Notes under the pieces: model-generated
What the model saw: only the letters and a program-made list of their open reading frames with translations
Told to the model about the DNA's origin: nothing
The model's database searches: none
DNA from: Escherichia phage AV101
Sequence record: OQ973471.1
Reading direction: 5' to 3' (one strand)
Length of the DNA stretch: 64,000 nt
Made by a program: the position numbers and the translations under genes
In this document: piece by piece, positions 1 through 64,000 of the stretch
Layout: the number at the start of each line of letters is the position of its first letter
How positions within the stretch are numbered: position 1 is the stretch's first letter

Positions 1-176
1 ATGGGCACTTGCACAGCATCTATGGACACGCCGTTGTCTTCAAGATATTTGTGAAAATCTTCTTGTTTGTCGGCATCGATTTGTGGCATAGAAGAACGCG
101 AAAGCCCGAGGTTCCCAACAGGAATCCTCAGGCCGTTAATGATGTTCAACCAGTCAATAAAAGATGTAAGGAACAT
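1..176 (-). CDS. hypothetical protein, partial (3' end beyond window edge)
   Basis: Manual minus-strand translation from ATG at 176-174 (MFLTSFIDWLNIINGLRIPVGNLG...) stays open to the window edge; GAGGTG 6 nt upstream. Confidence 0.3.
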   Translation of the reverse strand, partial: MFLTSFIDWLNIINGLRIPVGNLGLSRSSMPQIDADKQEDFHKYLEDNGVSIDAVQVP

Positions 177-208
177 GACACACCTCGGGATATAGGGTTA
201 TCCCTTAG

Positions 209-400
209 TTAGCGCATCCATCGATCCTTTCTCTCTTTCTCCTTGCGTTCGCGACGTTTCTGGTCGGATCGGAATAACCAATAGAAGAAGTTCCCACCCA
301 AGATGAAAACCACCGCGATTATTACTAGGACACCCTTCACAATTTCCCAAACCAATTCTTTATCCAAATTATACCTCGTCTTCTTCAGGTCCACCGTCAA
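209..400 (-). CDS. small membrane protein (one predicted TM helix, basic C-tail)
   Basis: 63-aa ORF with hydrophobic core VLVIIAVVFILGGNFFYWLF; start is TTG and no clear RBS, so uncertain. Confidence 0.3.
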   Translation of the reverse strand: MTVDLKKTRYNLDKELVWEIVKGVLVIIAVVFILGGNFFYWLFRSDQKRRERKEKERKDRWMR

Positions 401-656
401 TCAGGATACGAGCGGTGTCGAAAGTTTCCCCGCCCGTGTTCAGCAGCTTAGTCAGATCGTCAAGATATCGAACCGTGCCAAGATCAGATGACCGCGATAT
501 AAACTCCAGCATACCATACAACGCTGTTTGGAATCGGCTGTTATCGATATCGTTCTTTATTACCATCAGGCGCAAGATGTTCTCTGACTGAGTATGGCCA
601 ACACACGCCTTGTCTCTGATCATCTCCTTGATAGAACTTCTCTCTGATGGTGTCAT
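369..656 (-). CDS. hypothetical protein
   Basis: 95-aa ORF; ATGA start/stop overlap with the upstream gene suggests translational coupling. Confidence 0.45.
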   Translation of the reverse strand: MTPSERSSIKEMIRDKACVGHTQSENILRLMVIKNDIDNSRFQTALYGMLEFISRSSDLGTVRYLDDLTKLLNTGGETFDTARILIDGGPEEDEV

Positions 657-1027
657 AACGTACCCCCGACAGAGATCAAGAACTCTTCTTGCATGGTCTT
701 GACCGGGTGGTGGTTGCGGGTTTCGATCATGAAGCCCCAGCCGCCGTCGGCGACGTTGCCAAAGGTCTTGACGCCAAAGGACTTCGTCCCGTTGGAGCAG
801 GAATAGATGTCCAGGACGTATGGGCTACCCTGATTGTCGATCCCACGATTCACGTCGTCTGATACGCAGCGCTCAATCATCTTCCCGTTCTTATACAGAA
901 CGAGGTCTTGGCCATACGCCTTGAAAGCATAAACACCGTTGGTAGACACTCCGGTGATGACAGGAGGGGCGGAAACAGCAGCAAAGGAAGCGCCTAGCAG
1001 GGCAACAGCGAGGATTAACTTTTTCAT
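653..1027 (-). CDS. secreted/periplasmic small protein
   Basis: Internal start MKKLILAVALLGASFAAVSA is a typical signal peptide; listed ORF N-terminal extension is not protein-like. Confidence 0.5.
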   Translation of the reverse strand: MKKLILAVALLGASFAAVSAPPVITGVSTNGVYAFKAYGQDLVLYKNGKMIERCVSDDVNRGIDNQGSPYVLDIYSCSNGTKSFGVKTFGNVADGGWGFMIETRNHHPVKTMQEEFLISVGGTL

Positions 1028-1042
1028 GATATAGTCTCTTGG

Positions 1043-1086
1043 TTTCAAATGGGCGGGGTAATCATACCCCGCCGTGGGTTTATAGA
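1043..1086. repeat. intergenic hairpin element, copy 1 (TTCAAAT-GGCGGGG..CCCCGCC..TTATAG)
   Basis: GC stem GGCGGGG/CCCCGCC with conserved flanks; near-identical copies at 1601-1645 and 16356-16400. Confidence 0.55.
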
Positions 1087-1586
1087 GTAACAAGTGATAC
1101 GGTAAAAACCATCGTCCCGTCTGTTGCCATTTTTCTTGAAACTGGTATGACGCGAGGCTGGCAGAATATCCATTCTTTCTCCATGGACGCCAAGTCCAGC
1201 ATATCCATTTCTGATTCATCGCCTTTGTTCACAAATTTTTCTAGAGAACCATAGACATTAAGCCCCTCCGGGAGTCTGTTTCGATGTTTGTAACAAATGC
1301 GGGCAACAGCTTTGGTTCCGTACGATTTAGAAAATTTTTTGGCCACATGCTTCAGTTCACTGAAGCTAAGACAAGAGTCCCATGTCTGGAACATGTCGCC
1401 TCGTTCAAACATTATCTCTAAACGCGCAACGTCCTCTTTAGGCAACCCACGATAAAGTGTGGTCGTCTGTGGTTCGCGCAATTCTTGCACCAGATCGCGG
1501 ACGGCAGGGGAAACAGTACCGGGGCGCATGATGTGGGACTTATCATGGACGAGGTAAAATAAATCTTGAATTTGTTGATCGGTCAT
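1080..1586 (-). CDS. hypothetical protein
   Basis: ORF with internal start MTDQQIQDLFY; AGGAA RBS upstream. Confidence 0.5.
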   Translation of the reverse strand: MTDQQIQDLFYLVHDKSHIMRPGTVSPAVRDLVQELREPQTTTLYRGLPKEDVARLEIMFERGDMFQTWDSCLSFSELKHVAKKFSKSYGTKAVARICYKHRNRLPEGLNVYGSLEKFVNKGDESEMDMLDLASMEKEWIFCQPRVIPVSRKMATDGTMVFTVSLVTL

Positions 1587-1600
1587 GGTATAGTTCCTGC

Positions 1601-1645
1601 ATTTCAAATAGACGGGGTAATCATACCCCGCCCAAAGTTATAGAA
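1601..1645. repeat. intergenic hairpin element, copy 2
   Basis: Same stem GACGGGGTAATCATACCCCGCC and flanking TTCAAATAG / TTATAG as copy 1. Confidence 0.55.
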
Positions 1646-1885
1646 TTAACTGATGTGCTTCAGAAGAGCGAAGAGGATCGCGGCCTTGGCCTTTACCTTT
1701 CCCACGATGCCTGTCTCGACATCAACTTCTTCAGCAACCCACTCTTTTCCCTTCTTGCTGATGATAACGTCACGGCGCTGTGCGTAGACTTCTTTGGTCG
1801 CATACACACGGCGGAACCCTTTAGCGCGGAGCAATCCCCAATTGCGATCAATTTCTACTGAGGTTTCTACCATTTTGTTCTTCAT
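1646..1885 (-). CDS. hypothetical protein
   Basis: 79-aa ORF with ATG start and AAAGGTAAG upstream. Confidence 0.45.
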   Translation of the reverse strand: MKNKMVETSVEIDRNWGLLRAKGFRRVYATKEVYAQRRDVIISKKGKEWVAEEVDVETGIVGKVKAKAAILFALLKHIS

Positions 1886-1955
1886 GTTATAATCTTACCT
1901 TTCAACCCGGTGAACCCATCGTTCGCCAGTTATTGAATAATAGGACATTCCTTAG

Positions 1956-1988
1956 AGGAAGTAAACCCCTAAAAGTAAAAATCCCCAA
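1956..1988 (-). terminator. rho-independent terminator
   Basis: Hairpin TCCCCAAC-GTTT-GTTGGGGA followed on the minus strand by a T-run. Confidence 0.5.
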
Positions 1989-2007
1989 CGTTTGTTGGGG
2001 ACTTCTG

Positions 2008-2331
2008 TTATTTGCGCAGGGCAACCACGAGTTCAGAGAGTTCACCCATGGTCGGGTCATCGCCTTTACTACCTAGCCACCCGTCGTCGATTTCGACCTG
2101 AAACTCTTCTTCGAGGTCCATTACAATTTCGATAGCGTCCAGTTCATCACCGCCGAGGTCTTTCTTGGTACGGAGGCCAGCCAGCTTGTCCAGGGCGTCC
2201 TCGTTCTGAGATGCCACGTCGTCCAGCAATTTGCGCTTGTCATCGTCACGCCACAGATCCATATTCAGATTGTCGGTGGCGTACTGAGCCAGATGACGCA
2301 TGACTTCAACATATGTTGGTTTACTGCTCAT
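2008..2331 (-). CDS. acyl-carrier-protein-like protein with Glu in place of the phosphopantetheine-attachment Ser
   Basis: DLGGDELDAIEIVMDLEEEF aligns to the ACP motif [20 protein letters not shown]; acidic helix-II pattern retained; GGGAGAAG RBS. Confidence 0.6.
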   Translation of the reverse strand: MSSKPTYVEVMRHLAQYATDNLNMDLWRDDDKRKLLDDVASQNEDALDKLAGLRTKKDLGGDELDAIEIVMDLEEEFQVEIDDGWLGSKGDDPTMGELSELVVALRK

Positions 2332-2342
2332 GCTACTTCTCC

Positions 2343-2368
2343 CAAAGAAAGGCGGGTTGCCCCGCCCG
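2343..2368 (-). terminator. rho-independent terminator
   Basis: Hairpin GGCGGG-TTGC-CCCGCC followed by TTTCTTTGGG on the minus strand. Confidence 0.5.
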
Positions 2369-2373
2369 TTGGA

Positions 2374-4575
2374 TTAGATTTTGATTTCTTTCTCTGTCAG
2401 TTCGGCAGTGACCTTGTACTTCACGCCATCCACTTCAACTTCCATGGTGGACTCTTCCAGGTCGAGGTCGGTGAACCAGCCGTGGCCAGCAACGATACCA
2501 TACACCACTTTAGACAGTGTCTTGTTCAGGGCACGGACTTCGGTGATGGCCGCCTTGGCAGCAGCGTCGATCCAGTTTTCGATCAGCTGTTTCTGTAAGG
2601 CTTCAGGCACGGCAGTGATCATAGGAGACTTCACGAATGCTTCGTACTCTTTCAGAGCATTGGCGATGAACAAGTCACCAGCATTGAGTTTCTTGTTCTC
2701 GGCAATCTTCTTCTGTACCGCTGCGATAGACGGTAGAGATGAAGCGCCAGCGATCTTCACGTTCAGCTCACGGCTCATGTAGAAGTCGGTAGACTCTTTG
2801 GTCTCAGTCTTCGGTGAGAAGCCGTAATCGCGGATGCCGTAGGAGGACAGGAACTCGGCCGCCTCAGCGCCGTACTGTACTGCCAGGCCTTTGGCGTTAC
2901 CCTTACCAACCAGGGCGTCTCGATAGAACTTCAGCACCTTCTGCTTGCCTTTCAGGGCTTCCAGACGGACATTATCCGCAAAGAACTGAGCAGCACTGAT
3001 GTTCTTGACCATGGCGCGGTTGACCAGCGGTACGCTTTCCAGGTTCAGGACAAACACTTCCGGACCACCAAACACGTGGACGCCCATTTCGATCAGCTTT
3101 TGTACAACTTCGATATCAGCCTTGAACGGCAGAGTCTTCACGTTAATGATACCGTCTTTGACGATGGTGTAGTTGCGCCACTGGAAGGTGTCCAGTTCTT
3201 CAGGTAGACCAAACTTCTTCTGTGCGAATTCAGGCACAGCCACAGTACCGTGTTGAATTGTACGCACACTGATGTTCGGGCGCTCGGAGTTATAGACCAA
3301 ATCACTGATTGGCACAACACCCAGATCGTTGGTAGGTTCGAACGTCGGGTTCCACTCTTCGTGTTCTGCCAGCTTGAGAGCCAGGGCTTTACGCTCTTCT
3401 TTGGACTGAGCATTCGCGATCTGTTCTGCCAGCTTGTCTTCGGTGTCGTCGGTTTTCTGCACAGTACCGCGCCCGATACTCTTATAGGAGAACATCGGAT
3501 GCTTGGTAGCAACAGGCACACCAGCTTCAGCCAGGTACGTCAGCACATCAACGACGGTCGTCGCATCTTCAGCCGGAACCAGGTCATAGTCAATACCGTC
3601 AACACCGCGCAGCTGGTCGTCAACGATGGCCTGGGTCAGATCGTTCTTGATGTTGGAATAGTCCTGCTTGGTGAAGCAGTTGCTGTACTGTTTGATGAAG
3701 CGGACGTCGCCCGTCTTCTTCAGCGCAGCCCAAACCAGATCTGCGTCCATAGTGTGTACACCGTAGAACGCCAGCACGTATGCCGCCTGGATGTCCGTCA
3801 GGCTATCCATCTGGTCGATCATGTTAGGGTTTACAACCCACAGCTTGGTGACGCTCTCAGGGATGCTCACATAGCCGACCGGGTGAGAGTCATCGTCCTG
3901 TACTGCCAGCACGGTTGCCACACCGTTTTCGACGTAGATGGCATGGGTGTAGATGACTGGGACATCAACAACCACCTTCGGCACTGAAGACTTCAGTACG
4001 TTTTCCAGCTCGGTCTGATATTCGGTCTGGCCTTCGGCAAACACGTGAGTCGCGCCAGAGCGCTCGGACATCAGAGCCAGCAGTTCGCGGTTACAGTGCC
4101 AGCCGTATTCGATAAATGTAATGTTATCGAAAGCAAATGGCAGGGTCTCAGCAACCAGTAGAATTTCGTTGGTACGCCAGCAGTTGTCATACCCGTCAGT
4201 CATAAATGCCAGGTTGTTGACGTAGCCAGGTTTCTTCAGGTCACGCGCAGTATCCATCGCCAGTTTCAATGGCTCAACGAAACCAGTACAGCCGGATGGT
4301 TGCAGGAAACGGTCGATCAGTTTGTTCAGCTCGCTCAGGTCAGACGCAGCACTAACCTGGCGGCCAGCGAACACAGTACCAAAGTCGCCTTTGGAGGAGA
4401 AATACAGAACGCTCACAGTGTCTTCCGGCTTCACCAGGGATGGCAGGTTCTCCTTCAGGTGCTTGCGGACTTCAGGGAGCGCACGGTACATAGAGCCGGA
4501 AATGTCTACAACGATTACATGGTTGGACGGAGCAGCAGTCGCAACCGCATTCTTAAATTCTAATGATTCAATCAT
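2374..4575 (-). CDS. von Willebrand factor A (vWA) domain protein, about 733 aa
   Basis: N-terminal MIDAS-type motif VIVVDISGSMY (DxSxS) with downstream T/D positions; start taken at MIESLEF with AAGAGAA upstream; about 530 aa of unassigned C-terminal sequence. Confidence 0.6.
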   Translation of the reverse strand: MIESLEFKNAVATAAPSNHVIVVDISGSMYRALPEVRKHLKENLPSLVKPEDTVSVLYFSSKGDFGTVFAGRQVSAASDLSELNKLIDRFLQPSGCTGFVEPLKLAMDTARDLKKPGYVNNLAFMTDGYDNCWRTNEILLVAETLPFAFDNITFIEYGWHCNRELLALMSERSGATHVFAEGQTEYQTELENVLKSSVPKVVVDVPVIYTHAIYVENGVATVLAVQDDDSHPVGYVSIPESVTKLWVVNPNMIDQMDSLTDIQAAYVLAFYGVHTMDADLVWAALKKTGDVRFIKQYSNCFTKQDYSNIKNDLTQAIVDDQLRGVDGIDYDLVPAEDATTVVDVLTYLAEAGVPVATKHPMFSYKSIGRGTVQKTDDTEDKLAEQIANAQSKEERKALALKLAEHEEWNPTFEPTNDLGVVPISDLVYNSERPNISVRTIQHGTVAVPEFAQKKFGLPEELDTFQWRNYTIVKDGIINVKTLPFKADIEVVQKLIEMGVHVFGGPEVFVLNLESVPLVNRAMVKNISAAQFFADNVRLEALKGKQKVLKFYRDALVGKGNAKGLAVQYGAEAAEFLSSYGIRDYGFSPKTETKESTDFYMSRELNVKIAGASSLPSIAAVQKKIAENKKLNAGDLFIANALKEYEAFVKSPMITAVPEALQKQLIENWIDAAAKAAITEVRALNKTLSKVVYGIVAGHGWFTDLDLEESTMEVEVDGVKYKVTAELTEKEIKI

Positions 4576-4783
4576 TGTTCTCTTCGCCTTGTGCGTAAGG
4601 GTTAAGTTCAGACTCATCAGCGGCTTCGATGCGCGTCTTTACAGAGTCCAGCATATTGTTGATAAACTCACGAGACTGCTCCAGCTGAGCCAAGAGCACA
4701 TCCTTTGGAGCATAGTTCTGAATGCAAGCCGGAATACTTTCAGACGTCGCCTTCAGGTCGGTAAAACATTCTTTCAGTATCAT
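4568..4783 (-). CDS. hypothetical protein
   Basis: 71-aa ORF with ATG start, overlapping the vWA gene start by a few nt. Confidence 0.4.
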   Translation of the reverse strand: MILKECFTDLKATSESIPACIQNYAPKDVLLAQLEQSREFINNMLDSVKTRIEAADESELNPYAQGEENND

Positions 4784-4852
4784 TTGATCTCACTTAACAG
4801 AGACGACGCCCTGTTGGGATTTAATAGCGGTCTTCACAGACATCAGGTTTCC

Positions 4853-4878
4853 CTCAAAACAGGGGAGTCTCCTCCCCT
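4853..4878 (-). terminator. rho-independent terminator downstream of the NAD+ operon
   Basis: Hairpin GGGGAG-GAGA-CTCCCC then TGTTTT on the minus strand. Confidence 0.5.
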
Positions 4879-4885
4879 TCGGTTA

Positions 4886-6550
4886 TCAGATTTGTGAGGC
4901 CAGTTCTGTCACCAGAGGAGCGGCACGGACACGCGCATCTTCCAGCGTTTGGGTGTTGAAGAACTCGCCATCACGATACACCAGCTGGTGCTGGTTGTCG
5001 GCGTCTTGCACCTGATCAAAGGTGATACCGTCAACCAACACTAGTTTACCCTGAGAGTCTTTAATGACTTTAAGGAAACCACGCGCAGACTTTTTAGTCC
5101 CGCCTTTATCGGTCTTCGGCTCTTTGAAGATCTCACGGAATTCACCGTTCACTTTACCAGCCGTGGCTTTCACTGCTGTGCCAGTACTGTCACGGGTGTT
5201 CATCTGGTAGGTGTAGGAACCGATACCGAACACCACGTTGATGGAAGCGAAGTTCCGGTCAGCCAGACGGCTAAAGATCTGGTCTTCACGCGACAGGGTG
5301 ATAGAATCACCGTAGATCAGGCCGATGTGCTCATCCAACAGGAAGTGCCCAGTTTCAGTCTGGGTGCCACCAAAGATCTCCCACAGGCGCTGGATAGAGC
5401 CGACCGCTTCTGAACGGCTGATGATATTACGGTCATCTGCCATCAGAGAGTTGATCGTGCCTTCGCCTGTGATCAGGTGATAGGTGTTCGTCTCTTCGAT
5501 GTGGATGACTTCGGTGCTGCTGGACACGCCGCTGATGTTCAGCGTAGCGCGGTCTTTGAACCCCTCGATACGGTAGCCGCCGACGATGTGCACAGGGTCA
5601 CCAGAGTCAGGGCGGATCACGACTTTACCATTGCGCGCCATGATAATGTCTTTCAGGCGAGGCAGATAGTCGTCGATGACCTGCCAGTAATCCCACGCAT
5701 CAGACACGATGCTGACGATGCCATCAGGATACACGTCCTGCACCAGGCGGCGGAAGGTTTCGAATTCGCCATCCTTCGTGCCCATACACATCACGGCGTG
5801 TTCGGTAGCCGCAACAGAACCAGCAACGACATAATCTTCGTCGATGTCTGCGCCATAATACTCTTCTACGAAGTCCAGGGCAGGGTTGGTGTCGGTGCCT
5901 TTGAAGAACACCAGATGACCGGAACCGGAAGACGCGGCGTCATGCCACCCGCTCATACCACGGAAGGAGAAGTCGTGGCCTTGGTAGTCGATGAACCAAT
6001 GGTCCGGTGATACTCCCGTAGCGAGGGCAGCTTTCACCATCAGTGCCTTGTAATGCAGAGCGATGGTGGCGTTCGTCATCGGCTTCCAGATCTCAGAGCT
6101 GAACACAGTCTCCAGATAGTTGGTCAGCCAGTAGAACTCCGGCAGGGTATTGAACATCACATACACCGGAACACCATACGGACACATGGTGCCTTCAGGC
6201 AGCGCACGGACTTCGATAGGCAGGTAGCCGAGGTCATGCAGGGCTTCAATATGCTCTGTGCCGACGCGGCCTGGACCCAGGACTTTGTTCATGCGACGGG
6301 CATACTTCTTCAGCACCTTGGTCTTCGGGCGCTGGAAGAATGCTTCGTCAAACAGTTCGTGGAACCAGGTCATGAAGCCCTGGATACCCCAGACCACCAC
6401 GCCGTTCTTCGGCAGGTGAGAGTTGAAAAGTTTGTTAGAGCGCGGAGTTCCGTTGGAGAACACCAGCTCACTGCCTTCAGGGAACTGATAGATGTGCCCC
6501 GATTTGTAGAAGTCGATCGCATGGATTGGGTCTAAGTGGCGCATGCTCAT
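4886..6550 (-). CDS. nicotinamide phosphoribosyltransferase family protein (Nampt/NadV-like; possibly Namat of an NAD+ reconstitution pathway)
   Basis: 554-aa protein with strong Nampt-family resemblance across its length (MSMRHLDPIHAIDFYKSGHIYQFPEG... GHDFSFRGMSGWHDAASSGSGHLVFFKGTDT); 4-nt overlap with the upstream PRS-like gene. Confidence 0.85.
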   Translation of the reverse strand: MSMRHLDPIHAIDFYKSGHIYQFPEGSELVFSNGTPRSNKLFNSHLPKNGVVVWGIQGFMTWFHELFDEAFFQRPKTKVLKKYARRMNKVLGPGRVGTEHIEALHDLGYLPIEVRALPEGTMCPYGVPVYVMFNTLPEFYWLTNYLETVFSSEIWKPMTNATIALHYKALMVKAALATGVSPDHWFIDYQGHDFSFRGMSGWHDAASSGSGHLVFFKGTDTNPALDFVEEYYGADIDEDYVVAGSVAATEHAVMCMGTKDGEFETFRRLVQDVYPDGIVSIVSDAWDYWQVIDDYLPRLKDIIMARNGKVVIRPDSGDPVHIVGGYRIEGFKDRATLNISGVSSSTEVIHIEETNTYHLITGEGTINSLMADDRNIISRSEAVGSIQRLWEIFGGTQTETGHFLLDEHIGLIYGDSITLSREDQIFSRLADRNFASINVVFGIGSYTYQMNTRDSTGTAVKATAGKVNGEFREIFKEPKTDKGGTKKSARGFLKVIKDSQGKLVLVDGITFDQVQDADNQHQLVYRDGEFFNTQTLEDARVRAAPLVTELASQI

Positions 6551-7401
6551 TTTACACGTCCTGTATTTTCAGTTTTGAAAGGAAGCCCGTCGGCGGTGAT
6601 GTTCTCCCACCAGACAGTGTCGGCATACACAGCATCATAGATCCCGTCGAAAACAGAGAGACCTTTGCTGAAGATGCCATGGGTAACGAAGAGCGTCATG
6701 TGCTTAGGCTTGTGCTTCTGAAGCTCTTTGCCTAACTCAACGAACGTGCGCCCACCGTCGCAGATATCATCGACCACCACCAGATAGCGGTCTTTGATCA
6801 GTTCAGGGTTTGTAACACTCACCCCAATGATCTCACCAGTCTTGGTATCGCGGTTCTTATGGCCGTAGACAACAGGAACACCGTCCAACGATAGGCTGAG
6901 GGCTTCGGTCTTCTTAGTCGCGCCGCCGTCAGGAGCTACCAACACAGCGTTGTTCCCACGGATGAACCAGCCCAGATACTGACGCACGATGTAATCTTGC
7001 GGGACAACATGAACGTTGTTGATCAGAGAAGACACAACATGGCTGTGAGGATCTTTGATTACCACGCGGTCAAAGTTCATGCTATTGATGAATTCAGCCG
7101 CCCACTTCACAGACAGAGGCTCACCGAAGTCACAATGGCGGTCCTGGCGAGCATACGGGAAGTAAGGGATATACGCATGGAATGTCGTCAGACGGTCCAC
7201 GTTACTCAGACCACGAACGGCGTTTACCAGAAGCGCCAGCTCAATGAAGTCGGCTGATGATTTGATGTGAGCATCAATCACCACGTTCTGAACGTGGCCG
7301 ATAGGGATACCAGACTTTTGGATCTTGATATGTTCCTCACCACCTGGGAAGGTGAAGTGTTTGTAGAACACATCTTGGTCGTTCAATTTCAAACGAAACA
7401 T
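6547..7401 (-). CDS. ribose-phosphate pyrophosphokinase family protein (PRPP-synthetase-like; possibly ADP-ribose pyrophosphokinase Adps)
   Basis: PRPP-binding loop YLVVVDDICDGGRTF and PRS-like N-terminal half; GAGG RBS; co-oriented and overlapping with the Nampt-like gene. Confidence 0.8.
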   Translation of the reverse strand: MFRLKLNDQDVFYKHFTFPGGEEHIKIQKSGIPIGHVQNVVIDAHIKSSADFIELALLVNAVRGLSNVDRLTTFHAYIPYFPYARQDRHCDFGEPLSVKWAAEFINSMNFDRVVIKDPHSHVVSSLINNVHVVPQDYIVRQYLGWFIRGNNAVLVAPDGGATKKTEALSLSLDGVPVVYGHKNRDTKTGEIIGVSVTNPELIKDRYLVVVDDICDGGRTFVELGKELQKHKPKHMTLFVTHGIFSKGLSVFDGIYDAVYADTVWWENITADGLPFKTENTGRVK

Positions 7402-7460
7402 AATGCAGCCTCATGGTGTATTGTACAGCCGTATTATACTGTGACGCACAAATTGAAACG
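7402..7460 (-). promoter_or_regulatory. candidate sigma70-like promoter for the NAD+ operon
   Basis: On the minus strand, TTTCAA (weak -35), about 16 nt spacer, then TATAAT, about 35 nt upstream of the PRS-like ATG. Confidence 0.3.
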
Positions 7461-7509
7461 CCCAGCAAATTCACTGGACGTTATTGATATTGAAAAGGTT
7501 TTGACAAAC

Positions 7510-7743
7510 TCAGGATTTGGAGGAAGCACCCTTCCATGTCTGACGTTTGTAGTGGGAAGCCATGGCCATCGACCCGGCGTATTGCGTTTCACCCCTGACT
7601 ACCACAGCCACAACCAGCTTATGTCGCAACAGGAAGTCCAGACCTGACTTAGACGGGATATCGCCAATGCTCAGTGGACCACGATTGTACAGGGCATACA
7701 TGGTGTCAAGCGCCGCCCCGGTAAAAATAATCTCTTTAGACAT
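7510..7743 (-). CDS. hypothetical protein
   Basis: Internal ATG start MSKEIIFTGAAL; 77 aa. Confidence 0.4.
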   Translation of the reverse strand: MSKEIIFTGAALDTMYALYNRGPLSIGDIPSKSGLDFLLRHKLVVAVVVRGETQYAGSMAMASHYKRQTWKGASSKS

Positions 7744-7750
7744 GGTGGTC

Positions 7751-8056
7751 TCACTTAAACGAGTCAACGGTGGATGTAAGAATTTCGGGGGTGGGTTTGG
7801 CGTCTTGTGGTTCACGGAAACCCACCTTTGCGATGCGGTCCAAGACATTGTACACTTCGCGCGGAAGGGTGTCTACGACCGTGTCCGACATGAACACCAC
7901 GTCTTCTTGGATGGCGTTGTATTCAGCCAGTTTAGCCAGTTCTGATTCTACCAGGGACTTCAGCTTTTGCAATGGGTCGTTGCAATAGTTGAGACGGTTG
8001 CAGTTAGTGAGCGCCTGAGTTAGATTCTCAAACGCTTCTTGTATTTCCTTTGACAT
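7751..8056 (-). CDS. hypothetical protein
   Basis: Internal ATG start MSKEIQEAFENL; 101 aa, helical and acidic. Confidence 0.45.
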   Translation of the reverse strand: MSKEIQEAFENLTQALTNCNRLNYCNDPLQKLKSLVESELAKLAEYNAIQEDVVFMSDTVVDTLPREVYNVLDRIAKVGFREPQDAKPTPEILTSTVDSFK

Positions 8057-8438
8057 TGATATGTGCCTCGTATTGTTGACAGACAACAACTACTTTACGG
8101 CACATGTCGATATCGAACAAGCCAATATGACACTCACGCTTCTTTATCCCCAGCTTATGCGCCAGCCAACTGTAAGCGTCGCTCCTGCTCCTCTCTCCGC
8201 TTTTCCACAATGGGTCAAACGATCTATGGGCTTCCTGCTTAGCAGCACGGAGAGCGGCATTCGCCATCCTTCCCAGAGGTTGTCTGCCGTCGCCATGGGC
8301 ATGGCAACCGACACGGGCATCACATGGAGTGCACACCCAGAACTTCAGATTGCGGAGGTCAGGGCGATGAGGGTAGAGAACATCACCACCGACGAATTCG
8401 GCTGGGAGGCCACAGTAATCACATATAACAGGTTTCAT
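8028..8438 (-). CDS. cysteine-rich (zinc-ribbon-like) protein
   Basis: CDYCG...CTPCDARVGCHAH cysteine/histidine clusters; listed ORF start is GTG, internal ATG (MKPVICDYCG) preferred. Confidence 0.45.
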   Translation of the reverse strand: MKPVICDYCGLPAEFVGGDVLYPHRPDLRNLKFWVCTPCDARVGCHAHGDGRQPLGRMANAALRAAKQEAHRSFDPLWKSGERSRSDAYSWLAHKLGIKKRECHIGLFDIDMCRKVVVVCQQYEAHINVKGNTRSV

Positions 8439-8498
8439 ATTCTTTGTCCAAAAGAAACCCCGCACATGGCGGGGTTGCTCAGGCTGAGGTCAGACAGA

Positions 8499-8870
8499 TT
8501 ATTTCAGGAGTGCTTCCAGTTCTTCAACAGATTTGCTTTCCAGCTCTTGCTGTTTCTTACGCTGGATCAGCTCCAGGATAACCTGGTTGTTCGCCTTACG
8601 CTCTGCCGCTTCTCTGCTGTCGTCACGTTCTTTCAGCTTAACGCCGATGATGTGCTTGACAACGTCGAAGCGCAGCTGCAGTTCGGAGTCAACGTTGCTT
8701 TTGGTACCAATGAAATCTTCTTCATCGGTTTCTGCTGCTTTCACCTGACGGCTCAGACCTTTCGCCATTTCGTTCAGGGCAGTCAGGCTCAGGTCCCAGA
8801 CCTGCTCAATAGACAGCAGACCTTTGTTAGACTCGAAGCGCAGTTTCATACGGGTTGCTTTATCAAACAT
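8499..8870 (-). CDS. hypothetical protein
   Basis: 123-aa ORF, ATG start, GAGGA RBS 9 nt upstream. Confidence 0.5.
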   Translation of the reverse strand: MFDKATRMKLRFESNKGLLSIEQVWDLSLTALNEMAKGLSRQVKAAETDEEDFIGTKSNVDSELQLRFDVVKHIIGVKLKERDDSREAAERKANNQVILELIQRKKQQELESKSVEELEALLK

Positions 8871-8914
8871 TTTACTATCCTCAATGATGAATGGGTTACA
8901 ATTTCAAATCAGGT

Positions 8915-10933
8915 TTAGAACACAACTTTCACAGTGCGGTTGAACGAACCGCTCACCTTCACGAACACGTGGTTGCGTTGGGTGGTAGAGAAGCCCAGAC
9001 CGGACAGCTGCTCAGTGCTTGGCTGTACTTTAATCTTACCACCTAACATTTCAAAAACCTTGCGGTGTTTATCAAGTTCCGGCTTCAGATATTCGTTATA
9101 GAAACCACGGGTGCCGACAGGGTTAGCACAACCTTCCAGGATGAAGAACACGTGCTTGTTGCCAGTCTGCTCGCCGTCCCAATGGTTTGGTGAGTTCAGA
9201 ACCAGCTGTACCTTCTGGAAGACGGAGGTCTTGATGCCCCAGATTTCCTGAGAGCGAGCGTCGTCTTTCAGGGTAGAACGGATGTCTACCACTTGTCCAG
9301 CGCGGACATCAATCACAACAGCCAGAGTGCGATCTTTGTGCTTCAGGCCAGGATGCGAAAAACGCTTGGTCTGGCCTTTGTATTCAACTTCGATTTCGAA
9401 GCCCATATCACAGGTTTCACGCTGGCTGAAGTTAGTGACATAGAACTCGTACAGACCATCACGCAGCTTGCGTTCATCGCTGAAGAAGATGTTCTCCACC
9501 GGACGGCGGTTTGGATCAATGCCGTCCATACCGTTCATGTCGATGTCTAGAGTTGCGCCAGTTGTCGAACGACGGTTGTGATAATACACGTGGTTGTGAA
9601 GAGGATCGTTCAGGCTCAGATCCAGGTCGTCGTTGTTATGCCAAGCCAGTGACACACGGAGGAAGCTGTCGACATTGCCGCCTGCGGTCTTCACGCGCTC
9701 TTTGATGGAGTCGGCCACTTCGCCATTGTACGACCAGCTGAAGCCGTTGTTCCACTTGAACAGGTTAGGAGCGCCTGCGGTGGCCGGAGCGATCAGGGAC
9801 ATCAGGTTGCCAATGTGAGAGTTTTCGACCAGCACTTCCAGGGAATGCGCCTTTGGCAACACGTTGGTCAGGAAGTCGTCGATCGTGATCTCTTCAACCT
9901 TGTCCAGGGACTTGGTCGGAGTCTTCACTTCAGACGCCAGCTGAGCAAACGGGTCCATCTTCTTCTGAGCTGCTAGGTCGGCGAACAGAACGTTGTTGAT
10001 GGTCAGATCGTCATACACGGCATAACGGCGACCCAGTGAATCAGTCAGACCCAGCGCTTCGACTTCTTTCTGCGCGTTTTCAATCATCGACTTCGTGACC
10101 AGCGCGGTTGGGCGCTTGTAGTTCGTCGGAGCGACTTTGGCTTCAAAGGACTTCACGGCGGTTTCCAGATCCCGACCTTCATTGAGGTCTACCAGCAGAG
10201 AGCCAATCACGGTATTACGAATGCCGTGAGGGGTATGACCGTTTGCACGGTAGCCAGTGCGCCAAGCCCACAGAGCGCGTTTCTCTTCTGCAGTTTGTTC
10301 GTACAGGGTCTTGTTCACCACGAACGCCTGCACTGCCGCTTTGTGCTCTTCACCGCGATACAGAGAATTCTGGTCAATCAATTCAAGAACGATTTCAGCC
10401 GATTCCAGAGACAGTTCACGCAGGCCGCGCTCAAACACTTCAATCGCCTGGCGGATTTCACCCTTCTTAGAAGCGATGGTATCTGCCCGCAGAACATAGC
10501 TGCTCAGCAGGTCGGTGTGGAAGTGGTTGTAGGTGCGGACAATACCGTCTTTCATTTCGTGATTCGACCCAACACCAACTTTCTTGGTGTCGTTGAAGTA
10601 CACATCGACGATTGCGTGCTGCTTAACATATGCTGACAGCGCCGCAGCGACAACGTCGTATTCGTTACCCAGCTGAATGTTATCCCAGATAGAGATCACG
10701 TTCAGGTCGGAGTCGATGGTGACCACACCGCCGATATTACGGATGAATTGTTTACAGCAGGTACAGTCGTGTTCGGTACGCTCACGATAAAGCGGGTTAG
10801 TGCCAGCAGGGAAAGAAGACAGATACAGATCCCACAGAGCATCTTTATCGATGTTGGTCATGAACAGACCAGTTGCTGACATGGCCAGCACATTATTGTT
10901 TACGGCTACTGCGAAGGGCTTAAATTCTGACAT
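8915..10933 (-). CDS. large uncharacterised protein (672 aa)
   Basis: Long ORF with AGGAAG RBS; N-terminal HDCTCC cysteine cluster; no family recognised by eye. Confidence 0.6.
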   Translation of the reverse strand: MSEFKPFAVAVNNNVLAMSATGLFMTNIDKDALWDLYLSSFPAGTNPLYRERTEHDCTCCKQFIRNIGGVVTIDSDLNVISIWDNIQLGNEYDVVAAALSAYVKQHAIVDVYFNDTKKVGVGSNHEMKDGIVRTYNHFHTDLLSSYVLRADTIASKKGEIRQAIEVFERGLRELSLESAEIVLELIDQNSLYRGEEHKAAVQAFVVNKTLYEQTAEEKRALWAWRTGYRANGHTPHGIRNTVIGSLLVDLNEGRDLETAVKSFEAKVAPTNYKRPTALVTKSMIENAQKEVEALGLTDSLGRRYAVYDDLTINNVLFADLAAQKKMDPFAQLASEVKTPTKSLDKVEEITIDDFLTNVLPKAHSLEVLVENSHIGNLMSLIAPATAGAPNLFKWNNGFSWSYNGEVADSIKERVKTAGGNVDSFLRVSLAWHNNDDLDLSLNDPLHNHVYYHNRRSTTGATLDIDMNGMDGIDPNRRPVENIFFSDERKLRDGLYEFYVTNFSQRETCDMGFEIEVEYKGQTKRFSHPGLKHKDRTLAVVIDVRAGQVVDIRSTLKDDARSQEIWGIKTSVFQKVQLVLNSPNHWDGEQTGNKHVFFILEGCANPVGTRGFYNEYLKPELDKHRKVFEMLGGKIKVQPSTEQLSGLGFSTTQRNHVFVKVSGSFNRTVKVVF

Positions 10934-11052
10934 GATGTAGTCTTCCTGTTTCAGTTCAAATGTGCGCCCCGTTTGCCAGGGCGCTTCGTTTAAGTGAGGT
11001 CAATAATACGTTGAAAAAAGTTATTGAAGAATGAAGTAAAGGGAATCTTTAT

Positions 11053-11277
11053 TCAGACGATCTTACCACCGTCACAAGGCCGAGTATCACCGGAGTTGTA
11101 TGCCAGCATCCCCTGCATCAACAAACGTCTTGGCCCAGAAACTGATTTCTGTTTCCTCAACGTACTGCAGAACCGAGTAGTGCCTGGGTAAGGAGTGTAC
11201 ACGAGACGACCTTGCATACGAGCTTCCAGTAGGAATTCATCTGTGGCTTTGCGTAACTTGAATAATTTCCAGCTCAT
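11053..11277 (-). CDS. hypothetical protein (doubtful)
   Basis: 74-aa ORF with ATGA overlap to the HNH gene stop; no other support. Confidence 0.25.
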   Translation of the reverse strand: MSWKLFKLRKATDEFLLEARMQGRLVYTPYPGTTRFCSTLRKQKSVSGPRRLLMQGMLAYNSGDTRPCDGGKIV

Positions 11278-12203
11278 TTTTCACCCTTGTATCTTTTTAA
11301 CCATTTGACGCATTTTAATGGTTCCCACCCTTTATTGAAACGTTCGATAATGCTGTTTGTCGCATTAAAAGCCTTCAAATCCTTTGTTCCGTACACATGC
11401 ATGAGGGCTTCCGCTCTTTTCATCGTCTTCAAAGATTGCATAAGCAAATCAGCTTTTGACCAATACACATCATTTTCGGGGTTCCATTTCGCTTTCTCCC
11501 AAGGCAACTTCACTAACATACCTTTCTGGGCGTTTTCTTTCTGTTTGGCTCGTTGTTCCGGTGTGAAAGAATTGGTTAAGTCCTTCCCATAATTGGGATT
11601 GAGTTTCCCGAGTTTTGCTTGTCTAGAACGCTCCGAAAATTGCTTCAAATCTGTATTGGCGCGACGCCGCTCTAAAACCTGCCTTTTATATTCAGGGTCA
11701 GAAGCCATTCTTTCATGGATTTTCATCAATCCTTTGGTAATTTTCTTGACTTGCTCTGGAGTTCTCTTATATCCATATTGGGGGTTATTCTTTCCTCTCC
11801 TTCCGTACATTGGGTTGTCTTTACCCACAAACCGAGAAACCCCTTTCCATTGTAAAGATAGTTGTTCGCTGAATTTAATTCTGAAACTTTCATATAAATG
11901 AGAATTAAACCGAATCCCCGATTTATTTCTTCTTCCCCCCTTTCTCATAGCCACCACAGCATACACCATTCTCGTGTTTGGGAAAGCCAATGCCAAGCAC
12001 AAATGCACAAGATAATGTTGCCTGCCTGTTAATCGAACCAAATTGTTCTTATCTTTAAAATATTCAGGGAACATGCTCTTGGGAAGGATGTGGTGTAATT
12101 CAGTGTAGTCACCATCAGAATATTTGAAAGATTGAACCATCCTCAAATACTTCTTGATGAAATGCGGTTTACCGCCTTTAGAAACCAACAATTCATAAAA
12201 CAT
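11274..12203 (-). CDS. HNH homing endonuclease with NUMOD3-like repeats
   Basis: HNH core ELHHILPKSMFPEY...NLVRLTGRQHYLVH; repeated GKDNPMYG / GKNNPQYG / KLNPNYGKD motifs; AT-rich codon usage unlike neighbours. Confidence 0.8.
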   Translation of the reverse strand: MFYELLVSKGGKPHFIKKYLRMVQSFKYSDGDYTELHHILPKSMFPEYFKDKNNLVRLTGRQHYLVHLCLALAFPNTRMVYAVVAMRKGGRRNKSGIRFNSHLYESFRIKFSEQLSLQWKGVSRFVGKDNPMYGRRGKNNPQYGYKRTPEQVKKITKGLMKIHERMASDPEYKRQVLERRRANTDLKQFSERSRQAKLGKLNPNYGKDLTNSFTPEQRAKQKENAQKGMLVKLPWEKAKWNPENDVYWSKADLLMQSLKTMKRAEALMHVYGTKDLKAFNATNSIIERFNKGWEPLKCVKWLKRYKGEK

Positions 12204-12234
12204 AACAGGAACTCCAAAAATGAAAGTTCCTGTT
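12204..12234 (-). promoter_or_regulatory. inverted repeat spanning the RBS of the HNH endonuclease gene
   Basis: AACAGGAAC-(13 nt)-GTTCCTGTT lies immediately 5' of the ATG and includes the GGAG Shine-Dalgarno. Confidence 0.45.
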
Positions 12235-12264
12235 ATAATATACTTTGTTAACTCACAAAGTAAG

Positions 12265-13464
12265 TTACTTTTTAAATAAATTTAGCAGGTTTTTAGAACC
12301 AGATGTCGTCGCTTTAGGTTGTCCTTCCCCATCGTAACCAACCTTCCCGCGCGGTTTTTTGCCTTGGTTGACGGCTTCTACACAACGGGTATATTTCGAC
12401 AATTCACAAAAGTGGTTCTCTAATTGTTGAACATTCATACACTGATCCCAAGGCTCTTCGGCCGACCAAAATTCTTCCCTGTTATACCCAAGAGGACCAT
12501 AAACTGCGTCCTGATTATCCCGTAGCCAGAAGATGCATTCTTCGTGGGTCATACCGTCTTTGTTCAGGAACATCAGGTCGATGCCTGCGCGACAGCCTGG
12601 TCCAGCAACCGTGAAGTGGTTCTCGCTGAAAGGATATCCAGGAATGTACGTGAAATCAACCCAGATCTGATAGGCCAGGAATGGACCAAGCCCTTCGATG
12701 TCGTCATACATGCGCTGGTATACTTCCAGAGGAGTACCAAGGCGCAGCAAGTCATGGAAATAGTTTGGATACTTGTTGACGAATGCCTTCAGAGAACGGA
12801 TAACACGCATCGGCATGTATGGTTCCCATCCCTCGATGGTATATTCACCAGGATTCTCTTCGACCAGCTTTTTGGCGACCTTGTAGTCCATCTCGTCCAC
12901 AATACCCTGGCCAACGCGATACACTTTCACCATCATCCCACCGAAGCACTGCTCCTTGTGGTTGACAACCATCTCAGGGAAAGCCAGGCATTGCTTCAGG
13001 CCGCCCGTGTTGAAGGCATTGGTGAATACCTTACCACCGTCGGCCTCGAACTTCTGAAGTCGTTCGCGGGTTGCATCGAGGTTGATCTCGGCGAATTCTT
13101 TGATCGTCATCGCGCCGCCGATAGCCTGGATTGGATCCCAGAGGTTGAACATGCGGAACATCACGCAGTTGAACATCTTGTCGGCCATACCCAGAGCATC
13201 GTTGTTGACGATGTTGTTGATCAGGTTGAGAGACTGTCTGTCGTGCTCTCTCCGGACGTTACAGAATTTAACCTGGCGTAGTATGGGATTATCAGTCCAA
13301 GGAGCAGGAAGGCGCTGGACGTCCTTCTTGACGTGGATCTGATAACGATCGCGCATCCATTCGTAAGACAGGCTGGTATGGGTCGGACTGAGAACCGGTT
13401 TGGCCGACTTTATCTTTTCTTCACGGACACCGCAGTACGGGACGTCCAGGGCTTTATCTTTCAT
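12265..13464 (-). CDS. hypothetical protein (399 aa)
   Basis: ORF with AAGAGGA RBS; sits where T4 has DNA polymerase gene 43 relative to regA. Confidence 0.6.
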   Translation of the reverse strand: MKDKALDVPYCGVREEKIKSAKPVLSPTHTSLSYEWMRDRYQIHVKKDVQRLPAPWTDNPILRQVKFCNVRREHDRQSLNLINNIVNNDALGMADKMFNCVMFRMFNLWDPIQAIGGAMTIKEFAEINLDATRERLQKFEADGGKVFTNAFNTGGLKQCLAFPEMVVNHKEQCFGGMMVKVYRVGQGIVDEMDYKVAKKLVEENPGEYTIEGWEPYMPMRVIRSLKAFVNKYPNYFHDLLRLGTPLEVYQRMYDDIEGLGPFLAYQIWVDFTYIPGYPFSENHFTVAGPGCRAGIDLMFLNKDGMTHEECIFWLRDNQDAVYGPLGYNREEFWSAEEPWDQCMNVQQLENHFCELSKYTRCVEAVNQGKKPRGKVGYDGEGQPKATTSGSKNLLNLFKK

Positions 13465-13482
13465 GGTATCCTCTTAGAATAC

Positions 13483-13512
13483 GAAAACAGAGGCCATTAT
13501 AGCCTCTGTTGT
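13483..13512 (-). terminator. rho-independent terminator
   Basis: Hairpin ACAGAGGC-TATAATG-GCCTCTGT followed by TTTTCGTATT on the minus strand. Confidence 0.5.
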
Positions 13513-13532
13513 TTAGTGAATAACCGTATATC

Positions 13533-14405
13533 TTAATCGATACGGGTCAGTTGGGTGATAGATGATTGCACTGGGCTGGCCACATAGATACGGACGTTGG
13601 CTTTCCATTCACCCCAGATCAACGGCAGAGTTGGGAAGTTGTCTTCATTGAAAACAAACACGGGAATGTAGCTCTCGACTGTTTCGCCAGAGAACGCCTG
13701 AAAGCCCATCTTGGTGTATCCCATGATCTCGTCAATAAAATCGAACGGAGCGAAGGCAACACCAGCGTGTTCGTTAGAACCGAGCTGGCCTGGAATGGCC
13801 GTGCCCGTCAGAATGATTTCGGTGATCTGGCGCTTAGGCTCGGTGGTCAACATATCAGAGAAGTCAGGCTCTTTGAAGGTTGCCATGTTCTTCAGGAACT
13901 TGCCAGCCGGGTACTCTTTGCCGTCGACAGTGATGGTGTCCACCACTTTGATGCACGCCTGAGGGAATTCCCCTTCGATGCGTAGACTTTCGCGTGGGAA
14001 TCCTTTGTTATAGTAATACTCCAGCGCTGGAACAACTTCACCTTCATTGCGAACGAACTTGCTCATGTTAGAGGCATACACGCGTTGTAGGCATTCGTCA
14101 CCGTCGAAACCAGCAATATGAGCCACACCGTCGTTGACAGTGGTGATGTCGCCCTGGGCATCCATGATCTGGCGCATAATGTCTTTGATGTCGACAACAA
14201 CGGGTTCTTTCAGGACTCGCGGAGATGCAGTGAACTCAATTTTCACCTCGTGGTCGAAATACACCGCTTCCAGCAGTTCACGGGTTTCTTCCAGCACCAG
14301 TTTCGCCTGATTGCGGATCTTACCAAAGTCAGGCGATGTGACGTCGCCCTTTGCATTACCGAAAGCCAGATTCAGATTCACGTTCTTAGAAAATGTAGTT
14401 GTCAT
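13533..14405 (-). CDS. hypothetical protein (290 aa), possible MazG-like NTP pyrophosphohydrolase N-terminal region
   Basis: LVLEETRELLEAVYF resembles the EExxE..EA helix of MazG/HisE-type enzymes; weak, by eye only. Confidence 0.45.
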   Translation of the reverse strand: MTTTFSKNVNLNLAFGNAKGDVTSPDFGKIRNQAKLVLEETRELLEAVYFDHEVKIEFTASPRVLKEPVVVDIKDIMRQIMDAQGDITTVNDGVAHIAGFDGDECLQRVYASNMSKFVRNEGEVVPALEYYYNKGFPRESLRIEGEFPQACIKVVDTITVDGKEYPAGKFLKNMATFKEPDFSDMLTTEPKRQITEIILTGTAIPGQLGSNEHAGVAFAPFDFIDEIMGYTKMGFQAFSGETVESYIPVFVFNEDNFPTLPLIWGEWKANVRIYVASPVQSSITQLTRID

Positions 14406-14421
14406 GATTTAGCGACTCCAG

Positions 14422-14817
14422 TTATTCGCTTTTTGCCTTCGTAGGCCGGATGATGTATTTTGGAACCAGCTTCCATTCAGGAACCTGATCGTGTTTAACC
14501 ACTTTAATGCGAGACATATCGGCTGCTTCGGTGACCTGCTCAGGATGAATGACCTTCACCATGTTCCACTGCTCCAGCAGCTTGATGATTCGGTTCATCC
14601 TCAGGACATCTTCGCGGTTAAATCCGTTGTAATGCCCGTCCAGCATAAATAGATGCTTAAAGTGGACGATATAATACTTGCCGCACTTATGAAGAATATG
14701 GCAAGTTTGATACAGAGTATTCGGCTCTTGGCGCGTGTTTACCCCAATTCGACTCAGTGTTTCCTTGATCCCCAGGAATATACCTGGCCGATCTTGGTTC
14801 AATTGAACTTCAACCAT
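14422..14817 (-). CDS. regA: translational repressor RegA
   Basis: LYQTCHILHKCGKYYIVHFKHL and EWKLVPKYIIRP match T4 RegA (LYQSCHILQKKGLYYIVHFKEM, HEWKLVPKYTIG); GGAG RBS; sits beside the clamp-loader genes as in T4. Confidence 0.8.
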   Translation of the reverse strand: MVEVQLNQDRPGIFLGIKETLSRIGVNTRQEPNTLYQTCHILHKCGKYYIVHFKHLFMLDGHYNGFNREDVLRMNRIIKLLEQWNMVKVIHPEQVTEAADMSRIKVVKHDQVPEWKLVPKYIIRPTKAKSE

Positions 14818-14915
14818 ACAATCAACGATGCTGGCCTCATCGTTGACTGCTGAAATATTCAATATGTCTAGCGTATTACGCGCCATGACTCATTCCCCTT
14901 TTACAATAGTTTGAA

Positions 14916-15338
14916 CTACTTAGCCTTGCGCGGTTTCGCTTTGGCGTTCAGCTCAGTGCGTCTCATCTTCTCGCGTATCTCGGCCAGGACTTCCTTCGGC
15001 AAGAAACGGACGTACTCCGATGCCTTCTCCATGCTGATGTAGAAGTACTCTGAGAGTAACTTCACGTCAGGATCAATCGGACCTTTCTTAGACCATTTGT
15101 CGTAGCGTTTCCGAGCCGGAATGGTGTAAAAGGCATATGACCATTGCATCCATGGAGTGATAGCATGTAGCTTATTCATCTGTTGCGCAGCCACTAGAGT
15201 GTCTTTGCTCTGAGCTAAACCACGCCGCGTCATAAACGGGTCGAATCCTTTCAACACTTCTGGGTCATCAGACCGCAAAAGGTTTTCTTTGCTGCTGTTC
15301 AGAGCAGACAGGTAATCGAACAATCCAAGGGCGGCCAT
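14916..15338 (-). CDS. clamp loader small subunit (T4 gp62-like)
   Basis: ARKRYDKWSKK resembles the T4 gp62 GKRYGKWAK segment; immediately downstream of the gp44-like gene; internal ATG start MAALGLF with GGAAGTGA RBS. Confidence 0.55.
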   Translation of the reverse strand: MAALGLFDYLSALNSSKENLLRSDDPEVLKGFDPFMTRRGLAQSKDTLVAAQQMNKLHAITPWMQWSYAFYTIPARKRYDKWSKKGPIDPDVKLLSEYFYISMEKASEYVRFLPKEVLAEIREKMRRTELNAKAKPRKAK

Positions 15339-15342
15339 AATA

Positions 15343-16332
15343 TCACTTCCACTTGATGTTGAGCATGACATTGGTCAGGAAAAACACAGCATGCAGCCAG
15401 ACATCGCCGACTTGACGGTGTTCAATCTGAGACTGACCACATACGCATACTAGATCAGGGATAGACTCATTCTGAACCAACATTTGCTTCTCTTTATCCT
15501 GTGGTACACAGAACTGGAAGAAGCGGGAATAGAAGTCTTCAGTGATATAGTTCTGGTTGTCGGTCACCCACTGCTTCATCCCAGCCCAGTCATTATCCTT
15601 CAACATATTCACCAACATGCCCATATCGGCCGATTTTAACACAGCCAGTGCACGTTCGTCGATCTTGCCGTAAGTGGTGACGTTATCCTGTAGAACACCC
15701 ATGATGCGGCGGTTATCAGGGAAATGGCGCTTGACAATAGCAGCCAACACAGGAGGGTCATACTCAACACCTTCGCAGCGAAGGATTTCAGCACAGCGGC
15801 GCATGAACTGAAGTTTGACCTCATCAGCCTCGGTCTCATTCCAGATAAAGTCGATTTCACGGCAACGAGAGCGCAGAGGTTCGTTCACACGTTGCTTGGC
15901 GTTGGTGGTCAAGATGAATGAACAGTTCTTGGAGACCTTCTCCACAATACCCTTCAGCGACTCCTGTGCCGCCATAGACAGACGCTCTACTTCGTCGAGG
16001 ATAACGACTTTGCGGCCACCGAATACGCTCACACCAGTAGAGTACTGAATCACGCGGTCACGGATAACGTCGATGCTGTTGTCCAGGGATGCGTTGATCA
16101 TCAGTGGTTGCTTACAACCGATTTCATTACACACGGCCAGGGCGGAGGTAGTCTTGCCAGTACCAGGCTGAGGAGAGTAGAACAGCATAGACGGGATGTT
16201 GCCGTTGCCGCTGGTGATGTAGCCATGGATTTTAGCGCGGACGTCTTGAGGGATGATAATCTCGTCCAGGTTGTCAGGGCGGTACTTGTTTTCCCATGCG
16301 TACTGGTCGGAAACGATAGTGATATTAGACAT
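15343..16332 (-). CDS. clamp loader large subunit (T4 gp44-like AAA+ ATPase)
   Basis: Walker A PQPGTGKTT, clamp-loader-type N-terminus ENKYRPDNLDEIIIPQ, Walker B ILDEVERL. Confidence 0.85.
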   Translation of the reverse strand: MSNITIVSDQYAWENKYRPDNLDEIIIPQDVRAKIHGYITSGNGNIPSMLFYSPQPGTGKTTSALAVCNEIGCKQPLMINASLDNSIDVIRDRVIQYSTGVSVFGGRKVVILDEVERLSMAAQESLKGIVEKVSKNCSFILTTNAKQRVNEPLRSRCREIDFIWNETEADEVKLQFMRRCAEILRCEGVEYDPPVLAAIVKRHFPDNRRIMGVLQDNVTTYGKIDERALAVLKSADMGMLVNMLKDNDWAGMKQWVTDNQNYITEDFYSRFFQFCVPQDKEKQMLVQNESIPDLVCVCGQSQIEHRQVGDVWLHAVFFLTNVMLNIKWK

Positions 16333-16355
16333 TTTCAGCCTCGTGTAGAAGAATC

Positions 16356-16400
16356 ATTTCAAATAGGCGGGGAACGCCCCCGCCCACACATTATAGCATC
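16356..16400. repeat. intergenic hairpin element, copy 3
   Basis: TTTCAAATAG-GCGGGGAACGCCCCCGCC-...TTATAG between the gp45-like and gp44-like genes. Confidence 0.5.
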
Positions 16401-16414
16401 AGGCTGGAGATTGA

Positions 16415-17083
16415 TTACTCAATCTGTGCGCCGACGAAGTAATTGATCGTCGCGTCGGATGATTGGAAGTTCACCATTTGTAGATCAGCACATGCACGCA
16501 GAGTGTAGTTGCCTTCGATCATTTTCAGGTTGGCAACATCCAGTGGCATTACGAAGTCCGGCAGCGCGGTTTCGCCCAGCTCAACAGTGTAGTTGTTGGA
16601 GTTGTCCAGGGTAGTGGTGGTTGCAACCAGGCGAGTTTTGCCACCCTGAGCAACCAGGCGCACAGTCTTGTGTCCGAGGGTAGAACAGGCGCGGGTCAGT
16701 TCTTTCATCTTCTCTGGAGTGATGATCGCTTCAAAGTCGACAGACGGCAGTTCAATAGTATCAGCCGGGACAACCGTGAGTTCTTTAGCAGAACGCCAGA
16801 ATTGCAGCTGAGAACTTTCGCCTTTCAACAGGATGTAGTCCTGATGGAATTCGGCTTTGGCACCTTTGAAGGAAGGTAGGCGCTGGATGGCCAGAAGTTT
16901 GGTCAGGTCCAGAATCGGGAACTCAAACGGGAAGTCTTCTTCGATCTGCGCCACGGCGATCACAGTAGAAGAATCATTAATACTGCGCAGCATCTTGCCC
17001 GGTGTCAGAACGATAGATGGGTTGATGGTCTCAAAGTTGGCCAGCAACTGAAGTGTACGTTCGGAGAGAGTGATCTCTTGCAT
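16415..17083 (-). CDS. sliding clamp (T4 gp45-like)
   Basis: TLQLLANFETINPSIVLTPG and VANLKMIEGNYTL resemble T4 gp45 (TTALLKNFATINSGIMLKSG, MANMKMQPGNYKL); 222 aa. Confidence 0.7.
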   Translation of the reverse strand: MQEITLSERTLQLLANFETINPSIVLTPGKMLRSINDSSTVIAVAQIEEDFPFEFPILDLTKLLAIQRLPSFKGAKAEFHQDYILLKGESSQLQFWRSAKELTVVPADTIELPSVDFEAIITPEKMKELTRACSTLGHKTVRLVAQGGKTRLVATTTTLDNSNNYTVELGETALPDFVMPLDVANLKMIEGNYTLRACADLQMVNFQSSDATINYFVGAQIE

Positions 17084-17099
17084 TTGTATGTATCCTCAA

Positions 17100-17425
17100 A
17101 ATATAGTGGGGGTTCAAGTCATGTTTGACGCAATCTAGTATCGCTGTGTTTTGCTTATAGAACAAGTGGCAAATTGCGCTACGCGTTATTAATAAATGCC
17201 TTCGGCATTTATGGACTTTATTAAAGATAATAATCTTTATTAATCCTATTCGCTTCGCTCATAAAACAAATACTCGTTGTTCGCTAACGCTCACAACTCG
17301 TATAATACCACGCCATTGTTCAACAAGAAAGCAGTTTTTATTCAACAGCAAAAATAATTTATTTGGTCTAAACATGCACGCGAAATAATATGTATGTCAT
17401 GTTAACCAACACACGAGAGTAATAT
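17100..17425. promoter_or_regulatory. AT-rich divergent intergenic region with promoter-like elements
   Basis: TATAAT at 17301-17306, MotA-box-like TTTGCTTAT near 17150, UUCG-loop hairpin AAATGCC-TTCG-GCATTT near 17197; separates divergent transcription units. Confidence 0.3.
17274..17300. repeat. conserved 27-nt box CTCGTTGTTCGCTAACGCTCACAACTCG (second copy at 61160-61187)
   Basis: Near-identical copy in another divergent intergenic region; internal GTTGT/ACAAC inverted symmetry. Confidence 0.5.
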
Positions 17426-17797
17426 ATGAAACAGTTCGTAGGATTATACGCAGTCGGGTGTAGTAAGCCAGACGCCAACCTCACCACAGATCAATTTACC
17501 ACAGGCACCCCAGTTTATCTGACACAACTGGCGTCAGACAAGAACTTACCATCGGAGCCGCGATTTGTCCCTATGGGGTTGATGACAGGTCTGAAAGTTG
17601 GTCTGTATGTCGGTGTGGTGACGTTTGAAAATGGCGTCGAAGCGAAAGTTCTGCCATTCAAATTGGGCAGCGAAGAAATGCTGAAGGATACGATCAGTGA
17701 ACACCTGAACGCACAATGTCTGGCTTCCCTGGACAAATTGTTCGGTGTAGTAACTGATGAAGGCGAGGCCACCCCCGCCTATGTGAATCAAGATTAA
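17426..17797 (+). CDS. hypothetical protein
   Basis: 123-aa plus-strand ORF with GAGAG RBS; convergent with the helicase gene. Confidence 0.45.
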   Translation: MKQFVGLYAVGCSKPDANLTTDQFTTGTPVYLTQLASDKNLPSEPRFVPMGLMTGLKVGLYVGVVTFENGVEAKVLPFKLGSEEMLKDTISEHLNAQCLASLDKLFGVVTDEGEATPAYVNQD

Positions 17798-19302
17798 TCG
17801 TGATTACCCAGCGCCACCTTCATGAATTCCACAGGGTGGCGCTCTGCCAGGTAAAACTTGTAACGCTCGTGAGAGTGCCTAAGAGCGTGGTTCGTGCTGG
17901 CGTTGTACGATGCATCATCCACTAAGTCCCATATCCACGCGACGTCCTTAGAGGAGTGCTGACGCATCAGACGACCCAATGTCTGTATGACGCGGATATA
18001 TGACTTGCTCGGGTGTGCCAGTACAAGGTGGTGTAGCTTCTTGATCGACACTCCCTGCTGCATTGTCCCGTATGATGCCAACAGGGTGATGTCCTCTCCA
18101 TCCTCCATCGCTTTCTGTATGCGGCGGCGGTCTTCGATCTTCACTTCCCCGTTGATGACAAACACGTTGGGCTTGACTGCGCTCAGCATATCATACACGA
18201 CCATCATGTGACCATCAATACGTTCGAACATGATGGCCACGTTTCCTTTCAGATTCAGTGCCATCTTGGCGATCAGTTCGTTGCGGGACTGGTGTGTGAT
18301 AAGGTATTCTATTTCCTTGGAATAATCCCCGTCCAGACCAACAGCATCCGCCGGAGTGTGCTTCAGCTGAATCATCTTCACTTTGATGTCAGTGGCGTAC
18401 CCGAGATTGATAAGATCGCGAGCCGTGATGATCTTATGGTACGCCCCGAAGTGAGCCACCACCTGAAGCCCGGCAACTTTGGTATTCGCCAGCGTACCTG
18501 TAACCCCCAGGCGCTGGTCGGCATAGATGCAGTTGTTTAGGATGTAAGACAGTTTATCAGACTTGGAGGTGTGCACTTCGTCCACCACGACATCACCGAA
18601 CTGGTGGAACCATTCCTTCGGCTGGTCTTGAATGCCTTGCCATGTGCTGATGACGATTGGTTTGCTGATCTCCTTTGTCGCGCCCTCAAAAATCAGTTGG
18701 GTGTTAACAACGGGCTTCCAATCACTGCCATGCGCATACTCTTCGAAGTTGTCGTACAGCTGAGTGACTAGGTGGATTGACGGCACCACGATAAGCGTCT
18801 TCAGAGGACTTTCGAGAGCTTCTCTGCGCCGCCTGTAGTACCGCGCCATGACATACAGAATAAAGGACTTACCGGCACTCGTAGCCAGTTCACAGACGCA
18901 TCTGGTTTGACGCATAGCCTTGGCAATGGTGTCGTACTGGTAGTCACGAGTCTCGGCATCGATATATTCGTGATTTTCGGTGCGGATCTTTGGATGCAGA
19001 CTGTCGATGAAGTCACGGATTTCTTCATCTGGGATGTCCTGAATGTACTTCAGTGCCGGATCCAGTTCAATGGTGTATCCGTTGTTCTTACAGAACTTAA
19101 ATACCTCAAACAGCAGACCGATATCGATTAGACCAGATGACTTGGTAAATAGGCGGACAACCCCGTCCCATTTAGAGAAGGGGTTGGGAACGAAGTTCGG
19201 GTCTTCGAATTTGAAGTAGTCATTAAGTTCTTCCCTGATAGAAAGATCTGCGATACAACGCATGCGGACTTCGTTAACCTTAACAATCTGAATGTCTGCC
19301 AT
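17794..19302 (-). CDS. SF2 DNA/RNA helicase (UvsW-like)
   Basis: DEAH-type box VVDEVH and helicase C-terminal region; start set at MADIQIV, downstream of a CTAAATACCCC late-promoter-like motif and GGGAG RBS. Confidence 0.65.
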   Translation of the reverse strand: MADIQIVKVNEVRMRCIADLSIREELNDYFKFEDPNFVPNPFSKWDGVVRLFTKSSGLIDIGLLFEVFKFCKNNGYTIELDPALKYIQDIPDEEIRDFIDSLHPKIRTENHEYIDAETRDYQYDTIAKAMRQTRCVCELATSAGKSFILYVMARYYRRRREALESPLKTLIVVPSIHLVTQLYDNFEEYAHGSDWKPVVNTQLIFEGATKEISKPIVISTWQGIQDQPKEWFHQFGDVVVDEVHTSKSDKLSYILNNCIYADQRLGVTGTLANTKVAGLQVVAHFGAYHKIITARDLINLGYATDIKVKMIQLKHTPADAVGLDGDYSKEIEYLITHQSRNELIAKMALNLKGNVAIMFERIDGHMMVVYDMLSAVKPNVFVINGEVKIEDRRRIQKAMEDGEDITLLASYGTMQQGVSIKKLHHLVLAHPSKSYIRVIQTLGRLMRQHSSKDVAWIWDLVDDASYNASTNHALRHSHERYKFYLAERHPVEFMKVALGNHD

Positions 19303-19323
19303 ACAAAATCTCCCAAGGATTAT

Positions 19324-19334
19324 GGGGTATTTAG
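19324..19334 (-). promoter_or_regulatory. late-promoter-like motif CTAAATACCCC (minus strand)
   Basis: About 25 nt upstream of the helicase start; same motif recurs upstream of structural genes. Confidence 0.4.
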
Positions 19335-20077
19335 TGATCCGGCCAGACTCCATTTTGTTCTTTGTCCATGCGATGATACAGACGAACACGCTCAAACATC
19401 TTAGTCAGAATGTCATCACGGTTGAACTCAATGACGGTTGGTAGAGGGGAAGACTCGTTGGCGATCACGTTGATGAGGCGGGTGATCTTGACGCCGAACA
19501 TCTGCTGGAACATGACCGAATATAAACACAGCTGGATACTGTAATCCTCGATCATGCCCCGCGTCTTCATGGTGTTTGATGTCTTGAAGTCGATGACAGC
19601 AGGTTTACCCTCATAAACCCCGATAAGGTCTACACGACCTGCAAGACCAAGCACCTCGCTATATAATGGGATCTCCTGAGCATAGATCTTTGTCATCTTG
19701 TTCAGGTAAGGGAACAGCTGCTTGAACATGAACATGTATTCGCCAGCCGCTTCCAACACTTCTTTCATTGGGCGGTTCTTTAGATACAGTTCACACGCAA
19801 GGTGCAGCTTCTCCCCTCGGTCAGCACAGCGCATGGTCTCAAGATCAGCGGCCTCTGCGCCCAGCTTCTTCCTCCAAGACTCAAGCCATTCATGATCTCC
19901 AGTGCGTCCCAGCATAGTCGTGACGGATGTCAGTTTAACACCAGACGGTGAAACGTAATGACGACCATTCTCCGTCGTAACACACTCCAGTTCCTTATGA
20001 GGAAGTTCGTATTGCTGGAATGTGTAATGACGGTTTTCGAAGTCATTCAGCTTGCGTAGATCCTGGAGAGATGCCAT
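19331..20077 (-). CDS. PD-(D/E)XK nuclease (RecB/Cas4-like core)
   Basis: GRVDLIGVYEGKPAVIDFKTS matches the GxxD...(V/I)D(Y/F)KT nuclease motif. Confidence 0.55.
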   Translation of the reverse strand: MASLQDLRKLNDFENRHYTFQQYELPHKELECVTTENGRHYVSPSGVKLTSVTTMLGRTGDHEWLESWRKKLGAEAADLETMRCADRGEKLHLACELYLKNRPMKEVLEAAGEYMFMFKQLFPYLNKMTKIYAQEIPLYSEVLGLAGRVDLIGVYEGKPAVIDFKTSNTMKTRGMIEDYSIQLCLYSVMFQQMFGVKITRLINVIANESSPLPTVIEFNRDDILTKMFERVRLYHRMDKEQNGVWPDH

Positions 20078-20092
20078 TATGTGCGATCCTCG

Positions 20093-20545
20093 TTATACAC
20101 CATCAATATATTTTCTCCACTCAATAGCATTTTTCACTTCGTATCCCAGTTTGTTCAGGCGATCCAAACAAGTCTCTATGAACTTGACTTTTGCTTTTTG
20201 TTCTTGTAACAGAACAGACAACTCCACATAGTCATCGTCTGCTTTGACCCATGTATCTAGGTCAGACTTCAGGGGGCGAACCTTCAGGGGGCGATCTGCG
20301 TAGATGTTAGGGGGTAACTCCCCTGCATAGTAGCGGCGCAGATAGAGATCGATTTGGCGGAAGCGCCCGTTGAGAAATTCAAGATAACGTCCCTCGCGCA
20401 GATAATGCCGCTGTACAGCCATCCAAGAGCGCCCGATTTTCAGTGAGATCTGGTCAAGGTTCATGTCTTCTGGGTCCACTGTGATCAGCGGCTCCAGTTC
20501 GTTCATGATGTCCTCGGTAGCCATTGTCTGTAGTTGTTCTTTCAT
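20093..20545 (-). CDS. UvsY-like recombination mediator (tentative)
   Basis: LYLRRYYAG and YEVKNAIEWR resemble T4 UvsY segments (RLDYYSG, FAIKHIQDMR); adjacent to the UvsW-like gene as in T4. Confidence 0.4.
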   Translation of the reverse strand: MKEQLQTMATEDIMNELEPLITVDPEDMNLDQISLKIGRSWMAVQRHYLREGRYLEFLNGRFRQIDLYLRRYYAGELPPNIYADRPLKVRPLKSDLDTWVKADDDYVELSVLLQEQKAKVKFIETCLDRLNKLGYEVKNAIEWRKYIDGV

Positions 20546-20575
20546 AAAATATCCCAGCTTGTCAATGTCATAGAA

Positions 20576-21088
20576 TTATACCGCATTTCGTGGATTAGAA
20601 TCAATCGCCTTCCCACCAGATAGTGGAACCAGCTGTTGGAACTTGAAGGTCACTGTCGTCACCAGCTGAGGTACAGCCGCGTCTACGTCCACCAGTACGT
20701 TGTCCAAAGCAGTCGGGCGGGCTTCCTCCAGCACGAGAGTGAGGCCAATCGGTCGGTTGAGGTTATCCAGCAATTCAATGGTAATGTCCTTGCTGACAGG
20801 CAAATCCTTGCCGACGTTGCTGGTAATCCATTGGTGGATCTGTAACCATGATTTCCAGTCCTCGTCTATAACGAAAGTAAATACGACGGGATCATAGGTT
20901 AAACGCTCTGAAGGTATAGAAACCAACACGTCACCAGGAGACGGACCATCGATGCCTTCGGAGTACACCCCTGGTATACTGAAGTCGTGGATGTTACGGG
21001 TTAGGAGTACAAGGTCTCCGATAGTCAGACGCCACTTATCGGACGCCGCGAAATTAGGGTTTTCGTTCTTGAATTGTACGTTGGACAT
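20576..21088 (-). CDS. hypothetical protein
   Basis: Protein-like sequence begins at internal ATG MSNVQFKNEN with AAAGGTG RBS; listed N-terminal extension rejected. Confidence 0.5.
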   Translation of the reverse strand: MSNVQFKNENPNFAASDKWRLTIGDLVLLTRNIHDFSIPGVYSEGIDGPSPGDVLVSIPSERLTYDPVVFTFVIDEDWKSWLQIHQWITSNVGKDLPVSKDITIELLDNLNRPIGLTLVLEEARPTALDNVLVDVDAAVPQLVTTVTFKFQQLVPLSGGKAIDSNPRNAV

Positions 21089-21359
21089 AATAGCACCTTT
21101 GCTGTGGAGATATTTTGTGACCCTGATGCGCGGGATCAGTAGATTGTTGTTGGCATGCTCGATGCTCTTGTTTACGAGCTGTCGCATCTTTGTCACGCCA
21201 ATAATTTCTGTTTCCGAACTCTGGAACCCAGAAGTGCGCACTGTACCTGTGACGTTGTCGGCCAGCGTTCCCACTTGTAACAAGGGTATGCTGGACATCA
21301 TCGTGCAAGAGTTCCAGCCCTTCCAGAAGCTCGTACCTTTAGGTTGCTTTGATGAGAAC

Positions 21360-21767
21360 ATGAGCACCCTCAAGCCATACTGGAAGACCACAATTCCTCT
21401 CCTGCGGCATGGCGATGAAGGGAAGATTCCATACCTATCAGCAAGTATTTATTACTCTCAGAATAACAGCATCATTATCACTTTTAATCCATCATTCCAT
21501 GCCAAGCTGAAGCAACACATGGTTGGGCGACTGGATACAACATCAGATATAATCGTGACGTTCAAGATCATGAATGACTCAGATAAACCAGTACGAATCG
21601 CAACTCAGGGTGTGTTCGTTAACAACGACGCGGTTGGAAATGGGATGAGTATCTTTGAAGTTAACCCAGGGGGAACGATCTTGATCAGACTGAGTAATGT
21701 GGGTGTGAACTCCCTGCTGTTGGATGGCATCGAACCAGTGGGAGTTCTTCCGGCGCGGGAGCACTGA
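21360..21767 (+). CDS. hypothetical protein (plus strand, AT-rich)
   Basis: Only the C-terminal part of ORF 20952-21767 is protein-like, from MSTLKPYWKTT; convergent with the next minus gene. Confidence 0.4.
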   Translation: MSTLKPYWKTTIPLLRHGDEGKIPYLSASIYYSQNNSIIITFNPSFHAKLKQHMVGRLDTTSDIIVTFKIMNDSDKPVRIATQGVFVNNDAVGNGMSIFEVNPGGTILIRLSNVGVNSLLLDGIEPVGVLPAREH

Positions 21768-22496
21768 TTACTTCAGCGCGTTCTTCAGATTATCGGAACC
21801 AATGCTGTTGATGACACCTCCGGCGCAGATATCTTTCGCCCACTCTGATATCACGTTGGCAAAAGAGAAGTTAAGACACTTACCAACCATGTCTTGGATA
21901 TGGGCTAACTCTGCTGCAATACCGTTCGTGATGTCCTGAGCAATAGAGGCTACTGATGCGACAGCAGTGTCGATGGCCTGAGTAACTTCAGCAGCCAGTG
22001 CCCGAATAGCATCAAGACCAGCACTGACACCCTGAGCTACCAACTCAGCCAGCTCATTCATCTTGTTTGTGATAGTTGTGAGAACACTTTGCATGGTGTT
22101 GATCCACTGTTTGCCGAGGTTCTGAATAACCCCAAATGCATTATTGATCAGATCACAGTTGTTCGGTTCTCGACCTATAGACTTCAGGGCGGACTTATAT
22201 GACACAGATGTACCGATGCGGGAATATGCCTCGTTCACTGACTGGTAGCCATAGTTGTTCAAAGTAGTGATGCTGTCGTTGGCTGAGTTAAACATTGCTG
22301 TAGATTCGTTGAGTTTGGCTGTAGTCAACCCACCTGCCGTCAGCGCTTCCTGAATCTGCGTATTTCCGGTGTTAGCCAGTGACGCTGTAGTCGCCTTACC
22401 ACTGGTGATTAACCCCTGCGAGGCGCTGCTGAGGGACGGGAGAGGATTGGTAAAGGCGTTGCCCTGCGATAGGGCGTCATAGATCTGTGCGTTCAT
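21768..22496 (-). CDS. putative virion structural protein (Ala/Ser/Thr-rich)
   Basis: Start at MNAQIYD preceded by CCCTAAATACCCC late-promoter-like motif. Confidence 0.5.
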   Translation of the reverse strand: MNAQIYDALSQGNAFTNPLPSLSSASQGLITSGKATTASLANTGNTQIQEALTAGGLTTAKLNESTAMFNSANDSITTLNNYGYQSVNEAYSRIGTSVSYKSALKSIGREPNNCDLINNAFGVIQNLGKQWINTMQSVLTTITNKMNELAELVAQGVSAGLDAIRALAAEVTQAIDTAVASVASIAQDITNGIAAELAHIQDMVGKCLNFSFANVISEWAKDICAGGVINSIGSDNLKNALK

Positions 22497-22510
22497 AAGA
22501 AAATACCCCC

Positions 22511-22521
22511 ATGGATGATGG
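22511..22521 (-). promoter_or_regulatory. late-promoter-like motif CTAAATACCCC with flanking inverted repeat
   Basis: Motif and its complement form a palindrome around 22500-22535. Confidence 0.4.
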
Positions 22522-22541
22522 GGGTATTTAGGGATCATGGT

Positions 22542-22715
22542 AGTTTGTAAACGAAGTTGGACCAGAACTTACGAACAAACTTCTTGACATAAACCATTCG
22601 GTTGGCGTATTCCCCATCCTTCAGGTCATTGTAGGTCTCGATCCCTACCGCGCCCAAGAAGTACGCCGTGAAGATATAGCAGAACAGATTGATGACGACA
22701 AACATGATGTATCTC
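22542..22715 (-). CDS. small membrane protein (57 aa, below the ORF-track cutoff)
   Basis: Manual translation MFVVINLFCYIFTAYFLGAVGIETYNDL...; GGAG 7 nt upstream of ATG. Confidence 0.35.
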
Positions 22716-22746
22716 CGCTGTGTGTACTCAAATTATTTATGATATG

Positions 22747-23169
22747 TTACAAAAGGCGCTTGGTCTTCGGCTTACCCATTAGAGTGATATCCACAGGGAG
22801 GCCAGCTTTCTTGCAACGGTTGATCATGTCCAGGGTGCCAGTGGACGAACCATCCCACATCGCAATCGGATACACTTCCAGCTTGGTCTGCCTGACGAGA
22901 TCCAATGCCTTGTCTAACATGTCCTGATTGCGTTTGTTGCCCATCCCTTTCCCATACTTTTCATAATAGCTCGGAGGTATTGGCATAGGAGTGATATGAA
23001 CATAATTGATTTCAGCCCAATCACGGCAAATCGTGTCGACACCCGTGGCCTCACCCTCAATCAGTGTATAGACCTCACGAGGATCCAAGAGTTCGTCCAG
23101 CTTGGCGAATACCTTATCCCGCTCGGTGATTGAGCGGGAACCCGTAATGAGAACGATATACTTCTTCAT
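22747..23169 (-). CDS. SLOG-superfamily (DUF2493/YpsA-like) Rossmann-fold nucleotide-binding protein
   Basis: Paired glycine-rich motifs ITGSRS and IEGEATGVDT typical of SMF/DprA-LOG proteins; start at MKKYIVLITG. Confidence 0.5.
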   Translation of the reverse strand: MKKYIVLITGSRSITERDKVFAKLDELLDPREVYTLIEGEATGVDTICRDWAEINYVHITPMPIPPSYYEKYGKGMGNKRNQDMLDKALDLVRQTKLEVYPIAMWDGSSTGTLDMINRCKKAGLPVDITLMGKPKTKRLL

Positions 23170-23174
23170 AGAAC

Positions 23175-23519
23175 TCACAGCGCCCCAAGATTGCCGATTA
23201 CGTACAGGGAGCACAGAGGAGTGCCTGACGAACGCGGTTCGATCGTCATCCCGCTCAGGCGGATCAGTTCCAGTAAGCCGTCAGTGGTCCGATACGCGCG
23301 TGTCGAACCGTTCGGTCGATATAGCTCCAGCTCAGTTCGCCCTTCCTTTATTGCATTGCGAATGCGAGTGAACACGCTGTGGTCGCCGAACTTCTGTTTC
23401 AGAATATCCAGTTTGGTGGTCAGGCGGCGCGTTTTGCGTGGCTTGCGCTCACTCGGCTTTTCGAATTTGACGATGTGGGGGATCTCCACGGATTTGTTCA
23501 GTTTGGTGTCTGCTGCCAT
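23175..23519 (-). CDS. hypothetical basic protein
   Basis: 114-aa ORF with a Lys/Arg-rich segment; upstream hairpin. Confidence 0.45.
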   Translation of the reverse strand: MAADTKLNKSVEIPHIVKFEKPSERKPRKTRRLTTKLDILKQKFGDHSVFTRIRNAIKEGRTELELYRPNGSTRAYRTTDGLLELIRLSGMTIEPRSSGTPLCSLYVIGNLGAL

Positions 23520-23588
23520 GGTAAAGTCCTCTATTTGTAGGGGATAGGGTATGCGGTTAACATACCCTGTTCAAAGGTTTAGAACAAA

Positions 23589-23918
23589 TCACAGATCCTG
23601 ACACTGATCGCAGTATTCATCGTATGTGAAGGACTCATCACACAGGCCGTCCACGATCATAGCCGCTTTTGCTTCAGAGAAGATCGCGAGAGTGATATCA
23701 TTGTCATCCAAGTCTTGACGGATGAACGGTTCATCTTCAGGGCGATTGAAGAAGACTTCAGCAGGTTCGATATAGAACTCCGCTTCAAGATCTTTGCGGG
23801 TTTGATGGCCAGTGATTCCCATCACCCACTGGCGCATTTCAGAGATGGTTTCCAGCTGCGGGTTGCTCAGCACGTTGGTTTTGGTTGCGTCGAATGCTAC
23901 AAAGCCTTTAAAAGTCAT
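23589..23918 (-). CDS. hypothetical acidic protein
   Basis: 109-aa ORF. Confidence 0.45.
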   Translation of the reverse strand: MTFKGFVAFDATKTNVLSNPQLETISEMRQWVMGITGHQTRKDLEAEFYIEPAEVFFNRPEDEPFIRQDLDDNDITLAIFSEAKAAMIVDGLCDESFTYDEYCDQCQDL

Positions 23919-24019
23919 GATATATTTCCTTCATTTCAGAGTCAGTGTTGTGCTGCTTATGGAATGAAGTATACGGGGTTTATTGAAGAAGTAAACCCCG
24001 TATTCAACTTTTATTGAAT

Positions 24020-24256
24020 TTATTTAAAACGGTCAGGAAGGGTGTCGTGAACCTCGGCGCTCAGCACCAGAAACTTACCATCCGTCGTTGGGAAGCAATA
24101 GTCTTTCTTGATGTGACGCAAATGTTCAGCTACAGCTGCCACGCAGTCATCTGTCACGTCAGTCTTCTCACCAACCCACATGCTGGTTTTGGTGTTCAAC
24201 CTGCCCTGGAATATAGTACCAGTGAGAGGACTTGTGCCGATCTTTTTGATAATCAT
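24020..24256 (-). CDS. hypothetical protein
   Basis: 78-aa ORF. Confidence 0.4.
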   Translation of the reverse strand: MIIKKIGTSPLTGTIFQGRLNTKTSMWVGEKTDVTDDCVAAVAEHLRHIKKDYCFPTTDGKFLVLSAEVHDTLPDRFK

Positions 24257-24264
24257 GTTTGACC

Positions 24265-24708
24265 TCAGTTGTTAATGCGGAACAGTTGTGGATAACCACC
24301 TGGATGCCCTTCTCCGGTCACGAAGACCTCGTACCGGGCACCTTTAACCAAACCGGGCAAATTGCCTGAGTCGAGTAGATATCGGATTTTATCCATAGTA
24401 CCCATCCAGGACTTAGCAGGTTCAGCTTCAGCCTCTCCACGATTGAGGACGAGTTCACCTTCAGAATAATACTTCCCGCTGTCCTTCATGTAGTACAGCT
24501 TGATATGGATATACTGAGGGGATGGGACCAAACGCCAGCCGTCATCAATCAGATCCTGGCGATCATTATCCAGGGACTGGTAATCGATCTCACCAGACGC
24601 CAGACCATAGCTGCGCATGTAGCGGAACTTCTCAACACGGTCTTTCACGTCAGAGATGAAGAACTCCTTCGTGGCTGGACTGATGAAAATGTATTTCTCT
24701 TTTGACAT
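24265..24708 (-). CDS. hypothetical protein
   Basis: Start at internal ATG MSKEKYIFISPATK. Confidence 0.45.
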   Translation of the reverse strand: MSKEKYIFISPATKEFFISDVKDRVEKFRYMRSYGLASGEIDYQSLDNDRQDLIDDGWRLVPSPQYIHIKLYYMKDSGKYYSEGELVLNRGEAEAEPAKSWMGTMDKIRYLLDSGNLPGLVKGARYEVFVTGEGHPGGYPQLFRINN

Positions 24709-24725
24709 GATATAGTTCCTTCCTT

Positions 24726-25049
24726 TCAAAGAATGATGTGTTCGTCGATATCGGACTGCGTTGCAATCTCCCAGCGGACGATGTTCTCGGTTGTGATGAA
24801 ATCACGGTTCAGGTGAGAGGCTGGTACATACACCATCGTATTGACCATGAAGTAGCGCTGCTCATTGTTCCAGGAGTCAACATAAGCCTCAATAAGGCAC
24901 ACTTCGATCACTTCGCCTTTCGGATTCTTCACAGTCTTTTTCAGATACATGACACAGCCCTCGGTAGTAGACGGGGCAATAATACCTCTCACCCCGTTAT
25001 TGAAATGTTCTTTTAGTTCAAGACATATTTGATCAGTCCACAATTCCAA
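24726..25049 (-). CDS. hypothetical protein
   Basis: 107-aa ORF; start uncertain. Confidence 0.4.
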   Translation of the reverse strand: MELWTDQICLELKEHFNNGVRGIIAPSTTEGCVMYLKKTVKNPKGEVIEVCLIEAYVDSWNNEQRYFMVNTMVYVPASHLNRDFITTENIVRWEIATQSDIDEHIIL

Positions 25050-26485
25050 ATCCTGACCAGCCCGGCTTCGGTTGCTAACTGGCTTTCTGTTTTGCCTTCT
25101 ACGTCATACCCCATGCGAGCAAATGAACCTTTTCTGAAACCGAATTTGTGCTCACGCATAAATGTGCCAGGCTTGTGATATTTGTAGTCTGGCTTCTGTA
25201 CTTCCTCTTCTACGAATCCGTGGGATAGGTAAATGTTGGACAACCTGCTTGCAACACACCTATCCCCAAAGGAATAGATTTTGGTGTCGGCAAATTTTCT
25301 TCTGAAGTGTGAAAGAAGTTTACTGAATGCCCCGTGGCAATCATTAGAGGCAAATCTGACTAATTCCAGGCCATCTTTCCTTTTAGTGAATAGCATCACG
25401 GCTTGTATGACCCCACTCTTGTCAATTAACGATAAATGGTGGGTAGAAGAAACGGAACCTTGTATGTGGTGGTTGTCTAAAAACTCCCTCAAGCCGCTTA
25501 TATTCCCCCAAACGACTTTGTGTTGGCGAGCATATGACGCAGGCGTTTTAATGCCAAGTTTAGCTTTCAGAAGAGATTTGACCACTTCCTGTTTCTCAAC
25601 CCATTCATCTTCCCAGATGTGAATCAACTGGATACCCTGAGATTCACATATTTCAGTCTTTTCCAGGTGATAATGTTTCTCTTTAAAAACTTCTGAATGC
25701 CAGTACAGGCCATTAAATTCAATCGCCAATTTGTGTTCAGGGCAATAGATATCCAGTTGTTTACCGGATAATATACTGTAATCAGAAACAGTGTTTACAA
25801 CTCCCATTGAGGTGAGAAACTCGGATATTTCCTTTTCATAAGAAGATTTCTTGTTCCTGATAGAACCATTGCTGAACAACGCACGTTTTAGTATGTTCGA
25901 GTTTTTCATAGGGTTGTCAACACCATAACGTTCTTGTAACGTTGCCAACGCCTTCTCCCTCACACCAGGTAATTGTAGTGTGGAGCAGCTTCCGTATTTG
26001 GATATATTCGAAGTCTCTATGACTTTCCGACCAATCCCACCTTTACACATAGAAACCTGATAACATTCTTCAGAACAATATGTTCTGTAATCTTTATTAT
26101 TGATGTAAAAGTTGGTTTCCTTGGAACACACCGGGCATATTTTCACGGCTCTATTGTACAGCCAAGCTGTGACTTTACAAGCCAAATCTTGTAGGGTGTT
26201 GTGGGTATTGGCGAACACTAAAAGGTCTACATTGATGTGCTTCATAAGCAGTTCAGATTTGCATTTTTGGATATCCAATTTGTTGTTCTTGGTAAACATA
26301 TATTTGTAGAAAAATTGGCGATATGATTCCTCGTCAGATAATTCATTCACTGCTTCAAGGAAACCTTCCGGGAGGTTCTTTAGGGTGTTCGATGCGAAGG
26401 TCTTGCAAGCATCTGAACAAAATTTCTTATCTTTCCTGGATGCTTTGAACTGTTCATGGCAGACACTACAGATTACCTGATACAT
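25013..26485 (-). CDS. putative free-standing homing endonuclease: N-terminal zinc ribbons plus PD-(D/E)XK (Vsr/DUF559-like) nuclease core
   Basis: CSVCHEQF..CSDAC and CPVCSKE..CSEEC ribbons; QLDIYCPEHKLAIEFNGLYWHSE is a PD-(D/E)XK signature; AT-rich; own GGAGGAGAA RBS and TATACT -10-like box. Confidence 0.55.
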   Translation of the reverse strand: MYQVICSVCHEQFKASRKDKKFCSDACKTFASNTLKNLPEGFLEAVNELSDEESYRQFFYKYMFTKNNKLDIQKCKSELLMKHINVDLLVFANTHNTLQDLACKVTAWLYNRAVKICPVCSKETNFYINNKDYRTYCSEECYQVSMCKGGIGRKVIETSNISKYGSCSTLQLPGVREKALATLQERYGVDNPMKNSNILKRALFSNGSIRNKKSSYEKEISEFLTSMGVVNTVSDYSILSGKQLDIYCPEHKLAIEFNGLYWHSEVFKEKHYHLEKTEICESQGIQLIHIWEDEWVEKQEVVKSLLKAKLGIKTPASYARQHKVVWGNISGLREFLDNHHIQGSVSSTHHLSLIDKSGVIQAVMLFTKRKDGLELVRFASNDCHGAFSKLLSHFRRKFADTKIYSFGDRCVASRLSNIYLSHGFVEEEVQKPDYKYHKPGTFMREHKFGFRKGSFARMGYDVEGKTESQLATEAGLVRIWNCGLIKYVLN

Positions 26486-26534
26486 AATTATTCTCCTCCA
26501 TATGGTATCTAGTATAACCTGTTCGATAATATGA

Positions 26535-26562
26535 ACAAATAAAAACCCCGCCGAAGCGGGGT
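26535..26562 (-). terminator. rho-independent terminator (UUCG tetraloop on the minus transcript)
   Basis: AAAAACCCCGC-CGAA-GCGGGGTTT downstream of the capsid gene. Confidence 0.6.
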
Positions 26563-26589
26563 TTGTCAGGGTTAAGGACAACTGTTCTA

Positions 26590-27924
26590 TTAGAACAGGC
26601 CTTTGATCAGCCCTTTACGGAAGTACACGTTGGTGTCCTTGGCGATACCATCCGCAGTCACATAGACCTGTGGATCCTGGTTCGCTGGGATCTGAACGAA
26701 TGGGTTAGCACAAATCCCGTAGCGGGTCTTGAACGCCATACGTGGTGCGAAGGTGGTTTCACCCTGGGTGCGGTACATTTCCAGCGGCACGTATGGCGCG
26801 AAGAAGATACCAGCATCCAGTGCGGTTGCACCTTTGTATGCCAGGGTGATGTATTCTGCTACTGCATACGGGTCGATGTAGACACGCATACCGTTAGACA
26901 GCACACCAGCGAAGGTCTGGCCAGTCGGATCAATCGCCAGCTTGGTGTTTTCCTGCAGAGCCGGAGCATAATCCAGCATGCCGGACATCGCCAGAGCGGA
27001 TGCTACGTTCGGGGAGCACAGAACACGGTTGCCTTTACCACGACGGGTGTCAACACCGATGCCGTTCGCTTCAACTTCCAGCATGAAAGTCATGTACTTC
27101 CATTTTTCCAGCGCCCAACGACCGGAGATGTCAGTGGAGATGTCTACGATACCGTTGGTGCCGAATTTTTTGAAGCGTACTGCGCTGAAGTTCATGGTGC
27201 GGATAAACTCACGGTTCATCTCTGCCTGAATTTCAGTTACCATCACGTCGGACAGGATGCTGTCAACGTCTTCGCCGTGGATCGCCATCATGTCCTGGCG
27301 CAGTTCGTGGCTGTAGTCAGCGTACAGGCCGCGAGACTTCGCAGTCACGGTTGCTTTCTGAACGGTGATACCGACACGTGCCCATGGGTTGGTGGTGGTG
27401 CCCAGCAGTTCAGCGTCGGAAGTTGACATGCCTTTACCGATGGTGGTGGTAGCAGCGCCGGAACCTTCGATCTCAGTCTGGGTAAAGCCAGATGGGTCGC
27501 CAGCCTGAGCAGTGTCGTCACCAGAGTAGCCAGAATCAGCTTCCTGCATGAACAGTTCTTTACGGGAATGTTGGGTGTTGGAGCCGCCGTCTGAAATGCC
27601 CTGGCGAGCACGCAGAGCAAAGATCTGACCGTCAGGACCAGACAGCGGCTGAACGCCGAAGAAGTCCATCGCGATGTTGACCGGAGCCAGACGTTTGGCC
27701 ATGTCGATCAGGACTGGCTGCCATTTGCCCACAGAGGCGTTCACGGAGCCAGGAGCGTCGGATTCGCCCAGGTTTTTGGCGTTCCACTCAGCCTGGTTTT
27801 GCAGCAGACGGACGGCAACGTTTTCGGCAGAAAGCGGCTGGATGCTTTCAGATTCTTTCTGAAGAACTGGCAGCCACTGCTCGCGCATTTGTTCGGTAAC
27901 AAGTTTCTTAGCCATGATGGTCAT
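26590..27924 (-). CDS. major capsid protein (T4 gp23-like)
   Basis: 444 aa; by-eye resemblance to gp23-type capsid proteins; position after scaffold and protease as in T4; strong terminator downstream. Confidence 0.75.
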   Translation of the reverse strand: MTIMAKKLVTEQMREQWLPVLQKESESIQPLSAENVAVRLLQNQAEWNAKNLGESDAPGSVNASVGKWQPVLIDMAKRLAPVNIAMDFFGVQPLSGPDGQIFALRARQGISDGGSNTQHSRKELFMQEADSGYSGDDTAQAGDPSGFTQTEIEGSGAATTTIGKGMSTSDAELLGTTTNPWARVGITVQKATVTAKSRGLYADYSHELRQDMMAIHGEDVDSILSDVMVTEIQAEMNREFIRTMNFSAVRFKKFGTNGIVDISTDISGRWALEKWKYMTFMLEVEANGIGVDTRRGKGNRVLCSPNVASALAMSGMLDYAPALQENTKLAIDPTGQTFAGVLSNGMRVYIDPYAVAEYITLAYKGATALDAGIFFAPYVPLEMYRTQGETTFAPRMAFKTRYGICANPFVQIPANQDPQVYVTADGIAKDTNVYFRKGLIKGLF

Positions 27925-28006
27925 TCCTTACATTGATATTCAGTTAAGTTGAAATTACTTAGTAGTTCAAAATCAAGCCCCCTTTCGAGGGCTGTGGCTG
28001 CTAAAA

Positions 28007-28858
28007 TTAGCCGTTGATGCCGAAGCGACGATTATAGTCGGCCAACTGACGCTTGATAGATTCTTTCAGCTCTTTGTCTGTTTCATCTTCATCGTCATCT
28101 TCATCGCCTTCTTTCTTAGGCTTTTTGCCTTCGGCTTTAACATCTTTGTTGTCGTCATCGCCGTCTTTACCGCCGACTTTGTCCTGGAAGTCATCGTCAT
28201 CGTCATCGCCTTCTTTCTTCACGGACTTACCTTCTACCAGGTTGCGGAAGGTGTGTACGCGGGAAGCGAATTCGCTTTCGGTGGTGAACTGCACAGCTTC
28301 CAGCAGATTGACAACCGTTGCTTTCTTGGTGTCGACCATACCTTCACAGATACGGGCGATCACAGAGTCACGCAGAGTCGCATTCGCGGCTTCTTTGATT
28401 TGACGGTTTTCGCTTTCGGCAATCGCAGCACGTCGTTCTGCTTCGGTCAGGCGGGCAGTCAGCGCAGCGATCTGGCCGTTTTCGTCGGTGGCAAAGTTGA
28501 TACCAGCTTCTTTCAGAACACCAGTCAGGCCAGTCAGCAGATTTTCAGCCGCTTCACGTTTGATCTGAGCATCGATTGCAGGAGCGTTCTTGTTAGCCCA
28601 CTCTTCTACAACAGCATTCAGGAAGCCATCGACTTTCGTCGCGATTTCCATCAAGTGAGACTCTTTCAGCTGAGCAATCTCAGCCTGATGAGCTTCAACC
28701 AGACGCAGGCGCTCAATGTTGGCAGCGTTTTCGGTTTCTTGAATAGCGGTCAGGCGAGCGGCTTCTACTTTAGATTCCAGCAGACCAGACACTTTATCCA
28801 GGAAGTCGGTGCTGAGGCCGTTAACGCCCTCAAACAGTTTTTGCAATTCAGGTTTCAT
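28007..28858 (-). CDS. prohead scaffold protein (T4 gp22-like)
   Basis: Highly acidic, coiled-coil, poly-Asp/Glu C-terminal region; between protease and capsid genes; CTAAATAC motif upstream. Confidence 0.7.
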   Translation of the reverse strand: MKPELQKLFEGVNGLSTDFLDKVSGLLESKVEAARLTAIQETENAANIERLRLVEAHQAEIAQLKESHLMEIATKVDGFLNAVVEEWANKNAPAIDAQIKREAAENLLTGLTGVLKEAGINFATDENGQIAALTARLTEAERRAAIAESENRQIKEAANATLRDSVIARICEGMVDTKKATVVNLLEAVQFTTESEFASRVHTFRNLVEGKSVKKEGDDDDDDFQDKVGGKDGDDDNKDVKAEGKKPKKEGDEDDDEDETDKELKESIKRQLADYNRRFGING

Positions 28859-28884
28859 GATTGTTTCCTTCTGAACGATTTTCA

Positions 28885-28892
28885 GTATTTAG
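28885..28892 (-). promoter_or_regulatory. late-promoter-like motif CTAAATAC
   Basis: About 30 nt upstream of the scaffold ATG. Confidence 0.35.
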
Positions 28893-28903
28893 TGAGGCTG
28901 AAT

Positions 28904-29572
28904 TCAGCCCAGATGTTTCAATGCGATATCGAGGCGGCGCAGGAAGTCGTCTTCTAACTGAATATTGGTTTTCACCAATGAATCGACCACATGCCCCTTA
29001 ATGTCCTTAGGAACCCAAATTCCTGAAGATTCATCAAGCTGCCATTCCACAGATTCGCTCACAGCCTTTACATAACAAACTTGTCCAGAAGGACGGTCGA
29101 CTGCATCAACAGCAGTGAGCATAAAGCCGGGTTGAACGTCATCATAGCCGTTCACTGACTTGGTCTCACCAAGGCCACGTGTAGACACGGCCAGGTTGAA
29201 GTCTGCTTCAGCCAGAGCACGAATGATCTGACCTTTCGGTGTATTCAGGATCCGCGCTCGACCGATAGCGTTGGTGCCTTCCCAGCGCAAAGATTCGGTT
29301 TTGAGTGCAGCGTGTTCGATATCGGGGAAAGGATAATCCGGATGCTTGAGTTCACCGATTGCACGACGATCCTGGATATACTCTTTGTCGTATGCTTCGA
29401 CAGCAGGGATACCCACCTTTTGGAGATCGTAGTTGCGACCATTACGGTTCACCTGGTTACACATCACGAATGGACCTTCGATGTACATGGCTTTGCCGCC
29501 AGTAGCCGTGGCCGCTTCACCAATCTGAAGGTCTTTCCCTATCGCAGTGATCTCACGCAACAGTTTCATCAT
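28904..29572 (-). CDS. prohead core protease (T4 gp21-like)
   Basis: 222 aa; order portal, small core proteins, protease, scaffold, capsid matches T4. Confidence 0.65.
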   Translation of the reverse strand: MMKLLREITAIGKDLQIGEAATATGGKAMYIEGPFVMCNQVNRNGRNYDLQKVGIPAVEAYDKEYIQDRRAIGELKHPDYPFPDIEHAALKTESLRWEGTNAIGRARILNTPKGQIIRALAEADFNLAVSTRGLGETKSVNGYDDVQPGFMLTAVDAVDRPSGQVCYVKAVSESVEWQLDESSGIWVPKDIKGHVVDSLVKTNIQLEDDFLRRLDIALKHLG

Positions 29573-29579
29573 TCGCTCC

Positions 29580-29885
29580 TTAACTCAGTCCCATCATACG
29601 ACGGAACTTCATTGCTTTTTTCTTACGACGCTCGATTTTGCGCTGGTATCCCATACCCATGCGTTTCTTGGCTCGGATCGCCTTGCGGTTGCCCAGCTTG
29701 CGAGTACGGCGCTCACTGGCGACCATCACCTCACAACGGGAACCATCCGCAGACAGTTTGAAACCAGGAGCACACTGCAGACGGCGACGGCGTTTGCCTT
29801 TTGCGTTCACCTTGTCAATGACTTTCTGCTCATCCATGCGGGAAGCCAGGAAATCAGCGAACGTTGCAACTTCTTCGATTTCCAT
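29580..29885 (-). CDS. small basic prohead core protein (T4 gp68-like position)
   Basis: 101 aa, Arg/Lys-rich. Confidence 0.45.
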   Translation of the reverse strand: MEIEEVATFADFLASRMDEQKVIDKVNAKGKRRRRLQCAPGFKLSADGSRCEVMVASERRTRKLGNRKAIRAKKRMGMGYQRKIERRKKKAMKFRRMMGLS

Positions 29886-29897
29886 GATACATTCCTC

Positions 29898-30074
29898 TTA
29901 CTGGTCGTCGCCGAAAGGACCCATGTCTTGGCTCAGGGAGTTCAAGACATATTCAGTGCCCTGCTGGACCAGTTCTTGGGCGCGAGCGGACAGTTCCATT
30001 TCGCATTCAGCAGCAGCGGCATCAGTATCACCAGCGATGATTGCTTTTACCAGATCGATAGCGGCCATGTTCAT
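29898..30074 (-). CDS. small acidic prohead core protein (T4 gp67-like position)
   Basis: Start at MNMAAID with GAGGA RBS. Confidence 0.4.
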   Translation of the reverse strand: MNMAAIDLVKAIIAGDTDAAAAECEMELSARAQELVQQGTEYVLNSLSQDMGPFGDDQ

Positions 30075-30105
30075 ATCCTCTAAATGTTTTCTATACTTAG
30101 TCGAA

Positions 30106-31800
30106 TTATTCTTCACCACCAGGAGGGTTAGTCGCTGGGATGACGTTAGGTCTGAATTTCAGTGGACTGACTTCCCCGCTGCCGAAGCCGCCGGACTCAT
30201 CTGCCTGCACTTCAGGGTATTTGCCTTCTTTCTTCTCTTTCTCGATCTTCTCTTGCTGGTCTTTGATGTCTTCATCGGACATACGCAGCAAATTGCGTTG
30301 AGCAAAATCGATAGAGAAGAGAGTGCCGATATATGGTTCGATCTGACCGAGAGCCGCCATACGCTGTGACAAGATTTCGTTCTCTTGTTGTTCACGGATG
30401 AAGCTGTCAGAAGTGAATTCGAACTTGACGAACGGCTTGATCTTCTCATTCCAGTCAGCCTGATCTGTAATGCCTTTCAATATCAGCTGACGGCGCAGAA
30501 GTTCCAGGAAGATACCAGAAGAATAACGACGGCGCAGGCTCGCACAGAACTTGTTGAAGCGCAATTCTTCCTGTGTGATTTCAGCAAGATTGGAACCACC
30601 GATGTTGATGGAACCTTCCTCTTGCAAGCGGCTCTTAGGGATCATCAGAGCCTCGTAGAGCTTCTCGCGGAAGTACACCACATGATCCATTTGACCCAGT
30701 TGATCGCCACCGCCTACGTTGGAGATCTCGGTTGCGTTCTGCCCTTCGCGACGTGGTAGCCAGTAGTCCTCAGCGATACCCATCAAATGAGTGTTACCAG
30801 CCACCTTACCAGTGGTGCGATCATACGCCAGACGGTTCTTGAATTTGCCCATCATGGCTTGCATGTATTCTTCGGCCGACTTCTTACCCAGCGTACCCAC
30901 GTCGAGATAGAACGCTCGCTTCTCAGGAGCACGTGTGATCGCATAGATCACCGTTGCATCTTCAGTTGTAACAAGGTTGTTCAGGGGACGGATAGCTGGG
31001 TTCAGCAGGCTTGGTACAACCCCATTCGCCAGAGGCTCTTCACCACTGTCCAGATACACTATGCTCTCATCATCAAACACCAGCTCTTGCTGTGACGGTT
31101 GGAAGTTCTGAGACGTTCCGGACTGGCCAGTGAATTGGTTGCGGTTGTAGTTCGGGTTGTAGTAGTATTGAAGTTTTACGTCATTGATGACTTCGATACC
31201 GTCGCGCATCGCCTTTTGAACGATGTACACTGGGCGGATACAGCGTGAGTCCATCATGATGAGTTTGGCGATACCCGCTTTCTTGTTCTTCGGGTCCACT
31301 ACAACGTGGAATGCCTGACGGCCTTCAATATACCATTTGCGGATCTTCTGATACGCCGTGTTGTCAAAGTCAAGGAGATGCATGATCTCTTTGAATGCGT
31401 CAGTGATCTTCTCTTTGACTTCGTTTGTGATGCCATCTACCTTTTCCAGGTTGATGGTTACAGGAGTCTCTTCCTCTTCACAGGTGACGATGTCGTTGAC
31501 AATGATATCCACAGCCTTACGAATCTCAGGCTGCTGAGCCATAGACTGGTACTCTTCGACCAGCTGTTTGACGTTGAGCAACTCATTCTCAACACCAACG
31601 AAATTGAATGTGTTCGCGCCGCCCTGGAGGATGATGGAACCATCCTGAGAATCGTCCAGCGCAACAACAGTCGCTTTTGAAAGCAACTTCTCTTCTTGGT
31701 TCGTGACCATCTTGTCGGTATCAATCGGCGCTTCTACTTTGCCGCCTCTGCCGAACAAGCCGAAGAACCCATTTCCGAATGCACCATTACCGAATGCCAT
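30106..31800 (-). CDS. portal vertex protein (T4 gp20-like)
   Basis: 564 aa; glycine-rich N-terminus; position between tube and prohead core genes; GAGGA RBS. Confidence 0.8.
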   Translation of the reverse strand: MAFGNGAFGNGFFGLFGRGGKVEAPIDTDKMVTNQEEKLLSKATVVALDDSQDGSIILQGGANTFNFVGVENELLNVKQLVEEYQSMAQQPEIRKAVDIIVNDIVTCEEEETPVTINLEKVDGITNEVKEKITDAFKEIMHLLDFDNTAYQKIRKWYIEGRQAFHVVVDPKNKKAGIAKLIMMDSRCIRPVYIVQKAMRDGIEVINDVKLQYYYNPNYNRNQFTGQSGTSQNFQPSQQELVFDDESIVYLDSGEEPLANGVVPSLLNPAIRPLNNLVTTEDATVIYAITRAPEKRAFYLDVGTLGKKSAEEYMQAMMGKFKNRLAYDRTTGKVAGNTHLMGIAEDYWLPRREGQNATEISNVGGGDQLGQMDHVVYFREKLYEALMIPKSRLQEEGSINIGGSNLAEITQEELRFNKFCASLRRRYSSGIFLELLRRQLILKGITDQADWNEKIKPFVKFEFTSDSFIREQQENEILSQRMAALGQIEPYIGTLFSIDFAQRNLLRMSDEDIKDQQEKIEKEKKEGKYPEVQADESGGFGSGEVSPLKFRPNVIPATNPPGGEE

Positions 31801-31834
31801 GATTAAGTCCTCAACATTTTCTTGTAATTAGTGA

Positions 31835-31852
31835 GGGGGAATAAGATCCCCC
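31835..31852 (-). terminator. hairpin terminator between tube and portal genes
   Basis: GGGGGA-ATAAGAT-CCCCC. Confidence 0.4.
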
Positions 31853-31865
31853 AGCACTGAGGACA

Positions 31866-32399
31866 TTAGAGAGACTTGTCTGAGATGGCCTGGAAGTAAC
31901 GCAGGTCAACAGTGAACTGAGTATAAGAGTCCATTGCAGACATGTCCAGTTCCAGCTGACCGAGGTTCTGAGGCCAGGTGCCCTGAAGGGTCCAGGTCTT
32001 GGTGACGTTGTCATTCGCATCCAGTAGTTCCATGATTACATCACGGAAATAATCATCTGGGTTAGCAGACGCACGGTTGTTGTTGCTGCCGTTGATATAC
32101 TGCTGCCAGACTTCGAATGCGTTGTACGGGGCGTTGTCCACAACGTTGATAAACGTTACAGGCAGAGCCTCGAAGCGGCGGTCACCTGGGAATGGAAGTT
32201 CACGGCCACCCCATGGGACAAGTATTTCCCCGAGCTGGCCTGTTGGGGTATTTGTGGTAACCGCCAACAGCGAAACATCACGGATAGTATCGCTTCCAGC
32301 CACGAAGGAAGGGAAGTTAACAGTCACACGCCAACGGTGTTGGCGCTGAACGCCACCCCCGCGTGACATAGCTGCTCTGAATTCATTAACTGTAGCCAT
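31866..32399 (-). CDS. tail tube protein (T4 gp19-like)
   Basis: 177 aa; placement between sheath and portal as in T4; by-eye resemblance to gp19. Confidence 0.7.
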   Translation of the reverse strand: MATVNEFRAAMSRGGGVQRQHRWRVTVNFPSFVAGSDTIRDVSLLAVTTNTPTGQLGEILVPWGGRELPFPGDRRFEALPVTFINVVDNAPYNAFEVWQQYINGSNNNRASANPDDYFRDVIMELLDANDNVTKTWTLQGTWPQNLGQLELDMSAMDSYTQFTVDLRYFQAISDKSL

Positions 32400-32419
32400 T
32401 ATAGATTCTCCAGAAAGAG

Positions 32420-33118
32420 TTACACAATTCTAATTAGCTGCCAACCCGTCGTATTCAAACGCTCTGCGGTCGCAGTTTTCCTATGATACACAGACGGTGG
32501 TGGAACTGGAATACCCTTGTCGATGTAATCATAGAGTGCTGAATATTTAAGTCCCAACCTCTCCACATATTCACGACAGTTCCCGTGGATTTCGTGTTCT
32601 TCGCCGGAAGGAGATACCAATTTGAATCGCTTGGCATTGGAGTTCTTGGATCCGGTTCTTGCTTTGGCGAATTCAGACAGGCTCTTTGAGAAAGAACGCT
32701 TGACCCCGACCTTGCAGTGTATTATCTCTCCTGTCGACCATCTAGGGTCATCACAGTCTACGAGGCCGATACGCTCTCCGGTCGATGCATCAATAGCGCC
32801 GGTCTTGCCAGTGAATGTTGCACCATCACCGCCCCAAGTTTTGTTGTACCCTTTCTGAGTTGACATGTGGGTGCCATGCTGCTTGATCAGGATGATCTCT
32901 AATTCTTTAAGATCTTTTATGGACTTGGTCTGGGCAATCACTTGGAACGAGAATGATTCTTCACCGTGCTTGCGAATAGCTTGATGGATACCGTAGTCGG
33001 AACCATTTCGAGCGCTGTTACAATGTTCCCACCACCTATGGCTTGGGTCTCTTGTGGTGATACCGATATACGCTTTCCGATTGGCGAGATTTGCAATTTT
33101 ATAAACACTTCCGATCAT
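32420..33118 (-). CDS. GIY-YIG homing endonuclease (Seg-like)
   Basis: VYKIANLANRKAYIGITTRDPSHRWWEH plus downstream Arg/His/Glu positions; inserted between sheath and tube genes. Confidence 0.8.
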   Translation of the reverse strand: MIGSVYKIANLANRKAYIGITTRDPSHRWWEHCNSARNGSDYGIHQAIRKHGEESFSFQVIAQTKSIKDLKELEIILIKQHGTHMSTQKGYNKTWGGDGATFTGKTGAIDASTGERIGLVDCDDPRWSTGEIIHCKVGVKRSFSKSLSEFAKARTGSKNSNAKRFKLVSPSGEEHEIHGNCREYVERLGLKYSALYDYIDKGIPVPPPSVYHRKTATAERLNTTGWQLIRIV

Positions 33119-33167
33119 TTCGATGCTCTCTTAACAAAAACGATCTATTTTAACCTGTAGAGATCAT

Positions 33168-33193
33168 TGAAATGCCCTCCGAAGAGGGCATTG
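33168..33193 (-). terminator. rho-independent terminator (UUCG tetraloop)
   Basis: AATGCCCTC-CGAA-GAGGGCATT downstream of the sheath gene. Confidence 0.55.
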
Positions 33194-33201
33194 TGTCATA
33201 T

Positions 33202-35097
33202 TTAAGACGCCGCGACGATACCACCGCCAGATTCGATCTCGGAGAACTCCATGTCTGGTCGAACGGAAGCAAAATCCAAAAATATCCAATTTATTGAGTA
33301 TTCCGGCTTGAGCCAGATACCCGCGACCATGGTGTTGGCTGCGATAACATCAGCGGTGTTGTTGTCCTCGTCACACTTCACCATCCCGTCATAGATCGCG
33401 CCCATGTTGGCCAACTGGCGGATATATGGGCGGACAGCGTTGCTGAACAACCCACGAGTGAATGCATCGTTGTTCTCACCAAGGTAGTATTTGGCGATGG
33501 CTGCGATGTTCTGCTCTGCCATAATGAACAGACCACGAACGTTGATGCGGTCGAACGCAGATGGGCGGGTCAGGCCAGTCTTGTCGCCGTACAACACGAT
33601 GCCTTCGTTGGAGAAGGTGACGATGCTGTTGATCTGGTTGCGATACAGCACAGCACGCTCATCAGAAGACGCAGACCACGCCATTCGATTATAGTTGTTG
33701 TATTTACCACGGTTGTGGAACGCCGGAGATTTGTAGATACCCGCGATTTCAATGCTTCGCGCCCAAACACCTGCGGTGCCGCCACAAGCCGGAATCCAAC
33801 GCATTTTGTCGTTGTACTTGTCGTACACATACGCCCAGTTGTCATCCATGAAGAAGTAGGAGGAGTCGCGAACAAGGCTTTCACGCCAGGCCACAACATC
33901 ATCCATCTCACGGCCACGGTTTCCGACGACCGTATCGCGAAGAGGAGACACGAAGGACACTGTGTCTTTACGCTCAGTGGACAGGTCGATCAGTGCCTGC
34001 TGCTCAATCAGTTCTTCACAGAAACCGAACACTGGCTTGGCATCATACGCTTCGGCGTTGTTCAGTGCCTGGATAGCCGCAACACGGTTCCCAGTGTAAT
34101 CGTCTACACCACCTTCGAGTTCAATGACACCAGCAGCCAGGGTAGTGGCGAAGGTGTACACCCAATTTGAGGTGCCGTTGATCACGTCTTTGAAGTACGC
34201 ATTGGATCCATCAGATTTCTTAGAACCCTGAGCGGTCTGCACCAGTTCATACTTCTCGATGATCGTACCGGAAGCACCAACAGTGGTGACGGCAGCGGTA
34301 GCAGTCAGACCATTCGCGTCTGGAACAATCGCAGTCGCAGCCTGAGGACCGATTGCTTTGTGAGTGACGGTGACGGTGTTGGACTTCACGACAACAGAAG
34401 AATACACGTCAGACAGGGACGTCAGCGCGGTTCCGATCTTTGTCGCCAGAGTCGCCGGGGTGTCAGCGTCAGTGTACGCCACGGCTTCACCAGCAACAGA
34501 GATGGAACCAGCAGCGGTGGCAGTACCGGATACAGAGATACGATCAACCTGACTAACAGCGCCAGAAGAGTCGGTGATGCGACCTACTTTGTCAACGATG
34601 GCGATATGGTACTCGCCATCCTGCGGAGCATATGCGAAGTTGTTACGGAATTCCCAGGTCGGGAACAGCGCAGCGTCACAGATGTTCACAGCAATGTCGT
34701 TACCCAGAGAGCCAGCATAGCGGCCTGTCCAGGTAATAGACGCAGATGGAGACGCAGTTTCGAAGTCTAGTTTGTTGCGGATAAGGATTGCAGTCTGACC
34801 TTTGGTTACAGCGTTGCGTGCCGCCGGACCGACCACACGGGTCACCCATGCAACAGAGCTGTAAGACAGGAAGTCGGCAATCACCAAGAAGTCGGTCGCA
34901 GTTGCATCGTTTGGCTTGAAGAATTTCTTCACCAGACCAGTTTCACCACCAGTGACCAACACAGGGAGTTCTGCCTCACCCCATTGGAATTTGCCGACAG
35001 TCGCACCCTGAACAACAACGGATGGAGACGTCTGAAGCGTGGCATCACGCTCAGTCCACTGTACGGACGGCGCAACGCTGAAGCTTTGAGTTGCCAT
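33202..35097 (-). CDS. tail sheath protein (T4 gp18-like)
   Basis: 631 aa from MATQSFS (listed ORF start is TTG); GAAGGAA RBS; CTAAATAT motif upstream; position as in T4. Confidence 0.8.
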   Translation of the reverse strand: MATQSFSVAPSVQWTERDATLQTSPSVVVQGATVGKFQWGEAELPVLVTGGETGLVKKFFKPNDATATDFLVIADFLSYSSVAWVTRVVGPAARNAVTKGQTAILIRNKLDFETASPSASITWTGRYAGSLGNDIAVNICDAALFPTWEFRNNFAYAPQDGEYHIAIVDKVGRITDSSGAVSQVDRISVSGTATAAGSISVAGEAVAYTDADTPATLATKIGTALTSLSDVYSSVVVKSNTVTVTHKAIGPQAATAIVPDANGLTATAAVTTVGASGTIIEKYELVQTAQGSKKSDGSNAYFKDVINGTSNWVYTFATTLAAGVIELEGGVDDYTGNRVAAIQALNNAEAYDAKPVFGFCEELIEQQALIDLSTERKDTVSFVSPLRDTVVGNRGREMDDVVAWRESLVRDSSYFFMDDNWAYVYDKYNDKMRWIPACGGTAGVWARSIEIAGIYKSPAFHNRGKYNNYNRMAWSASSDERAVLYRNQINSIVTFSNEGIVLYGDKTGLTRPSAFDRINVRGLFIMAEQNIAAIAKYYLGENNDAFTRGLFSNAVRPYIRQLANMGAIYDGMVKCDEDNNTADVIAANTMVAGIWLKPEYSINWIFLDFASVRPDMEFSEIESGGGIVAAS

Positions 35098-35137
35098 AAT
35101 CTTATTCCTTCTCTGTAGAGTTTCGCTCAATTTGAAA

Positions 35138-35146
35138 GATATTTAG
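35138..35146 (-). promoter_or_regulatory. late-promoter-like motif CTAAATATC
   Basis: About 45 nt upstream of the sheath ATG. Confidence 0.35.
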
Positions 35147-35149
35147 TGA

Positions 35150-37369
35150 TCACCGTCTCAGCCATTCTTCCATAGACATACCAGAGCGTTCATCATAAAC
35201 CTGAATTCCACCGAACCCTGGGATGTTCTCCACAGAGTGAGGATCTGGCGTCGACATCATACCTCCAAATGGTAGCATCTGTGATTCTTCCATCGCAGAC
35301 AACCGCCCCCTCATATCAACCGAGATGCTGGAGTTGGTGAGATCACTAAACCATTCTTGTTTCACCGCCCATGCATAGAGCACAAGAGGCATTACACAGT
35401 CATCATGACAACCATCATCGGCTTCATACCTTGTTCCAGTCCATACGAATGTACTGAGTTCATCTATCGTGTCCTGGTCATCTATCACCAGCATTTCACG
35501 TTCAATCAGGGCTTTCAGGTTGGCGCAGCCGTTTGTGCGCACCTTCTTGTTGGTATTGATACCAGGTTCAGGGCGGCGACCACCGATTCTCTTGCCTGTA
35601 CCCTTGGTATCTGTTGTGGTGAAGATGATCTCGGGATATTCAATTTCCTGGTATAGAATTGTGATTACCTGACCACCCACGTCGTTGTTAGTCTCGACTA
35701 GCATCGGGCACGTTCCATACTTCTCGCCCATATCGGCGATTGTGTACGCATACATCATTGGAGGTATCGTGTTATTTCGATACTTGGCTGCGATCTTGTG
35801 AGGATAGTCTGTGATGTCGATAATGGTCAGCACAGAATAATCCCCTTCAACACCCTTGCCTGTATCTGCGATACCCATATAAATGCGCTTAGGATCGTAA
35901 TCGTGATAAATCTTGGTGAACTCGTTCGGCTCCTGATACAGCTTCGAGGTCATCTTGTCCAGACACTTGGCAGGTATCAGTGATCCCACAGAACCACGGA
36001 ACTTAATGCCAAATTCTTGATCGAAACGCGCATCACCCAGCTTCGCCCTTTGTTTGGATTCCCAGTCTGGATCTTTGGTATACGTTGGAACACGATACCA
36101 TGGGACCTCTGTGAGTTTGAAGTCGTTGTATTGTGGGTGTTCTGGGTTCGCCTTGGTGACGATGTCGTAGAACAACCCGCGCTGACCTTTCGGCGTACTG
36201 GTCAGAATACAACGTGAAGTCTCTGCAGATGCAATCGCCGGGAATGTAGACTCCCAGAATTCAAAGTCGTTTTCAATGAACGCCACTTCGTCCACATACA
36301 GGAGCGATACAGATCGACCACGGATGGAGTCGGAAGATGTCGCATAGGCGTAGATCTTTGATCCGTTTTCGAACTCTATCAGCGTGGAACCGAACTTCTC
36401 ACAACCCTGTTGGAGGAAGAATGGCAAATCCTGGTATGCCTTGCGGATACGGTCTAGGATTTCAATCGCCTGCTTCTCTTTGTTCGCCAGTACCGCGATC
36501 TCTTTGTCAGAGTGGAACATCGCATACCAGAGCAGGAACGCTGCCACGACTGTCGTGTTGTGGCTGAGGAAGCCGTTGGTGTAGTAGCGCTGATCACTAG
36601 ATTTCACCTGTAGGTCATACATGTGATGCGTCTCACCAGTCTGCCAAACCTCACGGATTTCTTCTGGACCTTCTGACGTCATGATGTATGACCCGGCATT
36701 CAGGTCTTTGGCAAATATCTCCTTCATTTCCGGAGTGAAGAACATATGTTTGTCGGCCACGTTAATTCGTCGCCCGGTAACGGTGACAATAACGAATTCC
36801 GCATATTTCTTCGTCTTATGCGCTGCGATAACCGGAACCCAGCCACTATCGGATTGCACAAAGTAACGTTTGCCGAAGCGGCTGTCCACGAACTTGTCAT
36901 GGTTGCCAATGGTATTCAGCGGCACAGCGTGGTTGACGTCCTCGAAGCGGCTGTGAAGCTCCCCTATGGTCAGGAGCAACTGCTCTTGGCTGAGAGTATC
37001 GTAAACTGTGACAAGCGTGTCACCTTTTACACATTTCCCAGACTGACGAGCCTGGACGACCGCATTGAATCGATAGTCCTGGAAGTCATGGAACAACTGC
37101 TTCTGGTAATCGTGCATGTCAAAGAGGATGAAGCCTTTATCGATGGTCGTGATCTTGTAGTAGTTGGCGGCGAAGTAATGGGCGTCCATCGCACACTCGA
37201 CGAACTCCGATTCTTGTTCGTCGGTTAGCATCAACTCCACACGAGGAGCACGCACAGACGGCTTGCGCATGAACGTTTGGTCCATACGCAGTCTGACGTC
37301 TTCTGTCTTAAACCCCGTCTTGAGTGGGGCGTATTCTACATCACGCTTCTGATACGCCATTGTCTTCAC
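35150..37369 (-). CDS. terminase large subunit (T4 gp17-like) containing a mini-intein
   Basis: Walker A QSGK/T split by the intein; nuclease domain follows; 739 aa including 159 intein residues. Confidence 0.85.
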   Translation of the reverse strand: MKTMAYQKRDVEYAPLKTGFKTEDVRLRMDQTFMRKPSVRAPRVELMLTDEQESEFVECAMDAHYFAANYYKITTIDKGFILFDMHDYQKQLFHDFQDYRFNAVVQARQSGKCVKGDTLVTVYDTLSQEQLLLTIGELHSRFEDVNHAVPLNTIGNHDKFVDSRFGKRYFVQSDSGWVPVIAAHKTKKYAEFVIVTVTGRRINVADKHMFFTPEMKEIFAKDLNAGSYIMTSEGPEEIREVWQTGETHHMYDLQVKSSDQRYYTNGFLSHNTTVVAAFLLWYAMFHSDKEIAVLANKEKQAIEILDRIRKAYQDLPFFLQQGCEKFGSTLIEFENGSKIYAYATSSDSIRGRSVSLLYVDEVAFIENDFEFWESTFPAIASAETSRCILTSTPKGQRGLFYDIVTKANPEHPQYNDFKLTEVPWYRVPTYTKDPDWESKQRAKLGDARFDQEFGIKFRGSVGSLIPAKCLDKMTSKLYQEPNEFTKIYHDYDPKRIYMGIADTGKGVEGDYSVLTIIDITDYPHKIAAKYRNNTIPPMMYAYTIADMGEKYGTCPMLVETNNDVGGQVITILYQEIEYPEIIFTTTDTKGTGKRIGGRRPEPGINTNKKVRTNGCANLKALIEREMLVIDDQDTIDELSTFVWTGTRYEADDGCHDDCVMPLVLYAWAVKQEWFSDLTNSSISVDMRGRLSAMEESQMLPFGGMMSTPDPHSVENIPGFGGIQVYDERSGMSMEEWLRR
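36557..37033 (-). other. mini-intein (159 aa) in the terminase P-loop
   Basis: Begins CVKGDTLV directly after ARQSGK; ends MYDLQV...NGFLSHN followed by Thr +1 and TTVVAAF; too short to hold a homing-endonuclease domain. Confidence 0.7.
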
Positions 37370-38054
37370 CTTCTTCCTTCGGCTGCGGCTCGGCCTGAAC
37401 GTCGATTACATCTTCTTCGGGATCAGGTCCTTTGGACGCAGCTTTCGCTGCAGCACGTTCTTCAGCACGTTTACGGGCGTCTTCGATGGTCTTCAGTAGA
37501 TCACGGGAAGACCTGGCCTGTTTACCGACGTTGACCGTGGTTGTGCCATCAGGGGACGTGGTGACCTCGACGGTTGTTTCGTCTCCAGGAGGTGGCTCTC
37601 TGTCGCCCGTGACCGCCTTGATAGTTTTCTGGTTCTCCATCAGGTCTTTGTTCAGACCGCGCATGAGTTCACCCAACTCTTTGAAGACTGTGAAAGCACG
37701 GGGTGCTTCAGTCGTCGTCGCAAGTTTGGCTGCCTGTCCCATCATGAACATCGTGGCTTCCTGCATGGCATAAGTTGTGTCACGGATGCGTTTGTAGTCG
37801 GTGGTGGCATCAGTGTCTTCGAAGTCTGGAACCTTAGATTCCTTGGGCTTCAGCTCTTCTGGGTCCAATGAAGGAGGAAACACCACAGGCTCATACCCCA
37901 CAGGCTTTTCACCCAACCACACGCCTGTATCCGGATCGTAATCCTTTCCAGCCACAGGCGAGGTCTTCTCCATGACTTCTTGAGCGACCTCATCTCGCGC
38001 TTGGATAGCGCTGAGGGTGGATAATAGGCGTTCTGACATAGCACTCATAATCAA
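37341..38054 (-). CDS. terminase small subunit (T4 gp16 position; tentative)
   Basis: 237 aa immediately upstream of and overlapping the large terminase gene; assigned by synteny. Confidence 0.45.
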   Translation of the reverse strand: MIMSAMSERLLSTLSAIQARDEVAQEVMEKTSPVAGKDYDPDTGVWLGEKPVGYEPVVFPPSLDPEELKPKESKVPDFEDTDATTDYKRIRDTTYAMQEATMFMMGQAAKLATTTEAPRAFTVFKELGELMRGLNKDLMENQKTIKAVTGDREPPPGDETTVEVTTSPDGTTTVNVGKQARSSRDLLKTIEDARKRAEERAAAKAASKGPDPEEDVIDVQAEPQPKEEGEDNGVSEA

Positions 38055-38746
38055 TCTCCAGGATGATGTACACCGTCTTTGTCAACACGGAACCATTCTG
38101 GCAGTTCCGTCCACGGTGTTTTCAAATCATTAGACATTTCGATAATTATCTCTTTGATCCCGTTAGGATCCCCGCCTCCACCGTTGTCCACCCAATAGTC
38201 ATACCCATAGATGAAGCCGCTCAGCTGGAACATGAAGGAGCAGTCGACGTGTGGTGAATCAGAAGCATCCCCTTCCCAATTATCGGACATCTGGTGGCTA
38301 ATCAGTTGGATCTTGATCTTCTGGTCTTGCTGTAGTGTATCGTTGTCCTTGATACCACAGTCTAGAGAGGGAGTGAATACCGAATAAACCTGCTCTAGCA
38401 CCTGTAACATCTCAACCAATTTCTTGGTTCGGATATTGTACTCAAAATCGATAATCAGGGGGATTCGCTGCTTCGCCCCTGCTGTTGGTGTCGATTGTCG
38501 ATTGTGGTACGTCTTCGTCACCTGTTTGTTGATCTCAAACTGACCAAAAGAGAAGGTCGCAAATGGAAGCATGTTGGATGGCACGTTCCTGTTGAGGTCA
38601 TTGCGTCTCCCGATGGCCATGTGTAATGGGACTTCCATAAGTCCACGCTCTGTGTTCACCTTCAGGTCAGACATAATGGTGGCAAACAGATTGATGTATT
38701 TCATCAATGAATCATGGTAGAAGTAATTTTCAAATGGTCTGGCCAT
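38051..38746 (-). CDS. tail completion/sheath stabiliser (T4 gp15 position)
   Basis: 231 aa; synteny gp13-gp14-gp15-gp16-gp17. Confidence 0.5.
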   Translation of the reverse strand: MARPFENYFYHDSLMKYINLFATIMSDLKVNTERGLMEVPLHMAIGRRNDLNRNVPSNMLPFATFSFGQFEINKQVTKTYHNRQSTPTAGAKQRIPLIIDFEYNIRTKKLVEMLQVLEQVYSVFTPSLDCGIKDNDTLQQDQKIKIQLISHQMSDNWEGDASDSPHVDCSFMFQLSGFIYGYDYWVDNGGGGDPNGIKEIIIEMSNDLKTPWTELPEWFRVDKDGVHHPGD

Positions 38747-38748
38747 GA

Positions 38749-39399
38749 TTATTCTCCAAAGTCGATCTTCATATTGTCTGTTGCAAGCCCCTTCTCAAGA
38801 ACATCTGCTAAAGCATTGTCGGTCTGTAGAGAAGAATCCTTGTACACGTCCGGTTCGTTCTCTTCGTCCAAGATGGACAGACGTTTGTCGATATCGTCGA
38901 TCTCCGGAACGCCCGTATCGAAGTTTTCGTTGCCGTACTGGAACAATGTGCACGGTAGAGAGAACGTATACCATTTGCCAAATTGCATGAAGTCTTCATC
39001 GTTGTTCGGGTTGTTGACCTTGAAGATCTTGTTCGCCAGTGGTAGATAGATCAGGTCACCTTCCTGAGGTTGTTGTTCAATCCCAACACCGTTGCCTATT
39101 ACCTCGGCAAATCGGCGGCGCGAGATAGAGAACGTCACTTCGTCTTGTAATTGGATACCCCCAAACTTCTCCCACATCTGGGTGTTGAAGCCCTGATAAT
39201 CCTGCATGTACGCTTCGATGTCGAACGCCTGGTCGAACCTGTGGTTAGCATCGTTGGTGATAGGAAATTTTTCAACGATGGAACGGGGTATATACTTGAT
39301 GTCTATCCCGCGCAACTCAATCATTTCCTGTACCAAATCTTCAATCAGCTTCTGTGTGCCTTGGTGATTGGTGGCGTTGAAATATTTAGAAGTGGCCAT
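38749..39399 (-). CDS. neck protein (T4 gp14 position)
   Basis: 216 aa; GAGGG RBS; CTAAATACC motif upstream. Confidence 0.5.
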   Translation of the reverse strand: MATSKYFNATNHQGTQKLIEDLVQEMIELRGIDIKYIPRSIVEKFPITNDANHRFDQAFDIEAYMQDYQGFNTQMWEKFGGIQLQDEVTFSISRRRFAEVIGNGVGIEQQPQEGDLIYLPLANKIFKVNNPNNDEDFMQFGKWYTFSLPCTLFQYGNENFDTGVPEIDDIDKRLSILDEENEPDVYKDSSLQTDNALADVLEKGLATDNMKIDFGE

Positions 39400-39420
39400 A
39401 TCGATACCCTCAATTTTGAA

Positions 39421-39429
39421 GGTATTTAG
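39421..39429 (-). promoter_or_regulatory. late-promoter-like motif CTAAATACC
   Basis: About 25 nt upstream of the gp14-like ATG. Confidence 0.35.
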
Positions 39430-39458
39430 TCGAAGTTTATTCTTTTGAGGAATAGCTC

Positions 39459-39671
39459 ATGCAAGTGGAAGACATCAAAGAAGTTCGCAGCGGTCGTCGC
39501 GTCCGAATCATCTGTGTAGACGCCAAGATTGGAGGTGGTGATTACGACATCGTCGGTCTGGTGAAAGAAGTAGATGGTACAGACTTCATTGAGTGGTGGA
39601 ACTCCAAAGACAAGACAGAAGACGGTCTGCTGCGTGGTAGTGGCAACGGAAACCTGGATTTGAAAATCTAA
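39459..39671 (+). CDS. small plus-strand protein inside the neck module
   Basis: 70-aa ORF with GAGGAA RBS 8 nt upstream; followed by its own terminator. Confidence 0.45.
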   Translation: MQVEDIKEVRSGRRVRIICVDAKIGGGDYDIVGLVKEVDGTDFIEWWNSKDKTEDGLLRGSGNGNLDLKI

Positions 39672-39700
39672 AAGAAGGGCGGGTAATCCCGCCTTTCCTT
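39672..39700 (+). terminator. rho-independent terminator
   Basis: GGCGGG-TAAT-CCCGCC followed by TTTCCTT. Confidence 0.5.
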
Positions 39701-40457
39701 ATCCCATGTAGAAGTCGATAGGGTACTGCTGACCAGTACGCAGTTCTTCCTCTAAACGCTCGATCTCCGCTTCAGCCTCACTGAACATACTATCGCCATC
39801 CAGCTCGATACCGCCAGGGAGACGGATGCCTCTTGCCTTCTTGAGCACTTCTGCCCAGCGGCGCTTAACCAACGCAGTTGCATATGCCTTCAGCCACATA
39901 TCATTCCATGCTTCTTCATTACCCTCAACCTCTGGGTCGATGTTCTGGAAGCATTTGAACGCCAACACCTCGTCCTTTATCAGGGCGAATTGTGGGTAGA
40001 GTTTGCGCTGGAATTTCTTGTAAACGAAGGTGCGCTTCACGTTCAGCACACTGGTGATGTCAGACAAACGCTGTTGCATTGAAACATAGTCGACCAAGCG
40101 GATGGAAACGAGGGCTGCCTTTGGTACCAACATGGCTTGGGCCATCTGCCATTGAGGGGTTGCCCAGTTACCGATCGATTCAATCGGAGGACCAACGATG
40201 ACTTCAACCACGTCGTCGATGTCTTTGGGGAATTCGATGTAACCGTTGGTGATAGTTTCTTCAGTCACCTGGTGAACAAAGAATGCGTCCTGACTGCCAT
40301 CACGATGATACTCCCAAAACTTCTGTAGAGCATCGTCTACAGCATCCGAAACTTGCGTTGGGTCAAGGTTGATCTGAATTACAGGTGCCCCCAATTTCTT
40401 GAGAATGTAATTCATAAATCCTTTACGATCAACAATAGAATTAACGGCCATTGCCAT
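39699..40457 (-). CDS. neck protein (T4 gp13 position)
   Basis: Start at MAMAVNSIVDR with AAGGGG RBS. Confidence 0.5.
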   Translation of the reverse strand: MAMAVNSIVDRKGFMNYILKKLGAPVIQINLDPTQVSDAVDDALQKFWEYHRDGSQDAFFVHQVTEETITNGYIEFPKDIDDVVEVIVGPPIESIGNWATPQWQMAQAMLVPKAALVSIRLVDYVSMQQRLSDITSVLNVKRTFVYKKFQRKLYPQFALIKDEVLAFKCFQNIDPEVEGNEEAWNDMWLKAYATALVKRRWAEVLKKARGIRLPGGIELDGDSMFSEAEAEIERLEEELRTGQQYPIDFYMG

Positions 40458-40779
40458 TCCCCTTGTTGCTCTGGATATCAGCGACGGTGATACGTAAAGT
40501 GCGAACGTCATCGGATAGACTGTTGCTATTGAGTTTCAACTCAGCAACGTTCTGCTTGACGTAGTTAACGTCTGTGTTTAACACAGCAATCTTCTCATTC
40601 ATATCGTTCACCTTGGTGAGGATTAGGTCGACCTTGTTGGAGTCACGCTCAACCACATCAAGGCGATTCTCAAATTTACCCATCATCCAAACAACCGAGC
40701 CAACAGAGACTATCGTCGCCGTCAGCACCCCGGTGAGGATCGCTTTCACATCGATCACAGTGTCAGTTTGGGTTGCCAT
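40441..40779 (-). CDS. membrane-anchored coiled-coil protein
   Basis: Start MATQTDTVID with AGGAGG RBS; hydrophobic helix ILTGVLTATIVSVGSVVWMM then heptad-like region. Confidence 0.5.
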   Translation of the reverse strand: MATQTDTVIDVKAILTGVLTATIVSVGSVVWMMGKFENRLDVVERDSNKVDLILTKVNDMNEKIAVLNTDVNYVKQNVAELKLNSNSLSDDVRTLRITVADIQSNKGNGNGR

Positions 40780-41011
40780 CTTGTCCTCCTGACGGGAGTT
40801 CAATCCCGAGGTGTTCCGCCATGAGTTGTACCATCGCTGTCAGTTGATCTATTTGCGCTGCCTGCGCTGCAATAGTTCTGTTCTTTTCTTCCTGATTTCG
40901 ACGAGCGTTCAGTGCTGCCAAACCGGCAGCATTGTCTGTGCAGATGATAGCCCCAGGGCAAGAGCTACTTCTCATCATCGATGCATGCCCTTGTACTTTT
41001 ACACCACGCAT
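40763..41011 (-). CDS. hypothetical protein
   Basis: 82 aa; AGAGGA RBS; downstream of a terminator hairpin. Confidence 0.45.
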   Translation of the reverse strand: MRGVKVQGHASMMRSSSCPGAIICTDNAAGLAALNARRNQEEKNRTIAAQAAQIDQLTAMVQLMAEHLGIELPSGGQDGNPN

Positions 41012-41027
41012 GATAATATCCTCTGTT

Positions 41028-41050
41028 AATGGCGGGGCAACCCCGCCTTG
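41028..41050 (-). terminator. hairpin terminator after the large structural gene
   Basis: GGCGGGG-CAA-CCCCGCC. Confidence 0.45.
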
Positions 41051-41060
41051 TTAATACTAC

Positions 41061-44000
41061 TTATGCCAGAGCAATCAAACGGAAATCTTTGAATGACGGC
41101 GGTGCTGTGCGGTTGCCTCTGACCAGCAGGCGGATCTTCAGACCAACGAAAGGATTGGTGCTGTCTACAGTCTTGTCATACTCATATTCGAAGAATGTAG
41201 AACCGTCATTGACCAGAGGGGATGTCGGTGTCACAGTTTCCCATGCCACATTATCCATCTCCTGGCCTGCGCGCAGCAGTTTAACCTGCACAGTCATTGA
41301 AGACTGAGAAGGTAGCATCGCGCCGAAGTATTGTTTCAGAGTGGTGCAAGGGTTATCGAATCCGATATCCTTGGTCACGTAGCTGAACACGTCTTCAAAC
41401 GGATCCACACCGTATGTGTTGAAGATGATAGTGAAATCATCCCCATCAATCATTGGAGCCGTGTAGACATTACTCTCGTTGCGAGTCATGGTTGCACGAA
41501 CCTGGAAGTCACCCACCTGACGATAGATACCTTCCGTCGGCAGAGACACGTCCGTATCGGATTCGAACTCAACCCAATCAGAGAATGAGTTGGAGGTTGC
41601 ATCGCGATAGCGGTATTCCAGTTTCAATACAGATCCTTCTAGGGCTGAATTGGTGACGCTTGCATAGAACATGTCTACCAAGTAGTTGCCCAGGAAAGAT
41701 GCTGCTTCACCACCAATCTGACCGTCGGAGTCGGCGTTGGAACTCAGAACGAATTTGAACGTCGTGAACGTCGCATCAGTCACAGTGTGTTGAGCGTTCA
41801 GCTGCTCAGGAGTGAAACCGCAACCACCCGTCAACCCAGACAGAGTAACACTTTCGCCCGCAGTCAGGCCATGCCCCGGAGCGTACACAGTAACAGTTGA
41901 AGAACCGTTGACACATTTCACGGTGTTCAGACCCAGAGGGCGGATCTTCGGACCGACTTTAGCATCGAAGGTCACGATGTTTGAACCAGCGGAGAAGTTA
42001 CAGCGATACACACGGAACTTCATATCGGCAGTCTGGTTTGGAGTCCAGGTCGTACCATTTGAAGATGTGAAGAACACGCCAGTGTACGGCTGTTTGGCAA
42101 TGAACTCGTTGGTCAGCAAGTTCTTCTTGCCCATCTCTGCGATGTATGCATTGTAATCTTGAGTGTTGGCCAAGAGAACAATCGCGAACTCGGTTTGCGC
42201 CTGCAGATACACAGGATAATCAAACTTGAACATCGTTGGTACAGAAGAGTCTGTGGAGACGGAAACTTCTGATGGATTCAGAGTCTTACGAGTGACGACA
42301 GTCGTCGCTGGCAGACCATTGCTCATCTCACGGATTTCCAGAGTGATCGGGATATCACGGGACTTGGTAGAGAAGAACACTTCGATGCCTTCGATGTATT
42401 CGCCGCCGATATTGGTGGCAACCATGAAGGACTGGGCGATAGGATCTTTCCACTTCGCGACTTCAACCGTCTCTGTTTTGTTTTCCGTAGACTTGGTCGC
42501 AGTGTATCCCAGGACGCGAGTGTTGACATAAGTCTTCTGGATACCCTGTTTCTTGCCGAAGGACTTATGAACCGCCTCAGCATTGGTCAGGGTATCATCA
42601 GCAGACTTGCTGTCCACAGGACTGTCAGTCAGACGGAAGACGTTGTCACCCGTGTTAAACTTGATAGTCTCGTTCTGAGGAACCGCAAACACGCCTTTGA
42701 TGTTACCGTTGGCATCGGTGTTCAGCGCACCACCCAATACACCGCCGTTTGGGGTACAGTACGCGCTCACATCACGCCCAGAGAAGAACGGATACACACG
42801 AGTGAACGGACGCAGGCCTGTGGCTTCGAAGTTGATGTTCGTTTTGCGCATGTATGGGATTACCTGCGTTTCAACGATCTGCTCACCAGTCATGGTGGTA
42901 GTCGTCCTGTCGGTGTACGTGTACGTGGTAATGTCACGGGTGGACACAGTCGTGCGGTAGCGGTAGCCCCACCATACACCACCCGCACCATGCGGTTCCC
43001 ACACACGCTCAGACACGGACACAGTACGCCATGTGCCGTACACAGAACCTTCTTTGATCGCACCACGGGTGTTGATCGTTTCGTTGATCACGCGTGGAGT
43101 AACATAGTAGTTCTCAAACCAGTAATCAGTAGTCGGGTTCAGCTTCAAGAAACCTTCCCAGTTGAACACCGCATACGGGTTCACGTTGATGGTCGTGGTT
43201 GCATAGTCCTGGCGGACAGAGATCTCACGGGTGTAGTTGCATACAACCATGCCATCCTGAACGTTGTTCCAACCGACTGGCGTCAGGTCAATCGCGTTCT
43301 GCTGAACAAACGGACGCAGGCGACCATTGTCAGTGTCGATTGAACCCACCCAGTCTGTAGACAAATCGTCGATAAGACGGAAGTCTTTGAACGGGTCTGC
43401 TGCGATACCGTTCTTGAAGCGCGGGTTGCCAGTAATTGGATCGAACACCTGTTGTGCCATCGCCGAGGATTCCAGCTGAGACAGTGAGGTGTAATATTCG
43501 ACATTGGAGATACGGGTCTCCAGTTTACCGATATCGCGCATCGTGTAGCGGCGGTTGTCGATAGTACGAATCTGAATGTCATCGATGTTGGCCGTGTAAG
43601 GTGGGATCATCAATTCGTACAGACGCATGCTGTTGTCTGGGATCGCAGGGGAAGCCAGGTTGTTGGAACTCACACCACGCGCAACGTTGAACACACCGTT
43701 GTCGGCCAGATACACAGCATCAATACGAGGCAGATAGTACTCTGCATCTAGGATGATCGCGGTGTTCGGGCGAACCATGTCCGTGTCAGACGCTCCGCTG
43801 GTGATCTTGGGACGGAAGTCCAGACTGTCGGCCAACCCATACACAGTACCAGAACTGGATGAAACATAGTTCGGGATGTCTGGGTAGTTGATGGACGAAT
43901 AGGAGTCCGCTGTGAAGAAATCACCAGAGCTGTGAGCGAAATACTGATACACCACCGTGAACGTCCCTGAAATGGCTCCAGTGGACGATATGAGGTTAGA

Positions 44001-45899
44001 AAGGTAGTATGCCGCATCGCGTTGACCGCCGTCCAGAGTGAAGTTAGAGGTGACGTCAGCGCCATTTGCGTTCTTCACGCTGATCAGCTTGTAGCCGTCG
44101 TGGTTCCCAAGTTGTGCGCTGGCCGCCGCAGTAAACGTCACAGTCTCGGTGACTTCGGTAACAGTCTTGGTCTTGATCGTCGCTGTGGTGCGGACCATCA
44201 ATGCCAACAGGTTGATAGACTGGTTGGCATACCCCGCGCCCAGGGAAATCTGCAGTGCTGAGCCAACCGGAGTACCAGCCAGGGACAGTCCCGAAGAGAT
44301 ATCAAACTGAGCTGCAGTGCCATCTGCTTTCGCTGCGGAGTACAGTGAAAACTCAGGGCTGAAGCTGTAACCCAGAGGAGCGGAGATTGAGCCTGCACCA
44401 GCAGCGTTCAACGTGATCTTGTTTGACCGCAGGACGGTGTAGTTGATGTCGATGGTGCCTGTAGGTGCTAGAGTCTTCACACCAAATACAGGCAGAGGGA
44501 AGATCAGGTCAATTGCTGAACTCTGGCTGAACTGATTGGACTCCAGTTCGCAAGAGAACATCGTTGTGCCGCTTTCTTCATAAGCGACTTTGGTCACCGT
44601 GCCCATGTCCCCAGTCACAACCAGGTCGCGCATATACAGACGGAATTCAGTACCAGAGCGCTCTGCCGAAATCAGCAGGGCGGTGGCCTGTACATCGCTG
44701 GATGCGTTCAGGAACTTGTAGCGGATTGTGCGGGAGACAACCGGAACCCCTTTGGAGTTCTTGGACACCAGATAGTTGCCAGTCGAAACAGCCACAGGGT
44801 TGTTGTTCAGGATATCAGTGTCACGGGCTTTGTCAATTATGACCAGCTCTTCGCCGAGGTTTTCGATACGACGACCACGAACGTAGGATATCCCTGGCTT
44901 CATAACCGCCACGAATTTGCTTTCGTCGCCACCTTCGGCCGGAGTGTACACGCCGCCGTTGTTGTTCTGTTTCAGATGTTCGCGCAGGTCGATCTGGTGA
45001 GTAGAGACGTTGTAGTCACCATTGGTCTCATAGGTGCGCTGAGCCATCGCGTCTTCGAGGATGTTGTACGTTGACTGGGCGACCATAGACTGAATGCGAC
45101 CGTCTTTCACCTTCGCCAGTTCAACGAAGTCGGCCACTTCTTCATCATAACCGTAGCGAGACAACACGAGGTCGACGCGCAGGCGATGCGCACCAGGGGC
45201 TTTAGAGTTCGGAGTACCCTGAGCATTGGAGAACAGACTTTCATCTTCTGCTTCGGTCACGATTGTTTCTGTAACTTTGAAGCCAATGCGGTGAGATGTA
45301 GAGTTCGATGCGTTGTCTACGATCAAAGTGGTTGGTTCAACATCCAGGAACATACCACGAACGAAATAAACACCCTTTGTCATGCGAGCGACAATCGAAC
45401 CACCAACAGTAGCGGCCACACCATAGCCGACACGGATGAAGTTATCGTTCACGTCATAGGTGTTGAAATATAGATTGTCACCAGCTTCGAAACCGTCTGA
45501 ACTACCACTCTCAGTCATCTCTAAGATAGCATACATTGTATCCGGCTCAACTGGGTAACGTTCCAGAGACAGGACGCGTGCTTTCGCATTGTTGTCCTTG
45601 CCCAGAACATAGAGTTCGGAGATACCTTCCAAATCAGTGAACTCACTACCACCAGCCAGAGTGAACTTCATGGACACAGCAGTGTTGGTGATCGTTAGGC
45701 CGCCGGGGATAACCATTGAACCGTCTTTGAACAGATGGTTGCCAAGTTTCTCCAGTTGATCCTGGAAGATGGTCTGCATCTGGTTCAGTTCACGAGTCTG
45801 AACTTTGATCGGTGCCGGACGGAATAGAATGCGCGAAAAACGCTTCTCTGGATTCCAGTCATCCCAATATGGGCGGCGGTTGAGGTTCATTTCTTGCAT
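41061..45899 (-). CDS. large virion structural protein (about 1612 aa; baseplate or tail-fibre component)
   Basis: Listed ORF start is TTG; ATG at MQEMNLN has GGAG RBS and CTAAATAT motif about 40 nt upstream; Ser/Thr/Gly/Asn-rich beta-type composition. Confidence 0.7.
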   Translation of the reverse strand: MQEMNLNRRPYWDDWNPEKRFSRILFRPAPIKVQTRELNQMQTIFQDQLEKLGNHLFKDGSMVIPGGLTITNTAVSMKFTLAGGSEFTDLEGISELYVLGKDNNAKARVLSLERYPVEPDTMYAILEMTESGSSDGFEAGDNLYFNTYDVNDNFIRVGYGVAATVGGSIVARMTKGVYFVRGMFLDVEPTTLIVDNASNSTSHRIGFKVTETIVTEAEDESLFSNAQGTPNSKAPGAHRLRVDLVLSRYGYDEEVADFVELAKVKDGRIQSMVAQSTYNILEDAMAQRTYETNGDYNVSTHQIDLREHLKQNNNGGVYTPAEGGDESKFVAVMKPGISYVRGRRIENLGEELVIIDKARDTDILNNNPVAVSTGNYLVSKNSKGVPVVSRTIRYKFLNASSDVQATALLISAERSGTEFRLYMRDLVVTGDMGTVTKVAYEESGTTMFSCELESNQFSQSSAIDLIFPLPVFGVKTLAPTGTIDINYTVLRSNKITLNAAGAGSISAPLGYSFSPEFSLYSAAKADGTAAQFDISSGLSLAGTPVGSALQISLGAGYANQSINLLALMVRTTATIKTKTVTEVTETVTFTAAASAQLGNHDGYKLISVKNANGADVTSNFTLDGGQRDAAYYLSNLISSTGAISGTFTVVYQYFAHSSGDFFTADSYSSINYPDIPNYVSSSSGTVYGLADSLDFRPKITSGASDTDMVRPNTAIILDAEYYLPRIDAVYLADNGVFNVARGVSSNNLASPAIPDNSMRLYELMIPPYTANIDDIQIRTIDNRRYTMRDIGKLETRISNVEYYTSLSQLESSAMAQQVFDPITGNPRFKNGIAADPFKDFRLIDDLSTDWVGSIDTDNGRLRPFVQQNAIDLTPVGWNNVQDGMVVCNYTREISVRQDYATTTINVNPYAVFNWEGFLKLNPTTDYWFENYYVTPRVINETINTRGAIKEGSVYGTWRTVSVSERVWEPHGAGGVWWGYRYRTTVSTRDITTYTYTDRTTTTMTGEQIVETQVIPYMRKTNINFEATGLRPFTRVYPFFSGRDVSAYCTPNGGVLGGALNTDANGNIKGVFAVPQNETIKFNTGDNVFRLTDSPVDSKSADDTLTNAEAVHKSFGKKQGIQKTYVNTRVLGYTATKSTENKTETVEVAKWKDPIAQSFMVATNIGGEYIEGIEVFFSTKSRDIPITLEIREMSNGLPATTVVTRKTLNPSEVSVSTDSSVPTMFKFDYPVYLQAQTEFAIVLLANTQDYNAYIAEMGKKNLLTNEFIAKQPYTGVFFTSSNGTTWTPNQTADMKFRVYRCNFSAGSNIVTFDAKVGPKIRPLGLNTVKCVNGSSTVTVYAPGHGLTAGESVTLSGLTGGCGFTPEQLNAQHTVTDATFTTFKFVLSSNADSDGQIGGEAASFLGNYLVDMFYASVTNSALEGSVLKLEYRYRDATSNSFSDWVEFESDTDVSLPTEGIYRQVGDFQVRATMTRNESNVYTAPMIDGDDFTIIFNTYGVDPFEDVFSYVTKDIGFDNPCTTLKQYFGAMLPSQSSMTVQVKLLRAGQEMDNVAWETVTPTSPLVNDGSTFFEYEYDKTVDSTNPFVGLKIRLLVRGNRTAPPSFKDFRLIALA

Positions 45900-45931
45900 T
45901 TTGATGCTCCATCGATAGGTGCCATTATAGA

Positions 45932-45940
45932 GATATTTAG
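45932..45940 (-). promoter_or_regulatory. late-promoter-like motif CTAAATATC
   Basis: Upstream of the 1612-aa gene. Confidence 0.35.
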
Positions 45941-46469
45941 TATACAACCAACCGAGGAATAGAAAGAAATAAGCCCGAAGGGGCTTTGATTATCTTTCTG
46001 TGGTGGCCTCAGCAGAAGCCGTACATCAATTATTTGCCATCGTTCAGGTCTCCCAGGTACACTCGGACGCCGTTGATACCTGACGCCGAAGAAATCAGAA
46101 TTTTCAGAGTACTATCGACGTACACCGCCCAACTGGATGTTACCAGACAACGCATAAGTTGGCATATTGACCTCAACGTTCTTTAGTCTATTGCCTATGT
46201 CATTGTTTGAATCTAGGAGTTCTACCAGAGTCTCTTCCATTTTCTCCCTTTCCCTCGATTCACGGGTTTTGGTTTTCGAAAATGTTTCTCAGTCTCTCTT
46301 CGAGTCTGGCTAGAGTTACGTTATCTGGTTCATTTCCCATAGGGATTTTCTCAGGTTAGTTAAGTCGGAATTGACTGAAACAGTCTACCTAATGACTTGT
46401 TTGTGGTACAACAAAACCCCCTCCCCTCATGGGCTTCGAAGATTAAATACTTTTTCTAATGATAAAAAT

Positions 46470-46496
46470 AACCCCGCCGAAGCGGGGTTTTTGTTA
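46470..46496 (-). terminator. rho-independent terminator (UUCG tetraloop)
   Basis: AACCCCGC-CGAA-GCGGGGTTTTT. Confidence 0.6.
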
Positions 46497-46497
46497 G

Positions 46498-48699
46498 TTA
46501 CTGGATAACAATACTACACTCCATATCTGAAACAACACCCGCATTGCTGTATGTTGTAATAGTCCATGATGTTGTTGATGTTTTATTAACAACAACATAC
46601 CGTCCAGTACCAGGTGAAGAAAAAGTGTAGCCCGCGCGTGACATATCAGTAGGGAAGTTGATGACCCAAATACCAACGGATGATTTAGTCGCGGTACAAC
46701 CAGCAGCAAGAGCAAGCGCACCAGAAGAGTTGATATTAACTACGCACGGTGAACTTACCAGCTTAACCACACCAGAGTCGAGAGTATATGTATCGTAAAC
46801 TGTGCCGATGCGGTTCATCCCAAGATATGTCACCGCAGAAGAAGCCAATCCCGCCCGGTTACGTAGCACGACAGACACCCCAAGACCTGAGCAGTTAGTA
46901 ACTTGCTGGTCAGAAACCATACCGGAAGTGGAACTGTATTGTTCAAGAACTGCGTCAACCGTGTTTGATCCGTTGTAGCAATTGAACGTTACATTTTCCA
47001 ATCTGTTTCTGCGCACGCTTTTCCCAAAATCAGACCTAACATTACATATACGGTTATATTGCCCAGGGGTATTAATGGTGACCATACCTCCACTGATAAC
47101 GTTATCTAAGCAGTCTGTTAAAGAAATTTGATGGTCAAAAAATCCATATGCGCTCTTGAAGTCGCCGTTGTTCTGCATGAATATCTGAACGTTTTCGATT
47201 CGGTTATTGCTGCACCCCTGTAAAGCCACCACGTGGTCGTTACCGTTAAATGCTCCATTGGAAATACTGGTAAACTTACCGCCGATGATTTTGCAGTTGG
47301 TGCAGCCTCTAGAGAATTTAATATTATTATTACCGCCTACGGCGCCATCAACACTCCCCAAAACGGATGAATTCATAACGCCCTCACAATCTATGAATTT
47401 AAAATCCGTGGTCGGGAACCCAGTGCCATCTGCGGATGTAGCATGGTAGTTTATTAGTAGCCCGTTTTCTGCGTACCCTTCAGATACATATCCACCTTTA
47501 ACACCTAGAACCTCCATATTCCCCCCGGCTTTAGGCTGCCCAATGAAGCGAGGAAATGTAATCTCGGGATATAGTGCACCAATTAATACAAAATTACCGT
47601 GGTTTGGACCCTTGAATCCTGTGTTATCAAATGTGCAACTATTGGATCTTACACCTACTCGACGAGAAGAATCTGATGCGCCATAGGCTGTATTACCCAT
47701 ACGTAGAGGGGTTACTTCTGTGGATAGCGTGGTAAAGTAAATACCAGAGACTTCGGTATAATTTCCTGTTAACTCCACTGCACCTTTTGTTTGGTCGAAA
47801 GATGACCCGACCAATGTTATTATACCACCGCGACCTATCAATCTACGGTTATCAAGATCACTGATAACATTACTTGATAAAGTCACATTAATGTCAATAT
47901 AAACTGTTTTATAGTGAGTAATCAGTACATATAGCAAAGAGCTTACATCGTCACCCTCAGCAGCCCATGCTGATATAAAAGTATCAACGTCATCCTCTAT
48001 TTTTTCAAGGTAAACAATTGTAGAGTCAATTGTCATGGTTTGATCACTTATTGACCCTATAACTCCAGATACTTCTGGCTTAATTCTGTAGATACCAGAA
48101 TCAGTATTAACAAATGACGTACCAACTGGAACTGTACCTCCAACCTGTGCAACTGATGAGATATCTAATGGGTAAACGTTACCGCCAATAACTTTATTTC
48201 TCATATCATTAACGTCACATCGAAGTGAAGCATCCCCAACACTAATCCACGCTCCTAAACCTTCTCCACCCGTTGACCCTGGAGTTGTGTCAGCAGGAAC
48301 TACTTTAGGCAGTACACCATCCCATCGGTACTTACCATCAGTAAATACAACCAGTTCATTCTTAGTATTAACTGTTACGCCCGTAGAAAATGATCCAGGT
48401 AGGGTTACATACTCTTCGCGGGTAACAGCTAGTGCACCCAAGTCCACATTACCAGCAGAGTGAACTAATACCCCAGTAGGACTAAGGCTTACAGCAGTAA
48501 CCCCTGAACCAATGTCAGCAGGTAGGGAATAAGCCCGTTGTGACACTTTGTCATAGATGACTTTATAACCGCTTAGTACAGCACCCACCGAGAAGTAAAC
48601 AACCTCGGATTGTTTAACCCCAAAGTGTCGGGCCACTGCTTGTTTATTGGTTAAGATTCCGGTTGAACCTTTACCACCTTGTGAGAACATTTCGTTCAT
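46498..48699 (-). CDS. tailspike protein (733 aa) with shared N-terminal module
   Basis: N-terminus (GVKQSEVVYFSVGAVLSGYKVIYDK...GKYRWDG) also found in the 648-aa and 1102-aa proteins; Gly/Asn/Thr/Ser-rich C-terminal body. Confidence 0.8.
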   Translation of the reverse strand: MNEMFSQGGKGSTGILTNKQAVARHFGVKQSEVVYFSVGAVLSGYKVIYDKVSQRAYSLPADIGSGVTAVSLSPTGVLVHSAGNVDLGALAVTREEYVTLPGSFSTGVTVNTKNELVVFTDGKYRWDGVLPKVVPADTTPGSTGGEGLGAWISVGDASLRCDVNDMRNKVIGGNVYPLDISSVAQVGGTVPVGTSFVNTDSGIYRIKPEVSGVIGSISDQTMTIDSTIVYLEKIEDDVDTFISAWAAEGDDVSSLLYVLITHYKTVYIDINVTLSSNVISDLDNRRLIGRGGIITLVGSSFDQTKGAVELTGNYTEVSGIYFTTLSTEVTPLRMGNTAYGASDSSRRVGVRSNSCTFDNTGFKGPNHGNFVLIGALYPEITFPRFIGQPKAGGNMEVLGVKGGYVSEGYAENGLLINYHATSADGTGFPTTDFKFIDCEGVMNSSVLGSVDGAVGGNNNIKFSRGCTNCKIIGGKFTSISNGAFNGNDHVVALQGCSNNRIENVQIFMQNNGDFKSAYGFFDHQISLTDCLDNVISGGMVTINTPGQYNRICNVRSDFGKSVRRNRLENVTFNCYNGSNTVDAVLEQYSSTSGMVSDQQVTNCSGLGVSVVLRNRAGLASSAVTYLGMNRIGTVYDTYTLDSGVVKLVSSPCVVNINSSGALALAAGCTATKSSVGIWVINFPTDMSRAGYTFSSPGTGRYVVVNKTSTTSWTITTYSNAGVVSDMECSIVIQ

Positions 48700-48719
48700 A
48701 TAAACCTCTTTGTTTTTCT

Positions 48720-48746
48720 AGTAAACCCCTCCGAAGAGGGGATTGT
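48720..48746 (-). terminator. hairpin terminator (UUCG tetraloop)
   Basis: CCCCTC-CGAA-GAGGGG. Confidence 0.5.
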
Positions 48747-51050
48747 TTAATTACTAATCTTACCACGTATGGATAGCTCAAGAGCGCCAGTTGATACACC
48801 TGCTGCGTTAATTTGGGTTCTTGAACCATTTGCCGTTTTATAAAAGAATTCTATAGAGCTGCCGTTCAAAACAGCTATTACCCCAATGTTGCTTTGGTTG
48901 ATGTTCCCAAAGCAGGAATTCTGGCTTGGTTCTGATGTAGGCCCAAAATAGCACTTAAGTCCACGAGGCAGAGTAACGGATAACGAACCCGAAGGGCTGG
49001 AAATTGCCGTCACATTAATAAGTAAAGAAATGTCTATGTGTTCACCGTCTCTGCGTAAACTATATGTGCCGGAAGAAGTTATTCCTACGCCATTGAATGA
49101 TATGCTTCCTGTAAGATTGCTTAAATTACCAGCGATATACTCAGGGAGCCTAACAAGGTTAGTAAACAATGTATCTTGATGACCAGAGTCGTATGATGCT
49201 CTTTCAACAATTAACTTAGATGGATTTATTACATCTGCAATTTCAATCTCATTTCTGGCAGACTCTCCTTTAAAATACACCAAAGCCATGTTTGTGTTTA
49301 CGTCTTCCGGATGGATCAACGCATTCCCCGCTATTATCTTATTACGCCAACCCTCTATGTAAAACCCTACACCACCGTTTGATCTACTTGAGCCAAGTGA
49401 ACTGTTAATTTTTGTCACAGTGTCTGCGTAAGGTCTAATGAAAGTTGAAGCGCTACCAGAAATGAGAAACGGTATTTTACACTGCATATTAGGGTATTTT
49501 TGGGATGAATCGGTTGAAGTTACAGGATAACCCCACGGGTGAGGGTTGATAAAAACTGTACCACTACCTTTTACATCGTGAATTCCGATACCGTAAGCGA
49601 CGGTTACTACATCTTTGAACGTTGAATCGGTTACATTAGAACGGAAACCGATCTTCTCTGAATCCTCCCATGCGTGAATCCATGATAAACATTTGTCGAT
49701 TACTATTTCGTAACCTTTCCCAGAAACCCCTCCAACGTCAACCCCACCGTTAAGAAAGCCGAAAGTTTGTAGATTGCGTATATACACATTAGCTATGTCG
49801 GTAATTACTACTCCTTTCGAAGCAATATGCTGGTCAGTGTAGCCGGAAGGCTCTCTGTTCGCGGTGTATGTTAAGGTTAGTCCCGTAACAGAGGCAGACT
49901 TAGCATTATTAAACACTCCATTTTCTGTAGTAATAATATAAGCAGCGTTCTCTGTGTTACTTTGCGCAGTGGTAAAAGTGTAATTCCCGGAAGGGGAAGC
50001 TATGATTCTACCTGTGCATAAAACATTCAAACCATCATAGTGTATGACACTTGAAGATATATTGTAGTCATTGGCAAGCAACACGCTCTTATTATTTGAA
50101 CGAGCATATGCGTATGCCTCATTTATCATAACGGCCCAGTCAGTTTCCCCTGGATGATTTTCATAGAACTGTTCTGGAGTTACGAATCGGAAAGAGTCTT
50201 TTAACTTAACAAGAGATTCTTCAACAGTGTCACCGGAGCTAGTATGAATCATACTTGACCCAGTATTGGCAGCAAGTTCACTCTTCAACTTGGCAGCCGA
50301 ATCAGGCACTTCAACTAGAGGGACTGTAATAGGACCAGGATTATAGGTTAACTGCCCATTGGATACGGAGCCAATATAGACATTGGACGGTAACGACGGC
50401 AAGCCATAAGACTTCTGTTCATTAACAGAGTAAACAACCTTCTTACCATTGAGGGACTGAGTAGTATCAGTGCTGAGAATTACTTCAGAGTCTTTTACAT
50501 TAGCTGCACGAGCGATTTCTTGAATACTTCGGTCAAACAACGGACTGATATTCGGTTGTTTAACAGACATTTCAGCGACTACCCAAACGCCTGCAGTCAG
50601 CGCGGTTTGTAAAGACACTTTCCCTGTCGTGCTGTTATAGGAATATTCAATTTCGGGTGTTTTGTACTCACCACCGATATAAAGAGATTGGACTCCATAA
50701 GATGTGTAATCAGGAGTGAACTCGGTTTCACCTCCTATAGCCTGGAACTTATAGATTCGAATCCCGGTTTTATAATCTTCTGGAGACAGAATCTTATCAA
50801 ACAGACAGAACACAACATCACCTTTGGACAATGCGCGTCCGAGATTCAACGTATTTCCATCGATTTCAAAGTTGTCTAACGGAACTTGCATACCACCGTT
50901 GATTGTGACTATACCAGTGACAGGGTAGAAAGGGAGGGAGATAAACTTCTCTCCGCCCGTTGCTGTGTAAGTGTATGGAATCTGGTGCGGAGCTGTTACG
51001 ACCGCTCCAAAGATGCTCTCGACGTTTCTGGTCATTTGAAGATACCCCAT
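48747..51050 (-). CDS. tailspike protein (767 aa)
   Basis: Contains the VKDSEV linker-type segment shared with the 1102-aa protein; beta-rich body. Confidence 0.75.
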   Translation of the reverse strand: MGYLQMTRNVESIFGAVVTAPHQIPYTYTATGGEKFISLPFYPVTGIVTINGGMQVPLDNFEIDGNTLNLGRALSKGDVVFCLFDKILSPEDYKTGIRIYKFQAIGGETEFTPDYTSYGVQSLYIGGEYKTPEIEYSYNSTTGKVSLQTALTAGVWVVAEMSVKQPNISPLFDRSIQEIARAANVKDSEVILSTDTTQSLNGKKVVYSVNEQKSYGLPSLPSNVYIGSVSNGQLTYNPGPITVPLVEVPDSAAKLKSELAANTGSSMIHTSSGDTVEESLVKLKDSFRFVTPEQFYENHPGETDWAVMINEAYAYARSNNKSVLLANDYNISSSVIHYDGLNVLCTGRIIASPSGNYTFTTAQSNTENAAYIITTENGVFNNAKSASVTGLTLTYTANREPSGYTDQHIASKGVVITDIANVYIRNLQTFGFLNGGVDVGGVSGKGYEIVIDKCLSWIHAWEDSEKIGFRSNVTDSTFKDVVTVAYGIGIHDVKGSGTVFINPHPWGYPVTSTDSSQKYPNMQCKIPFLISGSASTFIRPYADTVTKINSSLGSSRSNGGVGFYIEGWRNKIIAGNALIHPEDVNTNMALVYFKGESARNEIEIADVINPSKLIVERASYDSGHQDTLFTNLVRLPEYIAGNLSNLTGSISFNGVGITSSGTYSLRRDGEHIDISLLINVTAISSPSGSLSVTLPRGLKCYFGPTSEPSQNSCFGNINQSNIGVIAVLNGSSIEFFYKTANGSRTQINAAGVSTGALELSIRGKISN

Positions 51051-51140
51051 AGAGGATTTGCCAATATGGGGTATTTAGTCTGAACTAATAAATTTATGAA
51101 CAAAGGTATAACAAGAACCGCCGAAGAGGGGGTTTGATTT
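51036..51140. repeat. about 100-bp duplicated upstream cassette, copy A
   Basis: Near-identical to 53518-53632; includes CTAAATACCCC (as GGGGTATTTAG), an ATACCCCAT/ATGGGGTAT inverted repeat and a terminator hairpin. Confidence 0.7.
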
Positions 51141-51330
51141 TACTCTCCAAAATCACGATCCTGTCTTCCCTTGCCTGATTATCAAACAGAGTCTTCAATC
51201 GTTCCTCCAGTCTGAATAGGAACAGTTCACCTGATTCATTCATAATATTACCGTAATTGTACCCCAATGAGGCCGTATCATAGGATGGCTCTTAGATAAT
51301 GCTTAGTATGATGGGATACATCCATACATA

Positions 51331-51546
51331 GTGTCTGGCACTATATCTATAGCAGGAACTCTTAGCTATAGCATATACCTTACACATCAGACGGTAATGT
51401 TCTCCGTTGTTAATATATTTTCAGCCATTTCAACTAAAGAAATGATGACAACATATGCATTACTTACAACCGCATTAATTTCGGCTGTGATAACAATGAT
51501 CGTATCGATACTTCTGTACAACAAAGTTGAGAAAAAGTTCATATAA
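51331..51546 (+). pseudogene. C-terminal remnant of an acyltransferase-3 family (O-acetyltransferase-like) membrane protein
   Basis: LSYSIYLTHQTVMF resembles the AT3-family SYSIYLWH motif, followed by a hydrophobic helix; AT-rich; no ATG start (GTG in frame); plus strand within the minus-strand tailspike cluster. Confidence 0.4.
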
Positions 51547-51551
51547 TAACA

Positions 51552-51575
51552 AGGCCCATTATCGGGCCTTTTGTT
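51552..51575 (+). terminator. rho-independent terminator
   Basis: GGCCC-ATTATC-GGGCC followed by TTTTGTTTAT. Confidence 0.5.
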
Positions 51576-53521
51576 TATAGCTGGCAAGTAAAGCTCAAGT
51601 CTATTGATGCATGACCTGTTATCAGATCTGTTATCTGAACATCTTCAGGAGATCCACTTCTGAAGATCTTTCTAAAAAATATTTTACCTCCAGTAATATA
51701 CCCAATAACTTCAATTAGGTTGGTGTCAGCGCGTATAGTATTATTCAATATTGTGAATATTGAGCCAGTGCAATCACCCTTGAATGAGCTTAGGTAAGGG
51801 GGAAGAGATATTGAAAACGCACCGGATCCAACGTTGCTTGTTATGTTGCATTCAATAGTTAACCTTCCTGATACGCTGCGCTGAGTCAATTCATGCCTAT
51901 ATACTTGTGAAGTATATGCGCAAGGTGCGTTTATGGTTGGGTTGAATCCAGTGGACTGAGGGAAAACGTAGAAGCTTTGTAAGTTACCACCAGATACAGT
52001 ATTATTGATTGGCGTTGCTGAACCAGAAAACACATACACACCACCATCTTCGATACCTGAAACATCAGAACTAACAGGTTCTCTAATGCTATTATCCGTT
52101 CCACTAATGTAGAATACCTTCCCATACTTAGGACCATCATTTTCATGAAAAAGGACTCTTGGGCACACCAAGTTGTTATTGAAACCAGATATTACATATC
52201 CGATCCCACCATTAGCTATACTTGCTGGCTGTGTTTTGTCAAGCTTATGTGGCGTGTCAGAATAATAATTAATAACGTTATTTGAACTACCACCAAGCTT
52301 TAAACCAATTAACATCACGCGTGTTGTTCTAATTCCATCTAACCCCCAGACGTGTGTGTTAACTATGTCATTTGCTCCGCTTGTAACTTCCATGCCGACA
52401 GGATATCCAACTACCGTTGTATTGATATACATACTATCAGAAGTACGGTGTAATATCCCACTAACGCCAGATGTTCCAAGCTGGTCTTCCGGTGCTACAA
52501 CTACTGTATTATTGAATTTCCACTCATAACCCTTTTCAATATTAATACCTCCATTTAGCATATTGAAAATTCTTGCGTTATTTATCACTGGTCCAACACC
52601 ATCAGTACCATAGATTCCAACAGCCGATATTGACGATTCTGGCTCAATATAAAGATTGTCAATAAGGACTCTATTTCCTGTTTGTATAGCTGTTATACCA
52701 TCATTATAAGGTGATCTCCATTTATCATCTTTTACTTCTATAACAACTGTATCAGTAAAATTCTTGGGTACGATAGACCCTATATTATGCATTCTTGCTC
52801 CACTATTTAAAACAAGACGCGATGTTATGCATGTTTTACCAATAAACAATACGGTTCTTTTATTTGTTGCTGACCAATCTAAAGCTTGCTGATTAGGAAT
52901 GGTATCATCATCAATACCATTACATTTAGCGCCAAATGATCGGTTTGTAATGCAATCAGTCAATACATCTTCAACAATTCTTGTTGAAAAACCTGTTGGC
53001 CCAAATCCTATTAATCCTGCCCCTGTTGGCTTAGCGAGGTCAGATCTTAGCGCCGCATCACCAACACTAACCCACGCACCAACAGCAATACCTCCAGCAG
53101 TTTCAGGGGTTGAACCAGCTGGCACTACTTTGGGAAGCTCCCCATCCCAGCGATACTTCCCCGTTGTATAGGTAAGTAATTCATTTTTAACATTAAGGGT
53201 AGCACCTGTATCGAAAGATCCTGGTAAGGTTACGTATTCTTCGCGGCTTACTGCTAATTCCCCAAGATCAACAGAACCCGCTGAATGAGTGAGGATAGCT
53301 CTTTTATCCAGACTTATCGCAGTCGTTCCTGAAACAATACCTGAAGGAAGAGAATAAGCCCGTTGGGTAGACTCATTATAAATTACTTTAAATCCACTGA
53401 GATCAATACCAGCAGTGAAATAAATGACTTCGTCTTCTTTGACACCGAAATTTCGAGCGATAGATTGTTTGTTAACTTCTATAGAAGTGGAGCCGCGTGG
53501 TTGATTGAATTGAGAAATCAT
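51575..53521 (-). CDS. tailspike protein (648 aa) with shared N-terminal module
   Basis: N-terminus MISQFNQPRGSTSIEVNKQSIARNFGVKEDEVIYF... parallels the 733-aa protein. Confidence 0.8.
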   Translation of the reverse strand: MISQFNQPRGSTSIEVNKQSIARNFGVKEDEVIYFTAGIDLSGFKVIYNESTQRAYSLPSGIVSGTTAISLDKRAILTHSAGSVDLGELAVSREEYVTLPGSFDTGATLNVKNELLTYTTGKYRWDGELPKVVPAGSTPETAGGIAVGAWVSVGDAALRSDLAKPTGAGLIGFGPTGFSTRIVEDVLTDCITNRSFGAKCNGIDDDTIPNQQALDWSATNKRTVLFIGKTCITSRLVLNSGARMHNIGSIVPKNFTDTVVIEVKDDKWRSPYNDGITAIQTGNRVLIDNLYIEPESSISAVGIYGTDGVGPVINNARIFNMLNGGINIEKGYEWKFNNTVVVAPEDQLGTSGVSGILHRTSDSMYINTTVVGYPVGMEVTSGANDIVNTHVWGLDGIRTTRVMLIGLKLGGSSNNVINYYSDTPHKLDKTQPASIANGGIGYVISGFNNNLVCPRVLFHENDGPKYGKVFYISGTDNSIREPVSSDVSGIEDGGVYVFSGSATPINNTVSGGNLQSFYVFPQSTGFNPTINAPCAYTSQVYRHELTQRSVSGRLTIECNITSNVGSGAFSISLPPYLSSFKGDCTGSIFTILNNTIRADTNLIEVIGYITGGKIFFRKIFRSGSPEDVQITDLITGHASIDLSFTCQL

Positions 53522-53632
53522 GATAATACCCCATAAAGGATGACCAATATGGGGTATTTAGTCTGAACTAATCAAATTTATGAACAAAGGTATAATAAGA
53601 ACCCCGCCAAAGCGGGGTTTGACACTCCTATT
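53518..53632. repeat. about 100-bp duplicated upstream cassette, copy B
   Basis: See copy A. Confidence 0.7.
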
Positions 53633-53799
53633 CCAGACACATTTCAAAATATATACCAACATCACCCCACCCATCATAAACAGACGACCCCGATATTCTT
53701 GATATCATCTATGACAACCTGAGAGAGCCAACAGCATTATCAATTAGGGTAATGCAAACAGTAAACTCTATATAAAAAGTATTATTAATAAGTAAAACT

Positions 53800-53822
53800 A
53801 ACCCCGCCGAAGCGGGGTTTTT
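53800..53822 (-). terminator. rho-independent terminator (UUCG tetraloop)
   Basis: AACCCCGC-CGAA-GCGGGGTTTTT immediately downstream of the 1102-aa gene. Confidence 0.6.
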
Positions 53823-53824
53823 AC

Positions 53825-56800
53825 TTATATTACTGACGTCACAGTTCCAGATATAGACGCTTTTACACTTGAAGTTGGATTTGGTCTAACTTGAACAGTA
53901 CCCCTGTTACCAGATGCTCCGATAAACACATCATATCCGGTTGAAGCATTAAAGTCAGAGAACAGACTTACAGGAGCATTATTTTGCGCAACTAGTGTAG
54001 CTGATGATGTCCCATATCGCTTCAATATACCAGGTGTAGTAGCAGAAGAATTACCATCCCTTCTGCATACAATATCCAAGTCAAACGTGTAACCATCAAA
54101 CCCGTACTGTGCAGTATCCTGGAAGAACTTCATTACTTCAGTGGTTGAGCCCCCAGCCGGAGCAACATGGTTGAAACCGGAGAAGGTCATACGAGTAAAT
54201 CGGTTATCTTGTACAACAGTATCAAATGTCTTTTCAATCTTAAGACTACTAAGCCCATATACACCGTTTAAGATAATGGGGTTTTGTACTCGGGCGTTCA
54301 TGCGAATATCTAGCGCAGGGGCACTGTATAAATCTATACGTTCGCCCACAGCCCCAGAACGATCGGTAATGTTAACAGCAATAGAAAAAGTGGTATCGTT
54401 TCCTTCAATTTTGATGGAAGAGCGTTTATCCGCATTAATTGAAATGGCAGGGGATGTCTCAGCTGTTGACATTCCAATAATCGTTAACGCTCGCACATAC
54501 TTAGTGATATATATCTTTGCTTCTTCACTATAGTTACCTGCCAAATATGTTGCCTGGCTGTCACCAATTCTTACCTCACCTGTTTCAATTGTACTTGAAA
54601 TTACTGACGTACCAATAATGGGAACTTCAACCTTAGTCCCAGATTGAAACTCAGAAGTCATTGCACGGTCAAGTGTCAACACATTCCCAGAGATTGCTGT
54701 TATACGCCGTGTTTCTACACCTCCAGTAGAATTAGTGAAAGCAATCTCAAACCAAGTATCGAATCCAGCTGCGTCAGCAACAGTAACAGTAGTATCCCCA
54801 ATATTTGCTGCTGAGCTAAGTGTCGTACTCATTCCTTCAATAGAAACCGTACACTGTCCCGTACTACCACCAATATAGCCCATCAACTTTATCGAGTTAT
54901 TTCGGACGCGAACACCATACTTAGTTCTGGTGGAGCCATTTGTTGTTCCTTGCGAATGACCATGCCAATTAATAACCAGATGTAAAAGATCATAATTACT
55001 GATGCGGTGGTTAATTGATTTATTTCTAATGGTTGTATAGGGCGCTGTGTAAATAGCTCTCCCAGCTGCTGATGATCCTTTTTCCTCTACTCCACCATTA
55101 ACCGTGAAACCCTCAATGGTTTGATGCCAGTGTAGTCGATCTCGATTCCTATCTCGTGGGTCAATACCAACGTGGTGTAGCGAAATATCTGAATCTGCTG
55201 ACATAAGAATAGTTGCGTCATTGCCAGCACCAGAGAAGGTGAACCCACGACGGTCAACATCAAGAGTCACTTGGTTGGTACTAAAAGTACCAGATGGAAA
55301 ACTGAGCTTTCTAATAACTGCATTAGCTCGTGCTACACGGTTAGCCTCATCTATAGCAGCAGAGTTAGCAACAGGGTCAGTTCCACCAAAACCAAACTCT
55401 TCATAACCCATATTACGGTGTAATATTAGGTTAGCAAATAAACCATTTGCAAGGGTTATAGCATATGTGCTGCTATCTTTCGTAGCACTGACTCGCCATT
55501 TCGATATTGTTTTAATACCATATTCGTTAGCTGCTGTTTCAACTAGCATTCCCTCTACTAATGGAATATTCTCACCCGATGGTAGGGTTCCTGTCACAAG
55601 TTCGCTAACCGTTTTAAAATTAATTGTAATATTCTTATTCACCCATTTCTTAATGGAGTGGACACCTACACTAATCCATAAACCACTACCAATACCTCCA
55701 GTTGTTGCTGGAGTAGAGTCAGCGGGGACTTCTTTAGGCAATGCACCATCCCAACGGTATTTACCATCTGTAAAGACAACTAACTCATTCTTGGTATTAA
55801 CAGTTACACCTGTATCGAATGAACCAGGTAAGGTCACGTACTCCTCACGAGATACAGCTAATGCGCCCAGATCAACACTACCAGCAGAATGCACAAGTAC
55901 AGCCGAAGAACTAAGGCTGACTGCCGTGGTTCCAGTCGGTAGCTCTGGAATAAAATATGATCTCTGTGTTACTTTATCATAGATAACTTTATACCCACTT
56001 AACACAGCACCAACACTAAAATAAACGACCTCTGTATCTTTAACATTGGTTACACGAGCCACTTCCCGCAAAGTATAATCAATTTGATTATAGATGTTTG
56101 GTGTTCCATTGATAATTACAACAACTTCATCCTCTGGTTCCAGTTCTTGCGCAAGAGTGATTTTACTGGTTAATGGATCGAATGTGAACCCCAGATTTTT
56201 ATACTGGCGACTTCCGTTTATATCAATGGCCGGAACATCATCAACAACGACGTCCAACGTGATTTCGGTTTCACCACCAATCGCTGAACCCCCATTATAG
56301 ACCCAGGTAATCGTAGAAGAACCAGAACCACCGCCAGTGCCCAACTGAACCGGAGTATATTCTATTACCTGCAATTCAGTGCTGGCGGGCAAAGAAGGAC
56401 TGAAAGTGATTACATTCCCATCTAGTGAATATTTGGATTCCACAAGACGTTTTCCGTCAGCATATACGTCCACGATTATTGGTGGAGTATTGAGAGCGAC
56501 AGAACTTGTTTCAGACGCCAAAATTTGTGTAAATATTTCACGACTGTAGACACGACCTTGGCCAAGACCGACGCCGGATGTAATAATCCAACCTTGTTCA
56601 GGTCCAGACCAAGTGAACGTTGCTGATACGTTATCAGTTGTTATAGCCATGTCTTCAGTGGAGCCATACAAATTATTTCCAGAAGGAGACACGGTCAATG
56701 GGTAAGTGGCAAATTTCCCATAAGCATCACAAATAGTAACAGAATCCCCAATACGCGTAGGGGAAGGGAGAACCACTGTAGATGCCCCTGTGGTATTATT

Positions 56801-57133
56801 AATGAGATAGCCTCGCCCTTCAGTGAGCGTTGCCGTAGAGGCATGCGGAAGGACTTCCCAGCGGATGCCACCGCCACCCAGCGGCAACCATCCACCATTT
56901 TCATAGAAACCCTCAAATTCGTCGGAGTCGGCATTGTAGCGAACGGAAGACGGGAGTCCTGCGCTGGCATTACCCTCGGGTAAAGTCAGGACAGCATCTG
57001 GTCCATGCTCAATCGTACCCGTGTTGAGGACACCAGCCAAAGTAGACTGCTCTTCAGCCGCCAGACCGAGAGGGAAAACAGGCTGTGTTGGTTTATTAGC
57101 CATTTCAAATACCCCTAAATGTGTTCGTTTCAT
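53825..57133 (-). CDS. tailspike protein (about 1100 aa) with extended N-terminal region and internal shared module
   Basis: Internal VKDTEVVYFSVGAVLSGYKVIYDK...GKYRWDG module; true start may be MANKPTQ at 57103. Confidence 0.8.
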   Translation of the reverse strand: MKRTHLGVFEMANKPTQPVFPLGLAAEEQSTLAGVLNTGTIEHGPDAVLTLPEGNASAGLPSSVRYNADSDEFEGFYENGGWLPLGGGGIRWEVLPHASTATLTEGRGYLINNTTGASTVVLPSPTRIGDSVTICDAYGKFATYPLTVSPSGNNLYGSTEDMAITTDNVSATFTWSGPEQGWIITSGVGLGQGRVYSREIFTQILASETSSVALNTPPIIVDVYADGKRLVESKYSLDGNVITFSPSLPASTELQVIEYTPVQLGTGGGSGSSTITWVYNGGSAIGGETEITLDVVVDDVPAIDINGSRQYKNLGFTFDPLTSKITLAQELEPEDEVVVIINGTPNIYNQIDYTLREVARVTNVKDTEVVYFSVGAVLSGYKVIYDKVTQRSYFIPELPTGTTAVSLSSSAVLVHSAGSVDLGALAVSREEYVTLPGSFDTGVTVNTKNELVVFTDGKYRWDGALPKEVPADSTPATTGGIGSGLWISVGVHSIKKWVNKNITINFKTVSELVTGTLPSGENIPLVEGMLVETAANEYGIKTISKWRVSATKDSSTYAITLANGLFANLILHRNMGYEEFGFGGTDPVANSAAIDEANRVARANAVIRKLSFPSGTFSTNQVTLDVDRRGFTFSGAGNDATILMSADSDISLHHVGIDPRDRNRDRLHWHQTIEGFTVNGGVEEKGSSAAGRAIYTAPYTTIRNKSINHRISNYDLLHLVINWHGHSQGTTNGSTRTKYGVRVRNNSIKLMGYIGGSTGQCTVSIEGMSTTLSSAANIGDTTVTVADAAGFDTWFEIAFTNSTGGVETRRITAISGNVLTLDRAMTSEFQSGTKVEVPIIGTSVISSTIETGEVRIGDSQATYLAGNYSEEAKIYITKYVRALTIIGMSTAETSPAISINADKRSSIKIEGNDTTFSIAVNITDRSGAVGERIDLYSAPALDIRMNARVQNPIILNGVYGLSSLKIEKTFDTVVQDNRFTRMTFSGFNHVAPAGGSTTEVMKFFQDTAQYGFDGYTFDLDIVCRRDGNSSATTPGILKRYGTSSATLVAQNNAPVSLFSDFNASTGYDVFIGASGNRGTVQVRPNPTSSVKASISGTVTSVI

Positions 57134-57147
57134 CTAGGGGTATTTAG
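57105..57147 (-). promoter_or_regulatory. late-promoter-like motif within an inverted repeat
   Basis: AAATACCCCTA...TAGGGGTATTT palindrome spanning the 5' end of the 1102-aa gene. Confidence 0.4.
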
Positions 57148-57155
57148 TTTTCACT

Positions 57156-58367
57156 TTAGAAAGAAGCGACTAAATTGTAGTCAACGGAGCAAGCAGTCGT
57201 CGTGTTCGCATTTGTTATCGTCAAACGAAGTTTTGAAGACACTACAGAACCCGCGAATGTCACCGTACCGGAAGTGGACTTCTGTACCAACAGTTCAGAC
57301 TTGATAGTCCCGTCACGGGTGATCGTCACGCGGTACGTATCCACGACGTTGCCTGTACCCCATTGTGCACTGATCAACACCTGGCAAAGGTTCACCAAAT
57401 CGAAGTCGGGCAACGCAGAGTTCCCAGAAGCAGAGACAGTGATACCGCTTGGGTTGGTCTTCCCGATCTTCACACGGGCAGCAATGTCGGCGTCCAGGCT
57501 TGTCATTTTGGCGTTGTAGGTCGATGTGTTGACCTTTCCAGACAACGTGGTATTGATCGTGCCAATATCACTCTGAATGCCGCTGATGGAACTGTCCAAC
57601 GCCGCCATCTTCGTGTTATACGTACTGACGTTCACTTTGTTGTTCGTCAGATCCAGTATACTGGTGTCTAGGCTAGACATCTTGGAGTTGTAAGTCGACG
57701 TGTTGACCTTCGCAGCCAGAGTGGTGTTGACAGTGTTGAACTGAGACTGGATATCCAACATATCGGCATCGTAATCAACAACCTTCAGATAAGCGTTGAA
57801 ACGCGTATCATTGAAGATAGAAGTCACAAACGCAGATGTGTCGTACTTGACAGTGTCGGTTCCACTCACCAGTAACATGGTAGTTGGCACACCAGTACCA
57901 GAGTAAGTGGCCAGATTTGTGCCATCGAAAGTGAGTTTGTTGTAGCCGCCAGGTAACAACTCTATTTTCAGACCAGAGTTAACCCCGGCAGTGTCTTCGC
58001 TCACGCCGTGCTTGCGCAGCATAGACAGATTGACGCCATCAGTGGAATCAACTGGCTCATCTGCGATGGTAAGTTTCTTCCCCGTAGGGATACTGACACC
58101 AGCATTGGCTCGGATTTCTGCGGCAAAAGTCTTCCGCCCGTTGATAGTTTGTTCACCACCGTCGGTGCGGATCACTTTGTTTTCCAGTGTGTCGTAGATA
58201 TTATCCACAGAACGCTTCAGCTCATACGTCAGATGAGCTGAAGGAGGGAACAACGGATCATCAACAGCGAAATCGTTGACAACATCAGTCTTGCTTATTT
58301 TATCGTCAACAGAAGAAAGGATTGCATCAATCTGCTGACCTGTGTATTGACTCAGAAAATCGGCCAT
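57156..58367 (-). CDS. tail fibre/fibritin-like protein with tandem repeats
   Basis: Three tandem repeats of about 24 aa (VNTSTYNSKMSSLD, VNVSTYNTKMAALD, VNTSTYNAKMTSLD). Confidence 0.6.
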   Translation of the reverse strand: MADFLSQYTGQQIDAILSSVDDKISKTDVVNDFAVDDPLFPPSAHLTYELKRSVDNIYDTLENKVIRTDGGEQTINGRKTFAAEIRANAGVSIPTGKKLTIADEPVDSTDGVNLSMLRKHGVSEDTAGVNSGLKIELLPGGYNKLTFDGTNLATYSGTGVPTTMLLVSGTDTVKYDTSAFVTSIFNDTRFNAYLKVVDYDADMLDIQSQFNTVNTTLAAKVNTSTYNSKMSSLDTSILDLTNNKVNVSTYNTKMAALDSSISGIQSDIGTINTTLSGKVNTSTYNAKMTSLDADIAARVKIGKTNPSGITVSASGNSALPDFDLVNLCQVLISAQWGTGNVVDTYRVTITRDGTIKSELLVQKSTSGTVTFAGSVVSSKLRLTITNANTTTACSVDYNLVASF

Positions 58368-58369
58368 TT

Positions 58370-59224
58370 TTAACTCCTTGAACTTTCTAGGAATACAGTA
58401 AACCCAGCAGGATGGAAATGCTGACGGAAGACGCGATCAAACACACCTTCAAAATCAGATACGTTGCCAGGAACTCTTATCACATACGTGAATTCATCAT
58501 AGTAGTAATCGTCACGCATTCCTGTCGCGCCGTCACATTCAAAGTTGTCGTCCAGGCCACCAATTTCTTCCTTGGGATAATACACACTCACTGGGCAACC
58601 AAAGTAAATCCAGAAGAACAATTCAATCGCTTTCTTCGTCCCGCGAATGCGATAAATGTGTTTAAGTAACTTCAACCAGCGTACATGGTCCAGTGTCCGG
58701 CGTTCAGTTCCCTCGACATACACAGAGAGCGTGTCTCCGTCTGAAGTCACCAAACTGTCCGAACCAACTGGCACAAACTTCCCGAACTCCAGGAAGGACT
58801 TATCAACCGTTCTCTGGAATCCAAAATCAGCATACCAATCGTCGATGCGTTCGTTCTTGTCTTCCATTGAGATTAATGGCCGACCGTCCACGTCCAGCAA
58901 ATCTTCGAAGTCTAGCGCCATCATGTTCTCAAACGTGCGCGTCAGGAACTTGTCTTCCAAGAAGTCTTTGGCCTCAGTACCTGGCGTCTTGCGCTTCTTG
59001 ATGTCAATCAACTGCTCAATAGGAGACTGATCCGTATTTGGGTTCACCCAACCATCAGTGTCTGCCAGATACGCCAAGATCTCCTCTTCGGTGAATCCCT
59101 GCTGGCGATACAACCAGTTGAAGAACGTATCCATAAACTCGATGAATACTGGGAATTCATTCTGGTAGAACAATGGGGTTTCATATTTCACCCCATTGTG
59201 TCCGTTATTAAGATCTTTGGACAT
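58370..59224 (-). CDS. putative baseplate protein
   Basis: 284 aa between the baseplate-wedge-like and fibre genes; overlaps the upstream gene end. Confidence 0.45.
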   Translation of the reverse strand: MSKDLNNGHNGVKYETPLFYQNEFPVFIEFMDTFFNWLYRQQGFTEEEILAYLADTDGWVNPNTDQSPIEQLIDIKKRKTPGTEAKDFLEDKFLTRTFENMMALDFEDLLDVDGRPLISMEDKNERIDDWYADFGFQRTVDKSFLEFGKFVPVGSDSLVTSDGDTLSVYVEGTERRTLDHVRWLKLLKHIYRIRGTKKAIELFFWIYFGCPVSVYYPKEEIGGLDDNFECDGATGMRDDYYYDEFTYVIRVPGNVSDFEGVFDRVFRQHFHPAGFTVFLESSRS

Positions 59225-60986
59225 AACGCACCTCCGGCTCCACAGTTACAGCACCGATGCGGAGCACCTGATTCTGTGTGGCCTGAATGTTCTGGTCAAG
59301 ACCGTCTGGAGACACAATTATTGTCACACCCTCAGTGTTGTAGTTGGATACTATGATACGCTGGAGTTCAACAACGCCATTCACATAATCAACCGTCCCA
59401 ACAGCTTGTACCAGATATTCCTTGGTCGTGTCTGTTGCACTCACCTTGTACATATTCAGGACACCACTGACGTCGCGCATGTAGTAAGTGAAGTCGACCT
59501 CGGCCGGAAGCGGCTTAAACCCACTGATAAGCACAGAACCAGATGCAATCGAGCGCCCATAATCGAACGTGAAGCTGTCCAGTACCCCATAGTCTGGCTT
59601 GAAATGGCGCTTATACTTCACAGAAGTGATGTTTGACACTATCGATCTGTCCATGTCGGTGATTGCCGACTGTAACTGCTCTTTATCGAACAGTTCGTCG
59701 AATCCTTCTAGATTCCCCAAACCCCAGTTGACAACACCGTTCTTCACGACTGTCTTCAACTGCTCTTCGGTATAGGACGTGGAAGTCGGATCCCAGAACA
59801 CGCGGGTGGTGACATCAACATAAGTCAGTTCAGCGTCGACAATCTTGGGTGTGATCGTGCCCACATTGTACTTGTCTAACGTCGCCACGATATCTGCCTT
59901 CTCAGCGTCCGAGAGCGACTCACCAACAGAAGGTATCACAGCAATGTAAACGTATCCGGAGTCGGGCGGAGAGAGCGTGTCGCCGCCATATGCTTTGGCG
60001 CGGGAGACGTTGGAGAACAGACGCTCGGTCAACACAGCATAATCGACTTCGGCTACCGCCGCACCCTCAGTCTGATAAGCCAGCGGAGCAAGGCGCTTGA
60101 TGTCCTCAATGCTCTCTGGGTCCGCACCACCGGAAGAACGTTCTGACACCAGCTCAACATCTACAAGGTTGAATCCCCCGATGGAAGACGCGGAGGACAA
60201 GGCAGTGATGTCATTGCCGTCTGCACCAGCTGTCTCCAGATACTGGAGGTACACGACGTTCCCGTCTTCTACTCGCTTACAGATATACCCATCACCGAAT
60301 TCGAACGTGTACATCCCGTCCAACCCCAGCTCAACGAAGTAGAGTTGCGCATACTGGCTCAAATCGAACGGGCTGACGTATCGTGAGAAGGTAGACCGCA
60401 CGTCAGATGTCTCAGATTCCTGCACCTGCACCACCATATGGTCGATGTCCACGGAAGAAGATGGGATCACATAGGTAGAGATCGCGCTACCTTCCACATC
60501 ATAGGACTTGTACAGCCAGTTACCCTGTATGAGTTTGATGTTCTCGAACTTGTAAGAGCCGTCTACAAGAGAGGCGCTCACAGGTTGGTCAACCGTGAAG
60601 TTATAGGATTTGCCATCCTTCACCCCAATGAACATCGCGCGGCGATCCATTATAATCGTGTCCGGAGCCGTGCTGGCGTCATATGGAGTGACTGTGACGT
60701 TTGCGTACAGGTACGCCGCCTGGTAGTTGTGAGGGGTGTACGACAAGAACCCAGCCGCAAGACCGACATTAGAACGCTGTTGAGCAGAGTGAAGATGGCT
60801 TTCGCCATTCAGCATGTTCTGCATGAACCCGATAGAGTTGGCATCCGAGGCCAAGATACGCACGATTGCACTGAGACCAGAACCTTCAAAGTCATAATCC
60901 TTGAAAGTTGGATCAGCTTTCATGCGCTTCTTGATAAGATACTCGAAAGCCCTGACATCGAGTGAAGGGACTGTTTGCGTGGCCAT
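59208..60986 (-). CDS. baseplate wedge protein (T4 gp6-like, tentative)
   Basis: About 592 aa from MATQTVPS (GGAG RBS); CTAAATATC motif upstream; identity is a by-eye impression. Confidence 0.5.
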   Translation of the reverse strand: MATQTVPSLDVRAFEYLIKKRMKADPTFKDYDFEGSGLSAIVRILASDANSIGFMQNMLNGESHLHSAQQRSNVGLAAGFLSYTPHNYQAAYLYANVTVTPYDASTAPDTIIMDRRAMFIGVKDGKSYNFTVDQPVSASLVDGSYKFENIKLIQGNWLYKSYDVEGSAISTYVIPSSSVDIDHMVVQVQESETSDVRSTFSRYVSPFDLSQYAQLYFVELGLDGMYTFEFGDGYICKRVEDGNVVYLQYLETAGADGNDITALSSASSIGGFNLVDVELVSERSSGGADPESIEDIKRLAPLAYQTEGAAVAEVDYAVLTERLFSNVSRAKAYGGDTLSPPDSGYVYIAVIPSVGESLSDAEKADIVATLDKYNVGTITPKIVDAELTYVDVTTRVFWDPTSTSYTEEQLKTVVKNGVVNWGLGNLEGFDELFDKEQLQSAITDMDRSIVSNITSVKYKRHFKPDYGVLDSFTFDYGRSIASGSVLISGFKPLPAEVDFTYYMRDVSGVLNMYKVSATDTTKEYLVQAVGTVDYVNGVVELQRIIVSNYNTEGVTIIVSPDGLDQNIQATQNQVLRIGAVTVEPEVRYVQRS

Positions 60987-61023
60987 GATAATCTCCATCA
61001 CCTGAGTTTGAATATGGTGTTGA

Positions 61024-61032
61024 AGATATTTA
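61024..61032 (-). promoter_or_regulatory. late-promoter-like motif CTAAATATC
   Basis: About 40 nt upstream of the gp6-like ATG. Confidence 0.35.
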
Positions 61033-61159
61033 GCCAACGGGAATCAAAACGCTCGCGCGCGTTTAATTTATTCGAATATAACTCGCGAGGGGGCTGACGC
61101 CCTCGCTCGTAACACCGCCCTGTGCGGGCAGCACCATTCCACAGCCATGGAGGCTGCTT

Positions 61160-61187
61160 CTCGTTGTTCGTTAACACTCACAACTCG
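61160..61187. repeat. conserved 27-nt box, second copy
   Basis: CTCGTTGTTCGTTAACACTCACAACTCG, near-identical to 17274-17300. Confidence 0.5.
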
Positions 61188-61351
61188 AAGGGCACTGCGT
61201 TAGGATACAGTTTCTTGATGTTGTAGAAAAGTAGTTTTTACCTATTAATAATCACTGTCATTATTTTATTGGTCATTCCTGTGTTTATATTCAATAAACA
61301 TACTCCCAATATAATAACGGAGACATTTAATCAATCCAGTGAGGCTCCGGA

Positions 61352-61921
61352 ATGCACATTAACACAGCAATCATGAAACACATTATTCCTTTGTTAGCAA
61401 AATACGAAGGGGAACGCGCCACGAATATCCCTTTTGAAACAATCACCGATGAAGTAAAACGCCTGACAGGTAAAAGTATCAATTTCCGTCGCGTTATTGA
61501 ATCTGCGTTAGAGTTGGCCCGTTCTGATTTACGAAATCCAACATTTTCATTTAACATTGACATAACTTCTTCACTTCGACAAGAATTGGAAGAATCATCA
61601 CAAGCACGGCGCGATCGCTTCCGTCATTTATATGTTCGTAACGAATTCTCTGAAGGTCGTGTTGGTATGAAACTGGAGTCTATTCGTTCTGACATTTGCT
61701 TCACTGTCAACTACGTTTTAGAGCCAGAGAGCCAGCGCATTTATTTTGGCGCGATTATCGGTTTCTATGGGAACTCCATTAATGGTTGGGCAGAACGTGT
61801 TGGATTAAAAGAAACTCAGAACACTCATTCCACACCTTCTACCCATTATATGACGCATGAAGCTGCTGGTGAATATGTTTACCTTCTGCGTCGTGTTGTG
61901 AAGTTAGAAGTGTTAAAATAA
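61352..61921 (+). CDS. hypothetical protein
   Basis: 189-aa plus-strand ORF with GAGG RBS; divergent from the late cluster. Confidence 0.5.
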   Translation: MHINTAIMKHIIPLLAKYEGERATNIPFETITDEVKRLTGKSINFRRVIESALELARSDLRNPTFSFNIDITSSLRQELEESSQARRDRFRHLYVRNEFSEGRVGMKLESIRSDICFTVNYVLEPESQRIYFGAIIGFYGNSINGWAERVGLKETQNTHSTPSTHYMTHEAAGEYVYLLRRVVKLEVLK

Positions 61922-61978
61922 CGCTTTATTCAATAAATAATTACAGTAAAGTTATTTGCATGGAAGGGAGGGAACACT

Positions 61979-62125
61979 ATGTTTTACATGATGTTACTCC
62001 TCATCCTCCTGATCGGGATTACCTTTACTCTCCTGGGTCTACCCGATCAGTCCGGTAAACAGACGCCCACTTCGGCGCATCCGGTTTTGAGTTCAGGTTC
62101 GTCCGCACTGCTGTGGGCAGTGTAG
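61979..62125 (+). CDS. small hydrophobic peptide (48 aa, below the ORF-track cutoff)
   Basis: Manual translation MFYMMLLLILLIGITFTLLGLPDQSGKQT...; GGAAGGGAGGG upstream. Confidence 0.4.
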   Translation: MFYMMLLLILLIGITFTLLGLPDQSGKQTPTSAHPVLSSGSSALLWAV

Positions 62126-62636
62126 CTCAAAGAGGAGAGGACTTTTCAAATTAGTTGGGCTGTAGTATAGTAAATTTTATGGTGTAAAGAGTCGGGCGAC
62201 TAGCGGTGTAAAGGTTGAGGCCAAGCACAGTCCTAGGACGAGGACTCCGGCTCCATAAGTCAATATCCACCTTGCATGGTGTCAGTGGACGCACTTGACC
62301 GTCGGAGAACGAAACTCCCTGTTGTAGCGTGATTAGCTCAGAAATAGAGAGCACCCCGTTGGCAAGTCGACACCAACACAAGGGGAGGTCGGGGGCGCTA
62401 ATCTCCATCACGCCGACAACATTATGAGTCTTCCATAGAGGGTTCATAATGTTGCGTCAAAGGGCAACAAGGTTCCTGTTGGTCGAATTAACTTGATTCA
62501 TAGTTCCTACTGATCTTCCCGGATTCGAAGGAGCACCAACAGGCGAGACCGGATGCGTAAGTTCCGGCAAAATGTTGGTGGGTGTGACATAGTCCGCGAA
62601 TGGAAATGTCCAACAAACAACAACAAAGAGGTAGTT
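62126..62636 (+). ncRNA. candidate structured RNA or long structured leader
   Basis: About 510 nt with no credible ORF; perfect 11-bp hairpin CAACATTATGA/TCATAATGTTG (62414-62457) and CCTGTTGG/CCAACAGG pairing. Confidence 0.25.
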
Positions 62637-62885
62637 ATGATCAATTTAGAGAATTTACAGAAGCAACTGGGTTGGGATGGGGTTTCATGCACTCTGGTGA
62701 AATCTGAAGACTCAACCAAGGTAGAAATCTCAGGACGGAAGCGTGCCATCGCTCTGGTGGACAAGAAGTTTGAGAACTACGATGCCCTGTATAATTTCTC
62801 GGCCTCGTGTCAGGCTGTTTGGGTTGAGTCTGTGGAAGTTAATTCAGACAACACCATCAAAGCAGTCATGGGCTGGCTGAAGTAG
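62637..62885 (+). CDS. hypothetical protein
   Basis: Start at MINLENLQ with AAGAGG RBS. Confidence 0.5.
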   Translation: MINLENLQKQLGWDGVSCTLVKSEDSTKVEISGRKRAIALVDKKFENYDALYNFSASCQAVWVESVEVNSDNTIKAVMGWLK

Positions 62886-62889
62886 ATTA

Positions 62890-63763
62890 ATAGTGCGGTG
62901 GTCTTGAGTACACCGCAACTTAATTTAAGGTTTTGTCAATAACGGGTTACAAAGTATAGTTAACCTACTGAACGAAAAGCTGTTTGGGCATTAGACAAAC
63001 ACTTCGATGTGAACCCAGGACATGGCGTCTTGTGCTCAAATAGGTTTTCGTTTTCGTTGTGCGTGACTTTGCGGGTTTTTAGAAACTGACCAAGCAAATA
63101 ACTGCTAATGATTCCGAAGTTCTGATGGCGGCGTAACAGCCTATAAGTCAGTGAGGTCTTCCGATTCCTCATCACCAAATTCGGCGCACTAAAATAGACG
63201 GGAGGGTGTGATTAATAATCTCCCGTCGACAATGCCGTTATATCTGACTGCCCAAAGGGGATAAGCTCCTGAGTAAGCAGAGGTGGGTTGCCTAAGTCAG
63301 ATGGGATGTAAGGTCAGCGCTGGCCGAGCATTTGGGTTCGACTCCCTAAAACGGCACCACATCTTTGAGGATATTCTCACGAGTATCTTGAAAGATGTGA
63401 GCGAAGTCTTGCCATCAGCCCTGATCCCTGGCAGGTGAAGGGCACACAAATCGAAGTGCCTTGACAATTTATCTTAAACCCAAAGGTTGATCTACAAATT
63501 GGACGGCCAATCCGGTGGACGATAACAGCATATTGGGCTATACTGTTGAGTCAGGGCACTTCGATTTGTGAACTTGAGAGAGCATTGGGTGAAATAGACC
63601 ATGCCTTGCAGATTGCGATGCCTACACATTCCGGACACTGGTGGGCACCAAGAAGAACTCAGTAGCAGACGAGCCATCAGGGTTAGCTACCCGGCGCGGC
63701 GAGGACTGGGAGGCCGAACTAAGGGGAAACCCGAGACAGGCGTAGTATTCTCAAGTTCACAAA
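62890..63763 (+). ncRNA. candidate structured RNA locus
   Basis: About 870 nt without credible ORFs; 16-nt and 12-nt exact long-range complements; tRNA-like 3' end at 63332-63359. Confidence 0.25.
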
Positions 63764-63973
63764 ATGAAGAGCATTAAAGAACTCGCAAAGGACCTGAAAT
63801 TGGTATCCCTGGCTTGTACCACTGAGTGTTCTTCATCTTTGGGTGATTCTATGTTGCCGGGCTATCAACCCATGCTTGCTGGAGCAACCAGCGGCTCTGA
63901 ATCAACCAGCCAGTCTCGTTTGGTCCGAGCGTTAGAGGACAAGTTGCTTCTACATGGAAGCTGCGAGTTGTAA
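63764..63973 (+). CDS. hypothetical protein (doubtful)
   Basis: 69-aa ORF with ATG start but no recognisable RBS. Confidence 0.2.
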   Translation: MKSIKELAKDLKLVSLACTTECSSSLGDSMLPGYQPMLAGATSGSESTSQSRLVRALEDKLLLHGSCEL

Positions 63974-64000
63974 CATTTGGTTGCAACTTTGATGGCTCTG

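Follow-up and report, generated by a model that had tools for sequence, protein, structure and literature searches.

In the stretch of the ViI-like Escherichia phage AV101 (Ackermannviridae) analysed here (OQ973471.1; 64,000 nt, hereafter the window), each of two tailspike genes is preceded by a duplicated cassette in which a putative late-promoter box, CTAAATA, and the nucleotides following it form one strand of a stable predicted hairpin, the other strand being the Shine-Dalgarno region of the gene. The hairpin is a recurrent feature of many late promoters and is not peculiar to the duplicated cassette. With reasonable though not high confidence, the arrangement is read as a promoter-in-hairpin lock, which would confine translation of a tailspike gene to RNA from its own late promoter.

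Two tailspike cassettes and their hairpins

Four tailspike ORFs, all on the minus strand (48747-51035 or 51050, 51575-53521, 53825-57103, and 46498-48699), match PHROG tail spike/fibre families at E values of 1e-110 to 0. The first-pass annotation placed two of these genes behind near-identical cassettes, and this holds: over a cassette length of about 105 nt, the minus strand from 51140 to 51036 and from 53625 to 53520 aligns at 91 of 108 columns (84%), with sharp boundaries and flanks (86-100 nt on each side) at 23-28% identity, the random level. The N-termini of the genes 3' of the two cassettes are unrelated. Each cassette runs from a terminator hairpin through CTAAATACCCC and a loop of 12-13 nt to a perfect complement of 10-11 bp. 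Features of the two cassettes are as follows.

51036 to 51140, minus strand: cassette 1, 5' of the tailspike gene in the TSP2 position; 84% identity to cassette 2, unrelated flanks; in order, degenerate terminator, conserved spacer, late-promoter motif, hairpin, ribosome site.
51118 to 51134, minus strand: degenerate terminator-like hairpin at the 5' end of cassette 1, with a G.G mismatch in the stem.
51068 to 51078, minus strand: CTAAATACCCC, predicted late promoter box of TSP2, of the gp55 type; PMC7283392 lists this motif for the family.
51074 to 51065, minus strand: ATACCCCATA, 5' arm of the TSP2 hairpin, overlapping the promoter box.
51051 to 51042, minus strand: TATGGGGTAT, 3' arm of the TSP2 hairpin, holding a Shine-Dalgarno-like GGGGT and a non-functional first ATG (51050-51048).
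51033 to 51035, minus strand: likely start codon of TSP2; product of 762 aa, MTRNVES...
53520 to 53625, minus strand: cassette 2, 5' of the tailspike gene in the TSP3 position; parts and order as in cassette 1.
53600 to 53619, minus strand: intact intrinsic-terminator-like hairpin, AACCCCGCTTTGGCGGGGTT plus CTTATTAT, at the 5' end of cassette 2 (terminator scan).
53551 to 53561, minus strand: CTAAATACCCC, predicted late promoter box of TSP3 (motif search).
53558 to 53548, minus strand: AATACCCCATA, 5' arm of the TSP3 hairpin.
53535 to 53525, minus strand: TATGGGGTATT, 3' arm of the TSP3 hairpin, forming the Shine-Dalgarno region that precedes the ATG (53521) by 7 nt.

The genes 5' of TSP2 and TSP3 run in the same direction as the tailspike genes, with the terminators in between, about 40 nt from the tailspike promoter (degenerate copy at TSP2, intact copy at TSP3). 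The degenerate hairpin is a member of repeat families D2/D4 and received no call in the terminator scan.

An exact complement between part of the motif and the downstream arm had been claimed; it is present and slightly longer than described, giving a 10-bp stem with a 13-nt loop at TSP2 and an 11-bp stem with a 12-nt loop at TSP3. Folding of both upstream regions, suggested earlier as a check, yields stable predicted hairpins at each (TSP2, -17.3 kcal/mol, z -3.35; TSP3, -20.9 kcal/mol, z -4.08). The window holds 41 perfect 9-bp hairpin seeds, where dinucleotide shuffles give 4.4 +/- 2.5. Rfam covariance models gave no match at gathering score across the whole window, and in 50900-53900, at E up to 1, chance-level matches only, two of them on the terminators.

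The paired ATG at 51050 had been taken for the start codon of a 767-aa gene, and here the earlier description fails. In the longest ORF this is simply the in-frame ATG that comes first, and no Shine-Dalgarno sequence precedes it. The ATG at 51035 lies 15 nt further on and 9 nt after GGGG, is the annotated start in the CBA120 orthologue (orf211), and aligns to position 1 of the PHROG family profiles; it is most likely the real TSP2 start, with a product of 762 aa. The Limestonevirus orthologue has an in-frame TAA after the arm ATG (ATGGGGTATTAAACAAATG), the arm ATG of the TSP3 cassette is out of frame with its gene, and TSP4 has TAG in its place. Since the arm ATG is not the start, the sequestered element is the ribosome-binding site: GGGGT lies inside the 3' arms, 7-9 nt before the ATG, and the true start codon is unpaired.

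The motif and its hairpin at other genes and in other genera

CTAAATA occurs 11 times in the window, in all 11 cases on the coding strand, and 10 of these copies lie 23-42 nt before a start codon with a Shine-Dalgarno sequence (36 nt for TSP2, 33 nt for TSP3). The longer CTAAATACCCC is found five times, always on the minus strand, against 0.53 expected. The motif is the same as 'CTAAATAcCcc', the listed signature motif of Viunalikevirus/Ackermannviridae (quoted in PMC7283392); in the accessible literature CTAAATAcCcc is given as a motif only, and pairing with a downstream ribosome site is unmentioned. Its lower-case portion, 'cCcc', is suggested by the present folds to be an anti-Shine-Dalgarno arm.

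From these positions, and from the machinery encoded, we infer that CTAAATA is the late promoter of the tailspike genes. A gp45-like clamp is encoded within the window; CBA120 has annotated homologues of gp55 and gp33 (their AV101 counterparts would fall outside the window), and such homologues are also reported for Ag3, type Agtrevirus, which has 91% identity to the window. Relatives encode homologues of gp55, gp33, and gp45, that is, the late transcription machinery set.

Hairpins are present at 6 of the 10 window CTAAATA sites upstream of genes, with arms that differ between sites yet are mutually complementary; the remaining four show weak pairing only, and there is hardly any hairpin at the motifs of the sheath, the scaffold, and a 1612-aa protein. 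Besides the two cassettes, the leaders are as follows.

57106 to 57147, minus strand: leader of TSP4 (53825-57103), with CTAAATACCCC; arms TAAATACCCCTAGATG and CATTTAGGGGTATTTG; 16 bp, -21 kcal/mol, z -7.
22501 to 22531, minus strand: leader of a 242-aa gene; arms AAATACCCCCAT and ATGGGGGTATTT; 12 bp.
39404 to 39429, minus strand: leader of the neck/head-closure gene; arms ATACCTTCA and TGAGGGTAT; 9 bp.
60991 to 61033, minus strand: leader of the baseplate wedge (gp6-like) gene; ATCTTCA with TGGAGAT, plus CACC with GGTG.

Predicted folds at the six sites (both cassettes, TSP4, 242-aa gene, neck, gp6) range from -11 to -21 kcal/mol (z -3 to -7). At every hairpin site, 3-8 nt separate the end of the 3' arm from the start codon that follows, so that the arm covers the Shine-Dalgarno sequence, and at every strong site the 5' arm contains the ATA of TAAATA. 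Arm pairs are site-specific (CAT/ATG, CTAG/CTAG, CCAT/ATGG, CATAC/GTGTG, CATAAC/GTTATG, TTCGCA/TGCGGA), and promoter-side arms pair far better with their own ribosome site than with others (duplex energy of cognate vs non-cognate partners, -13.0 vs -7.6 kcal/mol in the window and -10.8 vs -6.3 in CBA120; cognate pairing matched in 0 of 20000 permutations). In an anchored count over stem positions +4 to +7 (nucleotides after the last A of TAAATA), 51 of 56 cells are paired against 32 +/- 3.4. As rho-independent terminators the tailspike hairpins were rejected, having long loops and lacking a U tract; the hairpin of the 242-aa gene comes close to one.

The design is also found in Kuttervirus, Limestonevirus, and Taipeivirus relatives; in CBA120 it is carried by at least 11 promoters and precedes the endolysin and Holliday-junction resolvase genes. 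Across four genera, a fold of at most -10 kcal/mol with a paired Shine-Dalgarno region is seen at 22 of 37 starts with CTAAATA within 60 nt upstream and at 17 of 167 other starts (Fisher p = 6e-10). Between orthologues, stems are fixed while loops vary; orthologous stems being nearly invariant, classical covariation is sparse. Support for the hairpin comes mainly from paralogous sites.

Readings of the promoter-hairpin arrangement

The cassette would be a self-contained tailspike expression unit in which a terminator is followed by a T4-type (gp55-dependent) late promoter box CTAAATA and then by a leader, with the box and the following CCCCATA as the 5' strand of the hairpin and the Shine-Dalgarno region TATGGGGTAT as its 3' strand. 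RNA begun upstream, by read-through past the terminator or by early/middle transcription, would carry both strands and fold, shutting the ribosome site. RNA begun at the box would start about 6-7 nt after TAAATA, lack the 5' strand, and be translatable, so that translation would proceed only from the gene's own late promoter. Opening the ribosome site is predicted to cost 19-23 kcal/mol when the RNA comes from read-through and 7-9 kcal/mol when it starts 5-7 nt after the box. The earlier proposal that only RNA begun upstream of the motif would form the hairpin fits all that was computed, except that the Shine-Dalgarno sequence and not the start codon would be sequestered. Of the timing switch proposed with it, the own-promoter-only logic fits, but a temporal use is not obvious at the tailspike genes. 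With late genes upstream and a terminator about 40 nt away, little RNA may carry the full tailspike hairpin, and 'translation only from its own promoter' is therefore the safer wording.

As for the duplication, and not the hairpin, the direct repeat of about 100 bp flanking the TSP3 gene might serve as a recombination linker for swap, loss, or gain of tailspike modules, with the regulatory content riding along. The repeat is sharply bounded with unrelated N-termini downstream, the same cassette stands 5' of both TSP2 and TSP3 in Kuttervirus CBA120, and tailspike module exchange in Ackermannviridae is documented (PMC8432352, PMC11414711); against it, in other members (L041, L067, L070, and L129) nothing but the core of promoter, hairpin, and ribosome site is kept, the part upstream being different, and the hairpin also occurs at non-tailspike genes. 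The linker is less likely than not; it accounts for copy number, not for structure, and is compatible with the promoter-in-hairpin lock. A wider proposal, put forward tentatively as something well short of probable, is that the 'cCcc' tail of CTAAATAcCcc is the anti-Shine-Dalgarno arm and not a promoter determinant, that about half of Ackermannviridae late promoters are translational locks, and that the cassettes are portable self-insulated units.

It is improbable that the hairpin is an intrinsic terminator or insulator halting upstream transcription at the promoter, its overlap with the ribosome site being incidental. The stem flanks are A-rich 5' and U-rich 3' (AAAUA...UAUUU), the version at the 242-aa gene (CCCCCAU, 5 nt, AUGGGGG, UAUUUUCUU) resembles a real terminator, and the record of Klebsiella phage Magnus annotates the orthologous 242-aa-gene hairpin as a terminator overlapping the ribosome site; however, the tailspike hairpins have loops of 12-13 nt and poor U tracts (UAUCUUCAA, UAUUAUCAUG) with no terminator-scan call, a canonical terminator already lies about 40 nt upstream, and the constant Shine-Dalgarno distance of the 3' arm from the ATG would be left unexplained.

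Slightly less probable again is that the hairpin belongs to the mature late mRNA, transcription starting upstream or CTAAATA being an RNA element, and acts as a 5' stabiliser or as an operator opened by a factor. The promoter assignment is by T4 analogy alone, the segment after the box is C-rich where T4 late promoters are AT-rich, and the phage encodes a RegA-like translational repressor. Yet the motif exists without the structure (sheath, scaffold, 1612-aa protein), its core TAAATA matches the T4 box, relatives have the gp55/gp33/gp45 set, and a ribosome-site block of 19-23 kcal/mol is ill-suited to abundant structural proteins.

That the pairing has no function, as a by-product of a C-rich promoter extension, a G-rich ribosome site, and shared cassette ancestry, is very unlikely: CCCC opposite GGGG pairs anyway, the two tailspike cassettes are copies and hence not independent evidence, and orthologous stems hardly vary, but the pairing reaches past both consensus elements and is site-specific yet complementary, cognate exceed non-cognate partners in 20000 of 20000 permutations, stems are fixed with variable loops, and ATGGGGT follows ACTAAATACCCCAT within 50 nt in 2 of about 105 unrelated IMG/VR occurrences vs 11 of 12 Ackermannviridae tailspike-type occurrences.

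Significance and comparison with phage T4

Gene regulation in Ackermannviridae is almost unstudied, yet host range is being engineered via tailspike exchange. No published transcription start sites or expression data were found for any member, the 2011 CBA120 paper states the late promoter sequence as not identified, and in a 2024 review of Ackermannviridae the words promoter and transcription are absent. Should the promoter-in-hairpin lock be correct, the late promoter of Ackermannviridae would be pinned down, the C-rich extension of the family signature motif explained, and naive ORF calls corrected at the start codons of two or more tailspike genes; a tailspike gene with its native leader behind a foreign promoter would be expected to be poorly translated, which calls for caution in engineering; and the strategy of T4 gene e would be older and in wider use than the few T4 cases suggest. 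If the cassettes are portable units, host-range modules could be swapped with the dosage of their neighbours undisturbed.

The layout looks like the known strategy of T4 gene e, in a phage family for which it had not been described. In T4 gene e, translation is controlled by a late promoter that lies within the leader hairpin (McPheeters et al. 1986, reviewed in PMC3014915); transcript mapping, 30S binding, and a 100-fold change in translation prove this mechanism (PMC3014915). Promoter-in-hairpin leaders also precede T4 soc, 49, I-TevI/II/III, and segB, and Aeh1 mobE, so that genes lying within earlier transcription units are translated only late (PMC3014915, PMC2988022); for T4 e, soc, 49, and I-TevI this logic has been established by experiment. 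T4 late transcription starts about one helical turn downstream of the box, a geometry from which late tailspike transcripts would be expected to begin within or after the 5' arm and to lack it.

As in T4 e, a gp55-type box (TATAAATA in T4, CTAAATA in AV101) is in the 5' strand of the hairpin; the Shine-Dalgarno region, a few nucleotides ahead of the AUG, supplies the 3' strand. Arms are alike in T4 e (AAUACCUUCUA/UAGGAGGUAUU), the window neck gene (AUACCUUCA/UGAGGGUAU), and the CBA120 endolysin (AAAUACCUUCGCA/UGCGGAGGUAUUU); the leader of T4 e (TATAAATACCTTCTA...TAGGAGGTATT) folds as the AV101 leaders do, and its arms are nearly those of the CBA120 endolysin leader (TTTAAATACCTTCGCA...TGCGGAGGTATTT). 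T4 e and 49 correspond in function to the CBA120 endolysin and Holliday-junction resolvase, whose genes have the same design. Unlike T4 e, which is downstream of early genes, the AV101 tailspike genes are downstream of late genes and terminators, and their arms are C4/G4-rich; T4 e, of Straboviridae, has a proven mechanism, whereas that in AV101, of Ackermannviridae, is deduced. In T4, with about 50 late promoters, the design is reported for only a few genes, whereas here it is at roughly half of the recognisable late promoters (6 of 10 in the window and at least 11 in CBA120), those of the major host-range determinants among them.

Tailspike cluster and duplicated cassette

The window belongs to the Ackermannviridae, genus Agtrevirus, and is 98% identical to Enterobacter phage fGh-Ecl02, 98% to Escherichia phage PC3 and 91% to Shigella phage Ag3. 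Its tailspike genes are numbered TSP1 to TSP4 by their position in the cluster.

Tailspike genes, cassettes and cassette terminators
46498-48699, minus; gene at the TSP1 position; PHROG tail spike/fibre match
48747-51035 (longest ORF to 51050), minus; TSP2; PHROG tail spike/fibre match
51036-51140, minus; cassette before TSP2
51118-51134, minus; terminator-like hairpin of the TSP2 cassette; degenerate, with a G.G mismatch, uncalled by the scan
51575-53521, minus; TSP3; PHROG tail spike/fibre match
53520-53625, minus; cassette before TSP3
53600-53619, minus; terminator-like hairpin of the TSP3 cassette; perfect
53825-57103 (longest ORF to 57133), minus; TSP4; PHROG tail spike/fibre match

The near-identical cassette noticed before two tailspike genes in the first-pass annotation was confirmed by alignment of the coding strands (91 of 108 columns identical, 84%). 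The flanks, 86-100 nt on each side, share 23-28% identity; as this is only the random level, the cassette is regarded as a discrete duplicated unit. The N-termini of TSP2 and TSP3, the genes behind the cassettes, are unrelated. Each cassette holds, in order, the terminator-like hairpin, a conserved spacer of about 40 nt, CTAAATACCCC and a perfect inverted repeat. Since the terminator is degenerate in the TSP2 cassette, more read-through is expected from the TSP3 side into TSP2.

The exact complementarity between motif and downstream arm claimed for TSP2 was likewise found (ATACCCCATA/TATGGGGTAT, 10 bp, 13-nt loop); the inverted repeat of TSP3 is AATACCCCATA/TATGGGGTATT (11 bp, 12-nt loop). The 5' arm overlaps the predicted gp55-type late promoter box CTAAATA, and the 3' arm the Shine-Dalgarno region. 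Folding of both upstream regions as RNA agreed with this pairing, with predicted energies of -17.3 kcal/mol for TSP2 (z -3.35) and -20.9 kcal/mol for TSP3 (z -4.08). CTAAATACCCC occurs five times, on the minus strand every time, with 0.53 occurrences expected; the window has 41 perfect 9-bp hairpin seeds, where shuffled sequence has 4.4 +/- 2.5.

Other features of the cluster are as follows. Upstream of the gene at the TSP1 position (region 46498-48760, minus) lie only an AAGAGG ribosome site and, at 48726-48741, a terminator-like hairpin; unlike TSP2, TSP3 and TSP4, this gene has neither CTAAATA nor promoter hairpin. A family of 263-nt direct repeats with 65-75% identity (48236-48498 in TSP1, 53061-53323 in TSP3, 55665-55927 in TSP4) is the coding sequence of an N-terminal domain common to these three genes. 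The 403-aa ORF directly upstream of TSP4 contains two internal 73-nt copies (57489-57561 and 57663-57735), 78% identical and 174 nt apart. Small ORFs were sought in the gaps 51080-51600 and 53560-53830, and none was convincing except a hydrophobic one on the plus strand between TSP3 and TSP2 (51331-51546; inner version MMTTYALLTTALISAVITMIVSILLYNKVEKKFI), opposite in strand to both; it terminates at a bidirectional terminator (51551-51570), and a 'hypothetical protein' is annotated there in relatives. A 161.5-kb IMG/VR contig carries a TSP3-type cassette (about 4318-4370, plus) with the 3' arm ATGGGGCAT, a natural arm variant that puts an A.C mismatch in the stem.

Start codons and the 3' arm

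Start codons were assigned by a Shine-Dalgarno-scored choice. The ATG paired within the 3' arm (51050) had been taken for the start codon of TSP2, read as a 767-aa gene; this assignment is not upheld, as no Shine-Dalgarno sequence precedes that ATG. The next ATG in frame, 51035 (MTRNVES...), lies 9 nt 3' of GGGG, is the counterpart of the annotated start of CBA120 orf211, and falls on position 1 of the family profiles. In the TSP3 cassette ATGGGGTAT is present too, out of the frame of the gene; the TSP4 upstream region has TAG at the triplet corresponding to the arm ATG, and the Limestonevirus orthologue an in-frame TAA directly after it. The downstream ATG 51035 is therefore favoured over 51050 as the TSP2 start.

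The longest-ORF calls are too long for TSP4 (57101-57133; 1102 instead of 1092 aa) and for TSP2 (51033-51050; 767 instead of 762 aa), their surplus ATGs lying within a hairpin loop or arm; two start codons are thus corrected. In all cases the G-run of the 3' arm lies 5-9 nt, and the end of the arm 3-8 nt, before the start codon, which is the expected place of the Shine-Dalgarno sequence.

Hairpins at other predicted late-promoter boxes

All 11 copies of CTAAATA in the window are on the coding strand; 10 sit 23-42 nt 5' of a start codon with a Shine-Dalgarno sequence. A clear hairpin from box to ribosome site is present at six of these ten, with arms that differ among sites. The same hairpins are found in Kuttervirus CBA120, Limestonevirus Coodle and Taipeivirus Magnus, with stems kept and loops variable.

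Further hairpins in the window and in CBA120 (5' arm/3' arm)
TSP4; TAAATACCCCTAGATG/CATTTAGGGGTATTTG; 16 bp, -21 kcal/mol, z -7
242-aa gene; AAATACCCCCAT/ATGGGGGTATTT
Neck gene; ATACCTTCA/TGAGGGTAT
gp6-like wedge gene; ATCTTCA/TGGAGAT and CACC/GGTG
CBA120 orf229; ATACCCCATAC/GTGTGGGGTAT
CBA120 orf249 and orf225; further cases
CBA120 orf102, endolysin; AAATACCTTCGCA/TGCGGAGGTATTT; 13 bp
CBA120 orf087, RuvC-like resolvase; AAATACCCATAAC/GTTATGGGTATTT; 13 bp
CBA120 orf102 and orf087 hairpins; 45330-45385 and 34205-34265, minus

Because orthologue stems are nearly invariant across four genera, paralogous sites and partner permutation were used, the promoter-side segment being paired with its own or with other sites' ribosome-site regions. 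Mean duplex energies in the window (n=10) were -13.0 kcal/mol with own and -7.6 kcal/mol with other regions; in CBA120 (n=14) they were -10.8 and -6.3 kcal/mol; none of 20000 partner permutations matched the cognate pairing. In an anchored table of 14 distinct hairpins, CG, TA, AT, GC and TG pairs are found at identical stem positions; positions +4 to +7 (nt beyond the final A of TAAATA) show pairing in 51 of 56 cells, and permuting the partners lowers this to 32.2 +/- 3.4, a test biased toward structure because its anchors were picked on cognate pairs; the partner-permutation test is free of this bias. Across four genera, a leader fold of -10 kcal/mol or lower with the Shine-Dalgarno region paired was found at 22 of 37 motif starts and 17 of 167 others (p = 6e-10), part of the 17 having variant boxes (TTAAATA).

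A DNA-pattern scan of IMG/VR, with mostly unrelated matches, served as negative control: ATGGGGT lies within 50 nt 3' of ACTAAATACCCCAT in 2 of about 105 unrelated occurrences, against 11 of 12 Ackermannviridae tailspike-type ones. Tailspike upstream regions retrieved from IMG/VR by protein came from eight close relatives only. Two IMG/VR contigs, L128 (about 3062-3110, plus) and L073 (about 7666-7710, plus), have the same ACTAAATACCCCAT...ATGGGG(G)TAT...ATG layout, and neither has tblastx similarity to the Ackermannviridae regions compared; judged by eye, the ORF after the layout in L128 resembles a GIY-YIG homing endonuclease at its N-terminus (MSMWLYEGEEFSEDIKKYEGFVYLIENLTNGR). The hairpin of the 242-aa gene has a terminator-like look; those of the tailspike genes do not, and the terminator scan left them uncalled. 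In the public record of Magnus the orthologous 242-aa-gene hairpin (46063-46090, plus) is labelled 'terminator' and overlaps the annotated ribosome-binding site. An Rfam search of the window gave no family match.

Predicted late transcription and the T4 precedent

CBA120 encodes a late sigma factor, a gp33-like co-activator and a gp45 clamp, the T4-type late-transcription set; all three are present in Ag3, and the window encodes a gp45-like sliding clamp, as well as a RegA-like translational repressor (16415-17083 and 14422-14886, respectively, both minus). In T4 late promoters an 8-bp TATA box lies roughly one helical turn 5' of the start site. With TAAATA aligned to the 3' end of TATAAATA, transcription would start some 6-7 nt past the box, at CCCCAT|A; the 5' arm would be missing from late transcripts begun there, and RNA begun farther upstream would carry both arms. 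Opening the ribosome site from -15 to +4 in TSP2, TSP3 and TSP4 is predicted to require 19-23 kcal/mol when the RNA is read-through and 7-9 kcal/mol when it begins 5-7 nt past the box. Of the proposal that read-through RNA hides the start codon, the hiding is retained for the Shine-Dalgarno sequence, the part that is paired in the predicted fold; the probable true start codon, 51035, is itself unpaired.

T4 late promoters are AT-rich immediately 3' of the box, where Ackermannviridae have CCCC, which suggests, short of proof, that pairing with the ribosome site rather than promoter function is what maintains the C-run. The upstream neighbours of the tailspike genes are late genes, with terminators in between; judged from this arrangement, the tailspike hairpins may serve insulation, with translation from the own promoter only, rather than timing. 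A sigma-70 promoter scan of 48600-57300 gave 25 matches with 22.8 expected and is therefore uninformative on early promoters feeding the cassettes.

The motif CTAAATAcCcc has been listed before as a group signature [PMC7283392]. The accessible literature has bare mentions of it, none on its pairing with the ribosome site, and no report of late-promoter/hairpin control for Ackermannviridae; a search for transcriptomics or start-site data on Ackermannviridae or Kuttervirus returned nothing relevant. For this family, used in phage engineering, the finding gives a concrete, testable model of late-gene control.

The promoter-in-hairpin mechanism as such is classical: it is proven for T4 gene e [PMC3014915] and described for soc, 49, I-TevI/II/III, segB and Aeh1 mobE, homing endonuclease genes of T4 being among those so controlled [PMC3014915, PMC2988022]. 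The T4 e leader (T4 record, 1490-1560, minus), folded in this analysis, has the arms AAUACCUUCUA/UAGGAGGUAUU, nearly the same as those of the CBA120 endolysin and the neck-gene leader of the window. The endolysin and resolvase of CBA120 correspond in function to T4 e and 49, and both have the design, a strong parallel.

Follow-up and report, generated by a model that had tools for sequence, protein, structure and literature searches.

The tailspike (TSP) cluster of Escherichia phage AV101 raises the question of how the end of an O-acyltransferase gene came to lie, in opposite orientation, between two tailspike genes of an Ackermannviridae phage, and whether it still does anything there. The stretch of DNA that was analysed (64,000 nt of record OQ973471.1, hereafter the window) carries this cluster as four large ORFs, all on the minus strand. 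According to the ORF list these are a TSP ORF of 1102 aa (53825-57133), a TSP3-like ORF of 648 aa (51575-53521), a TSP2-like ORF of 767 aa (48747-51050) and a TSP1-like ORF of 733 aa (46498-48699). Only patchy similarity was found between the cluster and those of Kuttervirus and other Ackermannviridae, the closest record being Escherichia phage A221 (Ackermannviridae, Aglimvirinae) with 95.5% identity over 38% of the cluster. The 767-aa and 648-aa tailspike genes are separated by a spacer of 524 nt, and the AT3-like segment is situated inside this spacer. A first-pass annotation of the DNA had described an AT-rich plus-strand segment between two minus-strand tailspike genes. This description was borne out, as the GC content was 0.345-0.355 over 51300-51700 versus roughly 0.40-0.47 in the flanking tailspike-gene sequence. 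In the direction of tailspike transcription the spacer consists of the TSP3 stop codon, an apparently imported terminator, the inverted AT3 tail, a G7C-type relic, native spacer and the TSP2 start.

On the plus strand a reading frame is open from 51307 over 79 codons, with a GTG at 51331 as its first possible start and the stop at 51544-51546. The ORF beginning at this GTG (51331-51546, 71 aa; product MSGTISIAGTLSYSIYLTHQ...KVEKKFI) encodes LSYSIYLTHQ (51361-51390) followed by a helix of hydrophobic residues (about 51448-51519). By blastn, Pfam and PHROG comparison, the plus-strand region 51341-51546 was identified as the 3' fragment of an AT3 (Acyl_transf_3) O-acyltransferase gene, comprising its last 68 codons and the stop. 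The Pfam profile Acyl_transf_3 (PF01757) was matched at positions 272-325 of 326 with E=7.3e-4; the score of 19.1 bits falls short of the gathering score of 31 bits, as is expected for a fragment. The PHROG family phrog_3333 'O-acetyltransferase' was matched with E=3.8e-8. Chance similarity to AT3 was rejected because the nucleotide identity to an intact gene is 99.6%, and the AT3-like C-terminus proposed earlier from the LSYSIYLTHQ sequence and the helix was thereby confirmed. Instead of about ten transmembrane helices, a Kyte-Doolittle scan revealed one clear hydrophobic segment, at donor residues 337-355, within the retained residues 297-364. The fragment descends from an AT3 gene without being a complete member of the family itself.

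The source of the fragment was sought by blastn in 5,426 complete E. coli genomes, and two chromosomes were found, TST3 and TBE6, in which 51341-51580 is 99.6% identical over 240 nt (E=7e-117). In TST3 (locus L001, 6001-6240) 239 of the 240 nt match, the only mismatch being at 51391. The similarity to AT3 genes on which the earlier proposal had been made to depend is therefore present, as a match to the 3' end of an intact AT3 gene. The matching DNA spans the ends of two genes, annotated as 'acyltransferase family protein' and 'phage head-binding domain-containing protein'. The TST3 locus contains, in this order, an integrase remnant, the AT3 gene (364 aa, plus strand), a gap of 28 nt, the tailspike gene (604 aa, minus strand), Arc and the ejection proteins, and belongs to a P22-like prophage. 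Its AT3 gene is complete (PF01757, E=2e-30, 106 bits, positions 2-325), and a P22 head-binding domain was recognized in its tailspike (E=2e-55; Pfam positions 1-113). A PDB sequence search with the intact AT3 protein yielded no solved relative. When the same protein was compared by tblastn with 50,697 phage records, homologues were found only in six Sf6/Sf101 records; it is 32% identical to Sf101 OacB (E=4e-11) and 28% identical to Sf6 Oac (E=2e-5). Because these closest phage relatives are OacB and Oac and occupy the same int-tailspike locus, the parent AT3 gene appears to be of the serotype-conversion kind.

An intact AT3 gene convergent with a tailspike gene was observed in four more loci (L008, L009 and the prophage type of L010-L012). 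Two of the loci with this pairing are metagenomic contigs, whose AT3 is 97% identical to the donor AT3. In L010-L012, which are E. coli prophage contigs, the AT3 protein is 66% identical to that of the donor and its gene is convergent with that of a 703-aa spike, residues 216-703 of which are 87% identical to residues 161-648 of the phage TSP3. This spike has a third type of adaptor, starting with MTVSTEVDHNDYIGNG, and the prophage possesses two holins, a GH19 endolysin and DUF2514; to judge from the spike N-terminus, this prophage type may be Uetakevirus-like. With just 78% identity in nucleotides, it is not the direct donor. Across prophage types, AT3 and the receptor-binding domain (RBD) seem to move together as a pair.

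The similarity to TST3 is not confined to the AT3 gene. The alignment of AV101 with this prophage is free of gaps over 51341-52936, and nothing aligns beyond about 52950. In bins of 60 nt the identity is 98-100% from 51341 to about 52540 and then about 70%; within 51341-52540 there are 19 differences in 1,200 nt (about 98% identity), one of them in the AT3 part. Leftward, the identity falls abruptly to background at 51340/51341. Because the near-identity continues unbroken into the tailspike gene, the fragment probably arrived as the 3' flank of an imported RBD. One imported block would then comprise the AT3 fragment, the terminator and the last ~320 codons of the TSP3-like gene (51575-52540, minus strand, part of the RBD and about 98% identical to the P22-like prophage tailspike). 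A serotype-conversion module picked up beside the receptor-binding genes, as had been suggested, is thus correct as to the kind of gene, a relative of OacB and Oac from a corresponding locus. The contiguity of the fragment with the ~1.2-kb block speaks against its separate acquisition.

The N-proximal part of the RBD (52541-53050, minus strand) is about 70% identical to TST3, and 52600-53000 is 95-98% identical to phage EcoIv28_Lewi, so that the imported RBD is itself a mosaic. Short Lewi-like patches were also noticed at 51512-51600 and 51800-52000. A donor near-identical across the whole RBD was not present in the collections searched. As 52600-53000 is closer to Lewi than to TST3, either the true donor has not been sampled or the domain was built by more than one exchange. 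The remainder of the gene (53052-53521, minus strand) encodes the N-terminal anchor and Tail_spike_N module of a TSP3 and is native to the Ackermannviridae; its nucleotide identity to Kuttervirus TSP3 genes is about 87%, a level that is kept over 53052-53600. The 648-aa protein matched the structure of CBA120 TSP3 (5w6f, also 6nw9) over residues 1-213 with E=1.4e-86 and Pfam Tail_spike_N (Pfam 90-155; PF18668, E=4e-24), and so combines the CBA120-like anchor and the Tail_spike_N module of a TSP3-type tailspike. Its residues 158-648 align with residues 114-604 of the prophage tailspike at 87.6% identity, that is, with everything after the head-binding domain (Pfam 1-113). Since the alignment covers exactly this part, the event would have been a domain swap at the anchor/RBD boundary. 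TSP3 residues 5-163 are also homologous to the N-terminal module of G7C gp63.1 (PDB 4qnl, E=3.7e-53). This homology could provide the upstream arm for exchange of whole cassettes between Ackermannviridae and Gamaleyavirus.

On the other side of the breakpoint the AT3 fragment borders on DNA of a different source. The minus-strand region 51153-51338 is a Gamaleyavirus (G7C-like) flank relic with 82-86% identity to ECBP1, St11Ph5 and other Gamaleyavirus. It is composed of the spacer upstream of gp63 (51244-51338) and the first 27 codons of gp63, which start on the minus strand with an ATG at 51243 (MNESGELFLFRLEERLKTLFDNQARED); the homology ends near 51153, and the translated piece matches gp63 and positions 2-29 of phrog_5211. 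In Gamaleyavirus the DNA matching 51153-51338 follows the tailspike gene gp63.1. The part 51153-51265 is 94% identical to Phapecoctavirus vB_Ec-G1, where it is likewise located after a tail-protein gene. The relic interval given earlier as 51141-51575 has therefore to be narrowed: 51341-51546 is AT3-derived and 51141-51340 is unrelated to AT3, 51153-51338 being of Gamaleyavirus type. The G7C-type homology ends at 51338. This is also where the sequences of ECBP1 and St11Ph5 part, so 51338-51341 is a recurrent cassette boundary. The idea that the cassette-specific flank of ECBP1, including the small convergent ORF ECBP1_0071, is likewise a prophage relic found no support, as this flank had no match in the 5,426 E. 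coli genomes. The coincidence at the junction hints that a G7C-like genome may have been the place where the AT3 and RBD cassette was first put together, in which case its path did not lead straight from the prophage to the Ackermannviridae. Either the slot received foreign cassettes at least twice, or one cassette had already passed through a G7C-like genome.

Beyond this relic the native inter-TSP spacer of the Ackermannviridae was recognized upstream of the TSP2-like gene (51051-51143, minus strand; 88-94% identity to many Kuttervirus and other Ackermannviridae phages). A spacer module, consisting of a hairpin (AACCCCGCC.AAGCGGGGTT) and ~55 nt, is conserved before both TSP2 (51061-51135) and TSP3 (53544-53619) and corresponds to repeat families D2 and D4. 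The spacer hairpins near 46470, 53600 and 53800 are intact, with folding energies of -15 to -19 kcal/mol, versus -5.1 kcal/mol for the degenerate hairpin at about 51116-51135 beside the relics.

Other spacers of the cluster contain comparable material. The TSP4/TSP3 spacer is at 53730-53805 88-94% identical to DNA near the 3' end of a gp63.1-type RBP gene in several Gamaleyavirus, including pSb-1 and ECBP1, and also to several Ackermannviridae, and is another tailspike 3' flank common to the two groups. Downstream of the TSP1-like gene, after the last tailspike gene, a broken gp63-like (phrog_5211-type) gene was found at 46112-46339 on the minus strand. It reads 'MGNEPDNVTLARLEERLRNIFENQNP*' and continues as 'MEETLVELLDSNNDIGNRLKNVE...' in another frame, and its similarity to Gamaleyavirus gp63 ends before the C-terminal membrane helix; a frameshift may have turned it into a pseudogene, the sequence may contain an error, or the short form may be native. 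In A221 (L013) the region 3082-3243 matches AV101 46264-46425 at 91%; it is an Ackermannviridae-type gp63-like 5' piece in the spacer upstream of the TSP2 orthologue, at the same site that holds the G7C-type gp63 5' relic in AV101. Fragments of the gp63 5' end seem to recur as markers of where tailspike cassettes end downstream.

Recurrence of this sort raises the thought that the flank relics are not inert and act as downstream homology arms, or landing pads, for repeated capture of RBDs from prophages or co-infecting phages. The AT3 3' end with its terminator is conserved at 78-100% nucleotide identity among the modules examined (TST3, L008/L009 and L010-L012), and Gamaleyavirus, Phapecoctavirus and Ackermannviridae all have the gp63-type 5' end after tailspike genes. 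We consider such a role doubtful; if it were real, the tailspike cluster would be a cassette-exchange site with defined arms.

Our preferred reading, to which we assign a probability of roughly 0.85, is that the AT3 segment is a non-functional recombination scar that hitch-hiked with an RBD of P22-like prophage origin. In an ancestor of this phage, a virulent member of the Ackermannviridae, the RBD of TSP3 would have been exchanged for a copy of that of a P22-like (Lederbergvirus-type) prophage, most likely during infection of a lysogen. In that prophage the tailspike gene stands tail-to-tail with an O-antigen acyltransferase gene, one terminator serving both. A downstream crossover inside the acyltransferase gene would have given the phage the tailspike C-terminus, the terminator and the last 68 AT3 codons, and the upstream crossover presumably took place at or near the anchor/RBD boundary. 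A longer AT3 piece may have been transferred first and have lost a part by later deletion.

It was also considered whether the lineage once had a complete, working serotype-conversion acyltransferase beside its tailspikes that has since degenerated in place. A gene of the serotype-conversion type is indeed the source of the fragment, and a larger initial transfer followed by deletion stays compatible with the single genome. The state of the remaining sequence argues otherwise. The fragment corresponds to codons 297-364 and the stop of the intact 364-aa prophage gene (WP_071788685.1). The 296 codons before these are missing from the phage, with a sharp cut at 51340/51341 where a clean break leads onto the unrelated G7C-like DNA. 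In the 206 nt that are left, the one substitution (at 51391) causes one amino-acid change, and neither a frameshift nor a stop is present. As one base in 206 differs and the frame is open, the fragment has been truncated rather than eroded, and the term 'decayed' used for it in the first-pass annotation does not apply. Intact homologues at the same site in relatives, which that annotation had proposed to look for, were not encountered: tblastn with the fragment against the 50,697 phage records gave no Ackermannviridae match, and, as described above, the homologues of intact AT3 in these records belong to Sf6/Sf101. Moreover, O-antigen conversion benefits lysogens and the Ackermannviridae are virulent, which also counts against degeneration of a resident gene. 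Such a history is improbable.

With truncation as part of the preferred reading, the remaining piece is expected to be without function. Three motifs are essential or conserved in AT3 acetyltransferases, namely R/K-X10-H in TMH1, FFXISG in TMH2, and RXXR (PMC7448272). The intact prophage protein carries R45-X10-H56, FFCITG at 90-95 and R115-IRR118; all three motifs are absent from the phage fragment, which starts at donor residue 297. The AT3 homology begins at 51341, so that the GTG at 51331 sits in non-AT3 sequence, and there is no ATG at the 5' end. No Shine-Dalgarno-like sequence was detected upstream of GTG 51331 or ATG 51442, in agreement with the earlier remark that a proper start is lacking, and a consensus scan found no promoter-like site on the plus strand. 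Judged by consensus scan, the fragment thus does not have the start, ribosome-binding site and promoter of an expressible gene. Because promoter, ribosome-binding site, start codon and catalytic residues are missing and the fragment is antisense to late transcription, it should be silent and do nothing as a gene.

The terminator is a different matter. An intrinsic, bidirectional terminator was located at 51551-51570 by terminator call and folding, which supports the claim that the segment is followed by a terminator of its own. Its hairpin folds at -14.8 and -14.6 kcal/mol on the two strands (about -14.7 kcal/mol; z -2.9 and -3.2) and, as predicted from sequence, it has the GC-rich stem and following T-run of a Rho-independent terminator. 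The T-tract overlaps the TSP3 stop codon (51575-51577). The TST3 prophage has exactly this terminator, and L008, L011 and Lewi conserve it; it is common to the AT3 gene and the tailspike gene and would have come in as part of the prophage block. In AV101 the imported hairpin probably serves now to end transcription of TSP3. Such a takeover, which we offer as speculation, fits its position right after the TSP3 stop and the degenerate state of the native copy. An Rfam scan of 50950-51700 matched no family; STnc350 RNA, the best candidate, lay at the terminator and was rejected (E=0.41, 20 bits versus a cutoff of 60 bits).

The open frame of 79 codons with its strong hydrophobic helix, the antisense orientation to late genes and the good terminator at the end could also be taken as signs that the 71-codon ORF or its RNA is functional, as a two-helix membrane mini-protein or as an antisense RNA that modulates tailspike expression. 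The want of a plus-strand promoter-like site and of a ribosome-binding site before either start codon, together with the Rfam result, speaks against this. The near-identity to the donor explains the open frame, and has left no time for selection to show. Nor was the ORF found elsewhere. Neither the 71-aa ORF nor the 648-aa tailspike was on record in a contig collection when looked up by exact sequence. An exact scan of viral contigs with a 37-mer across the junction gave no match, nor did one of viral, metagenome and GTDB genome contigs with an internal AT3 34-mer, and these exact-pattern scans disclosed no second carrier of the AT3 relic. By tblastn, the 79-aa extended frame obtained a single chance-level match (E=2) in the 50,697 phage records, to a Tunturiibacter phage O-acetyltransferase. 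A function of the ORF or its RNA is very improbable.

A chimera assembled from phage reads and host-prophage reads would also place prophage DNA in the phage record. Prophage DNA of E. coli chromosomes matches the block at about 98%, and host DNA can be present in phage preparations. An artefact of this kind would hardly leave the 648-aa ORF intact across the junctions, nor would it be likely to place the change of source, at residue 158, directly behind Tail_spike_N (Pfam 90-155) and, in the prophage protein, directly behind the head-binding domain (Pfam 1-113). It also accords poorly with the 19 differences from TST3, with the Lewi-type sequence further in, and with a left junction that meets a third source, the G7C-like DNA, instead of the phage backbone. 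We regard it as extremely improbable. A reverse transfer, in which the virulent phage supplied the tailspike C-terminus of the prophage, is equally hard to credit: sequence identity alone is silent on direction, but the AT3 gene is complete on the prophage side only, a 206-nt fragment cannot yield a gene of 1,095 nt, and the convergent AT3-tailspike pair recurs in diverged form (66-97% aa identity) in several prophage types and is thus old there. Transfer from prophage to virulent phage is favoured because the AT3-tailspike arrangement is ancestral or recurrent on the temperate side and AT3 is truncated only in the phage.

That Ackermannviridae tailspikes exchange RBDs with unrelated phages or prophages is usually deduced only from similar protein sequences. 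A flank fragment and terminator preserved at near-identity supply physical evidence of the kind of donor, the direction of transfer and the approximate positions of the crossovers. The donor indicated here is a temperate P22-like prophage in which the tailspike and a cognate O-antigen acyltransferase form a pair. Spacers within the cluster are also seen to gather flanks from one donor after another. A systematic search for such scars could help to trace the evolution of host range, and could guide the choice of natural junctions for engineered chimeric tailspikes.

Among known systems the donor locus most resembles Sf6 (oac) and Sf101 (oacB). In both, as in the donor prophage, the AT3 gene is convergent with the tailspike gene across a gap of ~30 nt that contains a terminator, and an integrase gene is present on the other side of AT3; this Lederbergvirus-type locus, with AT3 and tailspike sharing a terminator next to int, was found in all three. 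Like Oac and OacB, the donor AT3 is an AT3-only protein of about 360 aa, homologous to both yet distant from either. AV101, in contrast, is a virulent myovirus that keeps only the last 68 codons, without function. Of the whole locus it retains only the junction of AT3 3' end, terminator and tailspike 3' end, and it has no integrase. The prophage of L010-L012 differs from AV101 and the donor in its N-terminal adaptor and its backbone (holins, GH19 endolysin). With the gp63.1-gp63 region of Gamaleyavirus, AV101 shares at 51153-51338 the stretch that follows gp63.1 and extends into the beginning of gp63; unlike there, only 27 gp63 codons remain and the site has no gp63.1-type RBD.

It is established that Ackermannviridae TSPs exchange RBDs with P22-like and other phages, and links to prophages have been described in silico (PMC8432352, PMC11414711). 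The words 'remnant' and 'intergenic' are absent from these two papers and from PMC10408124. Det7 TSP3 shares its RBD with the P22 tailspike, as PMC8432352 states in citing Walter et al. 2008. AV101 resembles Det7 in that an Ackermannviridae TSP3 slot is occupied by the RBD of a P22-like tailspike joined after the anchor domains; unlike Det7, it also took the donor's downstream gene fragment and terminator, at about 98-100% nucleotide identity. An independent recipient, the 48-kb phage EcoIv28_Lewi, has an RBD in common with AV101 (86% nt identity) and keeps the terminator plus 11 codons from the end of AT3 (98.9% identity); its breakpoint corresponds to 51512. This shorter piece with a different breakpoint suggests that hitch-hiking of the AT3 flank happened more than once, and it supports transfer from the prophage type. 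The relic in AV101 is a fresh instance of a known process, phage mosaicism, with an unusually clear footprint.

Follow-up and report, generated by a model that had tools for sequence, protein, structure and literature searches.

A conserved tmRNA-like RNA in an array of structured RNAs of Ackermannviridae phages, with relatives in other enterobacterial phages

Here, we describe a tmRNA-like RNA, RNA B, encoded near the right end of a 64,000-nucleotide stretch of Escherichia phage AV101 (sequence record OQ973471.1; hereafter, the window), a member of the Ackermannviridae. RNA B is conserved and structured and, judging from aligned sequences, its 5' part has the anatomy of the mRNA-like domain of tmRNA: a candidate pseudoknot PK1, a reading frame that lacks a start codon, a stop codon within a hairpin, and pseudoknots PK2 and PK3. 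The short frame evolves like translated sequence, and the element is common to unrelated phage families. RNA B resembles tmRNA but is not a canonical tmRNA, and a function in trans-translation is the reading that we favor.

Results

Three conserved structured RNAs at the right end of the window

The rightmost 1.8 kb of the window comprise an array of three conserved structured RNAs, denoted A, B and C (Table 1), located just upstream of the position where relatives have a phage tRNA gene cluster. In comparative alignments, all three blocks are kept across the Ackermannviridae and display compensatory base changes, which supports the proposal, made in a sequence-only reading of this DNA, that the region contains one or more structured RNAs; the key feature that this reading missed is the tmRNA-like tag frame flanked by pseudoknots. 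Sigma-70-like sequences in front of the RNA blocks are predicted to function as promoters. The same reading fairly described the stretch as holding only two short genes, the 48-aa and 82-aa open reading frames (ORFs); the latter is absent from all relatives examined and has no match in Pfam or PHROG. The region is mosaic, with modules gained and lost between relatives and homing-endonuclease genes close by.

The long exact complements in this stretch are indeed unlikely to arise by chance. When positions 61925-63763 were searched for inverted repeats with arms at most 400 nt apart, the longest exact repeat was 16 nt and three were at least 11 nt long, and neither value was reached in any of 300 dinucleotide-preserving shuffles (longest exact repeat: mean, 6.2; maximum, 13). 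The suggestion of a ribozyme or an intron-like element fared less well, with no ribozyme, group I or II intron, or riboswitch family matched in Rfam even at E ≤10 across positions 61800-64000.

Table 1 Features of the RNA array and flanking ORFs (window coordinates)
Feature	Position	Strand	Description
48-aa ORF	61979-62125		phrog_8415
Putative promoter of RNA A	62143..62171	+	Sigma-70-like, TTTTCA-17-TATAGT; consensus scan
RNA A	62178..62575 (boundaries approximate)	+	~400-nt conserved structured RNA; alignment and RNAalifold
tRNA-like cloverleaf within RNA A	62327..62414	+	Sub-threshold Rfam tRNA match, covariation
Perfect 11-bp hairpin	62417..62454	+	Directly 3' of the tRNA-like element; inverted repeat conserved in relatives
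82-aa ORF	62637..62885	+	With Shine-Dalgarno; lineage-specific insertion in the RNA array, not part of the RNAs
Putative promoter of RNA B	62933..62960	+	TTGTCA-16-TATAGT; 10/12 consensus positions
RNA B	62967-63359	+	tmRNA-like message domain, then tRNA-like domain
5' hairpin I1 of RNA B	62971..63052	+	Inverted repeat, stem covariation
PK1 candidate	63043..63098	+	Stem a, 63043-49 with 63082-87; stem b, 63068-74 with 63090-98
Tag reading frame	63104..63136	+	ANDSEVLMAA*; GCU AAU GAU UCC GAA GUU CUG AUG GCG GCG UAA
P5-like hairpin	63122..63151	+	Stop codon in loop; covariation
PK2	63152..63184	+	Stem 1, 63152-56 with 63167-71; stem 2, 63161-64 with 63181-84
PK3	63185..63227	+	Hairpin, 63197-204 with 63220-27; loop segment 63206-10 with 63185-89
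tRNA-like domain of RNA B	63234..63359	+	D-armless; fold, Rfam tmRNA T-loop match
Long stalk hairpin	63358..63399	+	After CCA; inverted repeat
RNA C	63445..63760	+	~315-nt structured RNA; RNAalifold, covariation

For RNA A, RNAalifold on 15 aligned Ackermannviridae sequences yields 88 pairs, 7 of which have compensatory changes. The -10 element of its putative promoter is kept in the closest relatives. A 98-aa ORF annotated in some records on the opposite strand over RNA A is broken in relatives by insertions of 20-42 nt. In the cloverleaf within RNA A, an extended stalk bears the 7-bp acceptor stem; D and T-like arms are present, the anticodon arm/loop region is enlarged by ~18 nt, and CCA is absent. 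It scores below the Rfam tRNA threshold (RF00005; 24.3 bits, cut-off 29; E = 0.04), and ARAGORN is negative for 62327-62414. Its stems covary, with GCGUGAU/AUCACGC alternating with GUGUGAU/AUCACAC, and GUUGG/CCAAC with GGCGG/CCGC. The arms of the adjacent hairpin (62417-62427 and 62444-62454) are 100% complementary, as reported previously for this sequence, and are extended by RNAalifold to ~13 pairs conserved in 15 relatives.

RNA C is predicted by RNAalifold (11 sequences) to form 72 pairs, 17 with compensatory changes. The 16-nt exact pair noted in the earlier reading is the core of its closing helix, which spans 21 nt with 95% complementarity (63445-63465 with 63550-63570) and is followed by a helix formed by 63571-79 and 63749-57. 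A second, 12-nt pair described there also exists, but its second arm lies at ~63749-63760 and not at 63739-63750, a coordinate slip of 10 nt. The 3' arm of RNA C adjoins the AUG of the next ORF (63764), the translation of which it may gate; the sequence downstream varies between relatives.

The message domain of RNA B

The predicted promoter of RNA B is conserved from Kuttervirus to the Ackermannviridae of Serratia, Erwinia and Dickeya. It is followed by hairpin I1, with a tip of only ~30-40 nt, at the position where permuted tmRNA genes have the P2 stalk and the tRNA-like domain; in the Rfam tmRNA_permuted alignment, the P2 helix falls on the I1 stem. This stem covaries among three lineages (GGGCA/UGCUC, GAGUCCU/AGGACUC and GGGGUUAAG/CUUAACCCC). 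A standard-topology acceptor formed by GCUGUUU (62979-85) and AAACGGC (63349-55) was rejected, given that GCUGUUU is held in the covarying hairpin.

The 3' end of the PK1 candidate lies 5 nt ahead of the tag frame. Pairing amounts to 89% in its stem b, which shows some compensatory change (UUAUG/CAUAA in N4-like phages); stem a hardly varies, aligns poorly and has no covariation support. Downstream, the outer stem of the P5-like hairpin is 100% paired and all four of its pairs covary (one pair is A-U in 27 sequences and G-C in 21), and the inner stem shows alternation of G-C and A-U. Stems 1 and 2 of PK2 are 99% and 91% paired, respectively, with compensatory changes at three of five and three of four pairs, including the variants CCGA:UCGG, CCAG:CUGG and CCAA:UUGG. 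The PK3 hairpin has a conserved loop, GGUGUGAUUAAUAAU, and covariation at 4/4 counted stem pairs; in the loop pairing, one pair is found as CG (32), GC (6) and UA (5). Across 48 diverse homologues, 89.9% of the positions in the pseudoknotted model of the core are paired, compared with 37-43% when the partners are slid, and 19 pairs change on both sides; the observed value was reached in none of 500 shuffles.

The tag reading frame

An in-frame UAG occurs 8 codons upstream of the tag frame, and in no lineage does the in-frame interval from this UAG to the GCN codon contain an AUG, GUG, UUG or Shine-Dalgarno sequence. The AUAA at -6 to -3 is invariant among homologues and corresponds in spacing to A84-U85-A86 in E. 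coli. All 46 distinct homologous frames encode 10-aa tags (for example, ANDDVVLMAA, ANEEMYLAVA and ANDNTFLAVA), always with an Ala codon (GCN) first. Synonymous variants are found within one tag, all three stop codons are in use, and double stops are frequent. Entropy over these 46 sequences is 1.12 bits at the third position, compared with 0.61 and 0.53 at the others. The tag thus appears to be translated, because the stems covary and third codon positions vary about twice as much as the others.

The tRNA-like domain and the stalk

All of the message domain precedes the tRNA-like domain on the 5' side; it is neither enclosed by the latter nor arranged as a circular permutation, and cleavage by RNase P between the two would be expected. 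The acceptor strands of the tRNA-like domain are GCCGUU(A) and AAACGGC. A 9-bp arm is capped by a structured tip of 46 nt, and the domain further has a variable-arm hairpin, a T arm with the loop UUCGACU (63337-43), a discriminator A (63356) and CCA (63357-59). There is no D stem, and the 3:70 pair is C-G, not the G·U that is needed by AlaRS. A scan of the window for an element with G3·U70, A73 and CCA found none.

Kuttervirus and Agtrevirus have kept the CCA and T arm, and additional tRNA-like modules in relatives are inserted exactly 5' of G63234. In Menlow, aagejoakim, Serratia 3M and phiEa2809, the tag domain is intact and the tRNA-like domain of RNA B is missing; not all relatives have a canonical T loop close to the tag domain. 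The counterpart of the 63358-63399 stalk in relatives has a ~60-100-nt tip that contains a T arm. In stalk tips that have a T arm, this arm is in standard order by the 3' strand of the stalk, and a circular permutation with the T arm placed first in the stalk tips was rejected. A 5' acceptor strand in the siphovirus promoter spacer (UUGUGGUG) was likewise discarded, given that changes in the spacer are uncompensated in the 3' strand, as was pairing of the message piece with the tRNA-like piece or with host tmRNA, for which duplex energies are no better than those of shuffles.

Distribution among phages and bacteria

Cores related to RNA B were detected in 762 phage records (Vi1-, T1-, N4-, Felix O1- and P1-like) and in 656 of the 5426 E. 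coli genomes, usually next to tRNA genes. The core is conserved across at least six unrelated groups of phages. A scan of species-representative bacterial genomes returned almost only chance matches, with two true ones. Nothing but the pseudoknot-tag-pseudoknot core is universal; tRNA-like modules lie close to it in nearly all cases but come, go and shuffle independently. In the siphovirus Sa179lw, the element is a promoter-to-terminator unit of its own, antisense to the flanking structural genes, and it has a separate promoter in wV8 as well. The RNA starts directly at PK1 in the siphoviruses and wV8, the siphovirus promoter being immediately before PK1.

In wV8, a tRNA-like RNA with G3·U70, A73 and CCA lies 40 nt after the tag domain. 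It was considered as the missing alanine acceptor and rejected: the link is unspecific because this RNA is also widespread in phage groups that are absent from the tag-core records. No SmpB was identified next to RNA B, with none of the four neighboring ORFs matching SmpB in Pfam.

Detection and comparison with known RNAs

The tmRNA families are the top sub-threshold Rfam matches in every lineage (tmRNA_permuted at 21-33 bits; alpha_tmRNA, beta_tmRNA and tmRNA as well), and RNA B in the window scores 21 and 10.5 bits against such families, for a gathering cut-off of 47. At the gathering score, Rfam finds nothing in the stretch, and ARAGORN detects no tmRNA in 146 sequences. A lack of Rfam hits, which the sequence-only reading had offered as one of its grounds for abandoning the structured-RNA proposal, would therefore wrongly discard RNAs that are conserved. 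Hundreds of enterobacterial phages and prophages, relatives of classic model phages among them, have a relative of the core that is not annotated; the element escapes standard annotation tools, and spurious "hypothetical proteins" are called across it.

RNA B resembles bacterial tmRNA (ssrA, RF00023) in its start-less, GCN-initial frame of 10 codons reading AND..., the upstream AUA motif, a candidate for the pseudoknot that precedes the frame in tmRNA, the placement of the stop codon in the loop of a hairpin, the pseudoknots that follow, and a T loop and ACCA end nearby. It differs in the absence of G3·U70, in a tRNA-like part that is not split by a closing P2 helix, in having three pseudoknots (with PK1 a candidate) instead of four, in an Rfam score of 10-20 bits for a cut-off of 47, and in the end of the tag, which is MAA or AVA (LMAA here, LAVA in relatives) in contrast to the host LAA. 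Past the first tag codons (~11 nt), there is no sequence similarity to E. coli ssrA.

The best Rfam matches are to the two-piece permuted tmRNAs of alpha- and beta-proteobacteria and cyanobacteria (RF04321, RF01849-51). Shared with these is a hairpin stalk directly before PK1, the site of P2 and the tRNA-like domain in permuted genes, and a two-piece mature form produced by tRNA-processing enzymes is a plausible analogy. Unlike in permuted tmRNA, the tip of the upstream stalk in the phage RNAs is only 14-40 nt long, with no T arm or acceptor, and the tRNA-like domains stand beside the stalk in standard strand order; the gene order shows no circular permutation of tmRNA.

T4 "species 1 and 2", from the tRNA cluster, and YrlA are likewise small, stable RNAs in which tRNA-like modules sit on long stems; these lie beside phage or host tRNA-related genes, are processed by tRNA enzymes and have no tag frame. 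The resemblance to YrlA (Y-RNA-like) is architectural only, with no Rfam match to this RNA in the stretch. Phages carrying tmRNA genes or parts thereof include the mycobacteriophage Bxz1 group, Bacillus phage G and DS6A (PMC4131195, PMC11915505). The known phage tmRNAs, unlike RNA B, are close enough to the canonical form to be picked up by ARAGORN and BLAST pipelines, and the half conserved in RNA B, the message domain, is the opposite of that in the DS6A RNA. An exhaustive survey in 2014 reported no tmRNA from enterobacterial phages, and the literature searchable here makes no mention of a phage tmRNA-like RNA of this type, of its tag peptides, or of a tmRNA in Ackermannviridae or P1.

Discussion

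We consider it fairly probable that RNA B is a tmRNA-related RNA in which a message domain and a tRNA-like domain serve trans-translation with a phage-encoded tag. We can only infer this role, because the tRNA-like domain is without G3·U70 and is placed outside the message domain, and because some relatives do without it. During infection, RNA B, or two pieces separated by RNase P, would meet ribosomes stalled on broken mRNAs; these ribosomes would resume on the phage-encoded frame and be freed, and the nascent protein would gain a phage-specified ssrA-like tag with a C-terminus unlike the host LAA. Ribosome entry, a charged tRNA-like piece (if any) and a benefit to the phage are presumed in this scheme.

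An RNA that inhibits rescue is an unlikely alternative. The halves of a tmRNA, made as separate RNAs, might soak up SmpB, S1, RNase R and EF-Tu without tagging, with ribosome rescue in the host being switched off or retuned. The placement of the tRNA-like domain outside the tag domain, its lack of G3·U70 and the retention of the tag domain alone in some relatives would all fit, and a tRNA-like-domain-only RNA of mycobacteriophage DS6A was reported to inhibit tmRNA in E. coli (PMC4131195, PMC11915505). A pure RNA decoy, however, leaves unexplained the codon-periodic variation, the synonymous changes between frames that encode the same tag, the constant 10 codons and the interchangeable stops.

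It is quite unlikely that the universal unit is a tmRNA message domain without a tRNA-like domain of its own, operating with an ordinary Ala-tRNA or with a tRNA-like RNA in trans. We assign a smaller probability to translation of the tag with no tRNA-like domain involved, whereby a free message RNA, guided by PK1 and the AUA motif, would enter the empty A site and the mRNA channel of a stalled ribosome, and the GCN codon would be read by an ordinary Ala-tRNA, so that the template switch would need no charged tmRNA. Although the universality of the core alone, the independent shuffling of its tRNA-like neighbors, the RNAs that begin at PK1 in siphoviruses and wV8, and the invariant first Ala codon all suit such a mechanism, it has no bacterial precedent, no nascent-chain transfer is known without an acceptor specially delivered to the A site, and tRNA-like modules are nearly always nearby.

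That the RNAs are functionless is very unlikely. They would then be terminators, RNase III stalks, 5' UTR regulators, or degenerate tRNA or tmRNA pseudogenes that recombination at a hot spot of tRNA genes had left behind, as the mosaic organization of the region, module insertion and deletion, the nearby homing-endonuclease genes, the likeness of the long stalks to RNase III sites, and the overlap of the 3' arm of RNA C with a start codon might indicate. Against this stand the conservation of the core between no fewer than six unrelated groups of phages, several stems with compensatory changes, dedicated promoters, a promoter-to-terminator unit and the coding signature. The element is not an attachment-site remnant, because its resemblance to host ssrA ends after the first tag codons; with similarity to E. 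coli ssrA limited to ~11 nt, a recent host copy was rejected as well. A conventional micro-gene, translated from a normal or non-canonical start into a free ssrA-like peptide of 10 residues (such as a competitor of SspB or ClpX), would account for the protein-level selection and the resemblance to the ssrA degron but is highly improbable given the lack of start codons and of a Shine-Dalgarno sequence from the upstream UAG to the GCN codon and a frame embedded in conserved pseudoknots as in tmRNA.

Trans-translation is regarded as a bacterial housekeeping system, and phage copies of tmRNA are known mainly from mycobacteriophages. If the function proposed here for RNA B in trans-translation is correct, carrying a template of their own for ribosome rescue or tagging would be routine for phages. 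Possible benefits are that ribosomes would stay active while defense or phage nucleases cut mRNAs, and that truncated proteins would be relabelled with a tag that is handled differently by host proteases. If the universal unit is the message domain only, P1-, Felix O1-, N4-, T1- and Vi1-like and lambdoid coliphages, many of them well-studied groups, would possess trans-translation with a new architecture. The non-canonical layout offers a test of which parts of tmRNA are really needed.

Organization of the right-end RNA array

The interval 62967-63359 very probably encodes a tmRNA-related RNA (RNA B), with the whole surrounding 1.8 kb forming an array of RNA genes, and this joint claim is well supported. 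In similarity searches the window matched Ackermannviridae phages (top match, Escherichia phage LHE287, 98%), with about 400 Kuttervirus, Agtrevirus, and Taipeivirus records also similar; several Kuttervirus records begin their numbering inside the array.

A sequence-only reading had described this stretch as gene-poor and rich in long exact complements, and had proposed structured RNAs. Coding content is indeed minimal (two ORFs). The 11-bp perfect hairpin is present (arms 62417-27/62444-54), the 16-nt exact pair lies inside a 21-nt, 95% helix (63445-65/63550-70), and the 12-nt pair exists, although its second arm is at ~63749-60, 10 nt from the position assigned to it. The repeats exceed chance, as that reading held: none of 300 dinucleotide-preserving shuffles of 61925-63763 contained a 16-nt exact inverted repeat or at least three of at least 11 nt. 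The suggested Rfam (gathering score) and ARAGORN checks yielded no match across the entire window, with no tRNA genes detectable in it by ARAGORN, and the proposal of structured RNAs is borne out by compensatory changes in all three blocks, RNA A, RNA B, and RNA C.

Features of the right-end array (window positions)
Feature	Position	Description
48-aa ORF	61979-62125	conserved; phrog_8415
sigma-70-like promoter	62143-71	consensus scan
RNA A	~62178-62575	alignable in 15 Ackermannviridae; consensus fold obtained
tRNA-like cloverleaf in RNA A	62327-62414	Rfam tRNA 24.3 bits, under cut-off 29
82-aa ORF	62637-62885	insertion, missing from every relative examined
sigma-70-like promoter (RNA B)	62933-60	consensus scan; all RNA B parts downstream
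long 5' hairpin	62971-63052
pseudoknot candidate (PK1)	63043-63098
tag frame	63104-63136	AUAACU then GCU AAU GAU UCC GAA GUU CUG AUG GCG GCG UAA (ANDSEVLMAA*)
hairpin with stop codon in loop (P5)	63122-51
H-type pseudoknot (PK2)	63152-84
PK3		hairpin with conserved loop GGUGUGAUUAAUAAU, paired back to 63185-89
D-armless tRNA-like domain	63234-63359	126 nt; T loop UUCGACU, discriminator A, CCA
long stalk hairpin	63358-99	after tRNA-like domain
RNA C	63445-63760	72 consensus pairs, 17 with compensatory changes
sigma-70-like promoter	63516-44	consensus scan

The 82-aa ORF, which sits between RNA A and the promoter of RNA B, has a good Shine-Dalgarno sequence and no match in Pfam or PHROG; in other relatives this region is occupied by HNH homing-endonuclease genes or different inserts. 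A tRNA cluster follows the array in relatives, with five canonical genes (Met, Trp, Asn, Tyr, and Ser) at 5660-6469 of the homologous locus L002, just past the window's right end.

Compensatory changes in RNA A affect the acceptor stem, the inner anticodon-arm stem, and other pairs, and the D loop tolerates insertions of 20-42 nt in relatives, which exclude the minus-strand ORF annotated across RNA A in some records. In RNA C, the compensatory pairs include the long closing helix and the adjacent helix 63571-79/63749-57; the sequence 3' of RNA C varies between relatives, so RNA C itself is the conserved unit. Its 3' arm adjoins an AUG at 63764, and 63758-72, beyond that arm, can alternatively pair with 63556-70, by which RNA C might act as a translational switch for the 63764 ORF. 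The deposited annotation of Salmonella phage heyday and related records includes a 21-bp 'repeat_region' (L001, 5132-5152) within the stretch aligned to RNA C. The motif CACUUCGAU(G/U)UG, located in the tip of the 5' hairpin of RNA B (63000-63011), recurs at 63557-63568 in RNA C, whose 5' arm is complementary to it (63447-63458); the sharing is probably fortuitous, because the match is lost in the Kuttervirus variant.

Covariation and coding signature of RNA B

In permissive mode, the only notable Rfam matches were tmRNA_permuted at 62986-63136 (21 bits) and the tmRNA T loop at 63334-46. The E. coli tmRNA tag is ANDENYALAA, with an AUA equally spaced from the resume codon. Across 48 aligned sequences of <94% pairwise identity, the pseudoknotted model was 89.9% paired versus 37-43% for slid partners, and 19 pairs were changed on both sides (156 cells), values attained in 0 of 500 shuffles. 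Most covariation falls in the P5 outer stem, both PK2 stems, and the PK3 hairpin, with some in the PK3 loop pairing and PK1 stem b and none detected in PK1 stem a in this alignment.

The 46 distinct tag-coding sequences all specify 10 residues, with the pattern A-N-(D/E)-x-x-x-(L)-(M/A)-(A/V)-A. Mean entropy is 1.12 bits at third codon positions versus 0.61 at first and 0.53 at second positions, several synonymous variants encode identical tags, and UAA, UAG, and UGA all serve as stops, commonly with a second in-frame stop. An invariant AUAA lies 5' of the frame, an in-frame UAG is located 8 codons upstream, and no start codon or Shine-Dalgarno sequence was found between this UAG and the tag. 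Judged from these sequences, the variation is that of a translated frame entered without normal initiation, the defining trait of a tmRNA message domain. It was not copied from host ssrA. The Sa179lw version has a promoter and a terminator to itself and runs antisense to the structural genes around it, and in wV8 a consensus promoter directly precedes the element.

Distribution

Within the region, only the 170 nt surrounding the tag are similar to unrelated phages, namely T1-like siphoviruses (Sa179lw and Klebsiella phages of about 46-48 kb), the N4-like Gamaleyavirus IME11, and lambdoid prophages of E. coli (in strain 55989, for example, between the Q antiterminator and holin genes). The prophage core as query matched 762 phage records, adding Felixounavirus, the P1-like Punavirus RCS47, and Erwinia phages. 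Among 5426 complete E. coli genomes, 656 carry the core, at 150 chromosomal sites plus 554 sites on plasmids (roughly 90-108 kb), which we infer to be P1-like phage-plasmids. The core usually lies within or adjoining tRNA gene clusters and is either unannotated or overlapped by "hypothetical protein" calls. Pattern scans of IMG/VR recovered 134 distinct loci; because bacterial contigs (one genome per species) gave only 2 true matches, we regard it as essentially restricted to Enterobacterales phages and prophages. In Limestonevirus (Dickeya phage JA15, L143, 1500-1600), the promoter of RNA B persists together with ~40 nt from the start of the transcript, and unrelated sequence stands in place of the tag domain.

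An exhaustive 2014 ssrA survey reported phage tmRNAs only in mycobacteriophages and Bacillus phage G, along with a tRNA-like-domain-only RNA in DS6A (PMC4131195). The 2025 database update, which lists 79 phage sequences, used ARAGORN and BLAST seeds and required both tRNA-like segments and CCA positions (PMC11915505). ARAGORN called no tmRNA in any of 146 sequences submitted to it, and the tag peptides and related terms had no match in the full-text literature, of which coverage was incomplete, the phage list of the tmRNA database lying outside the comparison. On both grounds, RNA B appears to be a new tmRNA variant relative to the literature searched.

Variable 3' modules

In the window, the acceptor stem carries C3-G70 where tmRNA has G3·U70, and the tRNA-like domain lies wholly 3' of the message domain, so that its arrangement corresponds neither to the nested layout of standard tmRNA nor to any circular permutation of that; RNase P cleavage would be expected between the two parts. 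Rfam aligns the pre-PK1 hairpin of N4-like phages and Ackermannviridae to the place where permuted tmRNA genes have P2 and the tRNA-like domain. The tip of this hairpin is only 14-40 nt, which suggests an origin from a permuted tmRNA whose tRNA-like domain was lost.

The 3' modules recombine independently of one another, and a canonical T loop close to the tag domain is not universal. Other Kutterviruses have an additional tRNA-like module inserted exactly at G63234, and Menlow and aagejoakim have deleted the tRNA-like domain and retained UAAAACGGCUCCA. In Serratia 3M, Erwinia phiEa2809, and the sipho-, N4-, P1-, and lambdoid versions, PK3 is followed instead by a 16-bp stalk (consensus CACAAC-A-GGUAAGAGCA paired with UGCUCUU-UCC-GUUGUG), whose basal helix covaries (CAUAAC/GUUAUG, CUAUC/GAUAG) and after which one of several tRNA-like 3' domains often comes next. 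This module recurs downstream of the tag domain (L004, 4902-4970 and 5148-5228; L005, L006, L008-L138), with a nearly invariant upper part (GGUAAGAGCAUUG.../...CAGUGCUCUUUCC) and a hypervariable tip of 40-170 nt, in some cases with a T arm; it is found in tandem among tRNA genes and shuffled independently of its neighbours. It could be processed by RNase III or RNase P, or be a scaffold carrying variable RNA payloads.

One family of tRNA-like 3' domains (IME11, L006, ~2730-2860; L008, L010, L017, and others) has a D-like loop GGCUGA complementary over 5 nt (GCUGA:UCAGC) to the T-like loop AGAUCAGCA, suggesting a kissing-loop substitute for the tRNA elbow. In the Felix O1-like phage wV8, a D-armless tRNA-like RNA (L241, 1665-1746) with G3·U70, A73, CCA, and an anticodon-like loop CUUCUAA (UCU) comes just after the tag domain; it scores 31.7 bits with Rfam tRNA, above the cut-off, is unannotated, and is missed by ARAGORN. 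Its link to the tag domain is only suggestive, because many further phage groups carry this RNA; altogether it was found in 263 phage records, including Felixounavirus and rV5-like, phi92-like, T5-like, and jumbo phages.

Possible role in ribosome rescue

The message piece showed no convincing pairing with the tRNA-like piece or with host tmRNA. If RNA B were a decoy for the host's trans-translation factors, the split layout would be accounted for but the coding signature would not. Template switching without a tRNA-like domain agrees with the universal core but has no precedent. Covariation in unrelated phage families and the dedicated promoters contradict a reading as ordinary processing or regulatory structures or pseudogenes. 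Because of the acceptor problem, we lean only moderately toward the full mechanistic statement, under which RNA B would act in a trans-translation-like reaction of rescue and tagging.
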